Assembly (NCBI GenBank): GCA_964343575.1
Contig: CAYFJV010000001.1
Coordinates: 91,402 to 155,401 of the forward strand
DNA length: 64,000 nucleotides
DNA from: an uncultured Methanosarcinales archaeon
GTDB taxonomy: Archaea; Nanobdellota; Nanobdellia; Woesearchaeales; GW2011-AR9
Direction of reading: 5' to 3'
In this document: in pieces, positions 1 through 64,000 of the stretch
Position numbering within the stretch: position 1 is the stretch's first letter
How the letters are laid out: the number at the start of each line of letters is the position of its first letter
The notes under the pieces: model-generated
What the model saw: only the letters and a program-made list of their open reading frames with translations
Database searches by the model: none
Told to the model about the DNA's origin: nothing
Program-made: the position numbers and the translations under genes

Positions 1-1509
1 CAAACATCTGATGATATGATTTTGTCTCTTGATAGTCTTGAGGTTGGTGAGTATGATCTTGATGCACAAGGAATTGCGGTAAACTTTGATTATTTTTCTT
101 GGGACCCCTATTTGGATTTGAATGCAGGAGATGAGCAGATTGATGCAACTTCTTTCTACATTGATAGTCCCTTGCCACTTTTTGGAGTCGATATTAGTTT
201 TAACAAATATCTGAACACTTATGATATTAGTTACCCTGTTTTGGTTACTCTTCAGGATGAAAATGCCTTTGATGGAAGAGGCTATAGTTTTAGTTTTGCT
301 CTTGAAACAAACATTATTAACAATGAGCCAGTTCGTAGTTCAAGTGTAACTCCTGCTGTGATTATTACCGAAGGGCAGTCTTTACTTTGTAACCCTACTC
401 AGCGTGAAACTGAAATGATCTCTTCACTTATTGTTGATGCCTACACTCACGAACCGCTTGAATTGGTACAATTTGGCTTTAGTATTCCAAATGATGATCG
501 TTGTTTAATGGGAGCAACTGAAGAAGATGGAGGATTTTCTGCCTCCTATCCTGCTGCTTATGGTGGGATGCTGGATCTACGTTTGGACGGGTATTTAACT
601 GAATACTTTTCCTTGGATACTTATCCTTTCAAAGAAGAATCAGCAGTTATTGGTTATGCGGTGGCGGGTGTTGATGCTCCGGTCTTTGAACTTTATCCTG
701 TGAAAGAACTTGCCGTTTCTGTGCAGAAAAAGAATGTGGGAAAGTGTATTCAGACAGTTGATGTGGATCATTGTGTTGCTTCTACAAGCGCAATAGGTGG
801 TTTCAATGATTGTGCAGACGATCCTTTGAATAGAGTTTGTTTCTTTAATAGCGCAGGAGGTTTATTCTTGCCAGAAGAGCCGGACATTGTAGCTGAAGCA
901 AATGGAAGTAAAAGTTATCTTAATGAATATTATTTTACCACTGCATCTCACACTCTTGCTGAAAATGAGGAAGTGTTTGTTATTATGGAAAGAGTTACAG
1001 ATGTTATTGGAGAAGTTCCAGGAACTAGTTCTGATGAGTTTTCTGCAGTGTTTAGTGTTACTGGAGATGCGCCTAGCACCGTGGAATTGGTTCCTGGTGT
1101 CTATAAAGTTACCACCACAGCACAAATATATCTTAATGATGGCGAGCCTTATGTGATTCCAAGCGATCATCGTTGTTTGAATAGTAGGGATGCAGATTGT
1201 TTTGAAATTGAAGGAGCAGAAGTTGAAAGCCTTCTTGGTTCAACCATGCAATGGCATGAAGAAAGTACTTATGTTACCATCACTGAAGAAGATCTTTACA
1301 GTGCAAATGAGTTTGTGTTTTATACTTTGATGCAAGATTGGCAGGGGATTCCTGAAGTTGCAGACTCTATTGACTTTGGAGGAAGCCCTTTGGAAGTTAA
1401 TGGAAGGATGGTAGAAGATTTTACCGTTATTGACGAAGTAACCTTGCTTGCAAATAGACCTGATGTGCGTAGCGCTCTGGAGCCAAGCTGGATAAAAATT
1501 GATAGTTAG
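1..1509 (+). CDS. acidic secreted/surface protein, C-terminal part (gene starts upstream of the window)
   Basis: Frame 1 is open from base 1 with no stop before the ATG at 16, so the gene probably begins upstream. The 497+ aa are very D/E/S/T-rich with scattered Cys and no catalytic motif. The next surface-protein gene follows after 34 nt and is preceded by a GAGGAG SD-like motif. Confidence 0.6.
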   Translation, partial: QTSDDMILSLDSLEVGEYDLDAQGIAVNFDYFSWDPYLDLNAGDEQIDATSFYIDSPLPLFGVDISFNKYLNTYDISYPVLVTLQDENAFDGRGYSFSFALETNIINNEPVRSSSVTPAVIITEGQSLLCNPTQRETEMISSLIVDAYTHEPLELVQFGFSIPNDDRCLMGATEEDGGFSASYPAAYGGMLDLRLDGYLTEYFSLDTYPFKEESAVIGYAVAGVDAPVFELYPVKELAVSVQKKNVGKCIQTVDVDHCVASTSAIGGFNDCADDPLNRVCFFNSAGGLFLPEEPDIVAEANGSKSYLNEYYFTTASHTLAENEEVFVIMERVTDVIGEVPGTSSDEFSAVFSVTGDAPSTVELVPGVYKVTTTAQIYLNDGEPYVIPSDHRCLNSRDADCFEIEGAEVESLLGSTMQWHEESTYVTITEEDLYSANEFVFYTLMQDWQGIPEVADSIDFGGSPLEVNGRMVEDFTVIDEVTLLANRPDVRSALEPSWIKIDS

Positions 1510-1543
1510 AACAGATAGTTAGAGAGTTGAGGAGAGATGAAAG

Positions 1544-4500
1544 ATGAAAAAGAGTAATGAGAAAAAGATGTGGGCTCTCGCTGGTCTTTGGGTAATGTGT
1601 TTAGTCTTGACTCTTCCTTTCTATTCTGCTCATGCTCTTGCTACCACCGTCACCATTAGTCAAAATCATGGACTTGATGCTGTTCCAGATTACATTGATG
1701 CAGGCGGTGATACTTGGACTGTAGAGGCGACTGTAAGTAATTATGATGGTGAAGGGAGCCTCTCTGCGAGCCAGGTTCTTTTAGATGTGAGTGGAAGCGA
1801 GCTTCCTTTTGATTCTTGTTCTGGGGATACCTTGAGCACACGCTGTACTTTTGAAAGTGATTTGAGTGATGGGATTCTTGAAGGAGAATATCCTTTTACT
1901 GTTTCTGTTTATGATCCTGCTTTGGTGAGTGTTGATGCCCAGGTTGGAGGAGTTGTATATGCAGATGGTTCTGTGCCAAGTGTTTCTTTGACTTATCTTG
2001 AGCAAATTGGAAGTGAAGTTCGCCTAGACTTTACAGCATCTGAGCTTCCGCTTGATGCCTGTTCTGGTTTTGAAAGTTTGCGTATCATTGATGCTGATAC
2101 TGATGAGATTTTGGAAACGATCACTTTTGATGAGCCAGGAGATTGTGAGTACTTTTATGAGATTGACAGTCCTGGGATGGGGGTTTTACAGGTAGAACTT
2201 GAAGGAGAAGGACTTCGTCGTTTAGAAGTTGAAGCAACCGATTTTTTAGGACATAGTGACATTAGCAGTTCTCGATCTTTTGAAAGTGATTTTGTTGCTC
2301 CAAGTATTGTTTTTGGGAGTATGGAATTAGTTGAGTTTGGAGATTATATAGGGGATTTTAGTGCGCCAAGTGATGTTGTGGTTAATGTTACTGAGTGTGA
2401 AGAACTCGTTGAAGTTGCTGCAACTTCAGAGCAGATTGATTTTGCAAGTCAGCCAGGAAACTGTGTGTTGGAAGATAGTTTGTCTTGTACTTGGACTTGT
2501 GAGTGGAATTCTCTGACTGTCTCCCCTGATGGAAGTAGTGTAAGTGCAGAGTTTGTTGCAATTGATGGGAAAGAAAATGTTGGCACTGCGATTTTGACTC
2601 AGGGATTCTCAGTTGATAGTGCTGCCCCTCAAGTTACTTCTTTTGGGACAGAGAATACTTTTCAAGGAGCGAGTTATGTTGCAGCAGGAGAAGAAAACTT
2701 AATTGTTCTAGAGTTGACTGATACTGGGGCTGGAATTGCTTTAGATGGCAGCGGTGTTGCTGCTAACCTTCTTGCAGTGGGAGGGGGTGATTGGCAAGTT
2801 CCAGATTCTTGTGTTGAAGGCGATGCAGGAAAGTTTACTTGTGAATGGTTGGTCTCAACTCGTTCAAGTTCTTCTACGACTTCAGATACTATTAGCTTGC
2901 GCCAACTTGATGATGTGGTTGGCAATATGGGGGACCTTGAGTCTGCTGAAGTTTTGATTGATGGTATTGCTCCAATTGTTCGTTCCATAGACTTCTCTGC
3001 CTTTTCAGTACTTGGTGAGAAAGAGTTTTTCCAAAGTAATGATGACGTGCTTGTTACACTTGAAGTTGAAGAAGCAGCTGGTTTAGAAATTTTTGTTGAT
3101 GCAAGAGAATTGGTTATGGATGCTGAGACTAAATATCGTTATGGGGAGTATGTTGATACTGAGTATATTGCTGATGAGCGTGATGGCTTTGCTCACTTTA
3201 GTGAGGCAGATTGTTCTAGAGAAGCGGGTGATGGTAACTGGCTTTGTGAGTTGAGAGTGGATTCTATCAAAAGTGGTTATGATCCTGCAGCGGAGTTTAG
3301 TGTGGAAGTCTTTGATACTGCGGGGAATTTGGCAAGTTGCGCCTCAAGCAGTTTGGAGAGTGATGCTACAACTGTTGCTGGGCAGAACTGTGAGTATAGT
3401 ATGGAAATTTTTGCTGTTGATGAAGAAACTCAACCCGATTTTTGGGAAGTAAGTAGTTTGAGTGATGGAGATTCTTTTGTAAACTTGGATATCTCTCAGT
3501 TAACTTCTCCTCGGGTAAATTATGATATCCGTTTAAGTAGTGATATTGCTGCAGAGGCAGCTTTGATTGAAGTAGGAGAATGTGTATCAAATGAAACTGG
3601 CGCACCAGTGGTTGGGAGAAGTATTCTCTTTGGTGGTGCGAATGCTGGAGCTAACCCCTCTTTGAATATGATCCTTGAGTATGATCCTTTCGATCCGGCA
3701 AGTGTTTTTGATGTAGGGACTTTGGAAGGTGGAGAGGAGTTCTCTGGTGAGGTCTTTGAGTATACCTGTCAAATGGATGTTTACTCCATTGTTGGTGATA
3801 CTGCAATGAGTTTTGCAGAGAAACAAGAAGTAGTGCTTCCAGTGCTTTTTGCTTATTCTGAGCTTGGCGCTCTTGATGAGAACATTGATGATTTAATTTA
3901 TCAAGAAATTTCAAAGGGCTCTTTTAGAACCTTTAAAGTAATTAATGATATCGCAAAAGTACTTCGCTGGGGAGAATTGTTGCTTGTTGCAATTAATGTC
4001 TTTAACTTTTTGTTCCAGACCATCGCCGGAATAAATGCTGCAGTTGAGCCTTTGCAGAACCTGCCAACTACGAAGCCGGCAGCTACCGGAGTTTGTTTTG
4101 GAGGAGAGGGGGCAAAAAGTGGAGCTAGCACAGTATTGCCTCAAATAACTGGATTTTTACAAGTATTTTATTGCCACCCTGGAGATACAGAGTTTGGAAG
4201 TGGAAGTATTGGTGGGGTAATGAATGGTTGGCAGCAGTGGCAGAAAACTGTGCTTGAACTTTGGTCGACGCTTAAAGGAGAGTGGGTCTATGATCTGGCC
4301 TTTGGAAATAAGGGGCCTACGGGAGAGAAAGCAGACCCAGGTTTCTTAGACGATCCTTCTTTTGGTAGCGATGAGCAAAGTAAACAATTTTGGTATAACC
4401 AGCTAAGTTCTCGTGGAACTGCAGCTAGTTTGTATGATAACATCTATGTTGGAGCAATCGGTCTTTGTATTCCTTCGGTAATGTATAACATACAAAAATT

Positions 4501-5008
4501 ATATCAGGCCCATTGTACCAAACTTGCTTGTTTAAAGAATGATGTGCCGGCTGGTCAGGCGACTGTGCAGTCTTGTTTTGAGGTACAAGAATATCTTGTT
4601 TGTAAGTATGTCTTGGGAGAAGTTGTAGCTCAAATCATGCCGCTTACTCAGCTTGATCGTTTGTTAGGAGATTTACTGAAAAGCATTATTTTTGATCCTG
4701 TTGGAACTATCATGTCTATCATTTCGATAACTTGTTCAACTATCTGTGCTACTTCTAACACTGGAGTAAATGTTTGTACTGCCATTACTTGGCTTTTGGA
4801 TGCAGTAAGTATGGCGGGTTCAATCGCAAATGTTATTAAGGGGATTCCAACTATCCAATACGATATTTGTAAGGAAGCAGGAGTTGAAACTGTATTGAAA
4901 AATTATGAACAGTATGAAGCAGAGCAGGTTGCAGCTGGTGAAAGTTCAAGTGTGACTACGCAAGATATTGCTGCAGAAGGCAGTGGCGTTGAGGGGGCGA
5001 GTGCATGA
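1544..5008 (+). CDS. giant secreted protein: signal peptide, acidic Ig-like repeat region, hydrophobic Cys/Gly-rich C-terminal domain
   Basis: 1154 aa with N-terminal signal peptide KKMWALAGLWVMCLVLTLPFYSAHALA. About 780 acidic aa carry recurring Cys-pair modules and x-D-x-x-G-N strands (FVAIDGKENVG, LDDVVGNMG, VFDTAGNLA). The last ~360 aa are non-acidic and contain several hydrophobic helices and many Cys. Confidence 0.75.
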   Translation: MKKSNEKKMWALAGLWVMCLVLTLPFYSAHALATTVTISQNHGLDAVPDYIDAGGDTWTVEATVSNYDGEGSLSASQVLLDVSGSELPFDSCSGDTLSTRCTFESDLSDGILEGEYPFTVSVYDPALVSVDAQVGGVVYADGSVPSVSLTYLEQIGSEVRLDFTASELPLDACSGFESLRIIDADTDEILETITFDEPGDCEYFYEIDSPGMGVLQVELEGEGLRRLEVEATDFLGHSDISSSRSFESDFVAPSIVFGSMELVEFGDYIGDFSAPSDVVVNVTECEELVEVAATSEQIDFASQPGNCVLEDSLSCTWTCEWNSLTVSPDGSSVSAEFVAIDGKENVGTAILTQGFSVDSAAPQVTSFGTENTFQGASYVAAGEENLIVLELTDTGAGIALDGSGVAANLLAVGGGDWQVPDSCVEGDAGKFTCEWLVSTRSSSSTTSDTISLRQLDDVVGNMGDLESAEVLIDGIAPIVRSIDFSAFSVLGEKEFFQSNDDVLVTLEVEEAAGLEIFVDARELVMDAETKYRYGEYVDTEYIADERDGFAHFSEADCSREAGDGNWLCELRVDSIKSGYDPAAEFSVEVFDTAGNLASCASSSLESDATTVAGQNCEYSMEIFAVDEETQPDFWEVSSLSDGDSFVNLDISQLTSPRVNYDIRLSSDIAAEAALIEVGECVSNETGAPVVGRSILFGGANAGANPSLNMILEYDPFDPASVFDVGTLEGGEEFSGEVFEYTCQMDVYSIVGDTAMSFAEKQEVVLPVLFAYSELGALDENIDDLIYQEISKGSFRTFKVINDIAKVLRWGELLLVAINVFNFLFQTIAGINAAVEPLQNLPTTKPAATGVCFGGEGAKSGASTVLPQITGFLQVFYCHPGDTEFGSGSIGGVMNGWQQWQKTVLELWSTLKGEWVYDLAFGNKGPTGEKADPGFLDDPSFGSDEQSKQFWYNQLSSRGTAASLYDNIYVGAIGLCIPSVMYNIQKLYQAHCTKLACLKNDVPAGQATVQSCFEVQEYLVCKYVLGEVVAQIMPLTQLDRLLGDLLKSIIFDPVGTIMSIISITCSTICATSNTGVNVCTAITWLLDAVSMAGSIANVIKGIPTIQYDICKEAGVETVLKNYEQYEAEQVAAGESSSVTTQDIAAEGSGVEGASA

Positions 5009-6966
5009 GATCAAAAACCTTCTTTTCACTTTTCTTTTGTATGTTGCTAGTCTTAGTTAGTGTTTCTTTTGTTTTTGCCGATTTGGAAGTGATTAGTGAT
5101 CCTGATGTTGTTGTTGGTGATGGTTATTTGTCTGGTTTTGTTTCCATTAGTGGAGAAGCTGCAGATGGTTCAACACAGACGATGTTCATCCCAACAGATG
5201 TATACAATGATTTGGAAGAGGATGGTTTCTTTGCTAATGCTGATCTTTTGTATGATACTGATGCTGGCGCTCTGAGTTATGGTGATCAGACTTCCTTTTT
5301 TATTGATGATCTTACTCCTGGCCATGAGTCAATAAGGGTTGATTACTGGACAAGATCAGGGCCTGATGATTGGGAACAACACACTATCATTGATAACGAT
5401 GAAGGTGTTGATTTGTTCTACGATGAGGGAACTGGCGTTCTTAGTGTAGTCTCTGAGGGAGAAGTTGTAGCAAGCGGGGATATCTCTGGAGATGCTGATG
5501 CAACTTTAAGCTCCCTTGCAACGGGGACTGATAGCGTTTTGTTTGCTGGAGCTGAAGGAGAAGGAGATACTCGAGTTGATTTTAGTGGAGACGGTATTGT
5601 TATTGAACAAGGAACTTTTAGCGGAGGAAAGCTAGAAGAGGGTACAAAAACAACTGAAACTACGGAGGATCTTCTGATTGGTTCTCGAACTGTGACTACC
5701 ACCATTACTGTTGAAGGTGGAGAAGAGGTTAGAGATTCAGGAGAAGTGTGGGATGCTGATGGAGAACTGGAATACACATGGGCAACAGAGCAGGACGGCG
5801 ATCGAGTGTATATGAGTGCTGCGGGACAAGTAGTTGGCTACTCAAGTCATGATGTTGGTGATACTGATTATGGACTTGTCTTTATTTCTCACGATGGAAA
5901 AACACAGGGGAATGGCTTGACTGATGAAGGTTGGGAGAGGTTGGATGAAGGAAAACCAATTCGTTCTGAAGATATAAACTTGAATAGAGAAGATTGTGTG
6001 AGTGATACTTGTATTGCTGTTCAAGAGCAACAACAGTCAGAAATTTATGCTGGTGTAGAGCATGGTCTTGGGTACCTGGGATCAGGACAGTTTTTTTCAA
6101 ACCTACTTTTTGGGGACCTTTATATTGAACAAGGTGTTGCTTCTTGGGATCGTTTCTGGGCAGGTTCTGTTGTTGGAGAAGAGTATTGGGAATCTTTAGT
6201 TTGCAGTTGGCAATTTCCTGACGTGCAAGATCAAGGTGTTGCTTTTATTGAAACTCCGGCAGGAACAATTCAATTCGTTGGGCATATCGAAGCAGAAGTT
6301 TCTTCTGAAGGGCCTATGCTTTGTTCTTACAATGAAGAAGAGTTAGCTTACACTTCTTGTCCGGAAGGACTTCGTTGCGTTGATGAAGTTTGTGTAGATA
6401 GTGAAGAGGAAGCGGTTAATGCAGAGATGTATAAAATTACTTGGGGCGTGCAAGCTCCGATGGATGAAGCTTTTACTCCTTATGTAAGTGAAGATGGAGT
6501 TGCTATTACTTACAATATTTTAATTGGTGGTCCTGATTTGCAGAGTAAGAATTTGGCAGAAGCAGGTGTTTGTGGTGATAACGATCCAAGTTGTGTTCGT
6601 TTGTACAGTTACCAAGGAGATAGCGGTTTTCCTTTACGTTTAGAAAATGGTGAAGCAGATGGAGCAACTGTTGTTGAGTGGTCTACAAACACAGATTATG
6701 CAACAGTATGTATTGCTTGGGGAAAACCACCTGTTACTATTAATTATTGGGTTGCAGGAAATCAGCTTCCTAAGGGTAAATATGAAGGAATGTCTGGTGG
6801 AACTATTGTAGATCCTGTTTGTAACGAAATTAAGTTAAGTACGCGAGGAACTGTTGCTTCTGCTGCAGAAGCAGGAAAAAGCAAGTCGAATCAAGAAGCT
6901 GGAAGTAGAGATGCTGGATCTTCCTCAGTTGCAACTGAGCAAGGAGTTACTTTGAATGACTTTTAG
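5005..6966 (+). CDS. acidic secreted protein, translationally coupled to the upstream gene
   Basis: 653 aa. The start ATG overlaps the upstream stop (ATGA at 5005-5008). Signal peptide MRSKTFFSLFFCMLLVLVSVSFVFA. Strongly acidic N-terminal half and a Cys-containing C-terminal half. No known motif recognised. Confidence 0.7.
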   Translation: MRSKTFFSLFFCMLLVLVSVSFVFADLEVISDPDVVVGDGYLSGFVSISGEAADGSTQTMFIPTDVYNDLEEDGFFANADLLYDTDAGALSYGDQTSFFIDDLTPGHESIRVDYWTRSGPDDWEQHTIIDNDEGVDLFYDEGTGVLSVVSEGEVVASGDISGDADATLSSLATGTDSVLFAGAEGEGDTRVDFSGDGIVIEQGTFSGGKLEEGTKTTETTEDLLIGSRTVTTTITVEGGEEVRDSGEVWDADGELEYTWATEQDGDRVYMSAAGQVVGYSSHDVGDTDYGLVFISHDGKTQGNGLTDEGWERLDEGKPIRSEDINLNREDCVSDTCIAVQEQQQSEIYAGVEHGLGYLGSGQFFSNLLFGDLYIEQGVASWDRFWAGSVVGEEYWESLVCSWQFPDVQDQGVAFIETPAGTIQFVGHIEAEVSSEGPMLCSYNEEELAYTSCPEGLRCVDEVCVDSEEEAVNAEMYKITWGVQAPMDEAFTPYVSEDGVAITYNILIGGPDLQSKNLAEAGVCGDNDPSCVRLYSYQGDSGFPLRLENGEADGATVVEWSTNTDYATVCIAWGKPPVTINYWVAGNQLPKGKYEGMSGGTIVDPVCNEIKLSTRGTVASAAEAGKSKSNQEAGSRDAGSSSVATEQGVTLNDF

Positions 6967-6999
6967 TGTTTTTAGAATTTAGATAAAGATGTTTGAGCT

Positions 7000-7854
7000 T
7001 TGGTGAGAAAAGTGGTTGAGAAAGGTTTTTGGAAGAAGGAATGGGCTGTCTATAAGCAGTCTTTTTCTGATAGGAAACTTTTGCTGAACTCTTTTTTCTA
7101 TGATCTTGCAACAGTCGGTGCTTTTGGTATCTTGCTTCTTTTGTTTAACTTACTTGTTCAAAACCAAATGCAAAAAGTAATGCAAGGAAGATCTGCTTAT
7201 GAAGTGCAACAGCTTTTCTTAACTGCAGCTCCTGAAGAGCTCACTGTTTTGCTTGGCGATATGCGTTTGCTACTTTTTATCTTAAGCGTAGGTTTGCCTT
7301 TGATGGTTTTGCTCGGGTTTTTTACTCTAGCTTTTTCTCGATCTCACTTATGGGCTTATCTTTTGGGAAAAAAATGGCAGAAGAAAGGACTTGGTAAGTG
7401 GTTTTTATTCATGGTTTTAGGTTCTGTGTTAGTTCTTATCTATTTTGTTTTAGGACTTCTTGTAAAACTCTTCTTGGTCAGTGCTCTTGCTTCTGTGGTT
7501 GGAAATCCGCAGGCAACAGGAGTCATTCTTTTTGATAGCTTTTTGATGCAAATTATTGTGATCAAATCGATGATGTTCTTTTTTGCTTTGAATTATTCTT
7601 TTGCAAAAAGTTCACTTGTTTGGAAATCTGTTGGAGATAGTTTTTCTTTGCTCTTTAAAAAATGGGGTCAGCTCTTTTTTCCTGTCCTTGCTTTGGTGCT
7701 TACTTTGACCGCCTTACATAGTTTACTTTCCTACTTATTTTTAGAAATCTTTTTTGCACAGCAAGTTGTTTTCTTTATTGTGCAGCCAGTGGTTTTGCTT
7801 TTTGTGATTGCTTTTGCAAGGGTGTACTTCTTGCAGGTCTTTAGGCAGAAATGA
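7000..7854 (+). CDS. polytopic membrane protein of unknown function
   Basis: 284 aa with about 6-7 long hydrophobic segments (LATVGAFGILLLLFNLLV, LLLFILSVGLPLMVLLGFFTLAF, FLFMVLGSVLVLIYFVLGLLV and others). It lies 33 nt after the previous gene on the same strand. The track start is TTG, so the exact start is uncertain. Confidence 0.6.
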   Translation: MVRKVVEKGFWKKEWAVYKQSFSDRKLLLNSFFYDLATVGAFGILLLLFNLLVQNQMQKVMQGRSAYEVQQLFLTAAPEELTVLLGDMRLLLFILSVGLPLMVLLGFFTLAFSRSHLWAYLLGKKWQKKGLGKWFLFMVLGSVLVLIYFVLGLLVKLFLVSALASVVGNPQATGVILFDSFLMQIIVIKSMMFFFALNYSFAKSSLVWKSVGDSFSLLFKKWGQLFFPVLALVLTLTALHSLLSYLFLEIFFAQQVVFFIVQPVVLLFVIAFARVYFLQVFRQK

Positions 7855-7940
7855 TAAGGAAAAGCCTTAAAAAGGGCCCTCATATCTAGGCCTAAAGTTC
7901 TTCTTTTGAGGTTCTTTTATACTAATTGGAGTTGAAATTC

Positions 7941-8408
7941 ATGAAAGTCGAAAATGGAAAAGTAGTCGTAGTTGAGTACGAAGGTAAGTTTGAAGATGGC
8001 ACTATTTTTGATGCTTCTTCTAAGCATGGACAGCCTTTAATGTTCCAAGTAGGAGCGCACCATGTAGTGAAAGGCTTTGAAGAGGCAGTTGTTGGTATGC
8101 AAGTTGGTGAAGAAAAAGAAGTTACTTTGCAACCAGAAGATGCTTACGGTCCTGTGAACCCGCAGCTTCAAAAGAAGGTTCCTCGTGAACATTTGCCTAA
8201 AGATCAAGAACCAAAAGTTGATATGATGCTTATGGTTGGTCTTCCTACTGGTCAGCAATTGCCTGCGCGTATTGTTGCTGTTGATGAGAAAGAAGTTACT
8301 TTAGATTTGAACCATCCTTTGGCTGGGAAAGTATTGATCTTTAAGTTGAAGTTGCTTGAGATTAAAGATGCTCCTGCTGTTGAGGAGAAAGAAGAGAAAA
8401 AAGAATAA
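7941..8408 (+). CDS. FKBP-type peptidyl-prolyl cis-trans isomerase (short archaeal/SlyD-like type with insert-in-flap)
   Basis: Motifs VVVVEYEGKFEDGTIFDAS...PLMFQVGAHHVVKGFEEAVVGMQVGEEKEVTLQPEDAYGP and LNHPLAGKVLIFKLKLLEI match the FKBP fold. ATG at 7941 is preferred over the TTG at 7926. Confidence 0.85.
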   Translation: MKVENGKVVVVEYEGKFEDGTIFDASSKHGQPLMFQVGAHHVVKGFEEAVVGMQVGEEKEVTLQPEDAYGPVNPQLQKKVPREHLPKDQEPKVDMMLMVGLPTGQQLPARIVAVDEKEVTLDLNHPLAGKVLIFKLKLLEIKDAPAVEEKEEKKE

Positions 8409-8421
8409 ATTTATCGCTGGT

Positions 8422-8874
8422 TTATCCAGTAATTATTTCTTCTTCATCTTCGATTCTTTCAATTTCATCGTCTTGGGTTGAAGAAGGGCTTTCTTGTGTT
8501 GGAGTTTCTGCTGTTTGTTCTGGATTTTGCAGTGCAGCTTGTTGTTGTAACATTTGAGGATCGTTAGTAAGAACCCCTGGTTGACTTGCCTCTAAAATCT
8601 CAATTTTCCCAAACTTTCCTGCAGATACCTGTTTTTCTCCTTTGAACTCTGAGCACCAACCATTGCTAATTTTGATGGTGTCTCCCACTTGAACACTGTC
8701 TACTTCATCATTCCAAAGAGTGAGTGTTGTTTTTCCGCTGGCATCTTCTAGAGTTGCCTTGCACACTCTGCCACTTTTGCCAAACTTTTCAAAAGTACGA
8801 GCTTCCCCTTTCTCAGTTACTTGAGCAGTAAGTTCTACTTTGCCTGTGTTTGCTTGTAAATCTTTGATTTCCAT
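8422..8874 (-). CDS. OB-fold single-stranded nucleic-acid-binding protein (SSB/RPA-like) with acidic C-terminal tail
   Basis: 150 aa. KVELTAQVTEKGEARTFEKFGKSGRVCKATLEDASGKTTLTLWNDEVDSVQVGDTIKISNGW is typical of small archaeal OB-fold binders. The C-terminus DDEIERIEDEEEIITG is acidic. Confidence 0.6.
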   Translation of the reverse strand: MEIKDLQANTGKVELTAQVTEKGEARTFEKFGKSGRVCKATLEDASGKTTLTLWNDEVDSVQVGDTIKISNGWCSEFKGEKQVSAGKFGKIEILEASQPGVLTNDPQMLQQQAALQNPEQTAETPTQESPSSTQDDEIERIEDEEEIITG

Positions 8875-9008
8875 GGCTTTGCATCCCTTTTTTGGGCTTT
8901 ATATAGTTTGTGGGGATCTGGGCTGTGGCTTGTGGGTGGATTTGGGACGAGAAAACTTTTTAAACGGGGGCTAGTTCTTGGTCGATGAAACCGCGAAATT
9001 CTGAGGTC

Positions 9009-9083
9009 GCCCCAGTGGCCCAGCGGTAAGGCGTTACCTTGGTAAGGTAGAGATCCCGAGTTCAAATCTCGGCTGGGGCTCCA
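9009..9083 (+). tRNA. tRNA-Thr(GGU): tRNA-Thr (anticodon GGU), CCA encoded
   Basis: Hand-folded cloverleaf. Acceptor GCCCCAG/CTGGGGC is 7 perfect bp. The D arm has A14, G18, G19 and A21. Anticodon stem TTACC/GGTAG with loop TTGGTAA. T arm CCGAG-TTCAAAT-CTCGG. Discriminator T is followed by CCA. Confidence 0.9.
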
Positions 9084-9086
9084 TTT

Positions 9087-9527
9087 TTAACTTGCTAAAA
9101 ATCCTTCTCGCTTGATATCTTCAATGATGTAATGGATCTCTTTTTTCTCAATCTTGAAACGTTGTTCTAATTTTTCTAAGAAGTCATCTAGTTTAATAAC
9201 ATCTTCGTGAATGGTTTCTATGATAAAGTTCCAACTGTTGTTTATTTTGTAGATGTTATTCACTGCTTCATGGATGAGTAAGTGTTGTTTGAGTTCTTCT
9301 TTGTTTTCTTGTTGCACTCTTAGAAAAACATGTGCCTTGCAATGGTAACCTAATTTTTGAAAGTTAAGTAGGGAAGTGTGTTTAATGATAATCTCTTTTC
9401 TTAATTGTTTCAAAATGTCAAAAAGTGTTGAAATGGGAATGTTTGTTTTTTTGCTTGCATTGGTTAAGGTAATGCGAGCGTTCTTTCGTAAACATTTAAG
9501 GAATATAATGTATTTGTTTTTTATCAT
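9087..9527 (-). CDS. Lrp/AsnC-family transcriptional regulator
   Basis: 146 aa. N-terminal HTH (ARITLTNASKKTNIPISTLFDILKQLRKEIIIKH) followed by a RAM-like alpha/beta domain (KAHVFLRV...IYKINNSWNFIIETI). Confidence 0.65.
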   Translation of the reverse strand: MIKNKYIIFLKCLRKNARITLTNASKKTNIPISTLFDILKQLRKEIIIKHTSLLNFQKLGYHCKAHVFLRVQQENKEELKQHLLIHEAVNNIYKINNSWNFIIETIHEDVIKLDDFLEKLEQRFKIEKKEIHYIIEDIKREGFLAS

Positions 9528-9552
9528 GTTTTCTCGTCGATAAGGTAGAAGT

Positions 9553-10431
9553 ATGGGAAGTATAAGAAGTTACCCTTTCAAAAAAAGTAAACAAAAATGT
9601 TTAAAATGGAACTCTGTTTTTGACAAAAAGCTAATGCTTTATCCAAACAAGAATAGTATTCATAATGAAGTAATAGAAGTTCTTTCAGAAAAGTTCCCTC
9701 TTCGTATTAACGAAATCCATAAAATAATTCAAAAAAAAGGAATAATAATCTCTTACCAGGGAGTTAAGAGAGTAGTTAATGATTTAGAAGAGCAAGGCTA
9801 CTTAACCTGTTCTCAGAAACGATACCTCTTAAACCGTGATTGGCTTTTTCAGGCGTTAAATTCACTTGAAAGAATAAAAAAACATTATTCCTTAAATGAA
9901 GCCAGAGAATATGAGATTATTTCTATTTTTAATAAGGACAATAATTATTCAGTTCATGGAAAAACCCTTACTCTCTTCCTTTCAAATCTGATTCCAATGT
10001 TTAGGCAAGCTTTTGAGAAGCATAACATCTTTTCTAAGAGTGACGAATATGTGAACCAATATCTTTATGATCTTCAAAAACAGTATCAATTAATGGTGTT
10101 TCTTGCAAGTGGGAAAATATCTGGTGCTGTTTTTGTTCTTAAGGAAAATGAAACTTCAAGTGAGAGTTTTATTCATTGGAAACTTAGACACTTTGTTTGT
10201 CTCCCTGAACTTCCTGAAGGAGGGAGGATTGCATTTCTTAATATGGTGAAAGGCAGGATTGCAGAGAATGATAAGCTGAATAAAATTCGTTATAATTTAG
10301 CAGAGAATGAAGGACCTTGGATAAAAGTCTTCAAGAGAGCAGGATTTAGTGAAGAAGCAGTGCTTCCAGATAAGTATAGGCTTGGAGAGAATGTTTTTGT
10401 TTATTCTATCTATATTGGTAGTAAGCAATAA
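9553..10431 (+). CDS. winged-HTH domain fused to a GNAT-like acetyltransferase domain
   Basis: 292 aa. wHTH-like segment LRINEIHKIIQKKGIIISYQGVKRVVNDLEEQGYL. The C-terminal half (WKLRHFVCLPE...RYNLAENEGPWIKVFKRAGFSEEAVLPDKYRLGENVFVYS) parallels the downstream GNAT protein. Confidence 0.5.
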   Translation: MGSIRSYPFKKSKQKCLKWNSVFDKKLMLYPNKNSIHNEVIEVLSEKFPLRINEIHKIIQKKGIIISYQGVKRVVNDLEEQGYLTCSQKRYLLNRDWLFQALNSLERIKKHYSLNEAREYEIISIFNKDNNYSVHGKTLTLFLSNLIPMFRQAFEKHNIFSKSDEYVNQYLYDLQKQYQLMVFLASGKISGAVFVLKENETSSESFIHWKLRHFVCLPELPEGGRIAFLNMVKGRIAENDKLNKIRYNLAENEGPWIKVFKRAGFSEEAVLPDKYRLGENVFVYSIYIGSKQ

Positions 10432-10462
10432 TTTTATTAATCCGAAAACCTTCCGGTTTTCT

Positions 10463-10927
10463 ATGGTCAGAGAAGTTAAAGAACAGGATTTTGAAGCCCT
10501 GGTGAAACTTGGAAGAGAGTTCTTTCCAACCCACAATAAGTTTCAACTTCCTGAAGAACAAGTTGTTGCTTATCTTAAAGAACAGGCAGCTAAACATACC
10601 CTTCTTGTTGCTGAAGATGAGGGAAAGATTCAAGGTTTTCTGGTTTTAGTTTGCAAAGGCCAAAACATTGATGCTTCTCATAAGATCTGGAAGTTTCGTC
10701 ACTTTGTGTTTGTTTCTGAAGATGTTGGAAAGGGACTTCTTAGTTTTGCTGAAGAAGAGTTACAAAAAGGATCGGCTACTTCTAAAGTTGAGCTAAGTCT
10801 TGCTGAAGGTGAGAAAGGAATTGATTTCTACAGGGCCCAGGGCTACGAGCAAGAAGGTGCTCTAAAAAATCATTATCGTTGGGGAGAAACCTGTTATGTT
10901 CTCTCTAAATCTTTTCCCAAAACGTAA
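10463..10927 (+). CDS. GNAT-family N-acetyltransferase
   Basis: MVREVKEQDFEALVKL..., WKFRHFVFVSEDVGKGLL...IDFYRAQGYEQEGALKNHYRWGETCYVLSK resembles a GNAT core. ATG at 10463 is chosen because the longer track ORF (10349) overlaps the upstream gene and its extra residues are hydrophobic noise. Confidence 0.7.
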   Translation: MVREVKEQDFEALVKLGREFFPTHNKFQLPEEQVVAYLKEQAAKHTLLVAEDEGKIQGFLVLVCKGQNIDASHKIWKFRHFVFVSEDVGKGLLSFAEEELQKGSATSKVELSLAEGEKGIDFYRAQGYEQEGALKNHYRWGETCYVLSKSFPKT

Positions 10928-11117
10928 GCTTTTTAAACTCTCAATTTAGCCTTTCGCCATAAAGGAGTTTTGATGCTCAAAAGCTCTTTTGATTTGTTCC
11001 AATTCCTTCTATATCTGTGTCCAAATATATTCATTATATTGGGTATATTCACAAACTATTAATATTTCTAAGTATAAACGACTAGTAAGTGGTGAAAATT
11101 CCACTTAAAGGGGTGTT

Positions 11118-11855
11118 GTGTCGAAAATGGTAAGCTTAGAAGATATTGCTAATTCCGTTAAGAGGGCACCTGCTTTTGCTAGGACCCTTGCTTTTGTTCC
11201 AGCCGTTTATTTGCTTGGTTGTGATGGTAGTTCTGGCCCTGTTGTCGGGACTGGAACTGATTCTGGAGTTGTTGATCAAGAACCAGCTGATGATACTGAT
11301 GCTTGGCCTGATGCTCCAGATAAGCCTTATTTAACGCAGACAGAGTGTACAGATTCTTTTGATTTTGGTCAAGGAGTGACTGCGGTCTCTCAAGATACCC
11401 CTAGTGTTGCGTTTAGTAGTTATGGTTTGGCAGACCCTTTTGACCATGAGTACCTCCCAAATGCGGGCTCTTATGATGCAGCTGAAGGGATTCTGACTAT
11501 TCATGAAGATGTTAGTCCAACTGATTTTCGTGAGGGAAGGTGGAAGGTTTTTCCTGGCGAAGTGTTGACTCCAGAAAACTTTGAGTATTTTTATAGTACT
11601 TGTGGTGGTGGACTGAGTGCGGGTGAAGCCTTCAATGATGTGTTGGATGCTTATGGGGGAGTAGTTATGGTAGAGGAAGGACGTGACTATCCTCATGTGA
11701 TGATTCCCTCCTCTCAACCATGGGGTGGAGAAGAGAATTGTCTTTTATCTGAGATTAGTGTTTACAGAGAAGATGGCCCTTGTCCCCTCTCTGTCTTCGA
11801 GACGAGTAGAGATAACCCTGATTTTGACCCTGATTATTGGTCTTCTCGATTTTAG
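11118..11855 (+). CDS. acidic secreted lipoprotein-like protein (lipobox LLGC)
   Basis: 245 aa. N-terminal hydrophobic segment ends in LLGCDGSSGP (lipobox-like) and the mature part is acidic. GGGGTG SD-like motif upstream. The start is either GTG 11118 or ATG 11127. Confidence 0.6.
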   Translation: MSKMVSLEDIANSVKRAPAFARTLAFVPAVYLLGCDGSSGPVVGTGTDSGVVDQEPADDTDAWPDAPDKPYLTQTECTDSFDFGQGVTAVSQDTPSVAFSSYGLADPFDHEYLPNAGSYDAAEGILTIHEDVSPTDFREGRWKVFPGEVLTPENFEYFYSTCGGGLSAGEAFNDVLDAYGGVVMVEEGRDYPHVMIPSSQPWGGEENCLLSEISVYREDGPCPLSVFETSRDNPDFDPDYWSSRF

Positions 11856-11909
11856 TTTTTTTTTGCTTCTTGGAAATATTTATATACTCATTTATAATGA
11901 ATTCTTCTG

Positions 11910-14900
11910 ATGAAAAAGGTGGTGGATGGACGTTTTACAGTCGGTACTAGAAAGAAATTTCTCTACGTTACTTTCTTCTTGCTCACTTTGTTTTCTTTAA
12001 TTCTTGCTGGTTGTACAGATCCTGACCCAAGTACCATCAATACCTGTAATAGCGCAAGTAGTACAAGAATTATCGGAACAGATTGGCTCTGTATAAAAGA
12101 TGTTCTGGCAGATCAAGGATCTGGAAAAGTTTGTTTAGTTAAACCAAATGAGAATGAGCTTTCTACTTCTGATTTTACTAAACTGAAGGATGATACAATT
12201 AATCGTTTGATTTCTGATCTTGATATAAGTGGTTCTGGTCCAGAAGGAGATTTCAGAGAAGGAATCGATGATGGACTCACCTACCGCAGTGGTGATTGTT
12301 ATGATTTAGATAGCAACCATGTCTTCGAATCGTTTGAAACACCAGCCTCACAATTTGATTTTCAACAAGCTATCGAAGACACCTTAGATCAACCTTATGT
12401 CCCACTCATGTTCTACTGTGATATGTCACACGAATACAGTCAAAAAGGACTTATCGTGGTACAAGAAGCAAATGATGAAGAAGAAGAACTTGATATTTAT
12501 GTTTGTCACGGTGGTAAATGGAAAGATGCAGATGATCTAATGGATGATGATCTTGATAAAGATGGTGATGGCGCTTCTTTATGGTGGGATTGTAATGATG
12601 CAGATCCGACCAGACATGCAGATATGAGTAAGTATGGCATTGGAGAACCTGCAGCAGAGGTTTGTGGAGATCGTGTTGATAACCAATGTTTGCAGCCTTA
12701 TGAGTATAATGATATCACTTTTGATTGGGATGGTCAATGGAGAGATAGTTGGGAAGATGCTTGTGATAACAACGCATTTGCTTGTGAAAACAATTGCCTT
12801 TGGGAAGGAAACAAGTGTGACTTTTTGGGTGCTTACAACCAGGATTTTGACTATTATGAAGGCGAAGGAACTGCAGGGTATTGTTGTGGAGCAGGGGCAG
12901 TTGATGATTTAGGAAGAACAGTTGGAGACGATGAAATTTGTCTTTCAACAAATGAAGATCTTGTAAGTGTGAACCTTGATGGCTTGGTTACCAGAGATAG
13001 GGTTCTTGATGCAGAACTTGATGATCCTGAAGCAAATCCTGATAACTGTCCAAGTGGAGCAGATTGGTGTTGGGTAAACGCTGGAGAGACAGGTGGTTCA
13101 ATTGAAGATGTGCAGTTCCAAGTGCTTACTGTCAAAGAACTTGGAGAAGATCCTTACGATGTTGTCTCAAACAGTGAAGAGTGGTTCTTTTGCGATGCTA
13201 ACGCCCTTGCTGCTGAAGAAGAAGTTTTGGGTGCCCCAGAGGCTTTGGCACTTCGTGATACTGCTAATCGTTTTTACTGTTCGCAACAAGGAACAAACTA
13301 TGTGTGGGCAGAGTGTATTGAACCAGGACTTGCTTTTAACGATGAGGTCTTGCCTGGAGTTGAGAGTGTTAAATATCGACAGGCAGGAGATGGATTGTAT
13401 GCTCTTGCTGCAGAGGCAGTTGGTGGAGAAGTAGTACTTACTGGCCCAGCTTATGATGCTTATTATGATAAAAGTTACAGCTTTTATGAAGATACTTTTG
13501 ATTTTACCGGATTTGATTATTTAGAATTCTTTGTTACTTTTGATCAGATAGATGCACTTCCTGTTAGTGTTTTGCTTGAAGTCTTTAGTGCTGCAGAAGA
13601 TGCGCAAGAAGAAGTACAGTATTATGATGGCAATGTACTTGGATATGCAGTGAATGCTCCTTTGCTTGAAGTTGGAAGAACAGTGCACATCAAAGTTCCA
13701 ATTGAGGGAGATTGGAAGGATGTTACTCGGGTAAACATTTTTCCAGGACAATCTACTAATGAGATTACTGTGACTAATGTGTATCTCACCAGTGATGATG
13801 CACCACTTCTTTGCTCGGGTGATCAAGACGAATTAGAAAGTTCTTGGATTACCGATATGGATTATTCTAGTGCAAGTAGTGATATTCGAGGAGAAGAAAT
13901 TTGTACAACTCATTTTGGCCCGGATGCTTGGCTTGGTCGATCTGACTTTACTTACGCTGAAGTAGAAAGCTCTAGTGCAAGTTGTTGTGGGAATCAAGCT
14001 GGAGAATATTATGCTGGGAGTACAGCAGATGGTGGTTTGAGCGCTTGTTGGAATGGAGATGTGGTGCAAGAAAATGAAACTTTCATGAACGTTGCTTATG
14101 AAGTGAGCTACTATCTTGAAGATAAAGAATTTGATGCAAGTTCTGAGAAGCTCTTTACTATGGGTGCTGTTGATGATTTACATTTGTTGGTTCCTGGAAG
14201 AAAATTGAGTCTTTCGGAGACTCACGATATGCTTGTAGGTTTGGATGGAATAGAAGATGGAGAAGTTCCTGAGGGACTTGTCGCCTTTGCAAGTGCAGAT
14301 GATCCCGACTTTAGTGTGGTGTATGATGCTATTGAAGAAGGAGATCTTGTTGAAGGAGATATTATTATTTTCAATGAAGCGCTAGTTGGTGGTGGTTGGT
14401 CAGAATTTATCGAGACTTATGTCTCTCTTCCTTGGCCAATTGCCTATGACGCTTACGAAATCACTGCTTTAGAAGAGCCCCTTAATGGATTTTACACTGT
14501 AAGTTATGAAGAGTCTCCCCAAATTGTGGAAAGTTTTGATTTGGACCTTCGTGAACTTTATGATATTGGGGTTGATCTAGTACAGTTTGATTTACCTTAC
14601 AGCAGCGAGGGACTTACTCCTTGGATTGATGTCTACTTCTTTGTTCCTGAGATCCAAAAGCGTTACGGAGATCTCTTTGTAGCAAGTCCTGGTGCTGAAT
14701 TACCTACCATTCTTACTTTGCAGATAGTTGCTGAGACTAATGATCTTACAATCACGGAGAATCCCGATCGTCAGGAAGTTGATGGTTTTGTTTATCCTTG
14801 TACTCAAGAAGAGTGTCTTTTTGGTCTTCCTGGCTCACCAACTTATGAAATAACTAACAGTCATCCTGCTCTCTATGATCTTTATTTTGTTCCTGCTTCA

Positions 14901-17000
14901 GATCCAGATAATCCTGTTCTGATCACTGCAGCTGCACAACCTTTCACCGAGGAAGGAAATTTGCTTGTCAAAAGTTTATCTCAACAAGTAACTCTCTTGG
15001 GGGAGAGTTTCTATGGTTGTCAAGCGGCAGATTTCATTGCTACAACACAGTTTGGTGGTTTAGATGTCTTGACAGAGAATGCTCTTTCTTGTTCAGTGTA
15101 TGGAAATTCTTTCTGTGCTTACCAAGATAATGGACTTATTAATAGTTGGAGTCAAGAAGACATTAGTGCTTATGGTTATGAAGTAGATGGTTTGAGTGAT
15201 GAATTTGTCTCTAGTGATGATTTGGACCTGCACCAATGTGATCCTGCCTATGATACTTGTGATGCAGAAGATAGAAACCAATCAAGTCATGCTGTACCTG
15301 GTCGTAATTTTATTAGTAACGCCGATTTTAGTGCGCTTGATGGAGAAGATGTCTTGCACTGGGCTCACTTTGATCTCACCGGCGTGGTTTCAATCGATCG
15401 TGAAGAAGACTTTGTTATCGATGGAATCTATTCTCTTGCGGCAAGAGAAACACTTGTTTCTGAGCGTATTGTGTTGTTTGCTGAAGAAGAATACCAATTA
15501 AGTTATACTGGGGTTTGCGAAGTAAGTGCTACAGTTTATGATAAAAATGGTGCCGTATTGTTAGCTAAAATTGGTCCTGGACCGATTCCTTTTACCTCTA
15601 CCGAGATGCTTGATGCTTCTTATATGATCATTGAGTTTGATGGTGGTCAGTTGGGTTGTGAGCTCAGCGAACCTTATTTGCAATTAGTTGATCCTGTCTT
15701 TGGAGCTAACTTGTATAATTATGACTCAGAATTTCCTTTAGGGGCTGGGGCTGCTTGCTGTCCAAGTGATATGTGTTGGAATGGACAGTACTGTGTGCAA
15801 GATATGGGTTATACTACCTTTTTGAGCGAGAATGTGCATAATGATACTTATCGTTGTGTTGCAGGGGATTGGGAGTATGTTGATCCAAAATGGGATTGGA
15901 ACGGAGAGGACTTTGGTTACTGTGATGAGCAAACTCAGTGTTTTGTTACCAGTTCTCTCACTACTGGTGCAAGTGGTGATTACTTAGCAAGTGATTTTTA
16001 TGATGGGAATTATCCAACCTGTATTAATGATGGAGAGTACATCTTAGATCATTACCGTCGTGAAGGAAATTGGAGCTCACGAACCCAGTTCTTAGCTGAA
16101 GGTTTGCTTAATGTGGGAGATTCTATTGAGGACTTTGCTTTGTACTGTACTGATTACAGAACAAACCTTAACGACCATGATCTCTGGGCTAGTTATCTTT
16201 CTGGTGTTGAAACCGCTCCTGATTTTGCTGGAGTTGGCTTGGGTGATGCTTTACTTGATGTAGAACCAGAAGAGAGTAATGTTTGTTTCTCAGCGATTTA
16301 TAATCATGATGCTGGGGAGCGCTTGGTCCCGGTAGAAGATAATACTTGTATTAACAATGTTTGTGTACTTAAGTTCGGAGATAGTGAAGAATCTAAGGTT
16401 GCACTTGCGGCAAGTATGAACCTTGAAATAAGTGATCCGAATTCCTTTTTGATTCCACTTGGTTTAGGTGATTATAGTGATTTAGCAGTTGCTTGTCCTG
16501 ATGCAGTTGGCTCAGAAACTTTTGTAGAGTGTGATCCTACTTTTTGGTATGCTGAAGAGATTAACTCTTTGATTTATGCTAAAGATGGAGTTACTTTGAC
16601 AACTGGTGTTTTTGATCTGCTTGAAGATCTTTGGCAGTGGTTCATTGGACTTTTTGGTGCTGGCGAGTTTGATGCCATTGAGTTTTTAGAGGATACTAAT
16701 GATTTTAACAAATTGTATTTACTTGACGTCAATGGGGATTCTGTGAAAGTAGTTCAAGAACTTGGAGAAGGAGGCGATCCTGTGATCTTAGCTGAGTTTG
16801 AAGGACTTGATTCTCCGGTTTGTGATTATGTCTTGAATGCTGAGTATGATAAAGTGTATCGTGATCAGTGGCCAGCGTCCCCTGAGCAGCTTGTTGACTG
16901 TAGTTATAATGAAACAGAAGATGTTTATTATGTAAGTACTCAGCACGAGACAGGATATTGGTGGGAGCAATTAGTTGGTGAGCTGAGGATTTTTGGGTGA
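11910..17000 (+). CDS. giant (1696 aa) acidic Cys-rich surface protein with lipobox-type N-terminus
   Basis: A single uninterrupted 5.1-kb ORF. The N-terminal anchor FFLLTLFSLILAGCTDPDP is lipobox-like. DKDGDGASLWWDCNDADPTRHAD...CGDRVDNQC resembles the Asp/Cys putative metal-binding repeat. There are dozens of Cys and very high D/E content. Confidence 0.8.
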   Translation: MKKVVDGRFTVGTRKKFLYVTFFLLTLFSLILAGCTDPDPSTINTCNSASSTRIIGTDWLCIKDVLADQGSGKVCLVKPNENELSTSDFTKLKDDTINRLISDLDISGSGPEGDFREGIDDGLTYRSGDCYDLDSNHVFESFETPASQFDFQQAIEDTLDQPYVPLMFYCDMSHEYSQKGLIVVQEANDEEEELDIYVCHGGKWKDADDLMDDDLDKDGDGASLWWDCNDADPTRHADMSKYGIGEPAAEVCGDRVDNQCLQPYEYNDITFDWDGQWRDSWEDACDNNAFACENNCLWEGNKCDFLGAYNQDFDYYEGEGTAGYCCGAGAVDDLGRTVGDDEICLSTNEDLVSVNLDGLVTRDRVLDAELDDPEANPDNCPSGADWCWVNAGETGGSIEDVQFQVLTVKELGEDPYDVVSNSEEWFFCDANALAAEEEVLGAPEALALRDTANRFYCSQQGTNYVWAECIEPGLAFNDEVLPGVESVKYRQAGDGLYALAAEAVGGEVVLTGPAYDAYYDKSYSFYEDTFDFTGFDYLEFFVTFDQIDALPVSVLLEVFSAAEDAQEEVQYYDGNVLGYAVNAPLLEVGRTVHIKVPIEGDWKDVTRVNIFPGQSTNEITVTNVYLTSDDAPLLCSGDQDELESSWITDMDYSSASSDIRGEEICTTHFGPDAWLGRSDFTYAEVESSSASCCGNQAGEYYAGSTADGGLSACWNGDVVQENETFMNVAYEVSYYLEDKEFDASSEKLFTMGAVDDLHLLVPGRKLSLSETHDMLVGLDGIEDGEVPEGLVAFASADDPDFSVVYDAIEEGDLVEGDIIIFNEALVGGGWSEFIETYVSLPWPIAYDAYEITALEEPLNGFYTVSYEESPQIVESFDLDLRELYDIGVDLVQFDLPYSSEGLTPWIDVYFFVPEIQKRYGDLFVASPGAELPTILTLQIVAETNDLTITENPDRQEVDGFVYPCTQEECLFGLPGSPTYEITNSHPALYDLYFVPASDPDNPVLITAAAQPFTEEGNLLVKSLSQQVTLLGESFYGCQAADFIATTQFGGLDVLTENALSCSVYGNSFCAYQDNGLINSWSQEDISAYGYEVDGLSDEFVSSDDLDLHQCDPAYDTCDAEDRNQSSHAVPGRNFISNADFSALDGEDVLHWAHFDLTGVVSIDREEDFVIDGIYSLAARETLVSERIVLFAEEEYQLSYTGVCEVSATVYDKNGAVLLAKIGPGPIPFTSTEMLDASYMIIEFDGGQLGCELSEPYLQLVDPVFGANLYNYDSEFPLGAGAACCPSDMCWNGQYCVQDMGYTTFLSENVHNDTYRCVAGDWEYVDPKWDWNGEDFGYCDEQTQCFVTSSLTTGASGDYLASDFYDGNYPTCINDGEYILDHYRREGNWSSRTQFLAEGLLNVGDSIEDFALYCTDYRTNLNDHDLWASYLSGVETAPDFAGVGLGDALLDVEPEESNVCFSAIYNHDAGERLVPVEDNTCINNVCVLKFGDSEESKVALAASMNLEISDPNSFLIPLGLGDYSDLAVACPDAVGSETFVECDPTFWYAEEINSLIYAKDGVTLTTGVFDLLEDLWQWFIGLFGAGEFDAIEFLEDTNDFNKLYLLDVNGDSVKVVQELGEGGDPVILAEFEGLDSPVCDYVLNAEYDKVYRDQWPASPEQLVDCSYNETEDVYYVSTQHETGYWWEQLVGELRIFG

Positions 17001-17018
17001 GGTTTTTTTCATATTCTT

Positions 17019-17513
17019 TTATGTTTTTATCTTGTGGTATATTCCTTCAATTATTTCCTCTTTTGGTTTTCTGCTATCGATTACTTTTCCAATTTCCCAT
17101 TGGGAATTTTGTTGCCAGATATTGCGGACTCTTTGGTCAGGAAGTTTTCTTATCCCTTCCCTTTCTCTGTTCCTTTCAAGACAAAGGTCGAGCGGAGCTT
17201 TTAATGTAATTGTGCACAAATTACCAGGGAGTTTTGTTCTTACTCTTTCATAGACTGGTCTTGAGAATACTCCATCAATGATTCCAAAGTAAGTTCTTGC
17301 CCTTTGTCTTTCGATCATTTCACACATAAAATCACTTGCTTCTAGCATTGTCTCCCTGTTGAAGCAAGAAGCAAAGTAACTTAAGTAGATTCTATCAAAA
17401 CTAAAATAAGAAGTAAGGTTCCTCTCTCTTCGTAATCTTCTGAAAATTTCTAATGAGATTGTAGTTTTCCCACTCCCTGCTGGCCCACGAATGAGGAGGT
17501 AGTCGTATCTCAT
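17019..17513 (-). CDS. P-loop NTPase/kinase-like protein (AAA_33 / zeta-toxin-like fold, tentative)
   Basis: 164 aa. Walker A LLIRGPAGSGKTT at the N-terminus and a Walker-B-like FGIIDG. The start overlaps the stop of the upstream gene by 4 nt. Confidence 0.55.
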   Translation of the reverse strand: MRYDYLLIRGPAGSGKTTISLEIFRRLRRERNLTSYFSFDRIYLSYFASCFNRETMLEASDFMCEMIERQRARTYFGIIDGVFSRPVYERVRTKLPGNLCTITLKAPLDLCLERNREREGIRKLPDQRVRNIWQQNSQWEIGKVIDSRKPKEEIIEGIYHKIKT

Positions 17514-18088
17514 CTCAATTGTTCCAAAATGTTGTTGTGGCCAACTTTTTCTACAATATTCATTGCTTTATAGTAACTTTCTCTCCTCATAGCCATCTTT
17601 TTCTCTTCTTGGAACAGTTCTTCTGGAAGGCATTCTTTCATAAGTGCATAGACAATGACATGGTTTTTTACGATTGGTTTTAATTTGGAGAACTTTGCAA
17701 TCCTCTTTTTTGATTGATGAGACACAAGGTGTGCAAGTTCATGACAGAAAAGAGTAAGGATTCTCTCCTTGGCCATTGCTTCGAAACCGTTCTCTTTCTT
17801 TTTCTCTAGTGAGATTGTTGGTGGATCTGAGAATGCAGCAAATGTTCCAGAAACATGAAAATTTGGAAGGAGGTAGAAAGTGACTTGGGGAATTTCCCTT
17901 AGGTTGAGAGCTCTGCAGTATTTTTCTAGAATTTCAGAAAGAAAATCAAAGAAGGAAATTTCTTTTATGAAGTCTTGGGTCTTCTTTTTGCGCTTATGGA
18001 AATATTCTGCGTCCTTTTCTAGTCCAGCGATCAGAGCCAACTGTCTATCATAAATTCCAGAGTATACTACAGAGATCTTGTTTACCAT
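17510..18088 (-). CDS. putative zinc metalloprotease (HExxH)
   Basis: 192 aa with a single FCHELAHLVSH (HExxH) motif. It lies between the two flanking genes, with a 4-nt gap on one side and a 4-nt overlap on the other. The family was not recognised. Confidence 0.45.
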   Translation of the reverse strand: MVNKISVVYSGIYDRQLALIAGLEKDAEYFHKRKKKTQDFIKEISFFDFLSEILEKYCRALNLREIPQVTFYLLPNFHVSGTFAAFSDPPTISLEKKKENGFEAMAKERILTLFCHELAHLVSHQSKKRIAKFSKLKPIVKNHVIVYALMKECLPEELFQEEKKMAMRRESYYKAMNIVEKVGHNNILEQLR

Positions 18089-18092
18089 TTAT

Positions 18093-18575
18093 TTAACCAG
18101 AACAGCCTCCTCCACACCTTGTTGCACAAGAAGCACAGCGTGAACAGTTTGCTTCTTGGTCCCAGATTTCATTGAATTCTCCAAAGCTTTCTTGGTATGC
18201 TTTTGCAAAGCGTTCTTTTGCAAGTTCATCTACAGGTTCTTCTCTTGTTGCGGGTTTGTGATCTAGATAGCTTCCAAGATGTTCTGAGCAGAAGTCCCTA
18301 TATTCTCTTGTGAAAAGAATGAACTGGTGCCAAACCTCATCAACTTCTCTACTAGTCATAGCAATTGGTGCGTCAGCCTCACTTGCAAGATATGCAAACT
18401 TTTTCCACTCCCCAAACGCAGTTCCATACCTTTTAGGGTCTGTGATGGTTCCTTCTCTCATTTTATCCTCTAGGAATGGGGCCTCATAGGTTTTAATTCT
18501 TTGCCATTTCGGATTGCTTGGTTCTCTTGTTTGTGTGCTGTAGCTATTTGCTATCCTTTCTAATGTTGCACTCAT
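18093..18575 (-). CDS. GRDP/DUF1399-like protein with Cys/Gly-rich C-terminal tail (tentative)
   Basis: 160 aa. VDEVWHQFILFTREYRDFCSEHLGSYLDHKP resembles the W-H-x-x-x-L-x-T-x-x-Y...C...H-x-P core of glycine-rich-domain proteins. The C-terminus is CSRCASCATRCGGGCSG. A GGAGG SD sits 8-12 nt upstream. Confidence 0.4.
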   Translation of the reverse strand: MSATLERIANSYSTQTREPSNPKWQRIKTYEAPFLEDKMREGTITDPKRYGTAFGEWKKFAYLASEADAPIAMTSREVDEVWHQFILFTREYRDFCSEHLGSYLDHKPATREEPVDELAKERFAKAYQESFGEFNEIWDQEANCSRCASCATRCGGGCSG

Positions 18576-18689
18576 GGTTTTTCCTCCGACACCTCATGTA
18601 AAAATGATGTGGGTGTCTGAAGATTGGTTGCAACTTTCTTTAAACACGCTTGTGGTGATCTTTTCGGAAGGGTTTCGGTTCTTTAGAAT

Positions 18690-19271
18690 TTACTGCTCAA
18701 AGAAACTGTTCTCATTAGCAAAGCTCATTGCTTGCTCAAATACTTCTTTGATTGCGGGAAAGCCCTCAAAGTATTTCTCTTTCTTTCTTCTCACAAACTC
18801 CTCTGACCAACCTTTCCAATCCTCTTTGTAATCTAATTCGTGTAAGAAAGGATCAAGCTTGTCAATAGCGTTAGCAAATTTTGCTTCTGGTGTTTTGTTC
18901 TCTTCATACTCTTGGAAGAGTGAATAGAATTTTTCTTTGAGAGTATCTGGGATCTCCCCTTTGAGCTTTTCTGCAGCAAGTGCTTCTTTTTCTTGTTTGC
19001 TTAGTTTTGTTTCTTTATCTTGTTTTGAGATACAAACATCGTCAGTTTCAATCTCCACTAGATCATGATACATAAGAAGCTCGTAGACTTTTAGTCTGTC
19101 AAGATTTTTGTTCTCTTCTAAGTTAAGAAAATAATCTGCAAGAAGAAGGCAACTCCAGGAATGTTCTGCTGGGCTTTCCTTTCTTTTGTCTGTTTTGTTT
19201 CTGGTTTTTACAGAGTTTGCTCTCTCAATGTTCTTAAGTTGATAGATTTTTCGAAGTTTAGAAAGTTGCAT
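18690..19271 (-). CDS. HD-domain phosphohydrolase (YfbR-like 5'-deoxynucleotidase family)
   Basis: 193 aa with ESPAEHSWSCLLLADYF and LMYHDLVEIETDDV (H...HD...D metal ligands), typical of the YfbR-type HD fold. Confidence 0.7.
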   Translation of the reverse strand: MQLSKLRKIYQLKNIERANSVKTRNKTDKRKESPAEHSWSCLLLADYFLNLEENKNLDRLKVYELLMYHDLVEIETDDVCISKQDKETKLSKQEKEALAAEKLKGEIPDTLKEKFYSLFQEYEENKTPEAKFANAIDKLDPFLHELDYKEDWKGWSEEFVRRKKEKYFEGFPAIKEVFEQAMSFANENSFFEQ

Positions 19272-19306
19272 TTTTCTAAGGTGGGTGGAAAGACAAAGAG
19301 AAAAAG

Positions 19307-19594
19307 TTACATCATATCTTTGAGTACTTCTGAAGCATACCTTGCCTGGTCCTTAACTCCAATTTCTTCAAGTCTTGTTCCTGCCTTTGTTTCTATTCCC
19401 TCATAAACTGTTCGGATTGGAACAACAAGAACTCTTCTATCTCCTTCATAGACCCCGAGAGAATCTCCTACGAAAATGCCGCCATCCTGGTCTGCTGAAC
19501 GATCAAATCTTCCCAAAACATGTACTAAGCTTCCCTTAGCGTATGATCTTCCATCCTGTTCTCCTCTGAATTCTAATTTTGAGTCTAATACCAT
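19307..19594 (-). CDS. hypothetical protein
   Basis: 95-aa ORF with ordinary composition, sitting in a coding-dense same-strand run. No motif recognised. Confidence 0.4.
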   Translation of the reverse strand: MVLDSKLEFRGEQDGRSYAKGSLVHVLGRFDRSADQDGGIFVGDSLGVYEGDRRVLVVPIRTVYEGIETKAGTRLEEIGVKDQARYASEVLKDMM

Positions 19595-19670
19595 AAAGTC
19601 ACCTGTATTTTAGTAAACTTCTTCTTCTTTGTTTCTTTATTTTAAAAATACTTCCCTAGAAATTGGTGTT

Positions 19671-19913
19671 TTATTGCCTTTCTTCAGGAAGTGCTTCAAA
19701 CTCTTTTCTTTTACTTTTCATCCACTCTTTCATGGCTTGTGAATCTTTCATAAGTTCTGTCATCTCTTGCATTGCTTGAAGATGTGCTGGATCCTGTTTT
19801 TGATGCATTTCTTTTCCATGCTCATGACTTAATTGGGCCACTTCTTCAAAAGTTTTGGCATGGAATTCTAAGTCACAAGCGCCACCTAGTTGTCTGCAAG
19901 TCATAATCTTCAT
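19671..19913 (-). CDS. DUF1059-family small protein
   Basis: 80 aa. MKIMTCRQLGGACDLEFHAKTFEEVAQLSHEHGKEMH matches the DUF1059 pattern (C-x-x-x-G-x-x-C-D...H...H). An AGGTGA SD lies about 8 nt upstream. Confidence 0.65.
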   Translation of the reverse strand: MKIMTCRQLGGACDLEFHAKTFEEVAQLSHEHGKEMHQKQDPAHLQAMQEMTELMKDSQAMKEWMKSKRKEFEALPEERQ

Positions 19914-20010
19914 CGCTGGTCACCTGTTATCTTGATAGTTTATGAAAAGAAGCATAATTTATATGGTTTCTGTTGGTTTTGGCCTAAAGTAAACAAAGTT
20001 ATAGAAAAAG

Positions 20011-20128
20011 TGCGGGGAAAGGGATTTGAACCCTTGAACCTACTAAAGGACAGGATATCATATGCCCATTCAAAAATGGGCTGTCCATCTTAAGTCCTGC
20101 GCATTTGACCAAACTTTGCTATCCCCGC
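20011..20128 (-). tRNA. tRNA-Leu(UAA): tRNA-Leu (anticodon UAA) with a 32-nt intron at the canonical 37/38 position
   Basis: Reverse complement: GCGGGGA-TA-GCA..TGC-G-CAGGA-CT-TAA-G-[ATGGACAGCCCATTTTTGAATGGGCATATGAT]-A-TCCTG, then long variable arm TCCTTTAGTAGGTTC, T arm AAGGG-TTCAAAT-CCCTT, TCCCCGC, and discriminator A. The intron is about 20057-20088 (junction ambiguous by 1 nt). No CCA is encoded. CTTTTT follows the 3' end. Confidence 0.88.
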
Positions 20129-20156
20129 AGGAACGTTAACGATGACCTAAGAATTA

Positions 20157-20164
20157 TTTATAAA
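20157..20164 (-). promoter_or_regulatory. TATA box (TTTATAAA) upstream of tRNA-Leu
   Basis: The palindromic TTTATAAA lies 29-36 nt upstream of the mature 5' end of the minus-strand tRNA-Leu, consistent with archaeal TATA spacing plus a short leader. Confidence 0.5.
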
Positions 20165-20172
20165 TCTTCTGA

Positions 20173-21513
20173 CTACTTTGAGGCGACAGAAAACATCCGG
20201 TAACTATCTCCGTTATCATTATACCCAATGTCATCCAGGAGACCTAGTGTCCCCCTAAAGAAGGTCCTTGTTGCATCTTTTATTTCGGAACCAAGTTTTC
20301 CCATGGTTGTTTTGTTTTTTAGAACTCTTCCGGCTAGGCTTCTAACATCTCTAACTGGATCCTGGCTGGCTCCCGCCCTTGATGCGAGTTGTAGGTACTT
20401 AATCGCTGCAATGGCCTGTGTTGTGACTTCAGCGGCTGCATATTCTTCTCTTGCCATTATCCTGTCTGTTACATCTCTCCCCCTGAAGTATTCCCTCTCT
20501 TTTCTTTTAATGAATTCTGCTCTGTCCATTTCTTGGTCCTCATAAGCCTTCTCAAGGAGAAGGAATCTCTTTAGTAATGGTGGGAAATATTCTTGATTCC
20601 CAAGTATTCTATCGCAGCCAAGTTCATATATAGTAAGGGCTGCTGCCAGGTCACCAACCAAATCTCCCGGACCAGCAGTCTCTAGATCAATTACTCTTCC
20701 TGGTCCCTTTCCTCTTCCTCTTGGGAAGACATGGGCTGGATTAAGATCATTGTGGGCAAACACCTCTCGTGTTCTTAAGACTGCTCCTGCTTCCCATAGC
20801 TCTCGAACTCTTGTGTCTAATTGCACTCCTCTTTGTCTTAAAAATTCTTCAACTCTGTCTTCTGTATAGTCAACGTCCTTAAAACATTCTGGGTGCGCCT
20901 TGTATGTGAGAAGGGCAAGGTTGCTTTGAAGTAATTCTCTTTGTACCTCTTGAAGTAACCTTATATCTGTGTCTCTTCCACCTAAAATTTCTTCTCTCTT
21001 TGCAGTACAGTTTCCAACAATATAAGCAACAGTATCAACTAAGCCACATAAGTGTCGATATTCTCTCGGAGATCCCCTCTCTTCACCAATAATTATCTTT
21101 GCGTAGTTGTCCCCCTTGAACCACCCTATAACTGCTGAGAGAATAGCATCATCTTTTCCATAGAGGCGAGGAACTAAATCAGCTCTAACTGCTTTAGAAA
21201 TACCTGCTAGCGTGAGTGTTTCTCCTCTCCACATCCTTGCTGGATCGAACCAAGCAGAAGCCATTGTGCTGGGTGAATGTACTAAACCAAAATATCTCTT
21301 GATTGCTGCCTCTTCAGTGCGCCTTCTTCCACTTCCTCCCTTTTCACGAAGAACTACATGTGCTACTTGGCTATGATTTGATGGGGGAAGAATCTCTACA
21401 ACTTTAGAAACAGCGTACCTTTGCCCGCCGCCATGAACTGTTTTGTTCAGAGCTGCGTTGCCAGTTTCAATCCACTTTTGCTCCGAGTCCCAACCAGAAC
21501 TTGTATCGCTCAT
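20173..21513 (-). CDS. phosphotransferase/kinase-like protein (APH/choline-kinase fold)
   Basis: 446 aa. FAHNDLNPAHVFP...GRVIDLETAGPGDLVGDLA matches the H-x-D-x-x-x-x-N catalytic loop and the I-D-x-E metal-binding motif of the APH/ChoK family. Substrate unknown. Confidence 0.55.
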   Translation of the reverse strand: MSDTSSGWDSEQKWIETGNAALNKTVHGGGQRYAVSKVVEILPPSNHSQVAHVVLREKGGSGRRRTEEAAIKRYFGLVHSPSTMASAWFDPARMWRGETLTLAGISKAVRADLVPRLYGKDDAILSAVIGWFKGDNYAKIIIGEERGSPREYRHLCGLVDTVAYIVGNCTAKREEILGGRDTDIRLLQEVQRELLQSNLALLTYKAHPECFKDVDYTEDRVEEFLRQRGVQLDTRVRELWEAGAVLRTREVFAHNDLNPAHVFPRGRGKGPGRVIDLETAGPGDLVGDLAAALTIYELGCDRILGNQEYFPPLLKRFLLLEKAYEDQEMDRAEFIKRKEREYFRGRDVTDRIMAREEYAAAEVTTQAIAAIKYLQLASRAGASQDPVRDVRSLAGRVLKNKTTMGKLGSEIKDATRTFFRGTLGLLDDIGYNDNGDSYRMFSVASK

Positions 21514-21534
21514 ATTTCTTCTTTCTCGTCTATG

Positions 21535-21549
21535 TATTTAAAAAGCTTT
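21535..21549 (-). promoter_or_regulatory. BRE/TATA promoter (AAAGCTTTTTAAATA) for the 20173-21513 gene
   Basis: On the minus strand the sequence reads AAAGCTTTTTAAATA and ends 22 nt upstream of the ATG at 21513. It is the same AAGCTT+TATA word seen at other starts in this window and implies a leaderless or very short-leader mRNA. Confidence 0.5.
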
Positions 21550-21574
21550 CCAACTTTTCACCATTGACGAATGG

Positions 21575-22531
21575 TTAATAAAGGGTGTAGGTTACCCTAC
21601 CAAGGTTATGGATTGAAACAATCATTCTCTGCAACCGGTTAATGGCCCTGTTCATATGCTTAACTGTTTGTATATCTTTCTCGAATTTGAAGAGCCCTTC
21701 TTCTAGAGAAATCTTTGTGTCTGAAAGACCAAGGGCAGCATTCATATCTTTGTTGTACACAGTTTTCATCGTGTCAAGGTAATATTTTTCAATCTCAAGG
21801 AAAAGTTGTTCAAATTCTTTCTCTTTTTTCTTAGTTAACTTCATCTGCCTCGCAAACCTAGCAGTTCTCCTTGCTTCATCTGCAATTGCCTCTATGTAGA
21901 ATGCGATAAGGTGTAATCTCATAAGTTCTTTGCTGTGAAATCCAAAGTTTTTCATAGCCTTCATAGGGTTTTCCAAGTTGTAAAGCACTGACCTATAGAG
22001 AAGAAAATAGAGTCTGTTTACATCTTTGTCTCTTTCGTTAAGATTGTCATAATTCTCCTCTTTGAAGATGGCTCTAGCTTCTTTGATCATGGTTCTAGTA
22101 ACTACATCCATCTTACGGATAAGTTCGTTTGGAGAGACTTTATCCATGTTGAGAAAATCTTTTGCGACAATGTAATCGGTGCTTTGCTCCATAACCTCAA
22201 GGGCCATAAGATTTTGAATGATTCCTTGTAGCTCCCGAACTTTCCCTCTAATTTCCTTTCCTTTAAAAGTAATTTTTCTGAAATTGAGAATGTAAGCTGA
22301 ACAAACCTCTCTTGCAATCCATTCTTTTGTTTTCCCATCTACATTGATAACTGTTTCTTTCTCTTCATTTTCCTTTCCCGCATTTTCTTTAGAGCTGAGC
22401 AGAAGATTTGGGCCACTTTCCTCAAGGTATACGAGATCCCCCTTCTCAATCTTATTCTTCCTAATCCAAGCTTTAGGAAGGGAGATGACGAAACTACTTT
22501 TTCCAAAAGAAATTAATTTTCTATATTCCAT
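21575..22531 (-). CDS. AbrB/SpoVT-type DNA-binding domain fused to PhoU-like domains (phosphate-uptake-regulator-like)
   Basis: 318 aa. The N-terminus RKLISFGKSSFVISLPKAWIRKNKIEKGDLVYLEE is a SpoVT/AbrB swapped hairpin. The remainder is helical repeats (RDKDVNRLYFLLYR..., IEAIADEARRTARFA) typical of archaeal PhoU homologs. Confidence 0.65.
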   Translation of the reverse strand: MEYRKLISFGKSSFVISLPKAWIRKNKIEKGDLVYLEESGPNLLLSSKENAGKENEEKETVINVDGKTKEWIAREVCSAYILNFRKITFKGKEIRGKVRELQGIIQNLMALEVMEQSTDYIVAKDFLNMDKVSPNELIRKMDVVTRTMIKEARAIFKEENYDNLNERDKDVNRLYFLLYRSVLYNLENPMKAMKNFGFHSKELMRLHLIAFYIEAIADEARRTARFARQMKLTKKKEKEFEQLFLEIEKYYLDTMKTVYNKDMNAALGLSDTKISLEEGLFKFEKDIQTVKHMNRAINRLQRMIVSIHNLGRVTYTLY

Positions 22532-22844
22532 CTTATTCTTTCACTTTTGGTATTTTCTTATATTTTATTCTTTGATTTTCGAAATAGTTCCGGATAAGTA
22601 TATGTTTCAGATACCGGGATATATGTTATTGGGGCAAGGTATTTATATTTAAATGTTTTGTAACTTTTTGTTAAGAGGTAGTGCTGCGGTGCAGTATTGC
22701 TTTTCCACGGGGGTGGTTTACATGTTTGAAGAAGAAGATAGGGATGATCTTGTTTGGTTAAAGCAAATGGGGCCAATCCTGAGGAAAAAGACTCGGCTTT
22801 AGTTTGATCTTGACCTTGCTGGTCAAAATAGGGGGTGAAGAGTT

Positions 22845-23039
22845 ATGTCCATGAAAAAATTATTTGGTTTGGATTCTTTACCTTTAACGGATTGCGAGCT
22901 GATGGGAAAGTTGACAGAGGCTAGGCGCAGAAAACAAGAGCAATTGGAGTTTCAGACGGCTCGGGGGAAGGTGGTGATAAATATCACAAGTCTTCGACCT
23001 GATGGTTTGATGCAGGGCTCTTATCGAATGTACAAGTAG
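22845..23039 (+). CDS. small hypothetical protein
   Basis: 64-aa ORF preceded by GGGGGTGA about 6 nt upstream (SD-like). No motif recognised. Confidence 0.35.
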   Translation: MSMKKLFGLDSLPLTDCELMGKLTEARRRKQEQLEFQTARGKVVINITSLRPDGLMQGSYRMYK

Positions 23040-23172
23040 TGAGTATGAAAGAGATGATCATTGTAGAACACTTCGTATCTGTTAAAGAGAAGGATTCTCT
23101 TTGGAAGAAATGGAAAAAGCTTTTTCAGGCTAAATAGAAAAGTCTTTAAAGGTTTTTTTCTTTTTCTTTTCT

Positions 23173-24039
23173 ATGTATTTAGATTATTTTAGGGAGAGTT
23201 TTCTCTCTCTTTTCTCCTTGCTTAAGAAGAAAAGGACTTTGGTTCTCATCTTGGTTTTTTTACAGCTCTTTATGCTAAGTCTTACTTCTTATCTTTTTGT
23301 CTCTTCGCAGCTAGCTGTTTTTGATGCTCTTGCAGAGGCCAACGATCCTCTTGTGCAGTTAGGGGACATTGATACTGATGATCCTGGTGCGTCACTTGAC
23401 CAGCTTTTGTTGCAGTCAGCAGCTTTGCAAAGTACTTATCATGCTCTTTTGGAAAAACTTTTGTTGTTTGGCTTTTGGTCATTGCTTGCCTTTCTTAGTG
23501 TAGAAGCTCTTCTTTGGCTTTTCTCTCATGAATTGGTTCATGGTGGGTCCTCTTGGTTAACAATATCTGGTTGGAAACTTCGAATGAAGAAATATTGGGT
23601 TTGGTACCAGAAGTATCTTGCAAGCGTTTTTCTTTTGTTGTTTCCTTTCTTCTTGTTTAGTTATATCTTCTTTGTAAATTTTATTGATATTGATTTAGCG
23701 CAGTTTGCGAGTGCTGCTAGAGTGTTCTTGATTTTAGTGCTTCTTTTGTTCTACTTGCTTTTGGTAGCCTTTTCTTCTCTTTCAATAAAGTCTTGGAAGG
23801 GTTTTGTTTTGCGAGTTTTTGTAGTGGGTATTAAGAAAATTCATTATGCATTGCCTTTATTGCTTGTTTGTGTTGCTCTTTTTGCAGGAGCAGCTTATCT
23901 TTTGTACTGGAGTACTTTGATTTTACTTAATTTTCCACTTATGCTTTTGAGTGCTTTTCTTTTGTTCTTTGTTTTGGTTGCAGCTCGGGTACTGTTTATC
24001 ATTGGTGTAGAAAAAATAGCAAGGATGGCTTCTGATTAG
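23173..24039 (+). CDS. polytopic membrane protein of unknown function
   Basis: 288 aa with about 6 hydrophobic helices (LVLILVFLQLFMLSLTSYLFV, FLLLFPFFLFSYIFFVNF, VFLILVLLLFYLLLVAF and others). Confidence 0.55.
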   Translation: MYLDYFRESFLSLFSLLKKKRTLVLILVFLQLFMLSLTSYLFVSSQLAVFDALAEANDPLVQLGDIDTDDPGASLDQLLLQSAALQSTYHALLEKLLLFGFWSLLAFLSVEALLWLFSHELVHGGSSWLTISGWKLRMKKYWVWYQKYLASVFLLLFPFFLFSYIFFVNFIDIDLAQFASAARVFLILVLLLFYLLLVAFSSLSIKSWKGFVLRVFVVGIKKIHYALPLLLVCVALFAGAAYLLYWSTLILLNFPLMLLSAFLLFFVLVAARVLFIIGVEKIARMASD

Positions 24040-24041
24040 CT

Positions 24042-24464
24042 GTGGTTGGTAATGAGATGATGGTAGCAGCAAGAAAAGAAATTATCATTGATACAAACGC
24101 CTTTCTGGCTCTTTCTCATTTTGGTTTAGATATTTTTACTGCGCTAGATGATGCTTGTGATTTTGCTTATGACTTGTTTGTTTTTGAGGGAACGGTAGCT
24201 GAGCTTGAGAAGTTGATTGTTAGGGAGAAGGGAAAGGAAAAGGCGGCAGCTAAACTTGGTTTACAGGTTTTGCGTAGGAAAGTTTTAGATGGCAAGCTTG
24301 TGCTGCTTGATGATATTGATTCTAAACTTTCTGTTGATGACAATTTGGTGCTTGCTTCTTGTGATGGAAAGTTGGTCTTGACCCAGGATAAGGAATTGAA
24401 AGGACGTTTGTCTAGGCCTTATCTTACTATTCGACAGAAAAAGAAGGTTATTTTGCTACAATAG
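24042..24464 (+). CDS. PIN-domain protein (Fcf1/Utp24-like archaeal type)
   Basis: EIIIDTNAFLAL near the N-terminus (first acidic PIN residue), then VFEGTVAELEKL and DDNLVLASCDGKLVLTQDKELKGRL. The track start is GTG 24042; ATG 24057 or 24060 are alternatives. Confidence 0.6.
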   Translation: MVGNEMMVAARKEIIIDTNAFLALSHFGLDIFTALDDACDFAYDLFVFEGTVAELEKLIVREKGKEKAAAKLGLQVLRRKVLDGKLVLLDDIDSKLSVDDNLVLASCDGKLVLTQDKELKGRLSRPYLTIRQKKKVILLQ

Positions 24465-24506
24465 GTCTGTTTTGTTGTTTCTTTTTTCAGAAAGTATATA
24501 AAGTTC

Positions 24507-25364
24507 TTGTCTATTGCTTTTTTTATGGATGTTTATGCTGATTTGAAGCAAATGGGTCAAAGATTGACTTCTCCTGTCTATCAAGTTGATTTGCCTCTAG
24601 GGGGCCCATTCTCCCTTCATTTAGAAAGAACATTGGAAGGGGAGGCACACTGTCTTGTCTTTGACCGTTCCTTTGATGTATACAGAGTTCCCCTTTCTCC
24701 ACGTGGTGATTCATTGGAATCTGGTTGTCCTCTTCGTGAATTGTTCTTATCTTCTCTCACTAGTCAAGAATCCGGTGCTGTGACTCCTGGCCTTCAACAG
24801 ATTACAGAAGAGAGACTTCGTGAATTGGCAGATGACCTTGATGCCTTAGCTCTTCGCTATGCTTCTAGAAGAAGAGATTTTGAAATTGTTTCAAGGATTG
24901 GTGGAATATTTTCTTATGTGGTCCCTGCTAGGTTTGGTTCTGTTCAGGGAGGGGTAGATAGGTTAGATTCCCTCTTGCATTATGAAGGAAGAACAGAAGA
25001 AGAAATGAGAAGAGTTGTTGAAAAGGCAGCAGCCCAGTGTCTTGCTTGGCCCCTTCTTAAAGATGAAGCTAGAAAAATGCACGGTGCCTTGGATGGAGAC
25101 ATCAAATTTAAGGAGAAATCTCTGGGGGATTCAAGAGAAGAACTTGTGGCATTTAGCTTCTTGCAACAATTGGCTGGTTTTTACAAACTTCTTGCTCAAG
25201 CTACAAAAACTCCTGAAGCTGCAGCTGAATTACTTAACAAAGTTGTTGACTTTTATGTTGCTAAGCATGGAAGAAACCCAGATCTAGAAGTTGGCTCAAG
25301 GTTCTTTCGTGAGGGCAGATTTTACACTGGTCTTGCTGTTAGGGTTGATGCTGTGGCAAAATGA
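24507..25364 (+). CDS. hypothetical protein
   Basis: 285-aa ORF with normal composition and no motif recognised. The track start is TTG; ATG 24525 is an alternative. Confidence 0.45.
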   Translation: MSIAFFMDVYADLKQMGQRLTSPVYQVDLPLGGPFSLHLERTLEGEAHCLVFDRSFDVYRVPLSPRGDSLESGCPLRELFLSSLTSQESGAVTPGLQQITEERLRELADDLDALALRYASRRRDFEIVSRIGGIFSYVVPARFGSVQGGVDRLDSLLHYEGRTEEEMRRVVEKAAAQCLAWPLLKDEARKMHGALDGDIKFKEKSLGDSREELVAFSFLQQLAGFYKLLAQATKTPEAAAELLNKVVDFYVAKHGRNPDLEVGSRFFREGRFYTGLAVRVDAVAK

Positions 25365-25460
25365 TTAGTGGTTTGTTTGAGCACAAGCTTTTTATAGCAT
25401 TCTTCTTCTGGTTTTCTTGAGCCATTTTGATTGATTGGTGAAATTAGTGAGGTTGAAATT

Positions 25461-25976
25461 ATGAACTTACTCAAAGACGTTCCTGCTGGAACCCCAGAAA
25501 AAATGAACTTAATTATTGAGATTCCAAAAGGATCTAACATTAAATTTGAATATGATAAAGAGCGTAACATGTTTGCTGTTGATCGTGTAATGTACAGCAG
25601 CTTTAGTTACCCAGCTGATTATGGTTTTATTCCACAAACCCATTGTGATGATGGTGACCCACTTGATGGTTTCTTATTCATTGATCAGCCAACGTATCCT
25701 GGAATTTTAGTTCCTGCTCGAGCTGTTGGCATGGTTGAAATGATTGATGGTGGTGAGCAAGATAACAAACTGATTTGTGTTGCAGCTAAAGATCCAAACT
25801 ACACTCATGTTAAAGATTTGAAAGATCTTCCAGAGTTCTTTGTGAAGAAAGTAAAACACTTCTTAGAGCACTACAAGGATCTTAAGGGCGGTAAGGTAGA
25901 AATTGCTGGGATTAAGGGTGCCGATGCTGCTCGCGCTGAATTTAGTAAATCAGTTGAAGCGTATAAGAAGTTGTAG
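25461..25976 (+). CDS. ppa: inorganic pyrophosphatase, family I
   Basis: IIEIPKGSNIKFEYDKE...VDRVMYSSFSYPADYGFIPQTHCDDGDPLDGFLF...IDGGEQDNKLI carries the family-I PPase signature D-x-D-P-x-D and the Y-P-x-x-Y-G motif. ATG 25461 is preferred. Confidence 0.9.
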   Translation: MNLLKDVPAGTPEKMNLIIEIPKGSNIKFEYDKERNMFAVDRVMYSSFSYPADYGFIPQTHCDDGDPLDGFLFIDQPTYPGILVPARAVGMVEMIDGGEQDNKLICVAAKDPNYTHVKDLKDLPEFFVKKVKHFLEHYKDLKGGKVEIAGIKGADAARAEFSKSVEAYKKL

Positions 25977-26007
25977 GCTGATTGCTTTATTTTTTGTTCA
26001 TTCTTTA

Positions 26008-26157
26008 TTAAAATTCTTCCAAATAGAGTTCAGTGGCTTCTTTAAGGTTTTTGAGTGCTTCCTCTTTACTATCTCCTTGGCTTGTAATTCCAAGCTCAGG
26101 ACAGATAGAGATATACATGTCTTCTTCTTTTTTGATAACTGTGGTGGAATTAGCCAT
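26008..26157 (-). CDS. hicB: small HicB-like antitoxin (49 aa; below the ORF-track length cutoff)
   Basis: My own translation of the minus strand gives MANSTTVIKKEEDMYISICPELGITSQGDSKEEALKNLKEATELYLEEF*. This matches the HicB/UPF0150 pattern (hydrophobic strand, P-E/D-L-G, then E-E-A-L-x-N-L-x-E-A). The ATG lies 2 nt after the hicA stop. Confidence 0.6.
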   Translation of the reverse strand: MANSTTVIKKEEDMYISICPELGITSQGDSKEEALKNLKEATELYLEEF

Positions 26158-26159
26158 TT

Positions 26160-26390
26160 CTATTTTGTGTGTCTCATAAACTCTTCTCTTGTTATTCTCA
26201 GATCTTTCTTGATTATTTTATTGAGAAGGCCTGGACCGATTTTCTCTCCAGCATGGTGTGGAATGGTGGTTCTTCTTCCATCTGGGTGTTTGTACATCAT
26301 ATGGCTTCCCGTAGTGTGGCTGTGAAAGAATCCTAATTTTTCCACAACCTTAGCCACTTGCTTCCCAGAAAGTCTGGGTAATTTTGCCAA
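26160..26390 (-). CDS. hicA: HicA-family mRNA interferase toxin
   Basis: 76 aa. LSGKQVAKVVEKLGFFHSHTTGSHMMYKHPDGRRTTIPHHAGEKIGPGLLNKIIKKD matches HicA (G-F...G-S-H...P-x-H). Confidence 0.85.
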   Translation of the reverse strand: MAKLPRLSGKQVAKVVEKLGFFHSHTTGSHMMYKHPDGRRTTIPHHAGEKIGPGLLNKIIKKDLRITREEFMRHTK

Positions 26391-26393
26391 AAG

Positions 26394-26654
26394 TTATACC
26401 TCAAGTTTTTGTACTTTAACAAATTCTTGAATTCTTCTTGAAGGGTTTTTTTCTTCTCCAAGATAAGCTTGGATAGCCTCCTTGGTTCTTTCTATCAGTT
26501 GGTCCATTGTTTTAGCTTGAGTATGGCAGCCAGGAAGTTCAACTACTTCAGAAACGAACCATCCTTCCTCGTCTTTTTGAATGATAGCTGTGTATGTTGC
26601 CATCTCCTTGAAGAATGGATTTTTATATTTAAAGCTAGTGCTGTGTTTTGTCAT
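26394..26654 (-). CDS. hicB: HicB-like antitoxin (UPF0150 fold)
   Basis: MATYTAIIQKDEEGWFVSEVVELPGCHTQAKTMDQLIERTKEAIQAYL is a typical HicB N-domain. The stop lies 3 nt before the hicA start. The true start is probably ATG 26603 (MATYT...). Confidence 0.7.
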   Translation of the reverse strand: MTKHSTSFKYKNPFFKEMATYTAIIQKDEEGWFVSEVVELPGCHTQAKTMDQLIERTKEAIQAYLGEEKNPSRRIQEFVKVQKLEV

Positions 26655-26740
26655 AACTGGTAGCTGAACTGTTCTTTTAAGTAAGTTGTCTCTATAGAAA
26701 CTATTGGGGTATTGAGAATTTATGTTATTAATTATTCACC

Positions 26741-27175
26741 TTATCTTCCTTTTTTTCCCTTTCCTTTTGTTAACTTCTTGAGCATTTCCTTAATCTCTTC
26801 AAGATCGTGTTGCACATCCTGAATTTCCCGCTCAGCTTTCTGGTTGACCATGAAATCGTAATGCGCCTCTGCTCGATCACGCTGCGCCTGTCGATTCTGC
26901 GCCATCAAAATGATTGGAGCTTGCAGCGCTGCTAGACAAGAGAGTGTAAGGTTGAGAAGGATGAACGGAAAGGGATCAAATGCTTTGTTACTTGTAAGAA
27001 TAATGGTGTTAATGATCATCCAAACAATAATGAAAGCTATGAAACTTAGGATAAATGCCCAACTTCCACCAAATGCTGCAATTTTATCTGAAGCTCTTTG
27101 TCCATAGCTGAGTTTTTGTTTGTAGGGAAGACTGTAGGTGAGTCTTCGCTTTGTTTTCTTGGCTTTAGCTGGCAT
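26741..27175 (-). CDS. DUF1003-family membrane protein
   Basis: 144 aa. GSWAFILSFIAFIIVWMIINT...FDPFPFILLNLTLSCLAALQAPIILMAQNRQAQRDR is the DUF1003 hallmark. Confidence 0.75.
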   Translation of the reverse strand: MPAKAKKTKRRLTYSLPYKQKLSYGQRASDKIAAFGGSWAFILSFIAFIIVWMIINTIILTSNKAFDPFPFILLNLTLSCLAALQAPIILMAQNRQAQRDRAEAHYDFMVNQKAEREIQDVQHDLEEIKEMLKKLTKGKGKKGR

Positions 27176-27445
27176 CTGATCAAATTCTCTTTTTGTTTTG
27201 TCCTGATTTGGACGTTGGAAAGATTATTTTACGGTTTATATATGTTTAGTTTGGGCTTTTTCTCTTTCTCTGGTGATCTATTTTCTAAGAAATGTCTCTA
27301 ATAAGTTTTTGTTCTTTTCCTCGCTCTTACTGAAATTTCTTCCATCTTGGAAGATTTTCTTTTATATTTCCATTTTATTTGGATCTTTTTTTGAAACAGA
27401 AAAATTTATATCTCCCCCTTCTCCCTGCTGAGAGGTGATTTATTA

Positions 27446-27769
27446 ATGAGCGATAAGAAATTAGTTGCAGATAAAGTTAGGGAAAAGGAAGGGGAACTTA
27501 GAGATTACATTAGTGCTTTGAGGAGAGATCGTGTTTTGAGAGCTTTATTTCCTGAAGAGTATACCTATGTGTCTAACGTTTTAGGTGGGCCGACAACTCC
27601 CCCTAGTGAAGACTGGTACAATGATAAAAGATATGTTAAGAAATTACTAGTTCATTACCAAGTGTATGAAAGAGGCCTTAGTAAAGAAGTTCGTGCTGAA
27701 AAACACGATCATCATGGTTTGCACCTTCTTATTGAGCAGCTTATAGTTCTAATAAGGGAATTATTATGA
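27446..27769 (+). CDS. hypothetical protein coupled to the downstream kinase
   Basis: 107 aa. GAGGTGAT SD 8 nt upstream. The stop overlaps the kinase start (ATGA at 27766-27769). No motif recognised. Confidence 0.5.
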   Translation: MSDKKLVADKVREKEGELRDYISALRRDRVLRALFPEEYTYVSNVLGGPTTPPSEDWYNDKRYVKKLLVHYQVYERGLSKEVRAEKHDHHGLHLLIEQLIVLIRELL

Positions 27770-28482
27770 ATGATTTCTTTTCTTTTTTATTAAAAAATTA
27801 TTCTGAAGTATACTTGTTTAATCAGAGATGTTATATTGCTTTTGATGACCATGGTAAGGAGTTTTTTCTTAAGGTAGTTGATGAAAAACCTTACTCTGCT
27901 TTGAGATCTCTCTCTTACCCTTCTATTGTTGTGTGCAGGAAAATCTATCCCTTTGACGGATTTTATCTTCTTGAGTTTCCATACATCTCAGGTGAAAACC
28001 TTACTTATGATTTCCCTTTTACAAAGGATGCCCTCGCTGATTTCGTTAGGGCAGTTTTCTTTTTGATTGAGCACAATGTTGTTCACTCAGATTTGAGGCC
28101 TTCTAATCTTCTTGTTAGAGACGGTAATATCTTCATAGTAGATTTCAACTCCTCTTGCGGATCTAATCAGAGGAGAAAGGTAGGGGTTTCTTTCTATTCT
28201 CCTCCTGAGTTAAATGAAGGATTTACTCATGAATATACAGACCTGTATTCCCTTGGGCTTATTTTTTCCTATCTTTTACTTAAAGAAGAGCTGCTTACTG
28301 TTGATTATTCAGATAATCTTAAGTTTAGAAGTGGTCTGCTGGAACTACTTCAAAGAAATTTTGCTGCTGATCCTTTGATCTCTCTGATTCATACTTTTTT
28401 GCGGCTTGAGCCTTCTGATAGAAGGATCTCCTTACAAAAAGCTTTGGAAAGCATTTATACTTCAAAATTGCTTGGTTCTTAA
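27766..28482 (+). CDS. minimal eukaryotic-type (Hanks) Ser/Thr protein kinase-like protein
   Basis: 238 aa. FFLKV carries the candidate catalytic Lys. VVHSDLRPSNLLV corresponds to H-R-D-L-K-P-x-N, IVDFNSS to DFG, FYSPPE to APE, and DLYSLGLIFSYLL to D-x-W-S-x-G. No obvious Gly-rich loop. Confidence 0.65.
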   Translation: MNDFFSFLLKNYSEVYLFNQRCYIAFDDHGKEFFLKVVDEKPYSALRSLSYPSIVVCRKIYPFDGFYLLEFPYISGENLTYDFPFTKDALADFVRAVFFLIEHNVVHSDLRPSNLLVRDGNIFIVDFNSSCGSNQRRKVGVSFYSPPELNEGFTHEYTDLYSLGLIFSYLLLKEELLTVDYSDNLKFRSGLLELLQRNFAADPLISLIHTFLRLEPSDRRISLQKALESIYTSKLLGS

Positions 28483-28538
28483 ATCTGGAAGTTTCCCTGC
28501 GCAAAACTTTATAAAACAGATTTCTTTGGTTTTTCTTA

Positions 28539-29249
28539 ATGCAACTTAAAGAATTAAAGAGAGAAATTGAAGCACTTCCTAACCTTGATAAAGAGCTTCA
28601 GGGCTTTCAAGAGAATTGGGTCAAACCTTTCTTAAGTCAAAGTGGAAAGAACAAAATTACTGATAAGAATTCCCCGCTTCACGCTCTTAATGATCTGAAA
28701 CAGGGTGAACAAGAAGAAGTACATAGCATGATTCTTGATGCGCATTCGCAATTTGATGAGCTCAAGTATGGACAGTTTACTAATGTAAAAATGCAAAGCC
28801 TTGCCAAGGCGATGATTGATTTGAAGTTGCTTGAGTTTCAATATAAAAATTCTGGAGATGCTGGCAAGGACAGTAAAGAAGAAATGGTGAAAAGTCTTAC
28901 TGCTTCTTCAAAGTACAAATATTTGACTTCTAAAGTGCTTCACGATGAGTTTGGAAGTCTTCAAAAAACGATTCATGAGATTAAAGCTTTTGATAGCCAA
29001 CTTCAACGACTCGAAGAGACTTATAATGAGGTAAACCAGTATTTGTACCAAAAGTTGCCTCTTGAACATTCTGTAGGTCTTATGGATATGGGCCATAAAG
29101 ATAATTTAAAGAATTTGAAGATGGCTTCACGCCGCCGTAAGGCTTTGATTAAGAAGTTGGGTAAGAATTTCATTGCTTTACAAAACCAACTTCGTGGACG
29201 TGGCCAGAGTCCTGGTGCTGAGAAGAAGCTTGATTTGGTGCATGATTAG
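28539..29249 (+). CDS. coiled-coil protein of unknown function
   Basis: 236 aa, K/E/L/Q-rich heptad-like sequence throughout, with a basic C-terminus. No motif recognised. Confidence 0.45.
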   Translation: MQLKELKREIEALPNLDKELQGFQENWVKPFLSQSGKNKITDKNSPLHALNDLKQGEQEEVHSMILDAHSQFDELKYGQFTNVKMQSLAKAMIDLKLLEFQYKNSGDAGKDSKEEMVKSLTASSKYKYLTSKVLHDEFGSLQKTIHEIKAFDSQLQRLEETYNEVNQYLYQKLPLEHSVGLMDMGHKDNLKNLKMASRRRKALIKKLGKNFIALQNQLRGRGQSPGAEKKLDLVHD

Positions 29250-29300
29250 TTCTCTTGTTAACCAGGTTTGGATCCCCCATTTTGTTTATTCTGCTATAAA

Positions 29301-29310
29301 TTTATAAAAA
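29301..29310 (+). promoter_or_regulatory. TATA box (TTTATAAAAA) for the sigma-like gene
   Basis: Ends 20 nt upstream of ATG 29331, which is archaeal-type spacing for a leaderless mRNA. Confidence 0.45.
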
Positions 29311-29330
29311 TTCCTTAAATTTTGACATAA

Positions 29331-30254
29331 ATGGTCAAATTATTTGAAAAATTCAACCGAGTAGAGTTGGTTGGCCCTTTGGCAGGACTTGGGATTAGCT
29401 CTAGAAAAAAAGACTTAGGGTTGGAACATGCTGCTTTTTATGATCCAACTTATCTTCTTCAGAAGGGAGTTTCAAGATATGACCATAAGAGAGAAATTGA
29501 TCAAGGCATTTTTTTGGAAGTTTATCGGGATCATGGGCGCTTTATTGAGAGGCTTGTTGGTAGGCGTTGCCTAAGAGTTTCCCCATTTGTTTCTGTTGAT
29601 GAGGAAGATGTCCTTCAATTTGTCTATTTTGGCATTATGAAGAACATTGCTCGTGGCCATTTGGATAAGCCAAAGCGTACTAGGCCCTACCTTGGCCTTG
29701 TTGTTTCTAGTTTAGTTGTTGATTACCTCAGAAAATTTGGAAGAGAGAGTTTCTCTAGGAGAGACCATCAGAATAAGAAGAAGTTAGATCAATTTACTGG
29801 TTATTTTTCAGCAAAAAATGGTAGAGAACCTTTTTTGGAGGAAAAGTTGGAGTTTGCTCAAAGAGTAATAGGTAGAAAATTCACAGAGCAAAGATTGAGG
29901 GATTTAGAAGAGAGAACCTCTCGTAGACATATTAGTTTTGATTCTAGACCTTCTGGTCAAAGTGACGGGATCTCTCTTCGTGAGAAGGTGAGTTCTCAAG
30001 ATTCAGTTGGCACTGACTCACTTGCAGAAAGATCTTCTTTAAGAAAATACCTTGATCGAACTATTTCTACCTTACATCCAAGGGATCAATATGTTCTTGC
30101 TGCATATTTTTTTGAGGGTCTCTCCCAAAGAGAAATTGGGGAAAGAATTGGTGTTACTGAATCGAGAGCGAATCAGCTATTGAAAAGAGCCAGAATAAGA
30201 ATGAGAGCTAGGTTAGAAGATCAAGGAATTGAAAAAGTCGATGATTTATTCTAA
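29331..30254 (+). CDS. sigma-70 family protein (regions 2 and 4 recognisable; bacterial-type)
   Basis: 307 aa. EDVLQFVYFGIMKNI...YLGLVVSSLVVDYLRK is region-2-like. LHPRDQYVLAAYFFEGLSQREIGERIGVTESRANQLLKRARIRMRARL is a near-textbook region-4 HTH. About 100 aa lie between them and there is a ~95-aa N-terminal extension. Confidence 0.7.
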   Translation: MVKLFEKFNRVELVGPLAGLGISSRKKDLGLEHAAFYDPTYLLQKGVSRYDHKREIDQGIFLEVYRDHGRFIERLVGRRCLRVSPFVSVDEEDVLQFVYFGIMKNIARGHLDKPKRTRPYLGLVVSSLVVDYLRKFGRESFSRRDHQNKKKLDQFTGYFSAKNGREPFLEEKLEFAQRVIGRKFTEQRLRDLEERTSRRHISFDSRPSGQSDGISLREKVSSQDSVGTDSLAERSSLRKYLDRTISTLHPRDQYVLAAYFFEGLSQREIGERIGVTESRANQLLKRARIRMRARLEDQGIEKVDDLF

Positions 30255-30904
30255 CTTTTAATTCTTTTATCTTTGTATTCGCAATACTTCGTAACTGTAC
30301 ATTGATCACACTTTGGTCGGACTGGGGCGCAGATTCTCTGGCCATGATCGACAATTAACTTGTTAATATCAATCCAACGCTCTTTTGGGATTATTCTCAT
30401 GAGCTCTTGCTCACTCTCTTCTGGACTTTGTGTATCAATCCAATGGAGTCTTGTTGTATTGCAAATGCGATGTACATGAATGTCAACAGCAATAGCTGGT
30501 TTTTTGAAAGCATAAGTAAGTACACAATTTGCAGTTTTTCTCCCAACGCCGGGAAGATTTGTCAGTTGTTCTAGGGTGTTTGGAACTTTGCCTGCGAATT
30601 CTTCTATGATCATTTGAGCAAGTTTTTGCACGTTCCTTGCTTTGACTCTAAAGAAGCCAATGCCATAAAACCATTTTTCCAGTTCTGGTATTGGAATTTG
30701 GGCTACATCTTCTGGATTAGGATATTTTTTGAAGAACTCCTTGACAATAGGAATAGTAGTTGCATCTTTGGTTCTGGCGCTGAGCAGTGTTGCAACTGTG
30801 ATTTGAAAAGGAGTGAAATAGCTGAGCTCCTCGAGCATAGTTTGTCCATGCGTTTTTTGGAGGATGTTGAGTACTTTGAGTATTTCTCCTTTACTTTTTG
30901 GCAT
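30251..30904 (-). CDS. nth: endonuclease III (HhH-GPD DNA glycosylase/AP lyase with [4Fe-4S] cluster)
   Basis: LTNLPGVGRKTANCVL (HhH), AIAVDIHVHR, and the C-terminal Cys cluster CAPVRPKCDQCTVTKYC. Its stop codon overlaps the stop codon of the convergent sigma-like gene. Confidence 0.9.
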   Translation of the reverse strand: MPKSKGEILKVLNILQKTHGQTMLEELSYFTPFQITVATLLSARTKDATTIPIVKEFFKKYPNPEDVAQIPIPELEKWFYGIGFFRVKARNVQKLAQMIIEEFAGKVPNTLEQLTNLPGVGRKTANCVLTYAFKKPAIAVDIHVHRICNTTRLHWIDTQSPEESEQELMRIIPKERWIDINKLIVDHGQRICAPVRPKCDQCTVTKYCEYKDKRIKS

Positions 30905-30960
30905 ATTTTTTCTAGGATATATACATAATTTTTAAAAATATCTTTGTTTATTGAACTGTT

Positions 30961-31173
30961 ATGGAAGCAGAGATTATGAGTAATGAGGAGATTGTGAAAG
31001 AACTTAATAAGATTAAGAAGGAACTTAGTTATATTAAGGCCCACATGGTTGATGTTGATACTGTTCTCACGGCAGATGAAGAAATGAGGCTCAACGAGTC
31101 TATTGCTGAGTATAAAGCAGGAAAAGTAATTTCTTTGGAAGAGTTGAAAGCAAATCGGGAACTGAAGAAGTAA
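30961..31173 (+). CDS. putative antitoxin partner of the RelE/ParE-like toxin
   Basis: 70-aa ORF ending 1 nt before the toxin start. Small, helical and acidic, in the position typical of an antitoxin. The assignment is by context only. Confidence 0.45.
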   Translation: MEAEIMSNEEIVKELNKIKKELSYIKAHMVDVDTVLTADEEMRLNESIAEYKAGKVISLEELKANRELKK

Positions 31174-31174
31174 A

Positions 31175-31444
31175 ATGTTGAGTTTAGTTTTTTCCTCGCA
31201 TGCTCAAAGATTCCTTAAAAAATGTGATGATGGACTCTGTGAAAGAATAATCTCTAAAATAGAGAAGTTAAAAGATGAGCCTTTTCCCTCTGATTCGAAA
31301 AGAATTAAAGGAAGAAAAGACAAACATTTTAGAGTAAGAGTTGGAAATTATAGGGTTCTTTATTCTGTTAATCGTGGCACCAAAGAATTAGTTATTGAAG
31401 ATATCGATAAGAGATCAAGAGCTTATTTGTGTTTCTTTTTTTGA
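31175..31444 (+). CDS. relE: RelE/ParE-family type II toxin
   Basis: 89 aa. KHFRVRVGNYRVLYSVNRGTKELVIEDIDKRSRAY matches the RelE core (R-x-R-x-G-x-Y-R-x-x-Y...R...Y). Confidence 0.75.
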   Translation: MLSLVFSSHAQRFLKKCDDGLCERIISKIEKLKDEPFPSDSKRIKGRKDKHFRVRVGNYRVLYSVNRGTKELVIEDIDKRSRAYLCFFF

Positions 31445-31466
31445 GAGAAATTCTTTATTCCTTAAT

Positions 31467-31476
31467 CTTTAAATAG
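31467..31476 (+). promoter_or_regulatory. TATA box (CTTTAAATAG) for pyrD
   Basis: Ends 21 nt upstream of ATG 31498, implying a leaderless pyrD mRNA. Confidence 0.45.
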
Positions 31477-31497
31477 TCTTTGTTGAGCCAAAAGTTT

Positions 31498-32610
31498 ATG
31501 CACTACAAAAAGGCATTTTACAAAGAGATTGTTCGTCCTGTACTTTTTAGAATTGATCCTGAGAAGGTTCACGATTTGGCTACCTTTGTAGGGTCTTTTT
31601 TGGGAAAATTTTCTCTTGGAAGGAGAATTGTAGGGCGTTTATTTTACTTTAGACATAGCTCTTTAGAGCAGGGAATTTTAGGAATCACATTTAGAAACCC
31701 CATTGGCCTTGCTGCCGGTTTTGATAAAAATGCAAAGCTAACTCAAGTGATTCCAGCAGTTGGTTTTGGTTTTGAAGAAGTTGGTTCAATCACAGCTAAA
31801 CCTTGTGAAGGTAACCCTAAGCCACGTATGTGGAGGCTTCCAAAGAGAAAATCAATTGTTGTGTATTATGGGCTTAAAAATGATGGGGTACGAGTTATTG
31901 CAAAACGTCTTGGTCCTTTGTTTAAGCTGAGAAAAATTCCTTTAGGCATAAGTATTGCGAAAACAAACTGTAAAGAAACGGTTAGCGTTGCAGATGGTAT
32001 TGCAGATTATCTTGGCTCTTTTCAGCACCTTTGTGCCAAAAATCTTGGTGACTATATTACTATTAATGTTAGTTGTCCTAACGCTTATGGTGGTTTAACC
32101 TTTACTGATGCAAAGCGCTTGGAAAAGTTGCTGAGTGCTCTTGATAAGGTTGCTTGTGATAAACCAATCTTTTTGAAATGTTCTCCTGATCTTTCACGAA
32201 AAGAAGTTGATGCTTTGCTTAAAGTTTGTGACCGACATAGGGTGCATGGTTTGATTCTTTCAAATCTTACTAAGGATAGAAGTGTGTTAAGTGCAGAAGA
32301 GCTTGCTTCTATTGGCCCAGGTGGTATTAGTGGAAAACTTGCTGCGCAAAAGGCAAAGGGTTTGATCTCTTATGTGTATAAGAAGACTAAAGGAAGATAT
32401 GTCTTGGTTGCAGTTGGTGGAATTAGTTCTGCAAATGATGCTTATGAACTTGTGAAAGATGGTGCAAGTCTTGTTCAGCTTATTACCGGAATGATTTACG
32501 AGGGCCCTCAACTTATTGGTGAGATGAATCGTGAGTTGGTGAAACTTTTGAGAAAAGATGGCTTTGAGAAAATCTCTGAGGCTGTTGGGATTAATCATAA
32601 GAGGAATTAG
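31498..32610 (+). CDS. pyrD: dihydroorotate dehydrogenase, class-2-like architecture
   Basis: The N-terminal YKEIVRPVLFRIDPEKVHD parallels E. coli PyrD (YPFVRKALFQLDPERAH). Also present: NPIGLAAGFDKNA, GFGFEEVGSIT, PRMWRL, and YITINVSCPN aligning to E. coli YIAINISSPN. ATG 31498 is preferred over TTG 31480. Confidence 0.85.
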   Translation: MHYKKAFYKEIVRPVLFRIDPEKVHDLATFVGSFLGKFSLGRRIVGRLFYFRHSSLEQGILGITFRNPIGLAAGFDKNAKLTQVIPAVGFGFEEVGSITAKPCEGNPKPRMWRLPKRKSIVVYYGLKNDGVRVIAKRLGPLFKLRKIPLGISIAKTNCKETVSVADGIADYLGSFQHLCAKNLGDYITINVSCPNAYGGLTFTDAKRLEKLLSALDKVACDKPIFLKCSPDLSRKEVDALLKVCDRHRVHGLILSNLTKDRSVLSAEELASIGPGGISGKLAAQKAKGLISYVYKKTKGRYVLVAVGGISSANDAYELVKDGASLVQLITGMIYEGPQLIGEMNRELVKLLRKDGFEKISEAVGINHKRN

Positions 32611-32621
32611 AAAATTCTGTT

Positions 32622-33524
32622 CTATTTTTCTTGTTCTAAAGACTCTTCAAACCTTCTTTTTGCTTCTAAAATCATTCTTTCTTGCGCGCTTTTTGACATA
32701 GAAGCGATGTGTGGACTGAGAATAAGATTATCAAAGTTGAGAAGTTCTGGGTTTACTTCTGGTTCATTTGGAAAGACATCAAGAGCAGCAAAAAGTTGTT
32801 TGCCCTCGTTTTTCTCACCTTCTTCGAGTGCGGTAATAAGTGCTTGTTCATTGACGATTCCTCCTCGAGAACAGTTGAGGAGTGTTGCTTGATCTTTCAT
32901 AGTTTTGAATTCTTCTGTATTGATCAAGTTTCTTGTAGCATCAAGAAGAGGCACATGGATAGTGATGATATCTGATTCCTTGAGAAGCTGATCTATTTCG
33001 ACCTTTTTGGTTCTCTCATCTATTTCTATCTGTTCCTTGCTTAGGAAGGGGTCAACTACTAGAAATTGTTTAGGATCAAAGCCAGTTAGTTTTTTGTGAA
33101 CTAACTTTGCAATTGCTCCAAAGCCAATGAGCCCAATGTTGAGTTCTCTGATCTCCCGACTTGTGAATTTTCTTCTTTCCCACTTTCCTTCTTTAATAGT
33201 CTTATCTGCGAAAGGTATTTTTCTGAGGCAAGAGAGGATGAGTGCTACCACGTATTCTGCAGTTGCATTAGCATTTGCTGTTGGTGCATTGAAGATTTTG
33301 ATCTCTCTATGTTTAGTGTACTCAGTATCAATGGTGTTGATCCCATTTGAGCATTGAATAATGTACTTGAGCTTTGGATAGTTTGCTAGGGAGATGGCAT
33401 CAAGCTCTGTTTTTGCTCCTGCTACAATGATCTCTGTTTCTGCTTGGCTTTCTGTTGCTTCGTAGAGTTGCTCTTGGAAGTAGGAAGCAATGTTTGGATT
33501 GTGATGTAAAAAAGTTGTTTTCAT
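32622..33524 (-). CDS. D-isomer-specific 2-hydroxyacid dehydrogenase (phosphoglycerate-dehydrogenase-like)
   Basis: 300 aa. NAD-binding motif IGLIGFGAIAKLV, then HVPLLDATRNLIN, LLNCSRGGIVNEQAL, ALDVFPNEP and SPHIAS. Confidence 0.8.
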   Translation of the reverse strand: MKTTFLHHNPNIASYFQEQLYEATESQAETEIIVAGAKTELDAISLANYPKLKYIIQCSNGINTIDTEYTKHREIKIFNAPTANANATAEYVVALILSCLRKIPFADKTIKEGKWERRKFTSREIRELNIGLIGFGAIAKLVHKKLTGFDPKQFLVVDPFLSKEQIEIDERTKKVEIDQLLKESDIITIHVPLLDATRNLINTEEFKTMKDQATLLNCSRGGIVNEQALITALEEGEKNEGKQLFAALDVFPNEPEVNPELLNFDNLILSPHIASMSKSAQERMILEAKRRFEESLEQEK

Positions 33525-33551
33525 TGGGTTTGGATGGAATATGGAGCTTTA

Positions 33552-33959
33552 TTAGCTTTGTGGAGGTTCTTCTGTCCTTTGAACTAATTCTTCTGTTTGT
33601 GTTTGGGAATAGAGAATTGAAGTTTCTAGTTCTTCTCTGAAAGTAGTTCTAAGATACTTTTCTAAAGTCATTGGCCTTGCATCTTGCATTGGGTCGTAGA
33701 CAAGATCTCCTACACAGCATACCTGGTGACATCCCCAAGTGATCCCCCTCAGTCGTTTTGGTGTGATAGTTTCCCTGTTTCCTGTTGCATCTGCTTTCCC
33801 TTCTATTCTTAAGATGTAAGGTTTTCTTCCTTCATTTAGAAGTATTCTTGCAATATTTATAGCCACAAGCCCACAACTTTGTAGTCTTCCTTCTGGGAAA
33901 GTGTAGTCTTTTGAAAGCGAAGGATGTAATCTTGACATATACTCTAGGGTTGATTCCAC
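33552..33959 (-). CDS. hypothetical protein
   Basis: 135-aa ORF. A Cys (SCGLVAINIARIL) and a later WGCHQVCCVGDLVYDP could be a Cys/His/Asp triad, but that is speculation. Confidence 0.4.
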   Translation of the reverse strand: MESTLEYMSRLHPSLSKDYTFPEGRLQSCGLVAINIARILLNEGRKPYILRIEGKADATGNRETITPKRLRGITWGCHQVCCVGDLVYDPMQDARPMTLEKYLRTTFREELETSILYSQTQTEELVQRTEEPPQS

Positions 33960-34019
33960 TTTTTGCTATTTCTGCTCTTTTTAGATAAAGGTTTGTTCTA
34001 AGAAGTTTATGCTTGCTGA

Positions 34020-35261
34020 CTAAAGATAGAAAAGGACCATGAAAGAAATGATTACCATAACTACCGCAAGCGTGAAGATAAGAAGTTTAATGTGATGTTC
34101 TTGCGCCTTGATGTACTTCATTTCTTCTATCTTCCTCAATCTCCAATAGCTAACCCCAAAAATGAAGGCGAAAGGGATAAGAAGCAAAATATTGTGCCAT
34201 AAAAACAGTGAGAATACTTGTCCTCTTGAGCCAGAATCTAAAAGAAGTTTGTGAAGAAGTTGGTATTGCCCTTCCCAGCTAGCAGCTACAAACAAGGATG
34301 CGATTATTCCTAGGACAATAAAGCCAGGAGTCGTAGTACAATAGTGACGGAACTTTCTCCAAGCAGGTTGCAGCTTTGCTTGGTATTCTGGAGGAATGAT
34401 TTTCTTTTCAAAGAGAAATTGTTTGATGATGATAAGAGAAATGATGGTGCAAATAACTGCAATAAGTCTGGTGAAGAAAACACTCTGTAAGCCGATCTTT
34501 GTGACTCCGATGATTCCTAAGCCGGTGATAAGGAGCATACCATAGAGAGTGATGAGATAGACTATACTGTTTCTTAGCACCAATTCTTTCTTTTCTTCTA
34601 AATCCATGCGTTCAATGTTTTCTTTTTTAGCATTGTCTTTCTCTTCTATCTTTGTTTTGTGTGTTCTCTTGTCTTCAATAAGCCCTATAAGAAGGATGAG
34701 GAAAAGGAGAAGAACTGCCATGTTGCTATTGCTGATGCTATTCCCAACACCGGTCCCAGTAATTGATCCAAAGTCTAATATGTCTAAGACATTTTTAGGT
34801 TGACCTTCACCAAAGATTCCGATTGCGGCAATTGGATCAAGAGAAGGACAGAGTTCGTTGTTCTCAAGCTGACTTTCTAAGAAGAGTTCTATACTACTTG
34901 CTCCAATAAAATAACTGTTTTCTAAGAAAAGTGCAGGAACAGCTTGCTCAGTCTCATCAACGCCGTACGCAAGGTAAAGATCATTGAGATGAATAATGTT
35001 TTGCTCATCATAATACACCTCAAACTCATAAATGTCAATGCCAGGATAGTTTGATTGAAGTTCAGAGAGGTGAGCATTTGTAAGATGGCAATCCTCACAA
35101 TCTTCTCCATAGAAGTAATAGATGCAGGTGTTTATTTCACTTTCTGGAAGTTCTAAATCTGCAGCGAATCCTCCTTGGCTCAGGGCCAAAACTAAGCAAA
35201 GAAAAATGATACTTGTACAAAGAATTCTTTTTTTTCCTTTAGTATCCAACACCTTCCCCAC
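34020..35261 (-). CDS. membrane protein with extracytoplasmic thioredoxin-like CxxC domain
   Basis: 413 aa. Signal/anchor ILCTSIIFLCLVLALSQG, then YYFYGEDCEDCHLTNAHLSEL...VPALFLENSYFIG (thioredoxin/glutaredoxin-like with CxxC), followed by about 6 TM helices. GTG start. Confidence 0.6.
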   Translation of the reverse strand: MGKVLDTKGKKRILCTSIIFLCLVLALSQGGFAADLELPESEINTCIYYFYGEDCEDCHLTNAHLSELQSNYPGIDIYEFEVYYDEQNIIHLNDLYLAYGVDETEQAVPALFLENSYFIGASSIELFLESQLENNELCPSLDPIAAIGIFGEGQPKNVLDILDFGSITGTGVGNSISNSNMAVLLLFLILLIGLIEDKRTHKTKIEEKDNAKKENIERMDLEEKKELVLRNSIVYLITLYGMLLITGLGIIGVTKIGLQSVFFTRLIAVICTIISLIIIKQFLFEKKIIPPEYQAKLQPAWRKFRHYCTTTPGFIVLGIIASLFVAASWEGQYQLLHKLLLDSGSRGQVFSLFLWHNILLLIPFAFIFGVSYWRLRKIEEMKYIKAQEHHIKLLIFTLAVVMVIISFMVLFYL

Positions 35262-35301
35262 AACTCACTCCTATACACCAGTGAAAATGAGCCTATTTTT
35301 G

Positions 35302-35309
35302 TTTATAAA
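35302..35309. promoter_or_regulatory. palindromic TATA box TTTATAAA in a divergent intergenic region
   Basis: It lies about 41-48 nt upstream of the GTG start (35261) of the minus-strand membrane protein gene and 20-27 nt upstream of the 5' arm of the structured element at 35329. It could serve either direction. Confidence 0.4.
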
Positions 35310-35328
35310 GTTTTCTTTACTCTTTACC

Positions 35329-35483
35329 CTGTCCTAAGAAATATTTTGGGCGCTGGCGAAGCGGGGCCAAGAGCACTCTTGTCCGCAACTCCCTTCTGCT
35401 AAAGCAGAAGTGCTCCCAAGAGCATCGCTCCTTTGTCTCTGATTTTCCCAGCACGGACGCCGGCGCACCCCCTCTTAGGACAG
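35329..35483 (-). ncRNA. candidate structured non-coding RNA (family not identified; strand tentative)
   Basis: A visibly G+C-enriched island in an AT-rich 318-nt intergenic region. Closing helix of 11 bp: CTGTCCTAAGA (35329-39) with TCTTAGGACAG (35473-83). Nested helices 35348-53/35465-70 and 35355-58/35458-61. Hairpins CTTCTGC-TAAA-GCAGAAG (35393-35410) and TGCTC-CCAA-GAGCA (35411-24). Several positions are G-U on the minus strand but C-A on the plus strand. Confidence 0.45.
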
Positions 35484-35594
35484 AGTCTTTCTTAGTTCTT
35501 GAACAATTAAACAAAAGTTAAATAAAGGATATGAACTGATAGAGAGAGGTGCGCTGCATCTGCTTGTAGTGCTCTATTCATGGGGGTGTCTTTT

Positions 35595-35921
35595 ATGGTT
35601 AAGCAGTTGAGTAATGAAGATTTTCATAAATTAGTTCATTTGGATAAGAAAACCGTTCTGGTAGATTTTTGGGCAAGTTGGTGTGGTCCTTGTAAGGCTT
35701 TGGCTCCAGTTTTGGAAGAAGTAAGCAAAGATGATGCTTTTAAGGGTAAATTAGAATTTGCAAAGATTTCTACTGAAGAATTTCCACAAGTGGCTCAGGA
35801 TAATGCAATTACTGGAATTCCTTGCCTTGTTTTGTTCAAAGATGGCAAAGAAGTTGATAGGATTGTGGGTTTTATGCCGGCACCTGCTTTGAAGGCAAAG
35901 ATCTTAGGTATTTTAGGATAA
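35595..35921 (+). CDS. trxA: thioredoxin
   Basis: VLVDFWASWCGPCKALAPVLEE carries the canonical WCGPC active site. About 108 aa from ATG 35595, which has GGGGGTG 5-6 nt upstream. ATG 35580 is an alternative start. Confidence 0.9.
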   Translation: MVKQLSNEDFHKLVHLDKKTVLVDFWASWCGPCKALAPVLEEVSKDDAFKGKLEFAKISTEEFPQVAQDNAITGIPCLVLFKDGKEVDRIVGFMPAPALKAKILGILG

Positions 35922-36021
35922 ATTTCTTTTGATTCTCTTTTCTCTTCTTTTTCTCTTCTCTCGGAGATTTTTTGTTTTTTCTTCCTAAAGCTATTTTTAA
36001 GCTCTCCTTTCTTACTTTCTC

Positions 36022-36336
36022 ATGAAAGAGAGATATTCTTTTGGTTTGCTTGCTCTTTTGAGTTTGGGAGCTCTGTCTTGTAGACAAGTTGATTGCTCTT
36101 ATGATTTTTTGAAAGTTTATGATGCAGAGCTTTACGCTTGTCAGGAAGTTCCTGAACGCTTTGGGGTGAGCAAGTGGTTTTATAGGCAAGCGGATCAGTA
36201 CGAAGGAGGAACTTTTTGTGGTTTTGAAGAGGAAAAAGATTATTGTTGTTTTTCTTTAGAGCAAAATCTTGTTTGTGAGAACCCTCTTGAAATGTCTGGC
36301 TATGGGTTTTCTTCTTTGGAAGATACAAATCATTAA
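36022..36336 (+). CDS. small Cys-rich lipoprotein-like secreted protein
   Basis: 104 aa. Lipobox-like FGLLALLSLGALSC and 8 Cys in the mature part. It lies immediately downstream of trxA. Confidence 0.45.
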   Translation: MKERYSFGLLALLSLGALSCRQVDCSYDFLKVYDAELYACQEVPERFGVSKWFYRQADQYEGGTFCGFEEEKDYCCFSLEQNLVCENPLEMSGYGFSSLEDTNH

Positions 36337-36361
36337 AAACAGTTTTTTTCTTTATTTTTTC

Positions 36362-37378
36362 ATGTTTGAGGAAGTGAGAAAGGCTTTGCAGGAGCTAGTG
36401 GGTAGTTATAGTTCTTCTGAGGATATTCTCTTGTTTAAGAATAAAGAGCTTCCTTTATCTGAGGGGTGTTTTTCTGAGATTGTTCCTTTGTCTGGGCTTG
36501 AGGTTAGTGCTGAATCTAGTGGATCTAAAAATGTTGCTTATGTTGATGGTGGCCAAGCTGAGATTATAAGTGTTGGAAACTTTTGTTTGAGTTTTATTCG
36601 AGTGGCAGGAGTTGTTTTCTCTGGAAAAAAGCGTGGGAGGCAGGTTGTGAGGGAGTTTTATGTGCTTAGTTTTGCGCAGAGGAGGGAGAGTCTTTTAGGT
36701 GTTGATTTTGGGAGCGATCTAGATTATGTTTCAAAGCTTTTTCCTGTTAAAGGAGAACTTCTTATCTCTGAGGAGGATCTTACCCTCTCTTCAATGGATG
36801 CAAGCATTCGAACGGGCAGTGAGCGAGCTCCAATTGTAAAGGTTGCAAATGTGGCAAGACGTTTTGCTGAGTTGCAGCTTGCAAAAGAGTTAGCTGCTTG
36901 CGATGATGTTGATTTTGTTTTGCTTGATGGAATGCTTGATGCTAGTTTCAGGGGAGAAGAAAAGTTGCTTTCTGAGCTTGAGCTTTTAGGAAATGTTTGT
37001 GCTCTTGCAAAAAGCAGTTCTCTGTTCACTGCAAATGGGAATAGTCCTGTTGTTTTGCTCTCTTCTCTGGGACCTTCTGGATGTTGGAACTATTTTGTTG
37101 ATGGCAAAACTTCTTTTGTGAAGTTGCATACTTGTGCTCGTCATGTTTTTCGTTTTGAAGGCAATAGGATTATTTTGCCTTTTTTGCTTGAGAACGCTTG
37201 TGATCCTATCTTTTTGGGTTATCCTTACGGACTTATTTTTGCTGATAGGATTGCTCGGGTGAGTAATGCTGAGAAAGATCGCATGAAGATGCAGTTGTTG
37301 TTGAACAAAGAGAATGCTGAGTTGGTGAAGTATTTGCAAAGCAGTGATGCGCATAGTATCTTGGATAGGATATCTTGA
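36362..37378 (+). CDS. NurA-like nuclease domain protein (tentative)
   Basis: VAYVDGGQAEI and DFVLLDGMLDASF resemble the two acidic D-G motifs of NurA 5'-3' nucleases, and LAKSSSLF resembles the K-x-S motif. ATG 36362 is preferred because the longer track ORF overlaps the upstream gene. Confidence 0.35.
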   Translation: MFEEVRKALQELVGSYSSSEDILLFKNKELPLSEGCFSEIVPLSGLEVSAESSGSKNVAYVDGGQAEIISVGNFCLSFIRVAGVVFSGKKRGRQVVREFYVLSFAQRRESLLGVDFGSDLDYVSKLFPVKGELLISEEDLTLSSMDASIRTGSERAPIVKVANVARRFAELQLAKELAACDDVDFVLLDGMLDASFRGEEKLLSELELLGNVCALAKSSSLFTANGNSPVVLLSSLGPSGCWNYFVDGKTSFVKLHTCARHVFRFEGNRIILPFLLENACDPIFLGYPYGLIFADRIARVSNAEKDRMKMQLLLNKENAELVKYLQSSDAHSILDRIS

Positions 37379-37383
37379 ATAAT

Positions 37384-38436
37384 CTATTCTTTTCTTCTCT
37401 TTTTCCTCTCTTCTTTTAACCTGCTCACTTCAGCATATCTCCTGAATCCAGTTGCTTGTAGCTCAGAGATTGTTTGATCTACTCTTTCTCTTGTCTCTGT
37501 AGGATCCATTTCTGCTGTGATTCCAAAAAGAACCCTTCTGAGTTCTTCTGCTGATTGCCAATCTCTTGGACCACGTTCTCTTTTTTCTCCTAGATACCAT
37601 GAGCGATATACTCTAAGTGTGTGTTCTTGAACTGGGTTGAGTTTTCCTAGGCCTTCACAGCGTTCTTCTATATCTAAAAAGAAATAAGGATCTGTACACT
37701 CTGCAAGAATAAGTCTCTCCCAAGGATCTTCTGTGCTGTGCCTTGCACCACCCATTGCACTAACAAACGCAATGTTGTGCAGCACTTCTCCTTTGCCCCA
37801 AACACTTGGTAGAAAGCCATGTCCAAAGTCATGAAGAAAACTTCTTGCCAAATATGCTGTTGCTGTTCTTTCTGAAACCCCCAGTAACTCTGGGAAATTG
37901 ATGATTCCATAACCGATGATACTTGGTTTTTCTCTCCAGGTTTTTCCATTTCTATCTCTTTTGTAACCTGGTCTTCTACTTGTGAAATTCATCATTGGCC
38001 TTAGCCTTCTGTTTCTTGCTCTCCATGTTCCAGTTAAATGACCGTGGAAATCTGAGTCTGTGATTAAGTAAGAGAGATCCGGTATCCTTCCCTTATTGAG
38101 AACCCGATAGACTTTTCTTTCTCTGCAAAGTCTCTCATGTTCTGCTTGGAGTTCTTCTGAGCTTACTCTTTGTAAGAACATTAATTGTGCTCCTTTATAC
38201 CTCCCTAACCCTTCTACTTCTTCTGTTTCTGCAATTCCCTCTAGAAATCGTTCTCCGCTCTTGAGATAGGCTACTAAATCATCGCAATCAATCCAGGAAG
38301 CGTCAAGAAGCCTTTTTCCTCTTTCTGGATCTCTTATGAGTCCTCTCAAAGTAATCGTTCTTTCTGGGTCAAGAGAATAGAGAAAGCCACGATATTGCCT
38401 CTCTAGGCTTTGCTGAACTTGCATTAACTGTTGCAT
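37384..38436 (-). CDS. hypothetical protein with HDxxH motif
   Basis: 350 aa. SFLHDFGHGFLPS is a zincin-like H-[ED]-x-x-H variant. The C-terminus is basic (KEERKKRRKE). Family not recognised. Confidence 0.45.
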   Translation of the reverse strand: MQQLMQVQQSLERQYRGFLYSLDPERTITLRGLIRDPERGKRLLDASWIDCDDLVAYLKSGERFLEGIAETEEVEGLGRYKGAQLMFLQRVSSEELQAEHERLCRERKVYRVLNKGRIPDLSYLITDSDFHGHLTGTWRARNRRLRPMMNFTSRRPGYKRDRNGKTWREKPSIIGYGIINFPELLGVSERTATAYLARSFLHDFGHGFLPSVWGKGEVLHNIAFVSAMGGARHSTEDPWERLILAECTDPYFFLDIEERCEGLGKLNPVQEHTLRVYRSWYLGEKRERGPRDWQSAEELRRVLFGITAEMDPTETRERVDQTISELQATGFRRYAEVSRLKEERKKRRKE

Positions 38437-38499
38437 GGTCTTTCAAAACAAAGCGTTTTTAAAAAAATTGAGAAGAATTTGTGCCTGGACTTTCTTTTT

Positions 38500-39723
38500 T
38501 CACATCAACACTCGCTCAACCAACTCTTCATTAGTTAAGGCTTTTCTTGCTAAGATCATTTGCTCGCCATCAATAATTACTTCGGTAGGCATTGGTCGAA
38601 GATTATAATTTCCCCCCATGGAATAACAATATGCTCCCGCATCGTCAATGCTTAGAAGGTCGCCTTCTCGGATGAGAGTCATCTCACGTTCAGTTGCAAA
38701 GTAGTCTCCTGTCTCACAAATGTTTCCTGCGATATCGTAGATAAGGGTGATGTCTTTTGGATTAGTAAGGTTTCTTATTCGGTGATATGCATCATAAAAC
38801 ATAGGTCTGATGAGCTGTGGGAAGCCAGAGTTTGTTCCAACAATATTCTTCCCTGTGTTTTCTTTTAGTACAGTTACTTGAATAAGCAAATGACCTGATT
38901 CTGCAACAAGATAACGACCTGGCTCAAAATACATCTCAAGTTCTTTGCCAAATTCTTGACAGAACTCTTTGAATAGTTTCACCACGGTCTTTCCAAACTC
39001 TTGGTAGATTAATTCTAATCTCTCTTCTTCCTTCTCTTTATAATCTATCTTAAAACCTCCACCAAAATCCACAAAACGAAGAGATCCAAAGTCTTCTTTT
39101 TTCACTACTGCTAAAATATTCTTTAAACCAGCGATCATATCTACTGTTTCAGGAATACCGCTTCCTACATGTTCATGAATTCCTACGATTTTAAGATCAT
39201 ATTTTTTTGCAATTTTTTTTACTTCTCCAATCTTATTGAGTGTAATCCCAAATTTGGTGTCTTTCCCTCCTGTTCGAACCTTCTCATGATGGCCCGCTAC
39301 AACGTCAGGATTAAGCCTTATGCATACTTCACTAGAAGGGTTGAGTTTTCCATATCTTTCTAATTCACTCAAAGATCCAATATTGAACAGAACTCCAAGA
39401 TCGATTACTTTTTGCATTTCTGCATCAGTAATCATATTTGCAGTGAATATGATATCTTCTTTTGAGAATCCAACTTTTAGGGCAAGAAGCACATCTCCTG
39501 GAGAAACAGTATCAATACTTGCGCCTTCTTCAAGCAAAATCTTTAGAAGTTTCGGGTTGTAGTTTGCTTTCATAGCATAGAAAAATCTTTTCTTCTTGTA
39601 AGGAAAACAGTTGAGAAGTCTATGGTAACGGTCTCTGACCATCTCTGCATTGTAGACGTAGAGAGGTGTGCCAAACTTTTGTGCTGCAGCAATGAGTTGT
39701 TGATTAGAGAGAGGAGTTGCCAT
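38500..39723 (-). CDS. lysA: diaminopimelate decarboxylase (PLP-dependent, fold type III)
   Basis: GTPLYVYN, FYAMKANYNP (PLP-binding Lys), HVGSGI, DFGGGF, EPGRYLVAESG and CETGD. An ornithine/arginine decarboxylase of the same fold cannot be excluded. Confidence 0.8.
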   Translation of the reverse strand: MATPLSNQQLIAAAQKFGTPLYVYNAEMVRDRYHRLLNCFPYKKKRFFYAMKANYNPKLLKILLEEGASIDTVSPGDVLLALKVGFSKEDIIFTANMITDAEMQKVIDLGVLFNIGSLSELERYGKLNPSSEVCIRLNPDVVAGHHEKVRTGGKDTKFGITLNKIGEVKKIAKKYDLKIVGIHEHVGSGIPETVDMIAGLKNILAVVKKEDFGSLRFVDFGGGFKIDYKEKEEERLELIYQEFGKTVVKLFKEFCQEFGKELEMYFEPGRYLVAESGHLLIQVTVLKENTGKNIVGTNSGFPQLIRPMFYDAYHRIRNLTNPKDITLIYDIAGNICETGDYFATEREMTLIREGDLLSIDDAGAYCYSMGGNYNLRPMPTEVIIDGEQMILARKALTNEELVERVLM

Positions 39724-39743
39724 TTTTTCTGATTCTCTTTTTC

Positions 39744-40589
39744 TTATGCAGAGATCCTTTCCTCTATTCCTCTCTGGTTTGCATAAAGCTCAACTTCTTC
39801 TTGTGTTGGCGTTATGATGGTTCCTGGGCGCTCTGCTCCAAAGCGCATGATTTCAATGTTTCCTTCGTAAGGCGCTCTAAGCACACGCTCATCAAGAACT
39901 TTAAGTGAACCCATTGCGGCAAGTTCTGTTCTACTTATTTTTTCTATAAGTCTTTGATCTGAGGTTCCAAATCTGGCGAAGATCCCATCAACATCTTTGT
40001 AGAAACGTAATACTTCAGCATCAAAACCATAAGCAGCCATTGCTGCTACTACATCAGAAGCATTTCTTCCAAGTAAACAAACATCTCCACTAACACTTCT
40101 TCCTCCATAGCCAGCAAGCACAGTAACGCCTGGAGAGAGTGGATAAGTTCTTGCTGCTGCCCAGGTTGAATTAATAAGTGCTTTTCCTCTCAATGGATTT
40201 ACATTGGCAATTACTGGAAAGTTTTCATCTGTTTGTACTCTGCCTTCAAATTGAATCAGGCCCCCTCTTGCATTTCCTGCATCCACAAGCATTTCAACTG
40301 ATTCTTCTTCTCCTCGTACAAGAAGTCTTGCAACCTCATAATTGTTGAAAGGATCTGCTGGGTCAATGCTGCCTTTGAGCATATCGTTGAGCCTTTCATG
40401 ATCGCTGCTAGCTACTTCTCTGATTAACTCGTTTGATCTTCCTTTTCTTGCTGAAACAACTGCAACGACGTGCTGGTAAGACATAGCCAATTCGCAGAGC
40501 TGGGCTGCGACTGCATGATAAGCAGCTTCATCGGTAAACACTGATCCGCCGAACTTTGTTACAATAACTGAATTTGATGTATTTCTCAT
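39744..40589 (-). CDS. aspartokinase-like amino-acid kinase domain protein (no ACT domains)
   Basis: 281 aa. VIVTKFGGSVFTDEAAYHAVAAQL...VVAVVSARKGRSNELI is the amino-acid-kinase N-terminal signature. The length covers only the catalytic domain. Confidence 0.6.
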   Translation of the reverse strand: MRNTSNSVIVTKFGGSVFTDEAAYHAVAAQLCELAMSYQHVVAVVSARKGRSNELIREVASSDHERLNDMLKGSIDPADPFNNYEVARLLVRGEEESVEMLVDAGNARGGLIQFEGRVQTDENFPVIANVNPLRGKALINSTWAAARTYPLSPGVTVLAGYGGRSVSGDVCLLGRNASDVVAAMAAYGFDAEVLRFYKDVDGIFARFGTSDQRLIEKISRTELAAMGSLKVLDERVLRAPYEGNIEIMRFGAERPGTIITPTQEEVELYANQRGIEERISA

Positions 40590-40689
40590 AAGTTTACCCT
40601 CACCCTCTTGTCCCCTTTAAATATCTACTTGCGTTTTTTCACCAATTGTTCTTGAGCAGAAGGGCAGTGGCCAGAAAGAATATTAACTT

Positions 40690-40709
40690 AATGTTATTAT
40701 AATAACATT
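40690..40709. promoter_or_regulatory. perfect 20-bp palindrome AATGTTATTATAATAACATT overlapping a TATA-like core
   Basis: Self-complementarity was checked base by base. It ends 28 nt upstream of ATG 40738 and lies about 100 nt upstream of the divergent aspartokinase-like gene. Candidate operator plus TATA. Confidence 0.5.
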
Positions 40710-40737
40710 TAAATAAAAAATTGTTTTCTCTTTGGAG

Positions 40738-41400
40738 ATGAGCTCTATTGCCAGGATATGTGAACAACTTTTAGAAAGAAAACCTTTCTTGCAAGAAGCG
40801 CTTTCTCGTGGTCTTTTGAACTATGGTGCGCTTGCTGAAGAGTTGCTCCCTGAGATTGAACAGGCTTATGGAAAGAAAGTAAAATTTCCTGCTATAGTTA
40901 TGGCGCTTCGTCGTTTGCGAGAGAAGATTGAGACTATGCCTGTCTCTCGTGTTGTTTTTGATACTAATTGCAATTTGCGTGTTACTTCTGATTTGTTTGA
41001 ACTTAGTTTTGTTCGCCATCCAGATTCTTTTAAGTTGGCAAATAAGTTTTACAACATTGTTGATCCTCGAGTAGGTGATTTTTTTACAGTAACAACAGGT
41101 AGTTATGAAGTTACTTTGATTAGTAATAAGAGGTACAAGAAGAAGTTTCTGGCTCTCCTGAATAAGAAAGATATCTTGAGTATCAATGATAACCTTGCTG
41201 CATTGAGTTTAAAACTGCCTCTTGATGCGAGGAATACCCCTGGAATTTTTTATCTAGTAAGTCGAGCTCTTGTTTGGGAAGGGATTTCTATTGTTGAAGT
41301 GGTATCAACTTACACAGAAGATACTCTTATCTTGAGAGACAAAGATGTTTCTCGCTCTTATGATTTGCTTAATCGTATGCTTAAAAATCATCAGAAATAG
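40738..41400 (+). CDS. ACT-domain protein (possible regulatory partner), helical/HTH-like N-terminal region
   Basis: The C-terminal LSLKLPLDARNTPGIFYLVSRALVWEGISIVEVVSTYTEDTLILRDKDVSRSYDLLNRML looks like an ACT fold (G-I...L...G-I-x-I...S-T). Confidence 0.45.
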   Translation: MSSIARICEQLLERKPFLQEALSRGLLNYGALAEELLPEIEQAYGKKVKFPAIVMALRRLREKIETMPVSRVVFDTNCNLRVTSDLFELSFVRHPDSFKLANKFYNIVDPRVGDFFTVTTGSYEVTLISNKRYKKKFLALLNKKDILSINDNLAALSLKLPLDARNTPGIFYLVSRALVWEGISIVEVVSTYTEDTLILRDKDVSRSYDLLNRMLKNHQK

Positions 41401-41436
41401 AATGGGCGGGTGATGGATAGATAAGTGAGTTATCCT

Positions 41437-42531
41437 TTATTCTTCTTCACTTGCTTTTTCTTGTGCTTCACCAAAGACCTTTTCGAACTCTTCTTCAAAA
41501 AGCTCAGCAATTGCTTTGTTCTTTATGATTAAGACATTCTCATCATTACGCTCATCACCGCTAGCTGTTGGATTCATTGAACCTGTGATCACCGTCTCAC
41601 CATCAATGATAAAGACCTTGTGATGCATGGTTTTGCTATTTGCATCTTTGTAGATTTCAATTCCTTGGAATTGGAAGACTTCGTAAGGGCTGTACTGTGT
41701 TGCGCTTCGAGCTTCAAGCACTCCTTTTACGTCTTTGCCTTCGTCGTGTTTGATAAGAAGCACATTCTCAATACTGTCATGAGTAAAACTAAAGGTCATG
41801 AAGTGAATGCTTTGCTCAGCAGTTTCAAGAGTTGTTTTTACTTCTTCAGCACAATCGTCTTCTGGACAAAAGTAATTTCTGATATCAACTTCTCCAAACT
41901 CTTCAGTTTGCAACTTTAATTTTTCGTTGAGCACGGGCTCTCCATCTTTGAAGTCTTCTGCCCAAAGTTCTTGGAATTCAGCTTCATAATTTGCAGCTAG
42001 AAGGGGTGATTCAATGAAGAAAATGTTATTGTTGTTATGGTAAAACCCGTTATCCGTTGGATTCATCGAACCTGTGAAGACTTTTGTCTCATCTACAACA
42101 CAGAACTTGTTGTGCATGAAGCCATAACTATCATAAATAACAAAATCATGATCAAAGTCTTCTTGATAGGTATCATCAACTACAAGTTTAAAGTCAATTT
42201 CTGGGTTACTTTCTAAATCTAGGAGGAGCTCTCCAATGAGGATGTTATCAACTTCATAGAGGGCGCAGTGTACGCTCTCTTCTGCACTTCCTAAGAATTC
42301 AAGAAGTTTAATGTCACAATCATCTTGGGGACAAAAGTAGAGTTCAAGAGGGCCTGCCATCTCGCTGACATAAGAAACTTCTTTGTTATCTTCGTTTTCT
42401 ACTAAAAGTTTTTCTGAGAGTGTATCTACTAACTTTTCACTTGGTAGGGAAAGGTATCCTAAACCGATAAGGGAAGCGATAAGAACAGTAATAGTGCAAA
42501 CACCTAGCAACACCTTCTTCATTATTTGCAA
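41437..42531 (-). CDS. membrane-anchored/secreted phospholipase D-superfamily protein (two HKD motifs)
   Basis: 364 aa. N-terminal anchor VLLGVCTITVLIASLIGLGYL and two H-x-K-x4-D motifs, MHNKFCVVDETKVFTGSMNPT and MHHKVFIIDGETVITGSMNPT. Confidence 0.8.
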   Translation of the reverse strand: MQIMKKVLLGVCTITVLIASLIGLGYLSLPSEKLVDTLSEKLLVENEDNKEVSYVSEMAGPLELYFCPQDDCDIKLLEFLGSAEESVHCALYEVDNILIGELLLDLESNPEIDFKLVVDDTYQEDFDHDFVIYDSYGFMHNKFCVVDETKVFTGSMNPTDNGFYHNNNNIFFIESPLLAANYEAEFQELWAEDFKDGEPVLNEKLKLQTEEFGEVDIRNYFCPEDDCAEEVKTTLETAEQSIHFMTFSFTHDSIENVLLIKHDEGKDVKGVLEARSATQYSPYEVFQFQGIEIYKDANSKTMHHKVFIIDGETVITGSMNPTASGDERNDENVLIIKNKAIAELFEEEFEKVFGEAQEKASEEE

Positions 42532-42559
42532 GAAAAAGAATTCCTTAATTAATCTTTTG

Positions 42560-43162
42560 TTAGCTTTTTGGCAAGAACTCTGGATATTCTTGCAGATTTT
42601 CTACAGTATCGATATCTGTTTTTTCATCAAGCAGTGAGAAGTTTAAGTTTTCTTTTTTGATAAGTTTAATTGTTTGAGAGAGCACTTGTTCATGACTCCA
42701 ACTTTTTAGTGAGAAAATGTTTTGTGGCTTTTTGAGTGCAACAAGATAGTATCCTCCATCTTTTGCTGGGCCAATGACCACATCTACTTGCTCTAACTTT
42801 TTTAGAGCTTTGTTTATGCTTTCTTCTTTGAGTGGAAGATCTGAACCAATGAGTACTGCTTTAGCATATTCTTGTAGGCTATGGTTGAAGGCATTGTTTA
42901 TTTTTTCTCCAAGATCTTCTCCTTGCTGTACTTGTACCTGTTGTGTTTGGAGTCCTCTTTCTAAAAAATAGTCCTCCCTTCCCTTAATAAAGAAGAGAAG
43001 ATCGTAGTTTTTCTCTTTATGCTCTTCAACTAGGAAATCGATGAGCTTTTGGTAAACCTTTCTTGCTTTCTGCTCCCCAATACTAATAGCAAGTCTGGTC
43101 TTTACTTTTTCGTGTAAGGGATTTTTTGCAAAAATGATGAGCAGAGTTTTTTCTTTTTTCAT
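42560..43162 (-). CDS. DUF2064-family (TIGR04282-like) nucleotidyltransferase-fold protein
   Basis: 200 aa. LLIIFAKNPLHEKVKTRLA at the N-terminus, then IGSDLP and VIGPAKDGGYYLV. It overlaps the upstream GT2 gene by 4 nt, which is the usual pairing. Confidence 0.55.
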   Translation of the reverse strand: MKKEKTLLIIFAKNPLHEKVKTRLAISIGEQKARKVYQKLIDFLVEEHKEKNYDLLFFIKGREDYFLERGLQTQQVQVQQGEDLGEKINNAFNHSLQEYAKAVLIGSDLPLKEESINKALKKLEQVDVVIGPAKDGGYYLVALKKPQNIFSLKSWSHEQVLSQTIKLIKKENLNFSLLDEKTDIDTVENLQEYPEFLPKS

Positions 43163-43842
43163 TTTTTGTAGTAAAGTTTAGCTAGCCTCCTTGGAGAAAC
43201 TCCTGCGGTAAAGAGAAGCATAATGAGTCGGTTCTTAAACATGGTCTTCCAAATGCCTTGTTTAAGATACCTTCTTGGAGATGATTTGACTTTACTTTTT
43301 AAGATCTTCACTCTTCCTTTTTTCTTTTTGATTCTTTGCATAAGTTCAACGTCTTCTAGTAGGAGAAGTTCCTTGTAGCCACCTATTTCTTTGAAGTAGT
43401 CTTTTCTTATGAAAATTGCTTGATCTCCATATGGGATTTTATTTTTTCTTGAGCGCATTGAAGTTGTCCAAGAAAAAAATTTGAGTGGCCATTTTTTTGA
43501 ATCAATCTTAAGAGAAAAAGCTCCTGCTTGAAGATCTTGCTTAATGATTGTGTTTTTGACCTCTTCCAGGCCCTTTTTTGGTAAGCTTGTATCCGCGTGT
43601 AAGAAGAGAAGAATTTCTCCTCTCGCTTGCTTTGCTCCAAAATTCATTTGCTTGGCTCTTCCTTTTGGACTTTGCAGAACCTTGATTCTCTTGTCTTTGT
43701 TTTTTATTGGCTTGAGTTTTCCATGATTTGCAATGATGATCTCGAGAGGAGTGGGTTTTTGTTTGAGAAGTTTGTTTATTTGTGAGTTAATATCTCCCTC
43801 GTTGTAGGTGGGAACAATCACAGAAATACTTTGTACTTGCAT
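43159..43842 (-). CDS. family-2 glycosyltransferase
   Basis: 227 aa. ISVIVPTYNEGD near the N-terminus, LLFLHADT and YGDQAIF are GT2 (GT-A) features. Confidence 0.7.
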   Translation of the reverse strand: MQVQSISVIVPTYNEGDINSQINKLLKQKPTPLEIIIANHGKLKPIKNKDKRIKVLQSPKGRAKQMNFGAKQARGEILLFLHADTSLPKKGLEEVKNTIIKQDLQAGAFSLKIDSKKWPLKFFSWTTSMRSRKNKIPYGDQAIFIRKDYFKEIGGYKELLLLEDVELMQRIKKKKGRVKILKSKVKSSPRRYLKQGIWKTMFKNRLIMLLFTAGVSPRRLAKLYYKK

Positions 43843-43959
43843 AGAGAAGGAGCTTGAGTTTTAGTTTTTAAGCTTTTGTTTGAATTAAGAAAATAAAAAG
43901 TAGTATGAAGTGGAGGAAAAAGAATTGATTAAAAAGAGAAAAAAAATTGAAGATCAAGA

Positions 43960-44535
43960 CTAATGTCTTCTCTTGTTAGCCCTTCTGCTTGGACGAGCTT
44001 TCTCGTAGCCTTTCCCTTTTCCAGTTAGGCCACGCATTTTTCTTCCTGCAGAAGTTTTCCCGCTAAAGACTCTACTATGGTGCTTTTTCTTCTTTAGCCA
44101 AGCTAATTTTTCATCAGATTTGATCACTGGGTGATTTGGATCAATCATGATCACTTCAAACCAGTAATATTTTCCGTCTTGAGCTACCCAGTAAGAGTTA
44201 AGCACAGTTAGGTTTTTGAACTTTTTTGCTGCACGCTCTTCTGCAATTACTTGATAGTTCTTTCTTAATGTTAATCTTGTAGTAAATCGTTTTGGCCTTC
44301 GTCCACCAGAAGCTTTTGGTTTGGTGTGTCCTCCACGCAGAACTCTTTGTCTTACTACCACATATCCTTGCTTTGCTTTGTAGCCAAGGTTTCTTGCCCT
44401 ATCAATTCTGGTAGGTCTATGAATTTTAAGTGTAGAAGGTTCTCTTCTCCAAGCAATGAGTCTTTCTTTCCAAAGCTCGCCAAGGTTGGTTTTAGGCTTT
44501 TTCCAAGCCTCTCTCATGTATTTGTATAATCCCAT
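43960..44535 (-). CDS. rpl15e: 50S ribosomal protein L15e
   Basis: [15 protein letters not shown]...[30 protein letters not shown] is unmistakably eL15. Confidence 0.92.
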
Positions 44536-44552
44536 TTTCTGTAACTCCCATT

Positions 44553-44618
44553 ATACAAAGAAACCAGAAAACCACTGACTTTAGTCGATGGATGAATGGT
44601 CCATCTGGTTTCTTGTAT
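44553..44618. other. structured inverted-repeat element E1 (closing 14-bp stem, internal hairpin with TTTA loop, GATGAATG)
   Basis: ATACAAAGAAACCAG (44553-67) pairs with CTGGTTTCTTGTAT (44605-18) with one bulged A. Inside is CCACTGAC-TTTA-GTCGATGG followed by ATGAATGG. It shares CTGACTTTAGT and GATGAATG with the element at 54369-54432. Confidence 0.4.
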
Positions 44619-44621
44619 CCT

Positions 44622-44699
44622 AAAAATCTGCATTAAGGTGTAAGTGTCCAGTACAAACCTTGCACTTTAGTGCATGGTTGGACACCTACGCAGATTTTT
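44622..44699. other. structured inverted-repeat element E2 (10-bp A/T-flanked closing stem, nested helices, TTTA-loop hairpin)
   Basis: AAAAATCTGC (44622-31) pairs with GCAGATTTTT (44690-99). Nested GTGTCCA (44644-50) pairs with TGGACAC (44679-85). Innermost hairpin TGCAC-TTTA-GTGCA (44661-74). Oligo-T runs follow the stem on both strands. Confidence 0.4.
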
Positions 44700-44799
44700 A
44701 TGATTTTGTTGTTTTTTGAAGCTTTATTTCTTTTGCTTCCTTATCGGATTCAGGCAGGTTAGGGCCCACATTTCCAATTCCTGTGCTTCTCTTAGGCTT

Positions 44800-44814
44800 C
44801 TTTATAAAGCTTTC
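44800..44814 (-). promoter_or_regulatory. BRE/TATA promoter word GAAAGCTTTATAAAG (minus strand), pointing toward E2/E1 and rpl15e
   Basis: The plus strand reads CTTTATAAAGCTTTC, the exact reverse complement of the 15-mer found upstream of rpoL (56590-56604) and of the S13 operon (58494-58508). The predicted start is near 44776, about 240 nt upstream of the L15e ATG. Confidence 0.5.
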
Positions 44815-44881
44815 TTTGCTTGTTCTCTGTATGGTCTCTCCTTTAATTCCCTTATAAACCTAAAGTTAAGCTAAAATCCTG

Positions 44882-45757
44882 ATGAGATTTTATAAACAGG
44901 CCATCTTTGGCAAACTTATGTCTTCTTTTTCCATGTACAGAACTCTTGAGACTCTTTGTGGAGAGACTACTAATGTTGGAAGAGGAAATGTTATTTTAGA
45001 AGTTCTTGATACTATTAGTGCCCCTTATCGTGTTCAAGATTTTGATGATGAAGGTGTCCCCTATAGAAATATTATTGTTTCTTTGAGGCAAGGATCAATT
45101 GGTCCGAGGATAGCGGTCACCGCCCATTATGATAGGGTACTTGCAGGAGAAGGGGCTTTGGATAATGGAGCTGCGGTGGTTGAGATTTTAGGAACAATTG
45201 AATATTTCATTCGCACAGGAGCTTCTTGTCATGTAGATTTCATTTTCTTTGATGCTGAAGAAGAAGGATGTGTTGGATCTGATAATTATGTTCTTCGTCT
45301 TCCCTCAAGTTATTTTGCAGCGGTCTATAACCTAGATATGGTTGGAAATGGTAGATGTTTATTGGTTCCTAATAACTCTCTTAACGGAGATGGTGGGGTT
45401 GTCGGGTTAGATAGGTCTCTTCAGAGAAGAGTTTGGGAGCTGAGTTCTAGGCTTTCCTTATCTTTTTCCTCTTGTCACCTTTATGGATTGAGTGACCATA
45501 TCCCTTTTGAAGCCAAGAGAATTCCATCGACAGTTCTCTTCACTCTTCCTTGTGAAGAGGTTTGCCCAGAGTTTCTTAGAGGAAACTTGGAAAGTTCAGC
45601 AACTTTTCGAAAGATTAATTCTGGAGAAGATCGTTTCTCTGAAATTGAAGAAGAGACTCTTCTTAGAATGAGAGAGTTTCTTGTTGCTCTTGTTACTTCC
45701 CATGTTCCCTCCTCTCGAGAGAGGAAGAGGAGAAGATTGGCTTTTCAAGAGTATTAG
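44882..45757 (+). CDS. M28-family metallopeptidase-like protein
   Basis: RIAVTAHYDRV, ALDNGAAVVEILG, FIFFDAEEEGCVGS, NLDMVG and LSDHIPF correspond to the M28 His/Asp/Glu zinc ligands. CTTATAAA lies 23 nt upstream of the ATG. Confidence 0.6.
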   Translation: MRFYKQAIFGKLMSSFSMYRTLETLCGETTNVGRGNVILEVLDTISAPYRVQDFDDEGVPYRNIIVSLRQGSIGPRIAVTAHYDRVLAGEGALDNGAAVVEILGTIEYFIRTGASCHVDFIFFDAEEEGCVGSDNYVLRLPSSYFAAVYNLDMVGNGRCLLVPNNSLNGDGGVVGLDRSLQRRVWELSSRLSLSFSSCHLYGLSDHIPFEAKRIPSTVLFTLPCEEVCPEFLRGNLESSATFRKINSGEDRFSEIEEETLLRMREFLVALVTSHVPSSRERKRRRLAFQEY

Positions 45758-45922
45758 GAGCACCATCTTTTGGGAATCTAGCTTGCTGTTTAACAGAATT
45801 TATATAGTTCTTCCTCTCTCTTTTCTTAGTGCATTGTAAGTTGATTACAGAGTTGTGAAAAGTGATAGATTTACGTGACTCAAACATGCTTAAACAAATT
45901 TAATGGAAGGTGATGTAGTGCA

Positions 45923-47047
45923 ATGACAATAAGTTCTTTAGTAGCAAACGATTTTTTAGCCTTTGATGCAGATGAGAGTGTGGGGGCAATGCTTGGCCAG
46001 CTTAAATTAAGCGGTAGGAGAAGTGGTCTTGTCTTTAAAGATGGGAATTATAATGGTATCATTAACCGCCGTAGTCTTTTGAAATCTCGTTTAGCCGATG
46101 TTGATGTTCGTTTAGCGAAGTGTACCACTAAAACACCAATCATTTCTCATAACCTGGGGGTCTTGGAAACAGCAAAGTTGATGCACGAGAGCAATCTACG
46201 TTTTCTTCCTGTTGAGATTGATGGAGATATTGTCGGAGTAGTAAACGCACTTGATCTCTTGAGAGAGGCTAGTGGGTTAGAAGAGGTACAGAGTCTTCGT
46301 GTGGGAGATCTTAAGCTTGCAAAGCCAAGTCCTCTCAAAGAAGATGATAAACTTTCTCGAGCATTGAGTACCATGCAAAAGGAAAAGGTAGACCATTTAC
46401 CTATCTTCTCTGGACGTAAATTGCAAGGAGTTATTAGTATTCGTGACTTAATGGATTATTTTATCTACAAGAGGAAACGACCTTCTGGATCCCATACGGG
46501 GGGAGCAGTTCGAAGCAAAGCAGCAGCAGTTGATAGGGTTCGTGTTTCCTCTCTCCCTGTGATCTCCTTTGCCACAACTGAGGGAATCAAAACTGTGCAC
46601 CGTGATGATAGCTTGGTTACTGCAATCAAGCTTATGCATAAGTACAATGTGCGTGATCTTGTTGTTCAAGAAAATGATCGTGTCTATGGACTTGTAACTG
46701 TAAAAAACATTTTAGCGAGTCTTGCTGGTTTGCAGCGAGCAGATGGAGTTTCTTTAGAGTTAGTAGGTTTAAGAAAAACTTCTTTGCTTCCTTCTGAGGT
46801 TGCCAAAGTTGAGAAAGCAATTCAATTAGAGATGAAACGCTTTTTGCGTAAGAAAGGTGGATCAGCTCGTTTGAAAATTCATGTCAAAGAGAGTAAGAAA
46901 AAAGGTTCTCAACATATGTTCACAGTGAGTATGCGTCTAGAGGGTAATGGTAAGGTGGCAAGCTCTTCCCAAGAAGATTGGGATGTAGTTAAGGCGGTTC
47001 GCAAGTGCTTTTCTCAAGTGCGCTCTGATGTGAAGAGAAGAAAGTGA
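45923..47047 (+). CDS. protein with four CBS domains and an HPF/RaiA-like C-terminal domain (C-terminal call tentative)
   Basis: Repeated CBS-type segments (GIINRRSLL, VGVVNALDLL, QGVISIRDLM, YGLVTVKNIL). The C-terminal ~100 aa (LKIHVKESKKKGSQHMFTVSMRLEGNGKVASSSQEDWDVVKAVRKCFSQV) resemble ribosome hibernation factor topology. Confidence 0.6.
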   Translation: MTISSLVANDFLAFDADESVGAMLGQLKLSGRRSGLVFKDGNYNGIINRRSLLKSRLADVDVRLAKCTTKTPIISHNLGVLETAKLMHESNLRFLPVEIDGDIVGVVNALDLLREASGLEEVQSLRVGDLKLAKPSPLKEDDKLSRALSTMQKEKVDHLPIFSGRKLQGVISIRDLMDYFIYKRKRPSGSHTGGAVRSKAAAVDRVRVSSLPVISFATTEGIKTVHRDDSLVTAIKLMHKYNVRDLVVQENDRVYGLVTVKNILASLAGLQRADGVSLELVGLRKTSLLPSEVAKVEKAIQLEMKRFLRKKGGSARLKIHVKESKKKGSQHMFTVSMRLEGNGKVASSSQEDWDVVKAVRKCFSQVRSDVKRRK

Positions 47048-47086
47048 GGTCTTTTGTGTGGGGCTGTATTTTTTGAAATTTTTGAA

Positions 47087-47752
47087 ATGGCGGCTAAAAG
47101 ACAAAACGAGCCTTTGAGTAGTTTTAGCCATTTTCTGGCTTTTCTTTTTTCTATTGTCGGTTTAGTTCTTTTGATAGTTTACTCTGCACTTTATGGAAGC
47201 GCTTGGCATATTATTGGTTTTACTGTCTTTGGAATAAGTTTAGTTTTGCTCTATCTTTCAAGTGCACTGTATCACTTCTTTTGTCGCACGGGAAAGTGTA
47301 AACGGGTGTTTCGAAGAATTGATCATTCTATGATTTATGTCTTGATAGCTGGTACTTATACTCCTGTTTGTTTGACAGTACTTCGTGGAGCGCTTGGTTG
47401 GACACTTTTTGGAGTAATATGGGCTTTGGCAATTTTGGGAGTTGTTTGGAAATCTTGTGGTTTGCAAGTTAAAGGTTGGATCTCTGCTTTATTTTACATC
47501 TTTATGGGTTGGCTTTCTTTGATTGCAACTTTTCCTTTGCTTGAAGAATTACCTTTGGATGGATTTTTTTGGTTAGTTTTGGGTGGGGTGTTGTATACAG
47601 TTGGAGCAATTTTCTTTGGAGTTGACACACTTGTGAAAGGAGAGTTAAGAAAAAGATTGTGGGTTACTTTTCATGATGTCTTTCATCTCTTTGTAATCGC
47701 AGGGAGTTTGAGTCATTTTTGGTTTATGATTCATTATGTGTTGTATTTGTAA
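47087..47752 (+). CDS. hemolysin III / PAQR-family membrane protein
   Basis: FRRIDHSMIYVLIAGTYTP and FHDVFHLFVIAGSLSHF are PAQR/HlyIII hallmarks. Seven hydrophobic helices. ATG 47087 is preferred over GTG 47054. Confidence 0.8.
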   Translation: MAAKRQNEPLSSFSHFLAFLFSIVGLVLLIVYSALYGSAWHIIGFTVFGISLVLLYLSSALYHFFCRTGKCKRVFRRIDHSMIYVLIAGTYTPVCLTVLRGALGWTLFGVIWALAILGVVWKSCGLQVKGWISALFYIFMGWLSLIATFPLLEELPLDGFFWLVLGGVLYTVGAIFFGVDTLVKGELRKRLWVTFHDVFHLFVIAGSLSHFWFMIHYVLYL

Positions 47753-47827
47753 TGTGTTTTGAAAAAGAGATTGTAATGGGAAACTTATTTAAACTGGCTT
47801 TCTTGTTTCTGGCTTGGTTTGTTTATC

Positions 47828-48577
47828 ATGGGAAATCGAATTACTGCTCAATATGCAATTAAGTCCGTTGTTAGGGATACACCAGACACTGTTGTGCTTA
47901 CTTTCTCTGCTCTTGGTGGTGAAAAAATGGAGTTTTACCCAGGACAATTTGTTATGTTGAAGTTCCCAGTTTCAAGTGAGCTGAGTAATGATGGTAAAGC
48001 AAAGGATGTGAAGCGAGCATATTCTATTGGTTCTTCTCCTCTTTCTTCTGAGATTGTTTTGTATGTTAAAGAGATGCCTGAAGGTTTTGTGAGCAAAGAA
48101 TTGCAGCAGGTGGTTGTTGGTGTGGAGTTTGAGCTGAGTGGTCCTTTTGGTCACTTTTATTTTGATGAAGAAAAGCCAGAGCAACAAGAGATTGTTTTGC
48201 TTGGTGCTGGTTCTGGAGTTGCACCTTTTCTTTCTATGGTAGAATATATCACTGCAAAGGGCCTGGGAACTAAGGTAAATGTGTTTTGTAGTCATAAAAC
48301 TGAAGCAGACATTATTGGTCGTGAGATTTTTGAGCGAGTGGCTGAACAAAATGGGAATGTTCGTTTACATTTTCATTGTACTCGAGATAAGAACTGGTCG
48401 GGCACTTGTGAGCGTATTAGTGAAGGCCATTTGAAAAACCATCTTGGTGGGCTCGATGGGATGAAGAAGAAGACTTATTTTTTGTGTGGTCCTATGGCTT
48501 TTGTGAAAGCTATGAAAATGTTGCTTATTTCTCTAGGTGTTGATAAGGGAATGATTAAGCAAGAAGTCTATGGGTAG
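47828..48577 (+). CDS. ferredoxin-NADP reductase-like FAD/NAD(P)-binding oxidoreductase
   Basis: RAYSIGSSP (R-x-Y-S FAD motif), LLGAGSGVAPFLSM (NAD(P) binding) and the C-terminal FLCGPMAFV. No C-terminal Fe-S Cys cluster. Confidence 0.7.
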   Translation: MGNRITAQYAIKSVVRDTPDTVVLTFSALGGEKMEFYPGQFVMLKFPVSSELSNDGKAKDVKRAYSIGSSPLSSEIVLYVKEMPEGFVSKELQQVVVGVEFELSGPFGHFYFDEEKPEQQEIVLLGAGSGVAPFLSMVEYITAKGLGTKVNVFCSHKTEADIIGREIFERVAEQNGNVRLHFHCTRDKNWSGTCERISEGHLKNHLGGLDGMKKKTYFLCGPMAFVKAMKMLLISLGVDKGMIKQEVYG

Positions 48578-48586
48578 TTTGCTTTT

Positions 48587-48970
48587 TCATACGACTTCTA
48601 CGATTCTTTTTTCAAGTGGTGTTAATTGAATCTCTGCTAAAGGAATCAGTCCTTTTGGAAACTCATATTCCTCTTCGGCTAATTGACATTCTAGGAGTTT
48701 TCCTGTCTTTAAATGAGCTAAGGCAAGTTCGTAATCTCTGGGATCATTTCCTAAAATCTGATATCTGTCCTGACCATCTCTTGTTCCAATTCTCCTGACT
48801 TGTACTGGTTTATCAAAATAGTGCTCTTTTCCTGGTTGTTTTCTTCGATGCGTGGTTATATCCTCTACAAAATCTCTAATTCCTTGTTCAGAACAAGATT
48901 CAATGCTCCCATAAAATGTTGTTTCACTTAGATCTAACAGAATGCAGAGGCCTTCGTAACGAATGGGCAT
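48587..48970 (-). CDS. hypothetical protein
   Basis: 127-aa ORF with normal composition. No motif recognised. Confidence 0.4.
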   Translation of the reverse strand: MPIRYEGLCILLDLSETTFYGSIESCSEQGIRDFVEDITTHRRKQPGKEHYFDKPVQVRRIGTRDGQDRYQILGNDPRDYELALAHLKTGKLLECQLAEEEYEFPKGLIPLAEIQLTPLEKRIVEVV

Positions 48971-49010
48971 ATTTCTTTTTTAACCTGTTTTTTTATAAGC
49001 GTTTATGAGG

Positions 49011-49025
49011 AAAAGCTTTAAATAG
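49011..49025 (+). promoter_or_regulatory. BRE/TATA promoter (AAAAGCTTTAAATAG) for rtcB
   Basis: The TATA core TTTAAATA ends 23 nt upstream of ATG 49048. It carries the same AAGCTT+TATA word as other promoters here and implies a leaderless mRNA. Confidence 0.5.
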
Positions 49026-49047
49026 CGCTCTTTGGCTTTGTCCTTTC

Positions 49048-50520
49048 ATGCGAGGCGACGATATTCCAACACCAACATTTACTGATGTGACTGAACATAT
49101 TCACGAAATTTCTTGTGATTACAAAGAAGGCATGCGAGTTCCAGCTAGAATTTATGCCTCTCCAGAATTAATGGAGCACATGGACAAAGGGGTGTTCAAT
49201 CAAGTAACTAATGTTGCAACCCTTCCAGGGATTTGTAAGTTCTCTTATTGTATGCCAGATGCGCATTGGGGTTATGGTTTTCCCATTGGAGGAGTAGCTG
49301 CTTTTGATGTAGAGAATGGTGGCGTGATTAGTCCAGGCGGGATTGGTTTTGATATCAATTGTGGGATGAGACTTATTGTTACTAACTTGCATGTTGATGA
49401 AGTGCAACCAAAGATTAAGGAGCTTGTAGAATTGTTGTACAAGAAGGTTCCTGTTGGTGTTGGATGTAAAGGTACTGTACAAATTAGTCGTGATGAGTTT
49501 TCTTCAGTAATGGAGCAAGGTGCGCAATGGTGTTTGTCTCAAGGTTATGCTTGGGAAGAAGATATTGACCATATTGAAGATCGTGGGTGCATAGGCTGGG
49601 CTGATGCAAGTAAGGTAAGTGAGAAGGCAGTTAAGCGTGGCTTCAACCAGCTTGGAACACTTGGCTCAGGAAACCATTATTTAGAAATTCAGGTTGTTCG
49701 TGAAGGGAACATTTTTGAGAAGGAAATTGCTCAGAAGTTTGGTGTTACTTTTGATGGGCAAGTAGTTATTATGGTGCATTGTGGAAGCCGTGGCTTTGGT
49801 CACCAGATTGGAACAGATTATTTGCGTAAGTTTTTGGAAGTAATGCCAAAGTATGGTATTGCTGTTCGTGATAAAGAACTCGCTTGCGCACCATTCAAGA
49901 GTCCAGAAGGACAAGATTACTTTAAAGCAATGGCTTGCGCTGCAAATATGGCTTTTGCAAACCGTCAGGTAATTACTCATCGTATTCGTGAAGCTTTTGA
50001 AGAAATCTTTGGTAAGACTGCTCGTGAAATGGATATGAAATTAGTCTATGATGTTGCTCATAACATTGCAAAGCTTGAGAAACATGTTATTGATGGAGTT
50101 GAAAAGGAAGTACTTGTACATCGTAAGGGTGCAACACGTGCTTTCGGTCCAAGTCATGCAGATGAATTACCTGAAGCATATCGAGAAATCGGTCAACCGG
50201 TCATTTTAGGGGGAAGTATGGAGACAGGCAGTTATTTACTTGTTGGCACCGACAAATCTAATGAGACTTTTGGAAGTACTGCGCACGGTGCTGGAAGAGT
50301 GATGAGTCGTTTTGCAGCAAAGAAGAAGTGGAAAGGCGATGAGTTGCAAAAAAGTATGGAAGCTCGTGGTATTTACGTTAAGGCTGCTTCTATGAAAGGA
50401 CTTGCAGAAGAAGCTGGTGGAGCGTATAAAGATATCAATGTTGTTGTTGATACACTTGAGCAAACAGGAATTACTAAGAAAGTTGTTGCGCTGAAACCAA
50501 TTGGTAATGTGAAAGGGTAA
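49048..50520 (+). CDS. rtcB: RNA-splicing ligase RtcB
   Basis: GGIGFDINCGMR, GSGNHYLEIQ, HCGSRGFGHQ, AHNIA and HRKGATRA are the RtcB metal- and GMP-binding His/Cys motifs. Confidence 0.93.
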   Translation: MRGDDIPTPTFTDVTEHIHEISCDYKEGMRVPARIYASPELMEHMDKGVFNQVTNVATLPGICKFSYCMPDAHWGYGFPIGGVAAFDVENGGVISPGGIGFDINCGMRLIVTNLHVDEVQPKIKELVELLYKKVPVGVGCKGTVQISRDEFSSVMEQGAQWCLSQGYAWEEDIDHIEDRGCIGWADASKVSEKAVKRGFNQLGTLGSGNHYLEIQVVREGNIFEKEIAQKFGVTFDGQVVIMVHCGSRGFGHQIGTDYLRKFLEVMPKYGIAVRDKELACAPFKSPEGQDYFKAMACAANMAFANRQVITHRIREAFEEIFGKTAREMDMKLVYDVAHNIAKLEKHVIDGVEKEVLVHRKGATRAFGPSHADELPEAYREIGQPVILGGSMETGSYLLVGTDKSNETFGSTAHGAGRVMSRFAAKKKWKGDELQKSMEARGIYVKAASMKGLAEEAGGAYKDINVVVDTLEQTGITKKVVALKPIGNVKG

Positions 50521-50560
50521 GAGTTGTTTGCTGGATGCAGTATTGGTCATTTTCAAGATC

Positions 50561-51058
50561 ATGAAATATCTTCTCTATTTTAGGCCAGGCAGAGAATTGA
50601 GAACTCTTATCACTTCTCAGAATCATGTTTTTCTCCCGGGTTCTGGTTTGCATGCTACTCTTTGTTTTTTTTATATGTCTTCTGAGGATGAAGCTGCTTT
50701 GATCTCAGACTTGTTAAGAGTAGAATTTTCTCCTTTTACTGTAGAGACGGAGGACTTTGCTGATTTTGATAAAGATTCTTTAGTGTTGCGGTTATCACTC
50801 CCAAGAGAGCTCCTCAGGTTGCACACTACTCTTGTTTCACTTGTAAGTACTTATGCAACAGAAGAATTTGCTGAGTTAAGAGAGAGGTATTTTGGTGAGT
50901 GTTATAACCCTCATCTCACAATTTCACGTTCCTCTTCAGGTTTTGATCGAAGCTCAAGGATTTTACTTGGAAGAAGAGAATTAGTTTCTTCTTACTCTTT
51001 GGCTAGAAAGAAAGAAGGTGTTTGGGAAGATGTTGGGGTCTTTTACTCTTTAAATTGA
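50561..51058 (+). CDS. 2H phosphoesterase superfamily protein (LigT/2'-5' RNA ligase-like)
   Basis: Two H-x-T/S-x motifs at the expected spacing, GLHATLCFF and NPHLTISRS. About 165 aa from ATG 50561. It lies 40 nt downstream of rtcB. Confidence 0.6.
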   Translation: MKYLLYFRPGRELRTLITSQNHVFLPGSGLHATLCFFYMSSEDEAALISDLLRVEFSPFTVETEDFADFDKDSLVLRLSLPRELLRLHTTLVSLVSTYATEEFAELRERYFGECYNPHLTISRSSSGFDRSSRILLGRRELVSSYSLARKKEGVWEDVGVFYSLN

Positions 51059-51176
51059 CGCTAACTTTTCTTGTTTATACTCACAATACCTGTAAAAATA
51101 TTTCTTACTTGTTTTTCTTTATTTCCCCAAAGTTTAAGTTACTCTTTTTTTGCCTTGCGTTTAGTGACTTTTTGAT

Positions 51177-51842
51177 ATGAGAATGAAAGATATCCCTTGG
51201 TTTAACAGACCCTGGACAAAACTGAAAAGAAATGGTCCTGCTGCACTTGATGATGCAGAATTGCTTTCTCTTATCTTTATGCGAGGTAATGAGAAAGAGA
51301 ATGTACTTGATCTTTCTAACAGGTTACTTGCTAGATATAATTTACATCACTTCTCTGGGTGTAGTAGTGGGGAACTTAAGGATCTTCTTGGAGAGGAAGT
51401 AAAAGCCTACCAAGTACAAGGTTTGGGAGAATTGTTTAAACGTTACTCAAAGCTTAAAGAGAGAGGTTTTCGTAGTTCAGTAGAAACTGCTAAAGATGTT
51501 TTTGTTTATCTTAGAGAAGAGTTGCGAGATAAGAAAAAAGAACATTTGTACGCACTGTTGCTCGATTCTAAAAATAAGATCATTAAAACAAAATTGATCT
51601 CTATTGGTTCTTTGAATCAAAGTTTTGCACATCCTCGTGAAGTCTTTGCTCCTGCAATTCGTGAGGCAGCTCAGTCAATTATCTTGGTGCATAATCATCC
51701 TAGTGGAGATCCTCGTCCGAGCAAGGATGATATTCGCATCACTAAGAAATTACAGAAGGCGGGAGTTTTGCTTGGCATTAAAGTGATTGATCATGTGATC
51801 ATTGGTGATGAAAAATATTGGAGCTGGCTTGAGAGTAAGTAG
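51177..51842 (+). CDS. radC: RadC-like JAB-domain protein (UPF0758)
   Basis: The C-terminal IILVHNHPSGDPRPSKDDIRITKKL is the JAMM/RadC signature. The N-terminal part is HhH-like. Confidence 0.85.
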   Translation: MRMKDIPWFNRPWTKLKRNGPAALDDAELLSLIFMRGNEKENVLDLSNRLLARYNLHHFSGCSSGELKDLLGEEVKAYQVQGLGELFKRYSKLKERGFRSSVETAKDVFVYLREELRDKKKEHLYALLLDSKNKIIKTKLISIGSLNQSFAHPREVFAPAIREAAQSIILVHNHPSGDPRPSKDDIRITKKLQKAGVLLGIKVIDHVIIGDEKYWSWLESK

Positions 51843-51882
51843 TTCACTTTTTTGGGAAGTCTTTTAAAGAGGACAGGGGTTT

Positions 51883-52398
51883 TTGGTCGAGATGACTTAT
51901 ACTCACTTAACAAGAACAGGACATACTCTTGTTTCAAAGGATACTAGTGTTCTAGTTTCCGGTCTTTCTGGAGGTTTTGTGCTTGCGTTTGGAGCAGATT
52001 CCTGGACTCATACCTTTGTTGCCCGTTTAAGGCCAGATCAAATTGTTTCTTCTTTTCGCGAAGAGAGCTATTTGCAGGAGTCACTTCTGGGAGTTGTGCA
52101 AGACTCAGCTTCATACTTTGGTGCTTCCCCTCGGCTTTTACTTGTAGGTGGCGGAGATATTTTTGAGACTGTATCTTACGACGTTCGGCAAGCAAGAGAT
52201 GTTCTTTTGGGCGGTTTGGTTGCAGATCTTTGCCTTTCAAGAAAAATCAGTGGTCAAGTTATAGATGAAACTACTCTTGGTGGCAGGGTTGATTCGCTTG
52301 CTCTTTTCCCAGGTCATCAAGAGTACCATTTGGGAAACGCCCGTGATCTTGAAGAGGTTTTAAGAAGCCCTAGCAGATATCGTGTTGCGGCGAAGTAG
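51883..52398 (+). CDS. hypothetical protein
   Basis: 171-aa ORF (track start TTG; ATG 51892 is an alternative). No motif recognised. Confidence 0.4.
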   Translation: MVEMTYTHLTRTGHTLVSKDTSVLVSGLSGGFVLAFGADSWTHTFVARLRPDQIVSSFREESYLQESLLGVVQDSASYFGASPRLLLVGGGDIFETVSYDVRQARDVLLGGLVADLCLSRKISGQVIDETTLGGRVDSLALFPGHQEYHLGNARDLEEVLRSPSRYRVAAK

Positions 52399-52467
52399 AT
52401 TTGCTCATTCTTTCTTGTCCTTCATTTCGTAAGCTTAAAAAAGGGGAGTGGCTTTCATTTTCTTGTT

Positions 52468-54327
52468 ATGTCTTACAAAAAACTAGGTCTTAAATGTGGG
52501 GTGGAAATCCACCAACAGCTTGAAGGAAAAAAACTCTTTTCTGATGAGTTGACACAGATTTCTGAAGATAATAGCTATGATTTTAGTATCCAACGTAAGA
52601 TAAGGGCAGTTGCAGGGGAAGACGGAAGCATTGATGTTGCAGCAGCTCAAGAGCAAAGTAAAGATCGGGTCTATATTTATAGAGGGAAGAATATCTCTGC
52701 AGGATTGATTGCAGCAGATTCTCAGCCACCACTTCCTATTAATGATGATGCCCTTTATGCAAGTTTACAACTTTCCACAATGCTTGGAGCCCAACTTTCT
52801 CCGGTGATTCAGGTTATGAGAAAGACGATTGCTGATGGGAGTAACACTTCTGGTTTTCAAAGGACAGCATTGGTTGCTCGAGCAGGGGTGCTGAAAGGAA
52901 GTTTGGGAGATGTTGGCATTGATAGTGTTGGTATCGAAGAAGATTCTTGCCGAACCTTGAGTAGTGGAGTTGGTGTTAAAGAGTATCATCTTGATAGACT
53001 TGGAATTCCTCTCATTGAAATTGCAACAGCACCAGATATTAAAAGTCCGGAGCAAGCACAAGAAGTTTGTCGCTTGCTTGGAAATTATTTACGTTCGCTT
53101 CCAAACTGTAAACGAGGACTTGGAACTATTCGTCAGGATGTTAATGTAAGTATCAAAGGAGGAAATCGAGTTGAGATTAAGGGGGCGCAAGACCTTCGAA
53201 TGATCCCAACTCTTGTTGAGCTTGAAATGAAACGGCAAGAAGAGTTGTTGAAACTTCGCTCTGAGTTGAAGAAATCTTTGGTGGTGAAAGCTGCTTTGAA
53301 AGAAAAGGTTCAGATCAAGGATTTGAGTACTTTATTTTCAAAATCTTCTTCAAAGAGAATTGTAAGCACTTTGAAGAAAAAAGGAAAAGTTTTAGCTCTT
53401 ACTCTTCCTGGTTTTGCTGGTCTTGTTGGTAGAGAACTGCAGCCAAATTATCGTTTGGGAACTGAGTTTGCTGGGCGAGCCAAGGTGAAAGCTGGCGTTG
53501 GAGGAATCTTTCATTCTGATGAGCTTCCAAACTATGGGATCACTGCTGATGAAGTTGCTGCTGTTTGTAAGAAATTGAAGTGTAAAAAAGAAGATGCTTT
53601 TATTCTGGTGGCTGATCATGAGGGTCGCGCTTCTGTTGCATTGCATGCTGTGTGGGAACGTGCAGGGGAATTGCTGGTTGGAGTACCTAAAGAAGTGCGT
53701 AAAGCGCAAGTAGATGGAACAAGTCGTTACATGCGACCAATGCCTGGTGCTGCTCGAATGTATCCTGAAACAGACGTTCCTCTTATCTTTCCTTCTAAGT
53801 TTGGCAAAATTGAGCTTCCTGAATTGTTGGAGAATAAGTTTGCTCGCTTTGAGAAGGAGTATGGCCTTAGTAAAGACCTTGCAGCTTATATTGCAAAGTC
53901 TTCTCGTAGCGCTTTGTTTGAAGAGCTTGCAAGGAAGTACAAAGGAAAGGTAAAATCTGCTTTTATTGCTGAAACACTTGGTCCGACACTTCTTGGAATA
54001 AAACGTGAGTTTAAGGTTGATGTTCCTTCGCTTCTTTCTGATGGTGACCTTAGAAAGTTGTTTGCCTATTTGATTGATGATAAAATTCACAAAGATATTA
54101 TTGTTGATGTGCTTATTGATATGGCTAAGGGCAGTTTTGATCTTAAGAAGTATGGAGGACTTTCAACCGAGGAGATTCACAAAGTTATTGTTTCTATCGT
54201 CAAGAAAAATAAGGGTGCTCCATTTGGTGCTTTGATGGGACAGTGTATGAAAGCGCTTGCAGGGAAAGCAAGTGGTCAAGTGATTAGCAAAGCTTTGAAA
54301 GAAATTGTTGCTCATGGGCACAAGTGA
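52468..54327 (+). CDS. gatE: Glu-tRNA(Gln) amidotransferase subunit E
   Basis: 619 aa. The N-terminal GLKCGVEIHQQL, the insertion domain, GIEEDSCR, and a GatB/YqeY-like C-terminal tail give the archaeal GatE length and layout. Confidence 0.9.
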   Translation: MSYKKLGLKCGVEIHQQLEGKKLFSDELTQISEDNSYDFSIQRKIRAVAGEDGSIDVAAAQEQSKDRVYIYRGKNISAGLIAADSQPPLPINDDALYASLQLSTMLGAQLSPVIQVMRKTIADGSNTSGFQRTALVARAGVLKGSLGDVGIDSVGIEEDSCRTLSSGVGVKEYHLDRLGIPLIEIATAPDIKSPEQAQEVCRLLGNYLRSLPNCKRGLGTIRQDVNVSIKGGNRVEIKGAQDLRMIPTLVELEMKRQEELLKLRSELKKSLVVKAALKEKVQIKDLSTLFSKSSSKRIVSTLKKKGKVLALTLPGFAGLVGRELQPNYRLGTEFAGRAKVKAGVGGIFHSDELPNYGITADEVAAVCKKLKCKKEDAFILVADHEGRASVALHAVWERAGELLVGVPKEVRKAQVDGTSRYMRPMPGAARMYPETDVPLIFPSKFGKIELPELLENKFARFEKEYGLSKDLAAYIAKSSRSALFEELARKYKGKVKSAFIAETLGPTLLGIKREFKVDVPSLLSDGDLRKLFAYLIDDKIHKDIIVDVLIDMAKGSFDLKKYGGLSTEEIHKVIVSIVKKNKGAPFGALMGQCMKALAGKASGQVISKALKEIVAHGHK

Positions 54328-54368
54328 AAGAATTGAATAATGTAATGAACAATATAATCATAATTACA

Positions 54369-54432
54369 AAAAAATTTCCAGAAAGCTCCTGACTTTAGTT
54401 AAGGAGATGAATGAAAACTCGGGAAATTTTTT
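54369..54432. other. structured inverted-repeat element E3 (related to E1), candidate bidirectional terminator
   Basis: AAAAAATTTCC (54369-79) pairs with GGAAATTTTTT (54422-32). Inside is CTCCTGAC-TTTA-GTTAAGGAG followed by ATGAATGA. It lies between the convergent gatE and 54434-54988 genes and has oligo-T after the stem on both strands. Confidence 0.45.
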
Positions 54433-54433
54433 G

Positions 54434-54988
54434 TTATCTTTGCAGGCAGCTAGGAAGAATTTCTTCTCTTAATCTTTGTTCGAGAATTCCATTGTATCTG
54501 TCTGCTTCACTTTGAAGTTGGCTTCTATCTGTTGGTGGAAATAAGTTTGGTTCTGGGCTTGGGTTTCCTTGAATTGCTCTAGGTCCATCAGGGGTTGGAG
54601 CAAAGATCCCTTCTTGATAAGTTTCATAAGTGTATTTAGGTTCTCCTTGGTGCACATCTCCCGTTTTATCTGTTTCTGTAGCGTAACCATTAAAACCAAC
54701 TTCTGTGAAACGTATTGCTCTTGCTCCAGCAGTTGCTCCCGCCCCTATATTTAATTCTCCTGTGAGACTGCGGCGACTTGGAGAGTTGCCTGGATAATAA
54801 GTTATTTCCCAAGCATTTACTGAGCAGTTGCCTTCTTTTGTTGCTGGCTCTGCCATTGTTGAGCAATAGAGTGCTAAGATTTCAAGCTCGTCTCCAGGAT
54901 TACCATCTCTTACAGGAAGTGCATTGTAAGCTAAAGCTCCAATCCCAAGGGCTGCTGTAGTTCCGAGAATTAAGGTTCTAAGTTTCAT
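54434..54988 (-). CDS. secreted protein of unknown function
   Basis: 184 aa. Signal peptide MKLRTLILGTTAALGIGALA. The mature part is Gly/Pro/Thr-rich with 3 Cys. Confidence 0.5.
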   Translation of the reverse strand: MKLRTLILGTTAALGIGALAYNALPVRDGNPGDELEILALYCSTMAEPATKEGNCSVNAWEITYYPGNSPSRRSLTGELNIGAGATAGARAIRFTEVGFNGYATETDKTGDVHQGEPKYTYETYQEGIFAPTPDGPRAIQGNPSPEPNLFPPTDRSQLQSEADRYNGILEQRLREEILPSCLQR

Positions 54989-55071
54989 GATTTTTTTGAG
55001 AAATATCCTCTTTTAAAAAATTTCTTGAAAGAAAAGAGTAAAAAGAAAAAATAAAAATTTACTGGTTTGTT

Positions 55072-55641
55072 TTAAGGGTTACAATAGTCTTGGGCTTCTC
55101 CAAAGCCAGAGACAGGTTCAAGTAAACTTGTTGTCCCTCTTCTATGTGCTTCGTGGCTTACCATGTATGGGTTGTCACTTTCCGGACCCCAAAAGGTGAT
55201 CACGTGAAGAGTGGTTCTTCCTTGACCAAGGTTTTTCTTAAGGAAAACATCAACGTGGTCTTCTAATGTTTGGCTTCGAGGAGTTTCGTAGTACATTCCC
55301 TCAACGTCTAAGTCATAGTTGTGAAAGATTTCAAGAGCTTCCCAACCGCTAGCTAAAAGTTCATCTACAGTATCTTCGATACAGTAAGCTTGTATGCCAA
55401 TGTCTAGAACGTAGTCAACCTCTCTTTGTGAGTGATCTACATGGTGATCACCTATCCAAGCCATTAAAGCCCATACTTCTGATTGAACTGTTTGATCAAT
55501 CTCTTGCTCGCTTAGCCAACTTGCTAAGTCAAGAGCTTCTGCCTCACTAAGGTCTGCAGCAGCAAAACTAAAAGTTAAGAGTGCCAGCACAAAGGAGAGC
55601 AACCCGATTAAAACAAATTTTTTTGTAGTTATGTTTTTCAT
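55072..55641 (-). CDS. secreted protein, paralog A of an inverted gene pair
   Basis: 189 aa with a signal peptide. It shares YC[IV]E..VD..LA.GWEA, FWGPES and the C-terminal DYC with the divergent 55933-56526 product. Confidence 0.6.
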   Translation of the reverse strand: MKNITTKKFVLIGLLSFVLALLTFSFAAADLSEAEALDLASWLSEQEIDQTVQSEVWALMAWIGDHHVDHSQREVDYVLDIGIQAYCIEDTVDELLASGWEALEIFHNYDLDVEGMYYETPRSQTLEDHVDVFLKKNLGQGRTTLHVITFWGPESDNPYMVSHEAHRRGTTSLLEPVSGFGEAQDYCNP

Positions 55642-55661
55642 AAAAAGTCAGTTTCAAAAAT

Positions 55662-55677
55662 CTTATTTAAACATTTT
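55662..55677. repeat. left arm of a 16-bp perfect inverted repeat carrying a TATA box (CTTATTTAAACATTTT)
   Basis: It is the exact reverse complement of 55897-55912. It lies 21-36 nt upstream of the minus-strand start at 55641. Confidence 0.7.
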
Positions 55678-55896
55678 GGCGCTATTTTGTCGGAATTTTA
55701 TTTTGCTTTTCATAAGCGCCTGGGTATTATGGTGCAAAAAACAAAATATTTTTCATTTCTTCTTTGCCAATTGTTGCTGTTGTTCTTCGCTTTTGTCTTT
55801 TCACCAGAATTCTTCATTATATATCTTTATTTATGAAATTTCTTTGTCTTCTTGACTTTTTCGGTAAAATTTCTCTAAAACGCAGGTTTGAATGTA

Positions 55897-55912
55897 AAAA
55901 TGTTTAAATAAG
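55897..55912. repeat. right arm of the 16-bp inverted repeat (AAAATGTTTAAATAAG)
   Basis: It is the exact reverse complement of 55662-55677. It lies 21-36 nt upstream of ATG 55933, the same spacing as the left arm to its gene. Confidence 0.7.
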
Positions 55913-55932
55913 GATAAAAACAACGACATTTT

Positions 55933-56526
55933 ATGAATTTTACAAGAAGTTGGAAAACTAAAAAGGTGCTGTTGGCGGTTGTTTTTCTTTTATCCATGGG
56001 GATGCTAACGGCAGGTGCAGCTTACGGTGGTGCAAGTTGGGGTGACTTTGAAAAATCCTTTCAATATGAACTTGAAGATGGTCATCCTGTTCTCTTAGCT
56101 GCTTTGACTCCTGGAGAAGCATGGATTGCTTCAATCTTGGCAGGTGATCATACTCCTAACTTTGATACAGAAGTTGTTAATGCTGTGCTTAGTCCTTTAG
56201 CAGAAGGTTATTGTGTTGAAGGAGCAGTTGATCGTGTTCTTGCTCGAGGTTGGGAAGCTACATTTGCTATTCTTGATTACGATGATAACAATGAGCACCA
56301 TTACTTTGGCGTAGATCATTATCATGGATCTTTGGAATCTCATCAAGACATTCTCTTTGAGAAGGAAAGACCATTGCGATCAACATTGTACAGAGTTGTT
56401 CGTTTCTGGGGTCCAGAGAGTGCAGAGAACTTTGGTGCTGTGAGCATTGAAGGTTACGTAATGACTGAGGAAGGCCTTGTTCCAGAAGGAGAGCTTGGAG
56501 TGGCAAGGGACTATTGTGGTAACTAG
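55933..56526 (+). CDS. secreted protein, paralog B of an inverted gene pair
   Basis: 197 aa with a signal peptide. Homologous to the 55072-55641 product (GYCVEGAVDRVLARGWEA, VVRFWGPES, ARDYCGN). Confidence 0.6.
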   Translation: MNFTRSWKTKKVLLAVVFLLSMGMLTAGAAYGGASWGDFEKSFQYELEDGHPVLLAALTPGEAWIASILAGDHTPNFDTEVVNAVLSPLAEGYCVEGAVDRVLARGWEATFAILDYDDNNEHHYFGVDHYHGSLESHQDILFEKERPLRSTLYRVVRFWGPESAENFGAVSIEGYVMTEEGLVPEGELGVARDYCGN

Positions 56527-56589
56527 CCTTTAGCTGAGCTTTGATTTTTTTCTTTTTTCCTTCTTTTTCTTCTCTAGTCTTGTTTGGTA

Positions 56590-56604
56590 GAAAGCTTTAT
56601 AAAG
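56590..56604 (+). promoter_or_regulatory. BRE/TATA promoter GAAAGCTTTATAAAG for rpoL
   Basis: Ends 22 nt upstream of ATG 56627, implying a leaderless mRNA. It is preceded by a T-rich tract that probably terminates the upstream gene. It is an exact 15-mer copy of 58494-58508 and of the minus-strand word at 44800-44814. Confidence 0.6.
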
Positions 56605-56626
56605 AACTAGTTCGGATCTGAGAGCT

Positions 56627-56896
56627 ATGGAATTTAAAGTTCTTGAAGAGAGCAAAACTAAACTTGTCTTTGAACTTCACGGAGAGACCCACACTTTCTG
56701 TAATCTTCTCAAGGAAGAACTTCGTGCTGTTAAGGGAGTTACTTTGGCTACCTACCGGATTGCTCACCCTCTTGTTGGTGTTCCAGAGTTTCTGGTTGAA
56801 ACAAAGGGAGTTGAGCCACGTGCTGCTTTGAAAGATGCTTTAAAGAGTATGAAAGCGCTTGCTAAGGACTTTGCTAAACAAGTAAAGAAGTTGTAA
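56627..56896 (+). CDS. rpoL: DNA-directed RNA polymerase subunit L (Rpo11)
   Basis: 89 aa. LVFELHGETHTFCNLLKEEL...ATYRIAHPLVGVPEFLVET is the RpoL/Rpb11 signature. Confidence 0.88.
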   Translation: MEFKVLEESKTKLVFELHGETHTFCNLLKEELRAVKGVTLATYRIAHPLVGVPEFLVETKGVEPRAALKDALKSMKALAKDFAKQVKKL

Positions 56897-56978
56897 GTTG
56901 TATTTTGTTTATTCTTATTCTCGTTTCTTTGACTGTATTAACATAATCTTTATATCCTTTCTTGGGTCTTGTGTTTTT

Positions 56979-58466
56979 ATGGCAATTTCTTTGGGTACTG
57001 CACTTCGTTATTACAAAAAAAAGGAAGTTCAAGAAGCCCTTGTCGCTGCAGCTCGTGAAAAAGAAGTTGCTTTTCATTTTAATGATCGTTTTGGAAAACG
57101 ACCTGACGTTCTTATCTATCCTCATGATGTAATGGAACTTGCTAAGAAAGGAATCTCTTCCTTTCATTGTAGTGAAGAGAGTTGGTATAATCCTCTTGAC
57201 ATTCAAACAGGGATGAGTAAAAAACAGCTTGATGAGTTGCGTTCTGGATGGGACTTGGTGCTTGACATTGATTGTGCTATTATGGAATACAGCCGTATTT
57301 GTGCCGAACTTGTCATTCGTTTCTTGAAACATACGGGGGTGAAAAATATTAGTTGTAAGTTTAGTGGAAACAAAGGATTTCATATTGCGGTTCCCTTTGA
57401 AGCTTTTCCAGAGCACGTGGGTGAAGTAGAGACTCGTTTATTGTTTCCTGAAGCCGCAAGAAAGATTGCTTTTTATGTGAAAGAGCATATTGAGGAAGAG
57501 CTTGCTCGTCGAGTGCTTGCTTTTGAGAGTGAAAGAAGTGGTAGTGAAGATGCAATTGCGGTGGTGCAAGAGCGAGTTGGCTTGCCCATGGAAAAGATTG
57601 TACGTTATGGAGAAAATGCTCTTGGAGATCGTATCGCAAAACTTGATGTTGAACCTTTCTTAGAGATTGATACTGTGCTTATCTCTTCACGTCATTTATA
57701 TCGTATGCCCTATAGTTTACATGAGAAATCAGGTTTGCTTAGTTTGCCCATTGATCCAGATAAGGTTGGGGTTTTCGAAAAGCCCATGGCAGATCCTGAA
57801 AAATTCTTTGCACCTCTCGCACCCTGGATTGATAGAGAAGCTGTAACTGAGCCTAGTGCTCGTCGTTTGCTTGTGCAAGCACTTGATTATCAAGCTAAGG
57901 CTCGTGTAGATAAAGAACGAGCGTCTGAATTGCGTGAAGAGCGTAAAAGACAGGCGCAAGAAATGGAGATGAAAATTGAAAGTGCAGTGCAACCAGAGTT
58001 GTTCCCTCCTTGTATCTCGCACATGCTTGAGCAAGGTCTTGTTGATGGGAAAAAACGAGCGGTTTTTGCTACAATTTTGTTTTTAGGAAAGTTGGGTTGG
58101 TCAAAACAGGAAGTGCGAAGCTTTCTTTTGAAGTGGAATAAAGAGAAAAATACTGAGCCTTTACGAGAGAACTATATTTTAGGTCAGCTTCGCTATTTTG
58201 TAGGTGGAGGTAAGGGAAAGATGCCTCCAAATTGTAATAATGATGGTTACTATGTTCCTTTAGGTATTTGTAAACCAGATGGTCTTTGTCGTCGGATAAA
58301 AAACCCGGTGAATTATAGTTTGATTAAGCTTCGTTTGAAACAGCAACGTGATCTTGCAGAGAAGGAAGCTGCTGCTAAGCAAGAGCGTAAACGGGAGAGG
58401 GAGCAGAAGAAACAAGAGAGACAAGAGAAAGTGTCAATGCGAGGAGAACAGGAGAAAGGAGCATGA
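56979..58466 (+). CDS. priS: DNA primase, fused PriS catalytic domain plus PriL-like Fe-S C-terminal domain
   Basis: PriS motifs WDLVLDIDCA, FSGNKGFHIAVPF and SRHLYRMPYSLHEKSG. The C-terminal part has FPPCISHML, RAVFATILFL, then PPNC...GIC...GLC..IKNPVNY (four Cys and the PPC and NP-x-x-Y motifs of the PriL C-terminal domain). ATG 56979 is preferred. Confidence 0.85.
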   Translation: MAISLGTALRYYKKKEVQEALVAAAREKEVAFHFNDRFGKRPDVLIYPHDVMELAKKGISSFHCSEESWYNPLDIQTGMSKKQLDELRSGWDLVLDIDCAIMEYSRICAELVIRFLKHTGVKNISCKFSGNKGFHIAVPFEAFPEHVGEVETRLLFPEAARKIAFYVKEHIEEELARRVLAFESERSGSEDAIAVVQERVGLPMEKIVRYGENALGDRIAKLDVEPFLEIDTVLISSRHLYRMPYSLHEKSGLLSLPIDPDKVGVFEKPMADPEKFFAPLAPWIDREAVTEPSARRLLVQALDYQAKARVDKERASELREERKRQAQEMEMKIESAVQPELFPPCISHMLEQGLVDGKKRAVFATILFLGKLGWSKQEVRSFLLKWNKEKNTEPLRENYILGQLRYFVGGGKGKMPPNCNNDGYYVPLGICKPDGLCRRIKNPVNYSLIKLRLKQQRDLAEKEAAAKQERKREREQKKQERQEKVSMRGEQEKGA

Positions 58467-58493
58467 TTGTTTGGGGTGCAATGGCTAGAAAGA

Positions 58494-58508
58494 GAAAGCT
58501 TTATAAAG
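58494..58508 (+). promoter_or_regulatory. BRE/TATA promoter GAAAGCTTTATAAAG upstream of the S13 operon
   Basis: Exact copy of the rpoL promoter 15-mer. It lies about 150 nt upstream of the S13 ATG (58658), which predicts a leader of about 125 nt or a separate small RNA. A second, weaker TATA-like GTTATAATTG sits at 58621-30. Confidence 0.5.
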
Positions 58509-58657
58509 GAGCTGTTTTCTCTCTGGTTCATCATGATTTGAAGTCCGAGTTCACGCGCGTAGGGCTTATAGTGGTTTAACCTTTGTTTGGCTGCTGTTGC
58601 TTGGGTCGCGTATTCTTGGAGTTATAATTGAATCAAAGAGATTTTAATTAAAACAAA

Positions 58658-59113
58658 ATGGCTGAAGATAACTTTAAACACATCATTCGGGTAGCTAATG
58701 TGGACCTTCCTGGGAATAAGCAGCTCAAAGTTGCTTTGAAAAATATTAAGGGGGTTGGCTTCAACTTGGCTAAGGTTTTCTGTAACTTAACTGGTGTTGA
58801 TGCTGAGAAAAAAGCAGGATACCTAAGTGAAAAAGAGGTTGAGCTTCTAAGTAAGGCAATTCTTAACCCTGCTGGAGCAGGTGTTCCAGAGTGGATGCTT
58901 AATCGAAGGAAAGATTACCTTTCTGGTGAAGACAAGCACCTTTTAGAAGGAACTCTCGGTTTTACTAAAAGTAATGATGTTAAACGTCTTATGAAGATTA
59001 AATGTCTACGTGGTATGCGTCACCAAAAGCGTTTACCTGTACGTGGTCAAAGAACAAAGTCCAACTTTAGACGAAGTAAGGGAAAGGTTGTTGGCGTTAA
59101 GAAGAAGAAATAG
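58658..59113 (+). CDS. rps13: 30S ribosomal protein S13 (uS13)
   Basis: FKHIIRVANVDLPGNKQLKVALKNIKGVGFNLA and RGMRHQKRLPVRGQRTKSN are conserved uS13 segments. Confidence 0.93.
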   Translation: MAEDNFKHIIRVANVDLPGNKQLKVALKNIKGVGFNLAKVFCNLTGVDAEKKAGYLSEKEVELLSKAILNPAGAGVPEWMLNRRKDYLSGEDKHLLEGTLGFTKSNDVKRLMKIKCLRGMRHQKRLPVRGQRTKSNFRRSKGKVVGVKKKK

Positions 59114-59136
59114 TTTTTACTGATTATTATAAGAAA

Positions 59137-59841
59137 ATGGGAGATCCAAAACGATTCCGGAAAAAGTACATTACTCCAGGACACCCTTGGAACAAGCAAG
59201 CAATTGATGCTGAAAAGATTCTTGTTCGAGAGTTTGGCCTAGCTAAGAAACGTGAGATTTATCTTGCTAACTCTTTTATCAAAAAATATAGGCAGATTGC
59301 AAAGTCTTTGATTGTTAGTCAGACTCAGCAAGGGGAGAAAGAGAAGGCGCAAGTGATGCAAAAGTTGCAACGCCTTGGGCTTTTGCCTGCTGGAGCTGCT
59401 CTTGATGATGTTTTAAGTTTGGAAGTGAAAGACCTTTTGGAAAGACGTCTTCAGACCTTAGTACACAAGAAGGGGCTTGCTCGCTCTGTGAAGCAGGCAA
59501 GACAATTTATTACTCATCGACACATTTTAGTTGGTGGTAAAGAGATTACTGCTCCGTCATACTTAGTTTCTGTTGAAGAGGAATCTCAACTTTCTTTTAA
59601 AGATAAGTCTGCCTTATCTAGCATGGACCACCCAGAGCGAGTTGATCCTAATCAAGATATTAAAGAAGAAGTGAAAGCCTTGAAAGGAGAAGAAGCAGGA
59701 GAGAAACCTACACAAGAGGGTGAAGAAATTGCCCATGCTGCAGAATCTTCTGAAGCAAGCGTAGAAGTTGAGAAAGAAGATGCAGAAGTAGCGAGCGAGG
59801 CTGCAGCTGAAGAGAAGAAAGCTGAGGTGGCGCAAGAATGA
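59137..59841 (+). CDS. rps4: 30S ribosomal protein S4 (uS4) with a long acidic C-terminal extension
   Basis: [18 protein letters not shown] and [23 protein letters not shown] (S4 domain). The last ~60 aa ([21 protein letters not shown]...[12 protein letters not shown]) lie beyond the usual archaeal S4 length. Confidence 0.9.
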
Positions 59842-60329
59842 GTGAAGCAAAAGATGCTAAAAAACCAGTAAGGTCTGCTGCAGGAGAAAGAAAAGCTCCT
59901 GGAAAAGGAATGGCTCCAAGAAAGCCAGCTTACCAAAGAAGACCTCTTCGTTGGGCAGTAGCACACATTCGTTCAACTTACAATAACACCATCATTACCG
60001 TAACCGATATCACTGGAACTGAAACTCTTGCTCGGGCAAGTGGTGGCCAGATGGTAAAGGCAGATCGTTTAGAAAGTAGCCCCGGTGCAGCAATGGGAGT
60101 TGCTAAAAAAGTTGGTGAGCTTTTACGTGAGATTGGTGTAAGCGGTCTTTACATTCGAGTTAAAGCAAAAGGTGGCCATAATGGTCCGAAGAACACTGGG
60201 CCAGGAGCTCAGGCTGCAATTAAAACTCTATCAAGACTAGGTTTTAGGATTGGAAAGATTCAAGATGTAACTCCTGAACCACACAACGGTTGCCGAGCAA
60301 AAGGTGGTCGTAGGGGAAGAAGAGTTTAG
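59838..60329 (+). CDS. rps11: 30S ribosomal protein S11 (uS11) with basic N-terminal extension
   Basis: [19 protein letters not shown]...GGQMVKADR and [33 protein letters not shown]. The start overlaps the S4 stop (ATGA). Confidence 0.92.
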
Positions 60330-60351
60330 ATAAAGATCCGGGTAAAAGAAG

Positions 60352-61128
60352 ATGAAAGTCAAAAAGGAATTTTCCAGCAAAGATGGATTGAAAGTGAAGC
60401 TTTCTGTGAGTGATGCAAGCGAAGCTTTCCTTAACACCGTTCGTCGTCTTGTGATGGAGGAAGTTCCGACTTTAGCTGTAGAAGATGTTGAGATTAGAGA
60501 TAATAGCTCTGCTCTTTATGATGAGATGATTGCTCTTCGTTTAGGTTTGCTTCCAATTAAAACAGATCTTTCAAGTTATTCTTTGCCAAAGAGCGAAGAT
60601 GAAGTAAAGGAAAGAGCTGCAAGTTGTACTCTTCAGATGACTTTGAAAGCAGCAAAGAAAGGAAATGTTCTTGCTGAAGCGATCCAAAGTAAGGATCCAA
60701 AGTGTGTTCCTATTTATGGTGAGATGCCTGTCGTTAAACTTGGCGCAAAGCAGAAGATTGATATGACTTTGTGGGCAGTTATGGGGCAAGGGAAAAATCA
60801 CATTAAATGGAGTCCAGGACTTGCTTGGTTTAGCAGAAAAGCAGAACTCAAAGTAGATAACAAATCTGCAAAGCTTGCAGTTTTTAAAGATAAGTTTCCT
60901 CCTCAAATCTTTGATAAGGATGGAAAAATTAGTGAGAAAAAGATCCTTGAGCTTGATTTAGTTGATGCGGTTGATCGTGTTTGTGATGAGGTTGTAAAGG
61001 TAACTTATGCTCCGAGAGAGTTTACTCTTACTCTTGAGTCTTGGGGACAGTTGACTCCAGCTGAGATCTTGGGAGAGAGTGCAAAGATTCTTGCTGCAAA
61101 AGTAGAAGAACTTGAGGCACAATTATAA
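60352..61128 (+). CDS. rpoD: DNA-directed RNA polymerase subunit D (Rpo3)
   Basis: FLNTVRRLVMEEVPTLAVEDVEIRDNSSALYDEMIALRLGLLPI is the RpoD/Rpb3 dimerisation-domain signature, and the gene sits at the conserved position after S11. No Fe-S Cys cluster is evident. Confidence 0.88.
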   Translation: MKVKKEFSSKDGLKVKLSVSDASEAFLNTVRRLVMEEVPTLAVEDVEIRDNSSALYDEMIALRLGLLPIKTDLSSYSLPKSEDEVKERAASCTLQMTLKAAKKGNVLAEAIQSKDPKCVPIYGEMPVVKLGAKQKIDMTLWAVMGQGKNHIKWSPGLAWFSRKAELKVDNKSAKLAVFKDKFPPQIFDKDGKISEKKILELDLVDAVDRVCDEVVKVTYAPREFTLTLESWGQLTPAEILGESAKILAAKVEELEAQL

Positions 61129-61177
61129 TCATAAGAAATAACTTAGAGAAATAAGCTAGAAAAGAAAAGTGAAGAAA

Positions 61178-61537
61178 ATGGTAAAAAGAACAGGTCCGAC
61201 AAACACTGAACTTCAGGCCCTTTTAGGAGAGCTTGGCCAGGTTTCACGAGAGTCAAAACTCTGGAAACGTGTTGCAAAAGACCTTAGTAAATCTGCTCGT
61301 CAGCGAAGAGTTGTTAATTTGTATAAAATTAACAAATATGCTCGTGATGGGGAAACCATTTTGGTTCCTGGAAAGGTATTAAGTGTTGGTGATCTTGATA
61401 AGAAAGTGGTGGTTGCTGCTTTTTCATTCTCGGGAGAAGCTAAAGAAAAAATCTTGAAGAAAAATGGCTCAGTATTATCTATTAAAGAACTCCTTAAACA
61501 GAATCCGCAAGGAAAACAAGTGAGGATTTTAGGATGA
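61178..61537 (+). CDS. rpl18e: 50S ribosomal protein L18e
   Basis: MVKRTGPTNTELQALL...RRVVNLYKINKYARDGETILVPGKVL, at the conserved cluster position. ATG 61178 is preferred over GTG 61169. Confidence 0.88.
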   Translation: MVKRTGPTNTELQALLGELGQVSRESKLWKRVAKDLSKSARQRRVVNLYKINKYARDGETILVPGKVLSVGDLDKKVVVAAFSFSGEAKEKILKKNGSVLSIKELLKQNPQGKQVRILG

Positions 61538-61965
61538 AAGTATTCAACGGAGAAGGCGTATTACTTGGACGTTTGTGTTCACAGGTAGCTAAAGCAGCAT
61601 TGCTTGGCGAAGAAGTTAAAGTAATTAACTGCGATAAAGTTGTTGTGAGCGGAAAGAAGCAAGTGGTTTTCTCTGAAGAGAAGGTAAAGCGTGCAAGACG
61701 TGGATATCCTTTAAAGAGTCAGAAGAGAATTCGTCTTTCTCACAGATATGTGCGAAGAGTTATTCGGGGGATGCTACCTTGGAAAACAACTCGGGGAAGA
61801 GAAGCTTTTGCTCGAGTACTTTGTTATACTGGTGTTCCTGAAGAGCTTGGAAATGTTCAAGCGCAGGCAATTGATTTAGGGAAGAAGATGTCTTTTGGAA
61901 AGCTTCCGAATGCAAAATATGTTACTGTTCAAGAATTGATTAAACATGTGGGTGGAAAAGAATAA
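61534..61965 (+). CDS. rpl13: 50S ribosomal protein L13 (uL13)
   Basis: LLGRLCSQVAKAALLGEEVKVINCDKVVVSG and VIRGMLPWKTTRGREA. The start overlaps the L18e stop (ATGA). Confidence 0.9.
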   Translation: MKVFNGEGVLLGRLCSQVAKAALLGEEVKVINCDKVVVSGKKQVVFSEEKVKRARRGYPLKSQKRIRLSHRYVRRVIRGMLPWKTTRGREAFARVLCYTGVPEELGNVQAQAIDLGKKMSFGKLPNAKYVTVQELIKHVGGKE

Positions 61966-62417
61966 TGGCTAAGAAAGCAGGAAAAACCACAAAGAAGGGA
62001 GTAGGAAAGGCTGCTAATGTGAAAGCAGGAATTATCCAAACTCAAGGAAAGCGTAAGCGAGCTATCGCAAGAGCTACTTTGAAGAAGGGAAAAGGAAAAG
62101 TGACTGTGAACGGTCAATACTTACAAAATTATACTCCTGAAATTTTACGATTACGTATTCAAGAACCTTTACTTTTGGCTGGAGCGCTTGCTCAAAAAGT
62201 TGATATTCAAGTTCGTGTTGCAGGTGGAGGAGTAAATGGTCAGGCTGACGCTGTTCGTTTGGCTATTGCAAGAGCACTTGTGCAGCAAGATGAAAGTTTG
62301 AAGAAGCCTTTTACGGCTTACGATCGTTTGTTGCTTGTAGCAGATATTCGACGTAAGGAAGCTTGTAAGCCAAATGATTCCAAGGCTCGTGCGAAGAGAC
62401 AGAAGTCTTACCGTTAA
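61965..62417 (+). CDS. rps9: 30S ribosomal protein S9 (uS9) with basic N-terminal extension
   Basis: TQGKRKRAIARATLKKGKGKVTVNG, GGGVNGQADAVRLAIARAL and the C-terminal ARAKRQKSYR. The TAATG start overlaps the L13 stop. Confidence 0.9.
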   Translation: MAKKAGKTTKKGVGKAANVKAGIIQTQGKRKRAIARATLKKGKGKVTVNGQYLQNYTPEILRLRIQEPLLLAGALAQKVDIQVRVAGGGVNGQADAVRLAIARALVQQDESLKKPFTAYDRLLLVADIRRKEACKPNDSKARAKRQKSYR

Positions 62418-62451
62418 GGGTTATAATTAATACCATGAGGCAAAATAAAAA

Positions 62452-62649
62452 ATGATAATTCCGATCCGATGTTTTAGCTGTGGAAAACCAGTTGCTCACC
62501 TTTGGGATAGCTATAAGGAGAGAGTGGCAAATGGTGAAGAAGCTAAGAAAGTAATGGATGAACTTGGTTTAGAGCGTTACTGTTGCCGAGGATTATTCTT
62601 GGGTCACGTAGATCTTATTGATGTTTCTATGGGCTTTAAGAAAGTTTAA
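62452..62649 (+). CDS. rpoN: DNA-directed RNA polymerase subunit N (Rpo10)
   Basis: MIIPIRCFSCGKPVAHLWDSY...LGLERYCCRGLFLGHVDL is the Rpo10 zinc-bundle signature. Confidence 0.93.
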   Translation: MIIPIRCFSCGKPVAHLWDSYKERVANGEEAKKVMDELGLERYCCRGLFLGHVDLIDVSMGFKKV

Positions 62650-62754
62650 GGTTTGGTTTTTTCTTTCCCTCTTATATTCTTAGATTTTGTTCTGTGTGCC
62701 TGTGAGAATTATGGGTGGGCCATTTTTTAAAACAGCTTTATTTTTCTTAGTTAC

Positions 62755-63363
62755 ATGAAAGTTGTGCCTTTTGGTCAGCAGAGTATAGATGATTTATGCA
62801 TTGATCTAAAGAGTCCTCCCATTCATCCGAGAGCGTATCCTGGTCAGGATTCAACTGTTTATCATGATACTAGAGAAGGCAAAGCAATTCATGTTTATGG
62901 GAGTCATGTAGATTTTGCTGGGGCAGTTCTCTATGCTCGGGCAGTGAATAGTGTGGCAGGCTTTCTGGGAGAGAACCCATTTTCAGAGGGCACCATGTTT
63001 GAAGGATCACCATGTTCAATAGATGTTTGTGTTAATCCTGTTGAGGAAGTTGGTGAAAGGTTATTCAGAGTTGGAGATGAAGTAATCCAAAGTGTGTATA
63101 CAGTTAGTCCTTTTGTAGAAGGATTATCTCTTTGTTGGCCTAGGCAAGCTAGTGATGAAGAACAGCGCGCTGTTGCCCGTTGTTGTAATATATTGTTTTA
63201 TGATAGAATTACTGGTCACATTGAAACTCAAAGCCCTGTTGCTTGTGTGGACATAAATCCTGTAAATGTAAAGTATTCTGTTGATAGGGTTAGATGTAGG
63301 ATAAGACTTACTATAACTGATCTTGCAAAGGATATTGGTATTGTGTTTTTTAAGGAAGGATAA
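62755..63363 (+). CDS. hypothetical protein
   Basis: 202-aa ORF with normal composition and several Cys. No motif recognised. Confidence 0.4.
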   Translation: MKVVPFGQQSIDDLCIDLKSPPIHPRAYPGQDSTVYHDTREGKAIHVYGSHVDFAGAVLYARAVNSVAGFLGENPFSEGTMFEGSPCSIDVCVNPVEEVGERLFRVGDEVIQSVYTVSPFVEGLSLCWPRQASDEEQRAVARCCNILFYDRITGHIETQSPVACVDINPVNVKYSVDRVRCRIRLTITDLAKDIGIVFFKEG

Positions 63364-63382
63364 CTTGATGCCTCTAGCATTC

Positions 63383-64000
63383 TTAGTATAAAACATAACT
63401 CAATATTTGCGTGATTAGGAAGAGTAGATAAAATCCAAGCAAAATCATCCCATGCTTTCTTGTAATTTCTTTGCCGCTCATAAACCAAAGCGCAAGTGCA
63501 ATAGATAGGGTCATGAAGAAAAGTGAAGTAAAGAAAGTTGTCTTTTCAAAAGAGATTGGGTTGATCACCGCAGCAAAACCTACAACAAGACAAATGTTGG
63601 TCATAAAGCTTCCAAAGATGTCTCCAAAAGCAATCTGTCGGACTCCACTAAAGACGGATTTTAATTCTACAGTCAGCTCAGGGATTGTTGTTCCAAAGGC
63701 AATGATAACAAGACCTACAATAAAATGAGGTATGTCAAAATTGTTTGCAAGCACTAAGCTTGAGAAAACCATCCAACGAGCAGCGAGCAGGAGGGCTCCA
63801 AGGGCAAAACCAAAAACAAGAATATCCTTCCAAATTTCTTTGAATTTAATGTCAGCAACAATGTTGCTTTCTCCTTTCTCTCTGAGGATGAGCGCCCCAA
63901 TGTAAATAATAAAGGCAAGGATGAGCAATGATCCTTCAAGTCGTGTGATTATGCCATCAAATCCGAAGAGAAGCAAAAGGAATGGTAGAATGATAAGTGA
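63383..64000 (-). CDS. Ca2+/cation antiporter (CaCA, YrbG-like) family membrane protein, C-terminal part (gene continues beyond window end)
   Basis: GTTIPELTVELKSVFSGVRQIAFGDIFGSFMTNICLVVG is the alpha-repeat (G-T-S/T-x-P-E) of Na+/Ca2+ exchangers. The reading frame stays open to base 64000, so the N-terminus lies outside the window. Confidence 0.75.
   Translation of the reverse strand, partial: SLIILPFLLLLFGFDGIITRLEGSLLILAFIIYIGALILREKGESNIVADIKFKEIWKDILVFGFALGALLLAARWMVFSSLVLANNFDIPHFIVGLVIIAFGTTIPELTVELKSVFSGVRQIAFGDIFGSFMTNICLVVGFAAVINPISFEKTTFFTSLFFMTLSIALALWFMSGKEITRKHGMILLGFYLLFLITQILSYVLY

What the first reader, a model, noticed from the sequence alone, without database searches (positions are those of the whole stretch)
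1..7854. Co-transcribed block of giant acidic Cys-bearing secreted proteins ending in a polytopic membrane protein
Four same-strand genes (1-1509 partial, 1544-5008, 5005-6966, 7000-7854) are spaced by 34 nt, by a 4-nt ATGA overlap, and by 33 nt, so they look like one transcription unit. The 1154-aa product has a signal peptide. It then has about 780 strongly acidic residues built from repeated ~100-aa modules with a Cys pair and an x-D-x-x-G-N strand (FVAIDGKENVG, LDDVVGNMG, VFDTAGNLA). These modules read like Ig-like adhesin repeats. At about residue 790 the composition switches abruptly to a non-acidic, Gly/aromatic/Cys-rich ~360-aa region with several hydrophobic helices (LLLVAINVFNFLFQTIAGI, IYVGAIGLCIPSVMY, GTIMSIISITCSTICA, ITWLLDAVSMAGSIANVI). 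I recognise no family for this C-terminal module, for the 653-aa partner, or for the membrane protein. In a putative episymbiotic archaeon, such a unit is a candidate cell-surface or host-contact apparatus in which an adhesin stalk is joined to a membrane-active or membrane-embedded module.
Basis: partly seen in the sequence, partly recalled or inferred. Interest (0 to 1): 0.7.

Follow-up and report, generated by a model that had tools for sequence, protein, structure and literature searches.

The report
Conserved DPANN surface-protein operon
Four neighbouring genes of a tiny Woesearchaeota-type (DPANN) archaeon form a conserved operon for an uncharacterised cell-surface complex, in which a pilin-like membrane anchor is paired with large secreted proteins; it is not a membrane-piercing device, and it may show how these archaea display giant surface proteins.

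Summary
Four same-strand genes (g1 1-1509, partial; g2 1544-5008; g3 5005-6966; g4 7000-7854) are spaced by 34 nt, an ATGA overlap and 33 nt. The order g1-g2-g3-g4 is kept in all 38 non-redundant related loci that hold the genes, from Woesearchaeota/Nanoarchaeota genomes. The g2 family alone has about 1,560 clusters at 50% identity, all unnamed. None of the four proteins matches Pfam, NCBIfam or PDB.

Residues 34-770 of g2 fold confidently as a chain of Ig-like β-sandwiches. Its C-terminal "hydrophobic helices" are not conserved as membrane-spanning segments. That module has 10 invariant cysteines and is most likely an extracellular, disulfide-bonded helical head.

The new point lies just off the window. 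Full-length g1 (815 aa) starts with an archaeal class III (prepilin-type) signal, RAQV/KGQV followed by a hydrophobic helix. Smaller g1-type paralogues elsewhere each directly precede another large Sec-secreted protein (757 to 7,647 aa).

My best reading is an anchor-plus-cargo surface-display complex. In it, g3 carries a hypervariable exposed part and g4 is a 6-TM membrane partner. An S-layer role or a pilus-tip role cannot be excluded.

The parts
1..1509 (+). g1, the C-terminal 502 aa of an 815-aa protein (full length = P0016). The part outside the window carries a class III (prepilin-type) signal, MDRRA|QVTIFIIVGILLLAIFAVVLY, and an α/β module. The part inside the window is β-sandwich-rich ectodomain with 4 Cys pairs.
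   Evidence: Searches give the sequence. Q6, F10 and I12 are invariant in 18 sequences. AF2 pLDDT 80.6; only weak CnaB/transthyretin-like matches; the class III rule is met by 29/40 g1-family N-termini against 0/396 others.
1528..1533 (+). GAGGAG Shine-Dalgarno-like site about 9 nt upstream of the g2 start codon
   Evidence: sequence read directly.
1544..1642 (+). g2 Sec-type signal peptide (residues 1-33), with the conserved L-P-[FI]-Y-S-A-x-A-[ML]-A end and an AxA cleavage motif
   Evidence: the hydrophobic core is conserved in 13/15 members; P25, Y27, S28 and A33 are invariant.
1643..3877 (+). g2 stalk (residues 34-778): 6-7 acidic Ig-like β-sandwich domains. D3-D5 carry the Cys pair, the W and the D-x-x-G-N/H motifs.
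   Evidence: pLDDT about 85. Foldseek finds multi-Ig proteins at TM about 0.1. D3/D4/D5 are related. Big_3_3 matches weakly in 7/15 members.
3878..4933 (+). g2 C-terminal module (residues 779-1130): non-acidic, all-helical, with 10 invariant Cys (C851, C877, C975, C991, C996, C1011, C1020, C1064, C1068, C1078). Read as an extracellular disulfide-bonded helical head, not TM.
   Evidence: invariant Cys; helical but low pLDDT (35-70); hydropathy is not conserved; no PDB or Pfam relatives; no thioester motif and no PGF.
4934..5008 (+). g2 acidic, disordered C-terminal tail with S-V-T-T-[ED]-D in close relatives; no anchor signal
5005..5994 (+). g3 signal peptide plus a hypervariable, very acidic, Gly-rich, Cys-free N-terminal region (residues 1-330)
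   Evidence: composition; 36% identity over 139 aa in the closest relative and nothing alignable in others; g3 length is 604-1442 aa in relatives.
5995..6966 (+). g3 conserved Cys-rich C-terminal module (residues 331-653), ending in a conserved terminal peptide (GVTLNDF here; [EQ]V[ST]xN[ST]DW in relatives)
   Evidence: C400, C440, C452, C458, C463, C569 and C606 are conserved in at least 90% of sequences; the module is unrelated to the g2 C-terminal module.
7000..7854 (+). g4, a basic 284-aa membrane protein with 6 hydrophobic segments and no Cys. It has a K-V-W-x-S-[IV]-G loop motif (W208 invariant). N- and C-termini and the basic loops are probably cytoplasmic.
   Evidence: alignment of 22 orthologues; no family or PDB match; 0-1 Cys in orthologues.
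7855..7925 (+). End of the unit: a T-rich tract (TTCTTCTTTTGAGGTTCTTTT) and a TATA-like TTTATAC ahead of the FKBP gene
   Evidence: sequence read directly. The function of these elements is inferred.

Best explanation
g1-g4 is a lineage-specific, chromosomally fixed operon of Woesearchaeota-type DPANN archaea. It encodes a multi-subunit complex displayed on the cell surface, built on an anchor-plus-cargo principle.

g1 is exported with a class III (prepilin-type) signal. After cleavage at [KR][GA]|Q, or without cleavage, its N-terminal hydrophobic helix holds it in the membrane, and it presents an α/β module and β-sandwich domains.

g2 is translated from the same mRNA and exported through Sec. 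It has no anchor of its own. It is an acidic stalk of 6-7 Ig-like domains ending in a disulfide-bonded helical head, and it is retained by binding g1.

g3 is also Sec-exported and anchorless. It joins through its conserved Cys-rich C-terminal module and exposes a hypervariable N-terminal region as the outermost part, which binds ligands or partner cells or evades viruses.

g4 is a 6-TM protein with no catalytic signature. It acts as the membrane partner, for docking or assembly.

Shown: the genes, their conservation and order, the signal types, the Ig-like fold, the invariant Cys pattern, the lack of anchors, the hypervariability, and the recurrence of the cassette. Inferred: prepilin-peptidase processing, the physical g1-g2-g3-g4 contacts, and the adhesion or contact role.
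For: Conservation and order. All four genes have orthologues, in the same order and on the same strand, in 38 non-redundant loci of Woesearchaeota/Nanoarchaeota genomes. They usually lie downstream of MetRS. The median g1-g2 gap is 18 nt. The g2 family has 1,564 clusters at 50% identity with E <= 1e-3, and the top 150 all have the same ~1000-1200-aa architecture.

g1 signal. The N-terminus is RAQV/KGQV/RGQV/KGQI plus a 22-aa uncharged H-domain. The rule is met by 29/40 distinct g1-family N-termini, against 0/37 g2, 0/30 g3, 0/22 g4 and 0/307 background ORFs. Q+1, F+5 and I+7 are invariant. The tetrapeptides are the same as the experimentally processed M. maripaludis Epd pilins RAQI/KGQV/KGQL/KGQI (PMC4371748).

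Recurrent cassette. g1-type paralogues of 340-444 aa are each followed, at -31 to +1 nt, by a large Sec-signal protein: 340 aa then 7,647 aa, 381 aa then 3,401 aa, 443 aa then 757 aa, and 444 aa then more than 447 aa. These cargo families are unrelated to g2.

g2 and g3 features. g2 has a confident β-sandwich chain. g2 and g3 have Sec signals and no TM, PGF-CTERM or lipobox anchor. Cys are invariant in the g2 head and the g3 C-module. The g3 N-terminal region is hypervariable while everything else keeps 33-50% identity.

Operon signals are seen.

Precedent. Archaeal T4P loci include large class-III or Sec-signal Cys-rich 'adhesin / minor pilin' proteins (PMC4858521). The Sulfolobus bindosome shows that large non-pilin proteins can use class III signals (PMC4371748).
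Against: No physical interaction is shown, and no multimer prediction was possible. Pfam's class III signal and archaeal pilin models do not hit g1. Position +5 is Phe, not Glu. The AF2 model shows a low-confidence break after the first helix, and Foldseek found no type IV pilin match. No prepilin peptidase, PilB/ArlI ATPase or PilC was seen in the window ORFs I scanned or among the Pfam-annotated genes of loci L001-L010 and L047-L048; the rest of the 665-kb contig could not be read. Five of 34 loci have more than 150 nt between g1 and g2, and about half have inserted genes between g2 and g3. Strict co-transcription is therefore not universal. The g2 helical head was modelled with low confidence (pLDDT 35-70).
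Confidence: 0.5

Rival explanations
1. S-layer operon. g2 is the lattice-forming canopy protein (SlaA-like: ~1000 aa, multiple Ig-like folds, no C-terminal TM). g1 is the membrane-anchored stalk (the SlaB role, but anchored at the N-terminus). g3 and g4 are accessory envelope components.
For: The cluster is single-copy and its position is fixed next to housekeeping genes across relatives at only 30% identity. The family is very large. The g2 architecture equals that of the proposed DPANN S-layer candidates MJ1_0160 and NEQ300: ~1000 aa, 5 Ig-like folds, no C-terminal TM (bioRxiv 10.1101/2023.10.27.564410). One Foldseek hit is the S-layer protein SbsB. Synonymous codon usage of g1-g3 leans slightly towards the ribosomal-protein pattern, about 1.2 sd above other genes.
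Against: No sequence or HMM match to any S-layer family. N-X-S/T sequons are depleted, with 3 observed against about 12 expected in g1-g3, whereas archaeal S-layer proteins are typically heavily N-glycosylated (MJ1_0160 has 15 predicted glycosylation sites). A Woesearchaeota metatranscriptome lists separately annotated 'S-layer protein genes' among the top transcripts (PMC11606122). The same g1-type module also partners unrelated giant proteins, which fits a general display system better than a lattice. The codon test has poor resolving power.
Confidence: 0.2
2. Type IV pilus tip complex. g1 is a giant minor pilin built into a type IV filament by PilB/PilC-type machinery encoded elsewhere. g2 and g3 are non-pilin adhesins carried at the tip, as PilY1 is carried by minor pilins. 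g4 is an assembly factor.
For: g1 has a class III-type signal with the EppA-like +1 Gln. The gene for the pilin-like subunit sits next to a large Sec-signal adhesin-like protein, repeatedly. Archaeal T4P loci with large DUF2341/PilY-like adhesins and Cys-rich components are described (PMC4858521). Archaellin flaB is among the top transcripts of Woesearchaeota, so type IV filament machinery is active in the phylum (PMC11606122).
Against: No T4P ATPase, platform protein or peptidase lies next to the cluster in any annotated locus. At 815 aa, g1 is very large for a filament subunit. A ~10-residue low-confidence linker (residues 30-40) separates the hydrophobic helix from the globular part, instead of the continuous α1 helix packed on a sheet. 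Foldseek found no pilin match. No Pfam pilin model hits.
Confidence: 0.15
3. One reading: an adhesin stalk fused to a membrane-active or membrane-embedded C-terminal module that inserts into the cell's own membrane or a host membrane, as a host-contact or penetration device.
For: In this genome the module has two segments with KD >= 1.6 (812-830 and 1044-1062). It is helical and moderately hydrophobic throughout. Water-soluble helical domains with buried hydrophobic hairpins, such as colicin-type pore formers, are a known kind (own knowledge). The protein components of DPANN attachment organelles are unknown (PMC11420986).
Against: Hydrophobicity of the segments is not conserved: 2-3 of 15 members per segment reach the threshold, 6/15 members have none, and relatives carry charged residues within the segments. 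Ten invariant Cys argue for a rigid, disulfide-bonded extracellular fold. No match to any pore-former or fusion family was found. The model is low-confidence in this region, so no structural argument can be made.
Confidence: 0.07
4. g1-g3 are unrelated exoproteins that happen to be syntenic, for example secreted binding proteins or enzymes released into the medium, and they form no complex.
For: g2 and g3 lack any anchor. The four families are unrelated to each other. Insertions between the genes are tolerated in relatives.
Against: The order is invariant over deep divergence, the g1-g2 spacing is tight and g2/g3 start-stop overlaps occur in several lineages. No enzymatic domain is detectable. 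The pairing of a g1-type gene with a large secreted protein recurs.
Confidence: 0.05

Closest known systems
Minor-pilin / PilY1-type tip adhesin modules of type IV pili, and the large DUF2341 'PilY-like' adhesins in archaeal T4P loci (Makarova et al. 2016, PMC4858521)
   Same: A subunit with a prepilin-type (class III) signal is encoded next to a large non-pilin protein that has an ordinary Sec signal and no anchor of its own. The components are Cys-rich and Ig-like-rich. The presumed role is adhesion.
   Different: No DUF2341 or β-propeller is present, and there is no Pfam pilin match. g1 is 815 aa. No PilB, PilC or peptidase genes lie in the neighbourhood. The operon sits in a housekeeping context and also contains g3 and the 6-TM g4.
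Sulfolobus bindosome subunits (sugar-binding proteins with class III signals)
   Same: Large, non-pilin extracellular proteins use a prepilin-type signal, so that the N-terminal hydrophobic helix anchors or assembles them at the cell surface.
   Different: There is no substrate-binding-protein fold, no ABC-transporter genes and no Bas assembly genes nearby. Here the class III protein is paired with secreted cargo proteins.
SlaA/SlaB S-layer operon of Sulfolobales, and the proposed DPANN S-layer candidates (MJ1_0160 of Nanobdella aerobiophila, NEQ300 of Nanoarchaeum equitans)
   Same: A membrane-anchored protein and a ~1000-1400-aa anchorless multi-Ig protein are co-transcribed. The proteins are acidic, lineage-specific and fast-evolving, and lack Pfam hits.
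   Different: No detectable sequence similarity to any known S-layer family was found; MJ1_0160 and NEQ300 themselves were not compared. The anchor is N-terminal and prepilin-like, not a C-terminal TM plus coiled coil. Sequons are depleted. Two additional conserved genes are present. The anchor module recurs with unrelated giant cargo.
α2-macroglobulin / complement C3 / TEP family (top Foldseek matches for g2)
   Same: A string of β-sandwich (MG-like) domains is followed by a helical domain of ~300 aa. Foldseek E-values are about 1e-14.
   Different: TM-scores are about 0.1, so the match is generic multi-Ig. There is no conserved thioester CGEQ motif (CLEQ in 2 of 15 members, with the Gln not conserved). 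There are no A2M Pfam domains and no β-sandwich after the helical domain. The helical part of the model is low-confidence.
Module 98 of Castelle et al. 2021 (PMC8204110): 51 Pacearchaeota/Woesearchaeota-specific protein families, mostly of unknown function; many of the study's DPANN lineage-specific families are predicted membrane-bound or extracellular
   Same: The taxonomic restriction is the same, and so is the kind of protein (unannotated, exported or membrane). The g1-g4 families may be among them.
   Different: I could not verify membership, because the relevant supplementary table is not held. That paper does not describe this operon, the class III signal or the anchor-cargo pairing.

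Membership tests
Archaeal class III (type IV prepilin-like) signal peptide proteins (g1) | A charged residue at -2 and G/A(/S) at -1, located BEFORE the hydrophobic domain and near the N-terminus | tested here: met
   29/40 distinct g1-family N-termini match (KGQV 11, RGQV 8, RGQI 4, KAQV 4, KGQI 2), against 0/396 other ORFs. The window's own g1 reads R-A|Q-V. The criteria come from PMC4371748.
Archaeal class III (type IV prepilin-like) signal peptide proteins (g1) | An uninterrupted, uncharged hydrophobic H-domain of about 20 residues directly after the processing site | tested here: met
   the 22 residues after the site (QVTIFIIVGILLLAIFAVVLYV) have mean KD >= 1.6 and no charged residues. 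AF2 predicts helix 3-38.
Archaeal class III (type IV prepilin-like) signal peptide proteins (g1) | Recognition by curated HMMs for class III signals or archaeal pilin N-termini (Pfam Class_IIIsignal, archaeal Pilin_N) | tested here: not met
   no such Pfam hit at E <= 1 (or <= 0.1) in 18 g1 orthologues and 3 paralogues. Position +5 is an invariant Phe rather than Glu.
Archaeal class III (type IV prepilin-like) signal peptide proteins (g1) | Cleavage by a prepilin peptidase (PibD/FlaK/EppA) | not testable with these tools
   This needs N-terminal proteomics or a peptidase assay. The presence of the peptidase gene elsewhere on the 665-kb contig could not be checked.
Type IV pilus / pilin (g1 as a filament subunit) | Pilin fold: a long N-terminal α-helix whose C-terminal half packs on a β-sheet or Ig-like domain | tested here: inconclusive
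   helix 3-38 is followed by a low-confidence segment at 30-40, then helix 49-75 and an α/β domain; no type IV pilin among the Foldseek PDB matches.
Type IV pilus / pilin (g1 as a filament subunit) | Linked assembly genes (PilB/ArlI-type ATPase, PilC/ArlJ platform, peptidase) | tested here: not met
   None is found among the Pfam-annotated neighbours in L001-L010 and L047-L048 or among the roughly 45 window ORFs scanned. Genome-wide presence was not testable.
Archaeal S-layer proteins | Sequence or HMM similarity to a described S-layer family | tested here: not met
   nothing in Pfam, NCBIfam or PDB sequences. Only a generic structural match to SbsB, among many multi-Ig proteins.
Archaeal S-layer proteins | Anchoring by a C-terminal TM helix or a PGF-CTERM/archaeosortase signal (or a dedicated anchor partner) | tested here: not met
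   g1, g2 and g3 have no C-terminal hydrophobic segment and no PGF motif. A partner anchor (g1 or g4) is possible but only inferred.
Archaeal S-layer proteins | Dense N-glycosylation sequons | tested here: not met
   1, 2 and 0 sequons in g1 (502 aa), g2 and g3, against 3.2, 5.8 and 2.9 expected.
Archaeal S-layer proteins | Very high expression and formation of a 2-D lattice | not testable with these tools
   The codon-usage proxy was inconclusive. Transcriptomes, proteomes or cryo-ET are needed.
α2-macroglobulin / TEP family (g2) | A thioester CGEQ motif in the helical TED domain, A2M Pfam domains and a global fold match | tested here: not met
   C[GLA]EQ is present in 2/15 members only; no A2M domains. 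TM-score about 0.1.
Transmembrane or pore-forming module (g2 C-terminus) | Hydrophobic segments of TM length conserved across the family | tested here: not met
   segments h1, h3 and h4 reach KD >= 1.6 in 3, 2 and 2 of 15 members. Six of 15 members have no such window. Charged residues occur within the segments.
Archaeosortase / exosortase (g4) | A polytopic membrane protein with a conserved catalytic Cys (plus Arg/His), and an NCBIfam/TIGRFAM match | tested here: not met
   no NCBIfam hit. g4 has 0 Cys, and orthologues have 0-1 non-conserved Cys.
Bacterial/archaeal Ig-like (Big/PKD-type) adhesin domains (g2 stalk) | A β-sandwich fold with recurrent HMM similarity | tested here: met
   confident β-sandwich chain. 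Big_3_3 matches 7/15 members (best E 4e-4, all below Pfam's own cut-off). D3-D5 share the C...W...C...DxxGN half.

The most novel reading that the evidence does not exclude
g1-type proteins define a previously unrecognised surface-display system of Woesearchaeota-type DPANN archaea. In this reading, a prepilin-like anchor subunit (class III signal plus a conserved α/β docking module) is translationally coupled to, and tethers, a large or giant anchorless secreted protein. The universally conserved g1-g4 operon is its core member and forms the structure by which these ultra-small cells contact partner cells. Its hypervariable g3 tip determines partner specificity.
Probability: 0.25. Interest if true: 0.7.

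Novelty: new variant of a known kind. Interest (0 to 1): 0.5.

Why it matters
DPANN archaea are thought to live attached to other cells, but none of their S-layer, adhesin or attachment-organelle proteins has been identified experimentally (PMC11420986).

This operon is a large family, with about 1,560 clusters at 50% identity for g2 alone. It has a fixed position, is completely unannotated, and is found across the Woesearchaeota-type genomes sampled here. That makes it a leading candidate for a core envelope or contact structure.

The recurrent pairing of a prepilin-like anchor with an anchorless giant protein gives a concrete hypothesis for how these organisms display proteins of up to 7,600 aa. 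It can be tested by proteomics, AF-Multimer or heterologous expression. It also provides a simple sequence signature, [KR][GA]Q[VI]T[VI]F followed by an LGxQGGYIYP motif, for finding such cassettes.

If it turns out to be simply the S-layer, it would still be among the first S-layer assignments for this group.

Tried and rejected
1. Pfam, NCBIfam and PDB sequence searches, with single sequences and family profiles, found no real hit for g1-g4. The DUF7707 hit in the g2 C-terminus (E 0.011) is chance: only 1 of 15 family members matches.

2. Foldseek of g2 against PDB gave E about 1e-14 to α2-macroglobulin/complement, but with TM about 0.1 and no thioester motif. I rejected this as homology; it is a generic multi-Ig match.

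3. Foldseek of g1 against PDB and the viral library found only CnaB/transthyretin/carboxypeptidase-regulatory-like β-sandwich matches. The N-terminal α/β module matched nothing.

4. TM or pore-former reading of the g2 C-terminus: rejected on family-wide hydropathy.

5. Archaeosortase or PGF-CTERM anchoring: rejected.

6. Homology among g1, g2, g3 and the cargo proteins of paralogous cassettes: none was found, apart from a marginal match between one g1 β-domain and g2 D2 (E 4.6e-4).

7. Codon usage as an expression proxy: r-proteins and other genes separate too weakly in this genome.

8. Looking up the window's own g2 to read the contig upstream: it is not on record. The full-length g1 was recovered instead through.

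9. Supplementary Table 3 of PMC8204110, to see whether the families belong to 'Module 98': the table is not held.

10. Literature search for Woesearchaeota plus prepilin peptidase: no papers.

11. My interim note that 'insertions never occur between g1 and g2' was wrong. Five of 34 loci have gaps over 150 nt, and one has a 1.9-kb gap.

Full report

Yes. The ORF listing gives four + strand ORFs exactly where stated:
- g1, 1-1509, open at the left end
- g2, 1544-5008, 1154 aa
- g3, 5005-6966, 653 aa
- g4, 7000-7854, 284 aa, TTG start

The spacers are 34 nt, an ATGA overlap and 33 nt. A GAGGAG Shine-Dalgarno precedes g2. Only after g4 is there a T-rich tract and a TATA-like element, ahead of the next gene, an FKBP isomerase.

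The drop in acidity at about residue 800 of g2 is real: D+E falls from 0.19 to 0.06. g1-g3 are far more acidic than the 48 other ORFs of the window, with D+E 16-18% and K+R 4% against 13% and 14%. Opposite-strand ORFs are short shadows.

The window is archaeal chromosomal core: GatE, RPA-type SSB, RtcB, ribosomal proteins L15e/S13/S4/S11, RpoD and a fused primase. Relatives are labelled Woesearchaeota, Nanoarchaeota or Nanoarchaeia. The 'episymbiotic DPANN' context is therefore reasonable.

**2. Conservation**

g2 has 14 full-length relatives at 30-49% identity in the word-indexed search. The exhaustive profile search found 1,564 clusters at 50% identity with E <= 1e-3 and 678 with E <= 1e-30. 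The best 150 all share the ~1000-1200-aa architecture. The only names found are 'hypothetical protein'.

Genomic contexts came from metagenomes and from 36 species-representative genomes. I analysed them with HMMs built from the first orthologues.
- g1, g2, g3 and g4 are always in this order on one strand, in 38 non-redundant loci, usually downstream of MetRS.
- The g1-g2 gap has a median of 18 nt and is <= 150 nt in 29 of 34 loci.
- Between g2 and g3, 15 of 29 loci carry inserted DNA, often toxin-antitoxin-like NTP_transf_2 pairs or a DUF1016 gene.
- Between g3 and g4, 7 of 22 loci carry inserted DNA.

The order is therefore strongly conserved, but strict co-transcription of all four genes is not universal.

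**3. What the proteins are**

None of the four matches Pfam, NCBIfam or PDB sequences, either as single sequences or as family profiles.

*g2.* It has a Sec-type signal with an unusually conserved end, LP[FI]YSAxA[ML]A.
- AlphaFold2 with the 15-sequence alignment gives a confident chain of β-sandwich domains for residues 34-770 (pLDDT about 85).
- Foldseek returns multi-Ig proteins (α2-macroglobulin/complement, mastigoneme, cadherins, S-layer SbsB) with good E-values but TM about 0.1. This is a generic resemblance.
- The thioester motif that defines the macroglobulin family is absent.
- Pfam Big_3_3 is hit weakly in 7 of 15 members.
- Profile-profile comparison shows that only D3, D4 and D5 are detectably related, through the C...W...C...DxxGN half. 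'Repeated modules' is therefore right structurally and only partly right by sequence.

*The g2 C-terminal module (779-1130).* It is predicted as all-helical, but at low confidence.
- Its 'hydrophobic helices' are not conserved as such. Each reaches TM-like hydropathy in only 2-3 of 15 members, relatives place 2-4 charged residues in them, and 6 of 15 members have no TM-like window at all.
- Ten cysteines are invariant.
- The tail is acidic and disordered, with no TM or PGF-CTERM signal.
- I therefore read it as an extracellular, disulfide-stapled helical head, not a membrane module.

*g3.* It has a Sec signal. Its N-terminal region is hypervariable in length (the protein is 604-1442 aa in relatives) and in sequence. 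It is barely alignable even with the closest relative, while g1, g2 and the g3 C-module keep 33-50% identity. The ~320-aa C-terminal module is conserved and Cys-rich, and ends in a conserved terminal peptide.

*g4.* It is a basic 6-TM protein with very few conserved residues (W208, the KVWxSIG loop) and no Cys. It is therefore not an archaeosortase.

The four families are unrelated to one another.

**4.

The window starts inside g1. The homology search returned the complete protein of this contig (P0016, 815 aa). It begins MDRRAQVTIFIIVGILLLAIFAVVLY, and orthologues begin M..K[KR]GQVT[VI]FII[IV]GI. This has the structure of an archaeal class III (prepilin-type) signal: a charged residue at -2 and G/A at -1, placed before the hydrophobic domain.

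A FlaFind-type rule is met by 29 of 40 distinct g1-family N-termini. It is met by none of 37 g2, 30 g3, 22 g4 or 307 background ORFs. Q+1, F+5 and I+7 are invariant across sequences that otherwise share 25-55% identity. The tetrapeptides RAQV, KGQV and KGQI are those of the M. maripaludis Epd pilins, whose peptidase EppA requires Gln at +1 (PMC4371748).

Three caveats apply:
- Pfam's class III and archaeal pilin models do not hit.
- Position +5 is Phe, not Glu.
- No pilus machinery is encoded nearby.

The AF2 model of g1 (pLDDT 80.6) shows helix 3-38, a low-confidence segment at residues 30-40 before the next helix, an α/β module with no PDB match, and then CnaB/transthyretin-like β-sandwiches. 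No type IV pilin match was found.

**5. A recurrent cassette**

The N-terminal ~230 aa of g1 (signal plus α/β module, with an LGxQGGYIYP motif) recurs in smaller paralogues, all in Woesearchaeota/Nanoarchaeota.

Each of four paralogue types is followed, at -31 to +1 nt, by a large protein with a Sec-type signal:

| g1-type paralogue | Following protein |
|---|---|
| 340 aa | 7,647 aa |
| 381 aa | 3,401 aa |
| 443 aa | 757 aa |
| 444 aa | more than 447 aa |

In the parts I hold, these cargo proteins are unrelated to g2 and g3. g1-g2 is therefore one instance of a general pairing: a prepilin-like anchor gene followed by a gene for an anchorless secreted giant.

**6. Most likely mechanism**

I propose an anchor-plus-cargo surface complex:
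- g1 is held in the membrane by its class III helix.
- g2 and g3 are exported by Sec and retained through g1 and through each other.
- The hypervariable N-terminus of g3 is the exposed part.
- g4 is the membrane partner.

I put this at about 0.5. The signal types, folds, lack of anchors, invariant cysteines, hypervariability and gene pairing are shown. Processing, contacts and the adhesion role are inferred.

**7. Rivals**

*S-layer operon (0.2).*
- For: the fixed single-copy position, the huge family, and the SlaA-like architecture that also characterises the proposed DPANN S-layer candidates MJ1_0160 and NEQ300.
- Against: sequon depletion, separately annotated S-layer genes among the top Woesearchaeota transcripts, and reuse of the anchor module with unrelated giants.

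*True pilus-tip complex, analogous to minor pilins plus PilY1 (0.15).*
- For: the signal type and the gene pairing.
- Against: g1's size, the broken helix and the absence of linked machinery.

*Unrelated secreted proteins that are merely syntenic (0.05).*

**8. Comparison with the known, and novelty**

The building blocks are known kinds: the Ig-like stalk, the Sec signal and the class III signal. Three things are undescribed as far as the searched literature shows: the four families, the Cys-rich helical head, and the anchor-cargo cassette as a conserved Woesearchaeal system. Castelle et al. 2021 only note lineage-specific exported families of unknown function.

I class it as a new variant of a known kind, with interest 0.5. 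It is not very surprising that a DPANN archaeon has orphan surface proteins. However, this is a very large, conserved family, and it yields a concrete, testable hypothesis about how these cells display giant proteins and contact partners.

Noticed in passing
window 11118-11855 and 11910-17000 (+): This is a second pair of strongly acidic, Cys-rich exported proteins: 245 aa, and 1696 aa with 52 Cys and net charge -261. Both have a lipobox-like L-[LA]-G-C after the N-terminal hydrophobic stretch, so they are possibly archaeal lipoproteins. They are unrelated to g1-g4 by BLAST and HMM. The only Pfam signal is a faint MopE metal-binding motif hit.
   Followed up: partly
window 20011-20128 (-): Rfam finds a 118-nt tRNA (49.5 bits) that ARAGORN did not report. 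Its length suggests an intron-containing archaeal tRNA.
   Followed up: no
window 56898-58466 (+): One 522-aa ORF carries both the DNA_primase_S and DNA_primase_lrg domains. This would be a fused PriS-PriL primase, as known from Nanoarchaeum-type genomes (own knowledge).
   Followed up: no
window 29331-30254 (+): A 307-aa archaeal protein has a clear bacterial-type Sigma70 region 4 domain (E 5e-12).
   Followed up: no
L005 13573-15751; L009 10180-11150 and 15567-16689: In relatives, small selfish-looking modules are inserted between the g2 and g3 orthologues without disturbing the gene order. They include an NTP_transf_2/Polbeta gene with a small partner (toxin-antitoxin-like) and a DUF1016/YhcG nuclease-like gene.
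   Followed up: partly
g3 orthologues in L004, L009, L020, L023-L025, L027, L031-L033, L043-L045 (the first ~60 and the last ~15 residues): Many g3 orthologues, but not the window's, carry a C-x-[LF]-[GW]-C-K-[VI]-W-x-F-[LF]-[FW]-G motif right after the signal peptide. Nearly all end with [EQ]-V-[ST]-x-N-[ST]-D-W (the window's g3 ends GVTLNDF). This could be a docking or sorting peptide.
   Followed up: no
L047/L048 10001-21023 (+) and 4141-9879 (-): A 340-aa g1-type paralogue overlaps by one base the start of a 7,647-aa ORF. A 1,912-aa NosD/β-helix protein is encoded divergently next to it. The contig is a 1.47-Mb Woesearchaeota contig that also carries the g1 orthologue about 9 genes away.
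   Followed up: partly
window 1544-1642 (g2 residues 20-33) and orthologues: The end of the g2 signal peptide is unusually conserved for a Sec signal: L20, P25, Y27, S28 and A33 are invariant in 15 sequences at 30-50% overall identity. This hints at a dedicated recognition step.
   Followed up: no

Follow-up and report, generated by a model that had tools for sequence, protein, structure and literature searches.

The stretch of archaeal DNA analysed here (64,000 nucleotides, called the window) carries on its forward strand, at positions 29331..30254, a gene with an ATG start whose 307-amino acid product is a diverged three-domain protein of the sigma-70 family, nearest to the group-3 FliA/WhiG factors as judged from profile matches and a predicted structure. 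The evidence supports a native embedding of this gene in the archaeal chromosome. Its divergence is lopsided: the σ4 domain is no less canonical than in functional bacterial sigma factors, while σ2 is stripped of many near-invariant residues. In bacteria, σ2 binds the clamp helices of β' and opens the -10 element, and σ4 is the -35-type helix-turn-helix (HTH); sigma factors on one side and TBP/TFB on the other form the textbook divide between bacterial and archaeal transcription initiation. The pattern of which domains stay conserved suggests, and we tentatively favour this reading, that the gene encodes an ex-sigma factor now serving as a DNA-binding regulator that would act through its σ4 HTH.

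Identity of the Sigma-70 Family Protein

The original prediction of a bacterial-type sigma-70 family gene was borne out by the whole product, which passes the superfamily cutoff (NCBIfam TIGR02937, 71.7 bits; cutoff 42.9), by region 4, which exceeds the Pfam cutoffs, and by the fold, which matches bacterial sigma factors. The two peptides quoted in that prediction were located at residues 92-135 (region 2-like) and 251-294 (region 4). The former had been described as clear and the latter as almost textbook, and searches with the Pfam profiles of regions 2, 3 and 4 sustained only the second description. Region 4 scores 45.6 bits with Sigma70_r4 (PF04545, cutoff 24.1) and 41.0 bits with Sigma70_r4_2 (PF08281, cutoff 25.7). 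Region 2, the most diverged, is recognisable but sub-threshold, with an alignment to Sigma70_r2 (PF04542) that covers the domain at 18.2 bits (cutoff 24), and the region 3 profile has no match in the 307 residues. PF07638 touches the C-terminus alone, with a score exactly equal to its cutoff.

The suggested closeness to FliA and group 3 agrees with the best full-length profile match, FliA/WhiG TIGR02479, although its 87.8 bits are far from the subfamily cutoff of 189.6, and true members among the relatives reach 214-293 bits. The second-best family profile, SigB/SigF/SigG TIGR02980, gives 51 bits, with a cutoff (234) far above. The AlphaFold2 model of the product has a confident fold (pLDDT 80), and its top Foldseek matches in the PDB are all bacterial sigma factors, namely SigB (8x6g, of which 8x6g_H is the best match), RpoS, FliA (1rp3) and WhiG (6pfv). 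A two-domain ECF (group 4) identity was rejected because a σ3-like three-helix domain is present at residues 143-197.

The FliA/WhiG family (sigma-28; TIGR02479; PDB 1rp3, 6pfv, 9wsf, 6pmi) shares with the window protein the σ2-σ3-σ4 arrangement without region 1.1 and the wording of region 4.2 (..GVTESR..Q..), and provides its best PDB sequence match. Unlike that family, the window protein lacks the near-invariant G, F and R-I-R-G residues in σ2, carries an additional N-terminus of 57 amino acids and resides in a host whose RNA polymerase (RNAP) is archaeal. The likeness to SigB/SigF/SigG (TIGR02980; 8x6g) is that of second-best profile and top Foldseek match; it differs in that the kinase in the window is Hanks-type and is parted from the sigma gene by p236, a conserved unrelated gene.

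In an exhaustive HMMER search of 1.84 billion representatives the best full-length relatives were 25-31% identical, and those that come nearest in the databases are either genuine FliA/WhiG proteins or fall close to the threshold for them. A word-indexed search for close relatives returned solely the query protein and a scan of GTDB genomes returned none, so that neither donor nor orthologue emerged. On these comparisons the protein is an orphan, belonging closely to no sampled clade.

Uneven Divergence of the Domains

The N-terminal extension that had been predicted is formed by amino acids 1-57 (29501 being its last nucleotide, 29331..29501), which precede the σ2-like domain and are predicted to be disordered, with pLDDT <50 at residues 1-50. 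Those 50 residues had no database match in the exhaustive HMMER search, and a small number of alignments start at residues 51-54. The σ2-like domain follows (amino acids 58-136, 29502..29738) and retains its fold, with AlphaFold2 helices at 58-83, 91-107 and 118-136, despite a strongly diverged sequence. Radical replacements occupy family-conserved positions (G98V, A105N, F/Y109G, F117T, T119P, A121L, R124V, R126S, G127S and A128L); six of them (G98V, A105N, F117T, A121L, R124V and G127S) fall at positions 86-97% conserved in the relatives and R126S at one 73% conserved. The residues lining the -10 nucleotide pockets have been exchanged; G101, Y120, D131 and R134 are retained.

The σ3-like domain (amino acids 143-197, 29757..29921; helices 143-163, 169-179 and 186-197 in the model) aligns with region 3 of FliA/WhiG structures and leads into a region 3.2-like linker (amino acids 198-227, 29922..30011; pLDDT 62-73). 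The σ4 HTH domain (amino acids 228-297, 30012..30221; pLDDT 89-98) is canonical, with the recognition helix TESRANQLLKRA and with L248, Y259, E277, R279 and Q282 retained. All these segments are read on the forward strand.

The unevenness was quantified with leave-one-out HMMs. The σ2 domain scores 29.9 bits against 94.3 +/- 12.8 in the relatives (z = -5.0), the most extreme outlier among 60 sequences. Divergence is moderate in σ3 (z = -1.7), the linker is family-typical (z = +1.1), and σ4 scores 83.5 bits against 86.8 +/- 14.2 (z = -0.23). The identity ratios, 0.52 for σ2, 0.81 for σ3 and 0.92 for σ4, follow the same order. The relatives that serve as yardstick were picked by similarity to the query, which may bias them toward σ4-similar sequences, yet they are strongly alike mutually in σ2.

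Archaeal Host and Native Embedding

The archaeal context that had been described for the gene was confirmed by the ribosomal proteins, Rpo3(D) and Rpo10(N) identified in the window. The cluster S13-S4-S11-Rpo3(D)-L18e-L13-S9 is of archaeal type, and further archaeal markers are Rpo10(N), L15e, GatE, RtcB, a fused PriS-PriL primase and an intron-containing tRNA. The RNAP subunits recognised in the window are archaeal only; no RpoL was found among its scanned ORFs. RtcB is 72-82% identical to proteins of Woesearchaeota-type MAGs, and 72-77% to those of named Woesearchaeota MAGs. Judged from such gene identities, the host is a Woesearchaeota-type DPANN archaeon, the sigma gene lying on a contig with DPANN archaeal markers.

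The gene is preceded by an archaeal TATA box, TTTATAAAAA, at 29301..29310 (forward strand), which ends 20 nt before the ATG, as originally reported, and starts 30 nt before it. Across the window, TATA-like hexamers are most frequent at -27..-33 relative to the start codon, the usual place in its leaderless genes, and that of the sigma gene starts at -30/-28; hence a leaderless or near-leaderless mRNA is predicted. Codon usage is host-like, as had been stated (rank 32/68 genes in a CAI-like codon adaptation measure), and so is oligonucleotide usage, with a trinucleotide signature at the 73rd percentile; GC3 is 0.283 (mean 0.308). GC, GC3, codon usage and trinucleotide signature continue unbroken across the gene, and a composition break at its borders, the sign by which a misassembled bacterial fragment was to be recognised, was not seen.

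Upstream lies p236 (28539..29249, forward strand), a gene with no assigned function and its own TATA box, which forms the left edge of the insertion. The right edge is the convergent Nth/HhH-GPD glycosylase gene (30251..30904, reverse strand), whose stop overlaps that of the sigma gene. The related contig L003 keeps the order PPase-DUF1003-p236-Nth-DHODH-2HacidDH-p413-Trx-NurA-OrnDC at 46-72% identity, with neither a sigma gene nor a remnant between the p236 homologue and Nth, which overlap directly, and contigs L004-L007 likewise lack the gene; L003 and L006 derive from marine or OMZ metagenomes. Hence the survey for orthologues in related archaea, advised with the original prediction, yielded no sigma gene at the syntenic site in four related lineages (five contigs). 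This absence from each related lineage that was found makes the sigma gene a lineage-specific accessory. The gene had been called domesticated rather than contaminating; the syntenic flanks and the even composition uphold the second part, and its absence from the equivalent site in relatives speaks against domestication in the sense of an ancient or core gene.

Partners, Targets and Signs of Mobility

The same patch holds other lineage-specific insertions, a ParE toxin pair and a pair formed by p107 and a Hanks-type kinase-like gene (27446..28482, forward strand). The latter two overlap by 4 nt and are both orphans; the kinase (Pfam Pkinase, 55 bits) had no homologues in the word-indexed search, and the pair is missing from relatives L003-L007. 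A functional link between this pair and the sigma gene is possible. A partner-switching module made up of a STAS protein, a kinase and the sigma factor was rejected, as p107 is predicted to be all-helical (pLDDT 59) and not STAS-like, and no GHKL anti-sigma kinase was found. Likewise, p236 was rejected as an anti-sigma factor or dedicated partner because it is conserved in relatives without a sigma gene. Neither p236 nor p107 has a Pfam or PDB match or similarity to FlgM or RsiG.

Within +/-10 kb there are no flagellar, chemotaxis or developmental regulon genes and no anti-sigma factor of the FlgM/RsiG type. The window contains 0 matches to FliA-type promoters (TAAA-N15-GCCGATAA-type), and sigma70-like promoter sites are not enriched in it (23 against 30.6 +/- 4.3).

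No viral hallmark, integrase or transposase was detected with PHROG and Pfam within +/-10 kb of the sigma gene, and no direct or inverted repeats were found to flank it. Reference phages and IMG/VR viral contigs offered nothing above 21-27% identity, no viral sequence being closer than the cellular ones. On the grounds of the missing hallmarks and repeats and of these low viral identities, an origin from a prophage or mobile element was rejected. A defence-island reading was also rejected, since PADLOC, MzaA-type sigma-like components included, gave no match for the sigma protein; the adjacent kinase shows generic kinase-domain similarity only, to mad6, MkoA and PD-T4-6.

Proposed Role and Alternatives

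The regulator that we tentatively favour would have arisen by lineage-specific horizontal acquisition of a bacterial sigma-70 family gene. In a cell that presumably has no bacterial core polymerase, the promoter-melting role in the holoenzyme would have been lost, and the protein may have been retained as a sequence-specific DNA-binding transcription regulator. Binding would take place through the σ4 HTH, perhaps with the help of σ3, and would tune archaeal promoters that depend on TBP/TFB, a mode of action shared by many HTH regulators of bacterial type in archaea. The disordered extension of 57 amino acids could be a regulatory or partner-binding tail. Two points run counter to such a role: free sigma factors are often poor DNA binders alone, and the family-typical region 3.2 linker and σ3, whose roles are chiefly tied to an RNAP, fit continued association with a polymerase or too little time for decay.

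An accessory orphan sigma gene could be neutral, and the gene may accordingly be a functionless passenger, a tolerated horizontal acquisition, expressed or not, in slow decay that reached σ2 first by chance. We consider this unlikely. It would suit an orphan for which no relative has an orthologue, lying in a patch with further lineage-specific insertions, with σ2 under the Pfam threshold and with no cognate polymerase, promoter or anti-sigma factor. Against it stand an uninterrupted ORF of 307 codons in a genome of 38% GC, complete amelioration of codons and oligonucleotides, a TATA box exactly at the modal distance, the overlap of the stop with that of the neighbour and the confident fold. 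DPANN genomes are, moreover, streamlined, and random decay would not spare σ4, which is conserved as in working sigmas. The protein might instead assist the archaeal RNAP as an accessory factor for initiation or promoter selectivity, with a σ2 diverged by adaptation to the clamp coiled-coil of Rpo1N (A') and with σ3.2 and σ4 kept for contacts with RNAP and promoter, a reading that we hold to be distinctly unlikely. The σ2 fold predicted with high confidence despite the changed sequence, the family-typical linker and σ4, and the intact gene with its consensus promoter are in its favour; so is a Micrarchaeota sigma gene with canonical region 2 behind an archaeal TATA box (see below), which suggests that polymerase-interaction residues can persist in DPANN archaea. 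A conceptual model for docking is offered by the proposed homology between the HTHs of sigma and TFB (PMC8131849). Absence from close relatives implies, on the other side, that the protein is not basal machinery, and the residues of the -10 nucleotide pocket are replaced. To our knowledge, no archaeal RNAP uses sigma. The more specific form, a sigma retooled for the archaeal machinery with its remodelled σ2 on the Rpo1N clamp coiled-coil and σ4 reading an element upstream of the promoter, appears improbable; if true, this archaeon would combine both initiation systems in a natural hybrid, with a bacterial-style promoter-selectivity switch atop TBP/TFB.

It is quite improbable that the gene was left behind by a virus or other mobile element, as a remnant or as cargo that once redirected the element's transcription or belonged to a defence or addiction patch. 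In favour of this reading are the phage-like contexts of the two nearest full-length relatives, one beside Sipho_Gp157, AntA and pentapeptide proteins and the other with DnaN, WhiB and SSB among unassigned ORFs; for two further near relatives, P0011 and P0018, the short contigs gave no informative context. The sigma protein also matches PHROG 1740, a family of sigma factors (E 9e-17), rpoS-like genes occur on viruses of DPANN archaea and in a DPANN prophage (PMC12647753), and the adjacent insertions include a toxin-antitoxin pair as well as a kinase with weak similarity to defence kinases. These arguments are countered by the absence of hallmarks, repeats and PADLOC matches described above, by the distance of the viral relatives and by the form of the insertion, which consists of one gene under its own promoter of host type. 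That the protein acts as a true sigma for a bacterial RNA polymerase, for example by being delivered into, or acting on, a bacterium that is host or partner to the DPANN cell, is very improbable: σ2, on which core binding and DNA melting chiefly depend, is its most degenerate part, although the overall σ2-σ3-σ4 architecture is retained, and neither a signal peptide nor nearby secretion-associated genes were seen. We know of no mechanism for delivering a sigma factor to a bacterial partner. Bacterial hosts have, for their part, been raised as a possibility for some DPANN archaea (Castelle et al., PMC8204110). The idea of an assembly chimera or contaminating bacterial fragment, whose only support is that the protein belongs to a family of bacterial affinity, is effectively refuted: both flanks (p236 and Nth) are syntenic with the related archaeal contig, the composition is unbroken, the promoter is archaeal, and a chimera would require two junctions, one no more than 82 nt and the other no more than 4 nt from an end of the ORF.

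The ex-sigma regulator leads to a testable prediction, DNA binding without holoenzyme formation, for which the window protein is a good biochemical candidate. A sigma gene stably kept and expressed natively in an archaeon would represent a natural experiment, a sigma factor without its polymerase.

Sigma Factors in Other DPANN Archaea

The presence of sigma-70 genes in DPANN archaea and Woesearchaeota is already published, and the gene in the window overturns nothing by itself. They were described as 'particularly prevalent in Woesearchaeota', mis-binning was ruled out, no anti-sigma factor was found either and the function was left open (Castelle et al. 2021, PMC8204110). The window gene resembles that family (fam00359), compared by description, in its archaeal contig, its Woesearchaeota-type organism and the lack of an anti-sigma factor, and differs in having no relative above ~31% identity anywhere. 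Virus-encoded sigma factors, such as PHROG 1740 and the rpoS-like genes carried by DPANN viruses and a DPANN prophage (2025, PMC12647753), are likewise divergent sigma-70 proteins outside bacterial chromosomes; the window gene, in contrast, has no viral genes around it. What the present analysis would add is that DPANN sigma genes can be single-gene, lineage-specific acquisitions and that they acquire proper archaeal leaderless promoters, as predicted from the TATA boxes; for the copy in the window, it adds the preservation of σ4 while the polymerase-docking and DNA-melting σ2 was remodelled.

An RpoD-like sigma gene was also found on a Micrarchaeota MAG contig (JBFLVJ010000011.1; L051:4523-5641). 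Like the window gene, it lies on a DPANN contig, where it adjoins RtcB and archease, and has an archaeal TATA box ~27 nt upstream of its ATG. Unlike it, its product is group 1/2-like, with RpoD/MzaA-type best matches and a canonical region 2 (YVTWWIRQA; Pfam r2 47 bits). The two proteins have no pairwise similarity (BLASTP E 0.64), so the genes were acquired independently.

Domain architecture of the sigma protein

The gene occupies positions 29331-30254 of the forward strand, starts with ATG and comprises 307 codons, as originally predicted; both peptide stretches quoted in that prediction were located in the ORF, and TTTATAAAAA occupies 29301-29310, with 20 nt separating it from the downstream ATG. 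The claimed region 4 was recovered by two Pfam models, Sigma70_r4 (45.6 bits against a gathering score of 24.1) and Sigma70_r4_2 (41.0 against 25.7). The claim of a region 2 was borne out in part: the sigma2 fold is present in the AlphaFold2 model, and Sigma70_r2 reached 18.2 bits, under its gathering score of 24. No Pfam model matched region 3. By the sigma-70 superfamily model TIGR02937 (NCBIfam), passed with 71.7 bits against 42.9, the gene belongs to the superfamily. It differs from the FliA/WhiG subfamily in lacking the genomic hallmarks and in its score with TIGR02479, the top full-length NCBIfam model (87.8 bits, well short of the cutoff of 189.6); SigB/F/G was the second family. The best PDB sequence matches were WhiG 6pfv (E 4e-13) and FliA 9wsf, 1rp3 and 6pmi, with WhiG/FliA alignments covering residues ~73-88 to ~297.

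The AlphaFold2 model, computed with 59 relatives as input (mean pLDDT 80), comprises a disordered N-terminus (residues 1-50), a helical sigma2 domain (58-136), a sigma3 domain of three helices (143-197), a linker of lower confidence and a sigma4 HTH domain (228-297). The top Foldseek matches in the PDB were all bacterial sigma factors, namely SigB 8x6g_H (E 8.6e-9), RpoS, FliA/FlgM and WhiG. Profiles, model and structural matches together establish a three-domain, group-3-like sigma; the three-domain fold excludes both an ECF sigma and a lone HTH regulator.

Archaeal setting and promoter

The archaeal context described originally was recovered for the ribosomal proteins and RNAP subunits D and N, with the cluster S13-S4-S11-Rpo3(D)-L18e-L13-S9 followed by Rpo10(N). 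Ribosomal protein L15e is also encoded in the window, and GatE, RtcB and a fused PriS-PriL primase are further archaeal features; the primase is a 522-aa ORF (56898-58466) with small-subunit and large-subunit domains. A 118-nt tRNA on the reverse strand (20011-20128; Rfam 49.5 bits), evidently intron-containing, was missed by ARAGORN. RtcB is 82-76% identical to that of three TPA MAGs auto-labelled 'Methanosarcinales' and 77%, 74% and 72% identical to that of MAGs named Candidatus Woesearchaeota archaeon. The RtcB neighbourhood of the best of the former (L008, 33% GC) is collinear with the window, with identities of 54% for FNR, 68% for the RadC-like p221 and 63% for GatE. These identities and the shared gene order indicate a Woesearchaeota-type DPANN archaeon as host. 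The three contigs titled 'uncultured Methanosarcinales archaeon' (CAYWPT010000006.1, CAZCGN010000002.1 and CAYFOH010000044.1; GC 33-37%) look like mislabelled genomes of that type.

No GC step occurs at the sigma gene, and its codon usage is host-like as claimed (its GC3 is 0.283, and the window averages 0.308 +/- 0.044); it ranks 32nd of 68 genes in codon adaptation to the window, and its trinucleotide signature is at the 73rd percentile among equally long window segments. In a tabulation of 68 window genes, TATA-like hexamers cluster 27-33 nt 5' of start codons, the spacing that goes with leaderless mRNAs in archaea. The box of the sigma gene begins at -30/-28, inside this mode, which sustains its description as an archaeal TATA.

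Other typically bacterial families are represented by DUF2064 ('conserved in bacteria')/CofC-like (42560-43162) and RadC (51177-51842) genes, which fits the heavy import of bacterial genes described for DPANN. Two giant ORFs (1544-5008, 1154 aa; 11910-17000, 1696 aa) and a 653-aa ORF (5005-6966) match no Pfam or PHROG model; large unannotated proteins are frequent in DPANN genomes.

Distribution and insertion site

A word-indexed search of 5.8 billion clusters returned no protein but this one, encoded on a contig of 665 kb. Exhaustive HMMER over 1.84 billion representatives gave 2,477 sigma-family matches, 19 of them below 1e-10, the best full-length relatives being 25-31% identical; residues 1-50 had no match in that search, and GTDB representative genomes held no close relative.

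Immediately upstream lies p236 (28539-29249), without known domains, whose relatives are 47-58% identical. In the JGI metagenome contig L003 the order is PPase-DUF1003-p236-Nth-DHODH-2-hydroxyacid dehydrogenase-p413-thioredoxin-NurA-ornithine decarboxylase, the collinear genes sharing 46-72% amino-acid identity with the window. There the p236 homologue runs directly into the convergent glycosylase gene Nth, with neither a sigma gene nor a remnant between them (best tblastn E 0.8). The gene is likewise absent after p236 in three more lineages (L004; L005/L006, of which L006 comes from Tara Oceans; L007), so that the survey of related archaea found the locus without sigma in every lineage recovered. 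Relative to L003 the window also holds p107 plus a kinase-like gene (27446-28482) and an antitoxin-ParE pair (30961-31444). Most simply, the window's lineage gained a unit of ~1 kb comprising promoter and ORF, precise and repeated loss being the alternative; under either, the gene is accessory and outside the conserved machinery of the clade. No direct or inverted repeats were found flanking it. Both its neighbours keep their synteny on a related archaeal contig and its composition is ordinary; contamination is effectively excluded, in agreement with the original description.

The Hanks-type kinase-like gene overlaps p107 by 4 nt; both are orphans absent from syntenic relatives, and the former had no homologue in the word-indexed search. 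In its product HSD replaces HRD and DFN replaces DFG, the Pfam alignment does not include an N-terminal glycine loop region, and there is a weak resemblance to the defence kinases mad6, MkoA and PD-T4-6. The 70-aa antitoxin-like gene and the ParE toxin (locus 30905-31444) lie between Nth and DHODH, inserted relative to L003; in the short divergent Nth/antitoxin intergenic region the palindromic ATTTTTAAAAAT serves as TATA for both directions.

Relatives and uneven divergence of the domains

The nearest relatives are FliA/WhiG-type. Five hits of the exhaustive search (P0012, P0013, P0016, P0017, P0019) passed TIGR02479, and the three closest (P0009-P0011) fell slightly under its cutoff, two of them in phage-like contexts. 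The contigs of the two closest full-length relatives, both sub-threshold FliA/WhiG-like, carry around the gene Sipho_Gp157, AntA and pentapeptide-repeat proteins (JGI Ga0665414_0000215) or DnaN, WhiB, SSB, MoxR-like genes and many unknown ORFs (Logan SRR29270169_51097). The protein also hits PHROG 1740, a family of phage sigma factors; full-length similarity among reference phages and IMG/VR contigs was no better than 21-27% identity. Its mean identity to the 59 relatives is 24%, while each relative is on average 33% identical to the rest (minimum 25.5%); it is a long, isolated branch with no nameable donor. Five top-scoring matches (P0006, P0007, P0008, P0014, P0087) contain 5-9 tandem sigma4-like HTH units (...EIGERFGVS.S.VS.L...), an unusual architecture unrelated to the context of the window gene.

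Divergence was scored with per-domain leave-one-out HMMs built from the 59 relatives, the query being always excluded. Sigma4 is ordinary (83.5 bits; relatives 86.8 +/- 14.2; z -0.23), as is the region 3.2 linker (18.4; 10.9 +/- 6.6; z +1.1); sigma3 is moderately diverged (24.0; 45.5 +/- 12.5; z -1.7), and sigma2 is at the bottom of all 60 (29.9; 94.3 +/- 12.8; z -5.0). Percent identities agree: sigma2 identity is 19.8% between query and relatives against 38.4% among relatives (ratio 0.52), the ratios being 0.81 for sigma3 and 0.92 for sigma4. Radical replacements fall where 86-97% of relatives are conserved (G98V, A105N, F117T, A121L, R124V, G127S), together with F/Y109G, T119P, R126S, A128L and W140S; G101, Y120, D131, R134 and R143 are kept. 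By alignment to E. coli sigma-70, the replaced positions map to regions 2.2-2.4, which in this family comprise the beta' clamp-docking helix and residues that line the pockets for -10 nucleotides and contact -10 DNA. Sigma4, by comparison, is textbook both in its region 4.2 recognition helix (TESRANQLLKRA) and in its hydrophobic core. The -35-type HTH is preserved, and sigma2, which has a role only alongside a bacterial core polymerase and a -10 element, is remodelled.

Function

The gene is intact, with native expression signals and a predicted sigma fold, and is not part of a conserved set; the original observation is confirmed and its interpretation supported. In the window, FliA-type promoters gave 0 matches against 0.14 expected, sigma70-type sites were not enriched (23 against 30.6 +/- 4.3), and there is no anti-sigma candidate: p236 is conserved in relatives without the sigma gene, and p107 is predicted to be helical and not STAS-like. 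Bacterial-type HTH regulators are numerous in archaea, acting on TBP/TFB promoters. We tentatively favour a sigma4-based DNA-binding regulator, which would control transcription through sigma4, possibly with sigma3, its targets being TBP/TFB promoters. Quantifying the preserved sigma4 and remodelled sigma2 turns a function left open into a testable prediction, and the case further documents the clean insertion of one gene, specific to its lineage and equipped with a leaderless promoter of archaeal type.

That the gene is a tolerated passenger is unlikely, given its intact ORF, full amelioration, well-placed promoter and selectively preserved sigma4. A partnership with archaeal RNAP, sigma2 having adapted to the homologous clamp coiled-coil, has its best argument in the retained 3.2 linker and is decidedly unlikely; action as a sigma with that polymerase is less likely still. 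That it was left behind by a virus or mobile element is improbable; no viral or transposase genes occur within +/-10 kb of the gene. An effector aimed at bacterial polymerase is very improbable. An assembly chimera is effectively ruled out by flank synteny, the unbroken composition and the modal TATA, and its probability is close to negligible.

Other sigma genes in DPANN archaea

Sigma-70 genes (fam00359) have been described in DPANN genomes as 'particularly prevalent in Woesearchaeota', with mis-binning ruled out, no anti-sigma factors found, the mechanism left open and bacterial hosts offered as speculation (Castelle et al. 2021, PMC8204110); two divergent rpoS-like genes, one on a prophage, were reported from DPANN viruses (2025 study, PMC12647753). 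Since the kind is already known, the window sigma is a new, unusually isolated case of it.

An RpoD-like sigma of 372 aa is encoded at 4523-5641 of contig L051 (JBFLVJ010000011.1, 'Candidatus Micrarchaeota archaeon MAG003'), and BLASTP found no pairwise similarity between it and the window protein, so the two are independent acquisitions; DPANN archaea have acquired sigma genes repeatedly, drawing on different sigma groups. Region 2 of the L051 sigma is canonical (YVTWWIRQA; Pfam r2 47 bits, r4 65 bits). Its gene immediately follows RtcB and precedes cobW and archease, and an AT-rich, archaeal-looking TATA (CTTTATAAAG) lies ~27 nt 5' of its ATG in a background of 57% GC.
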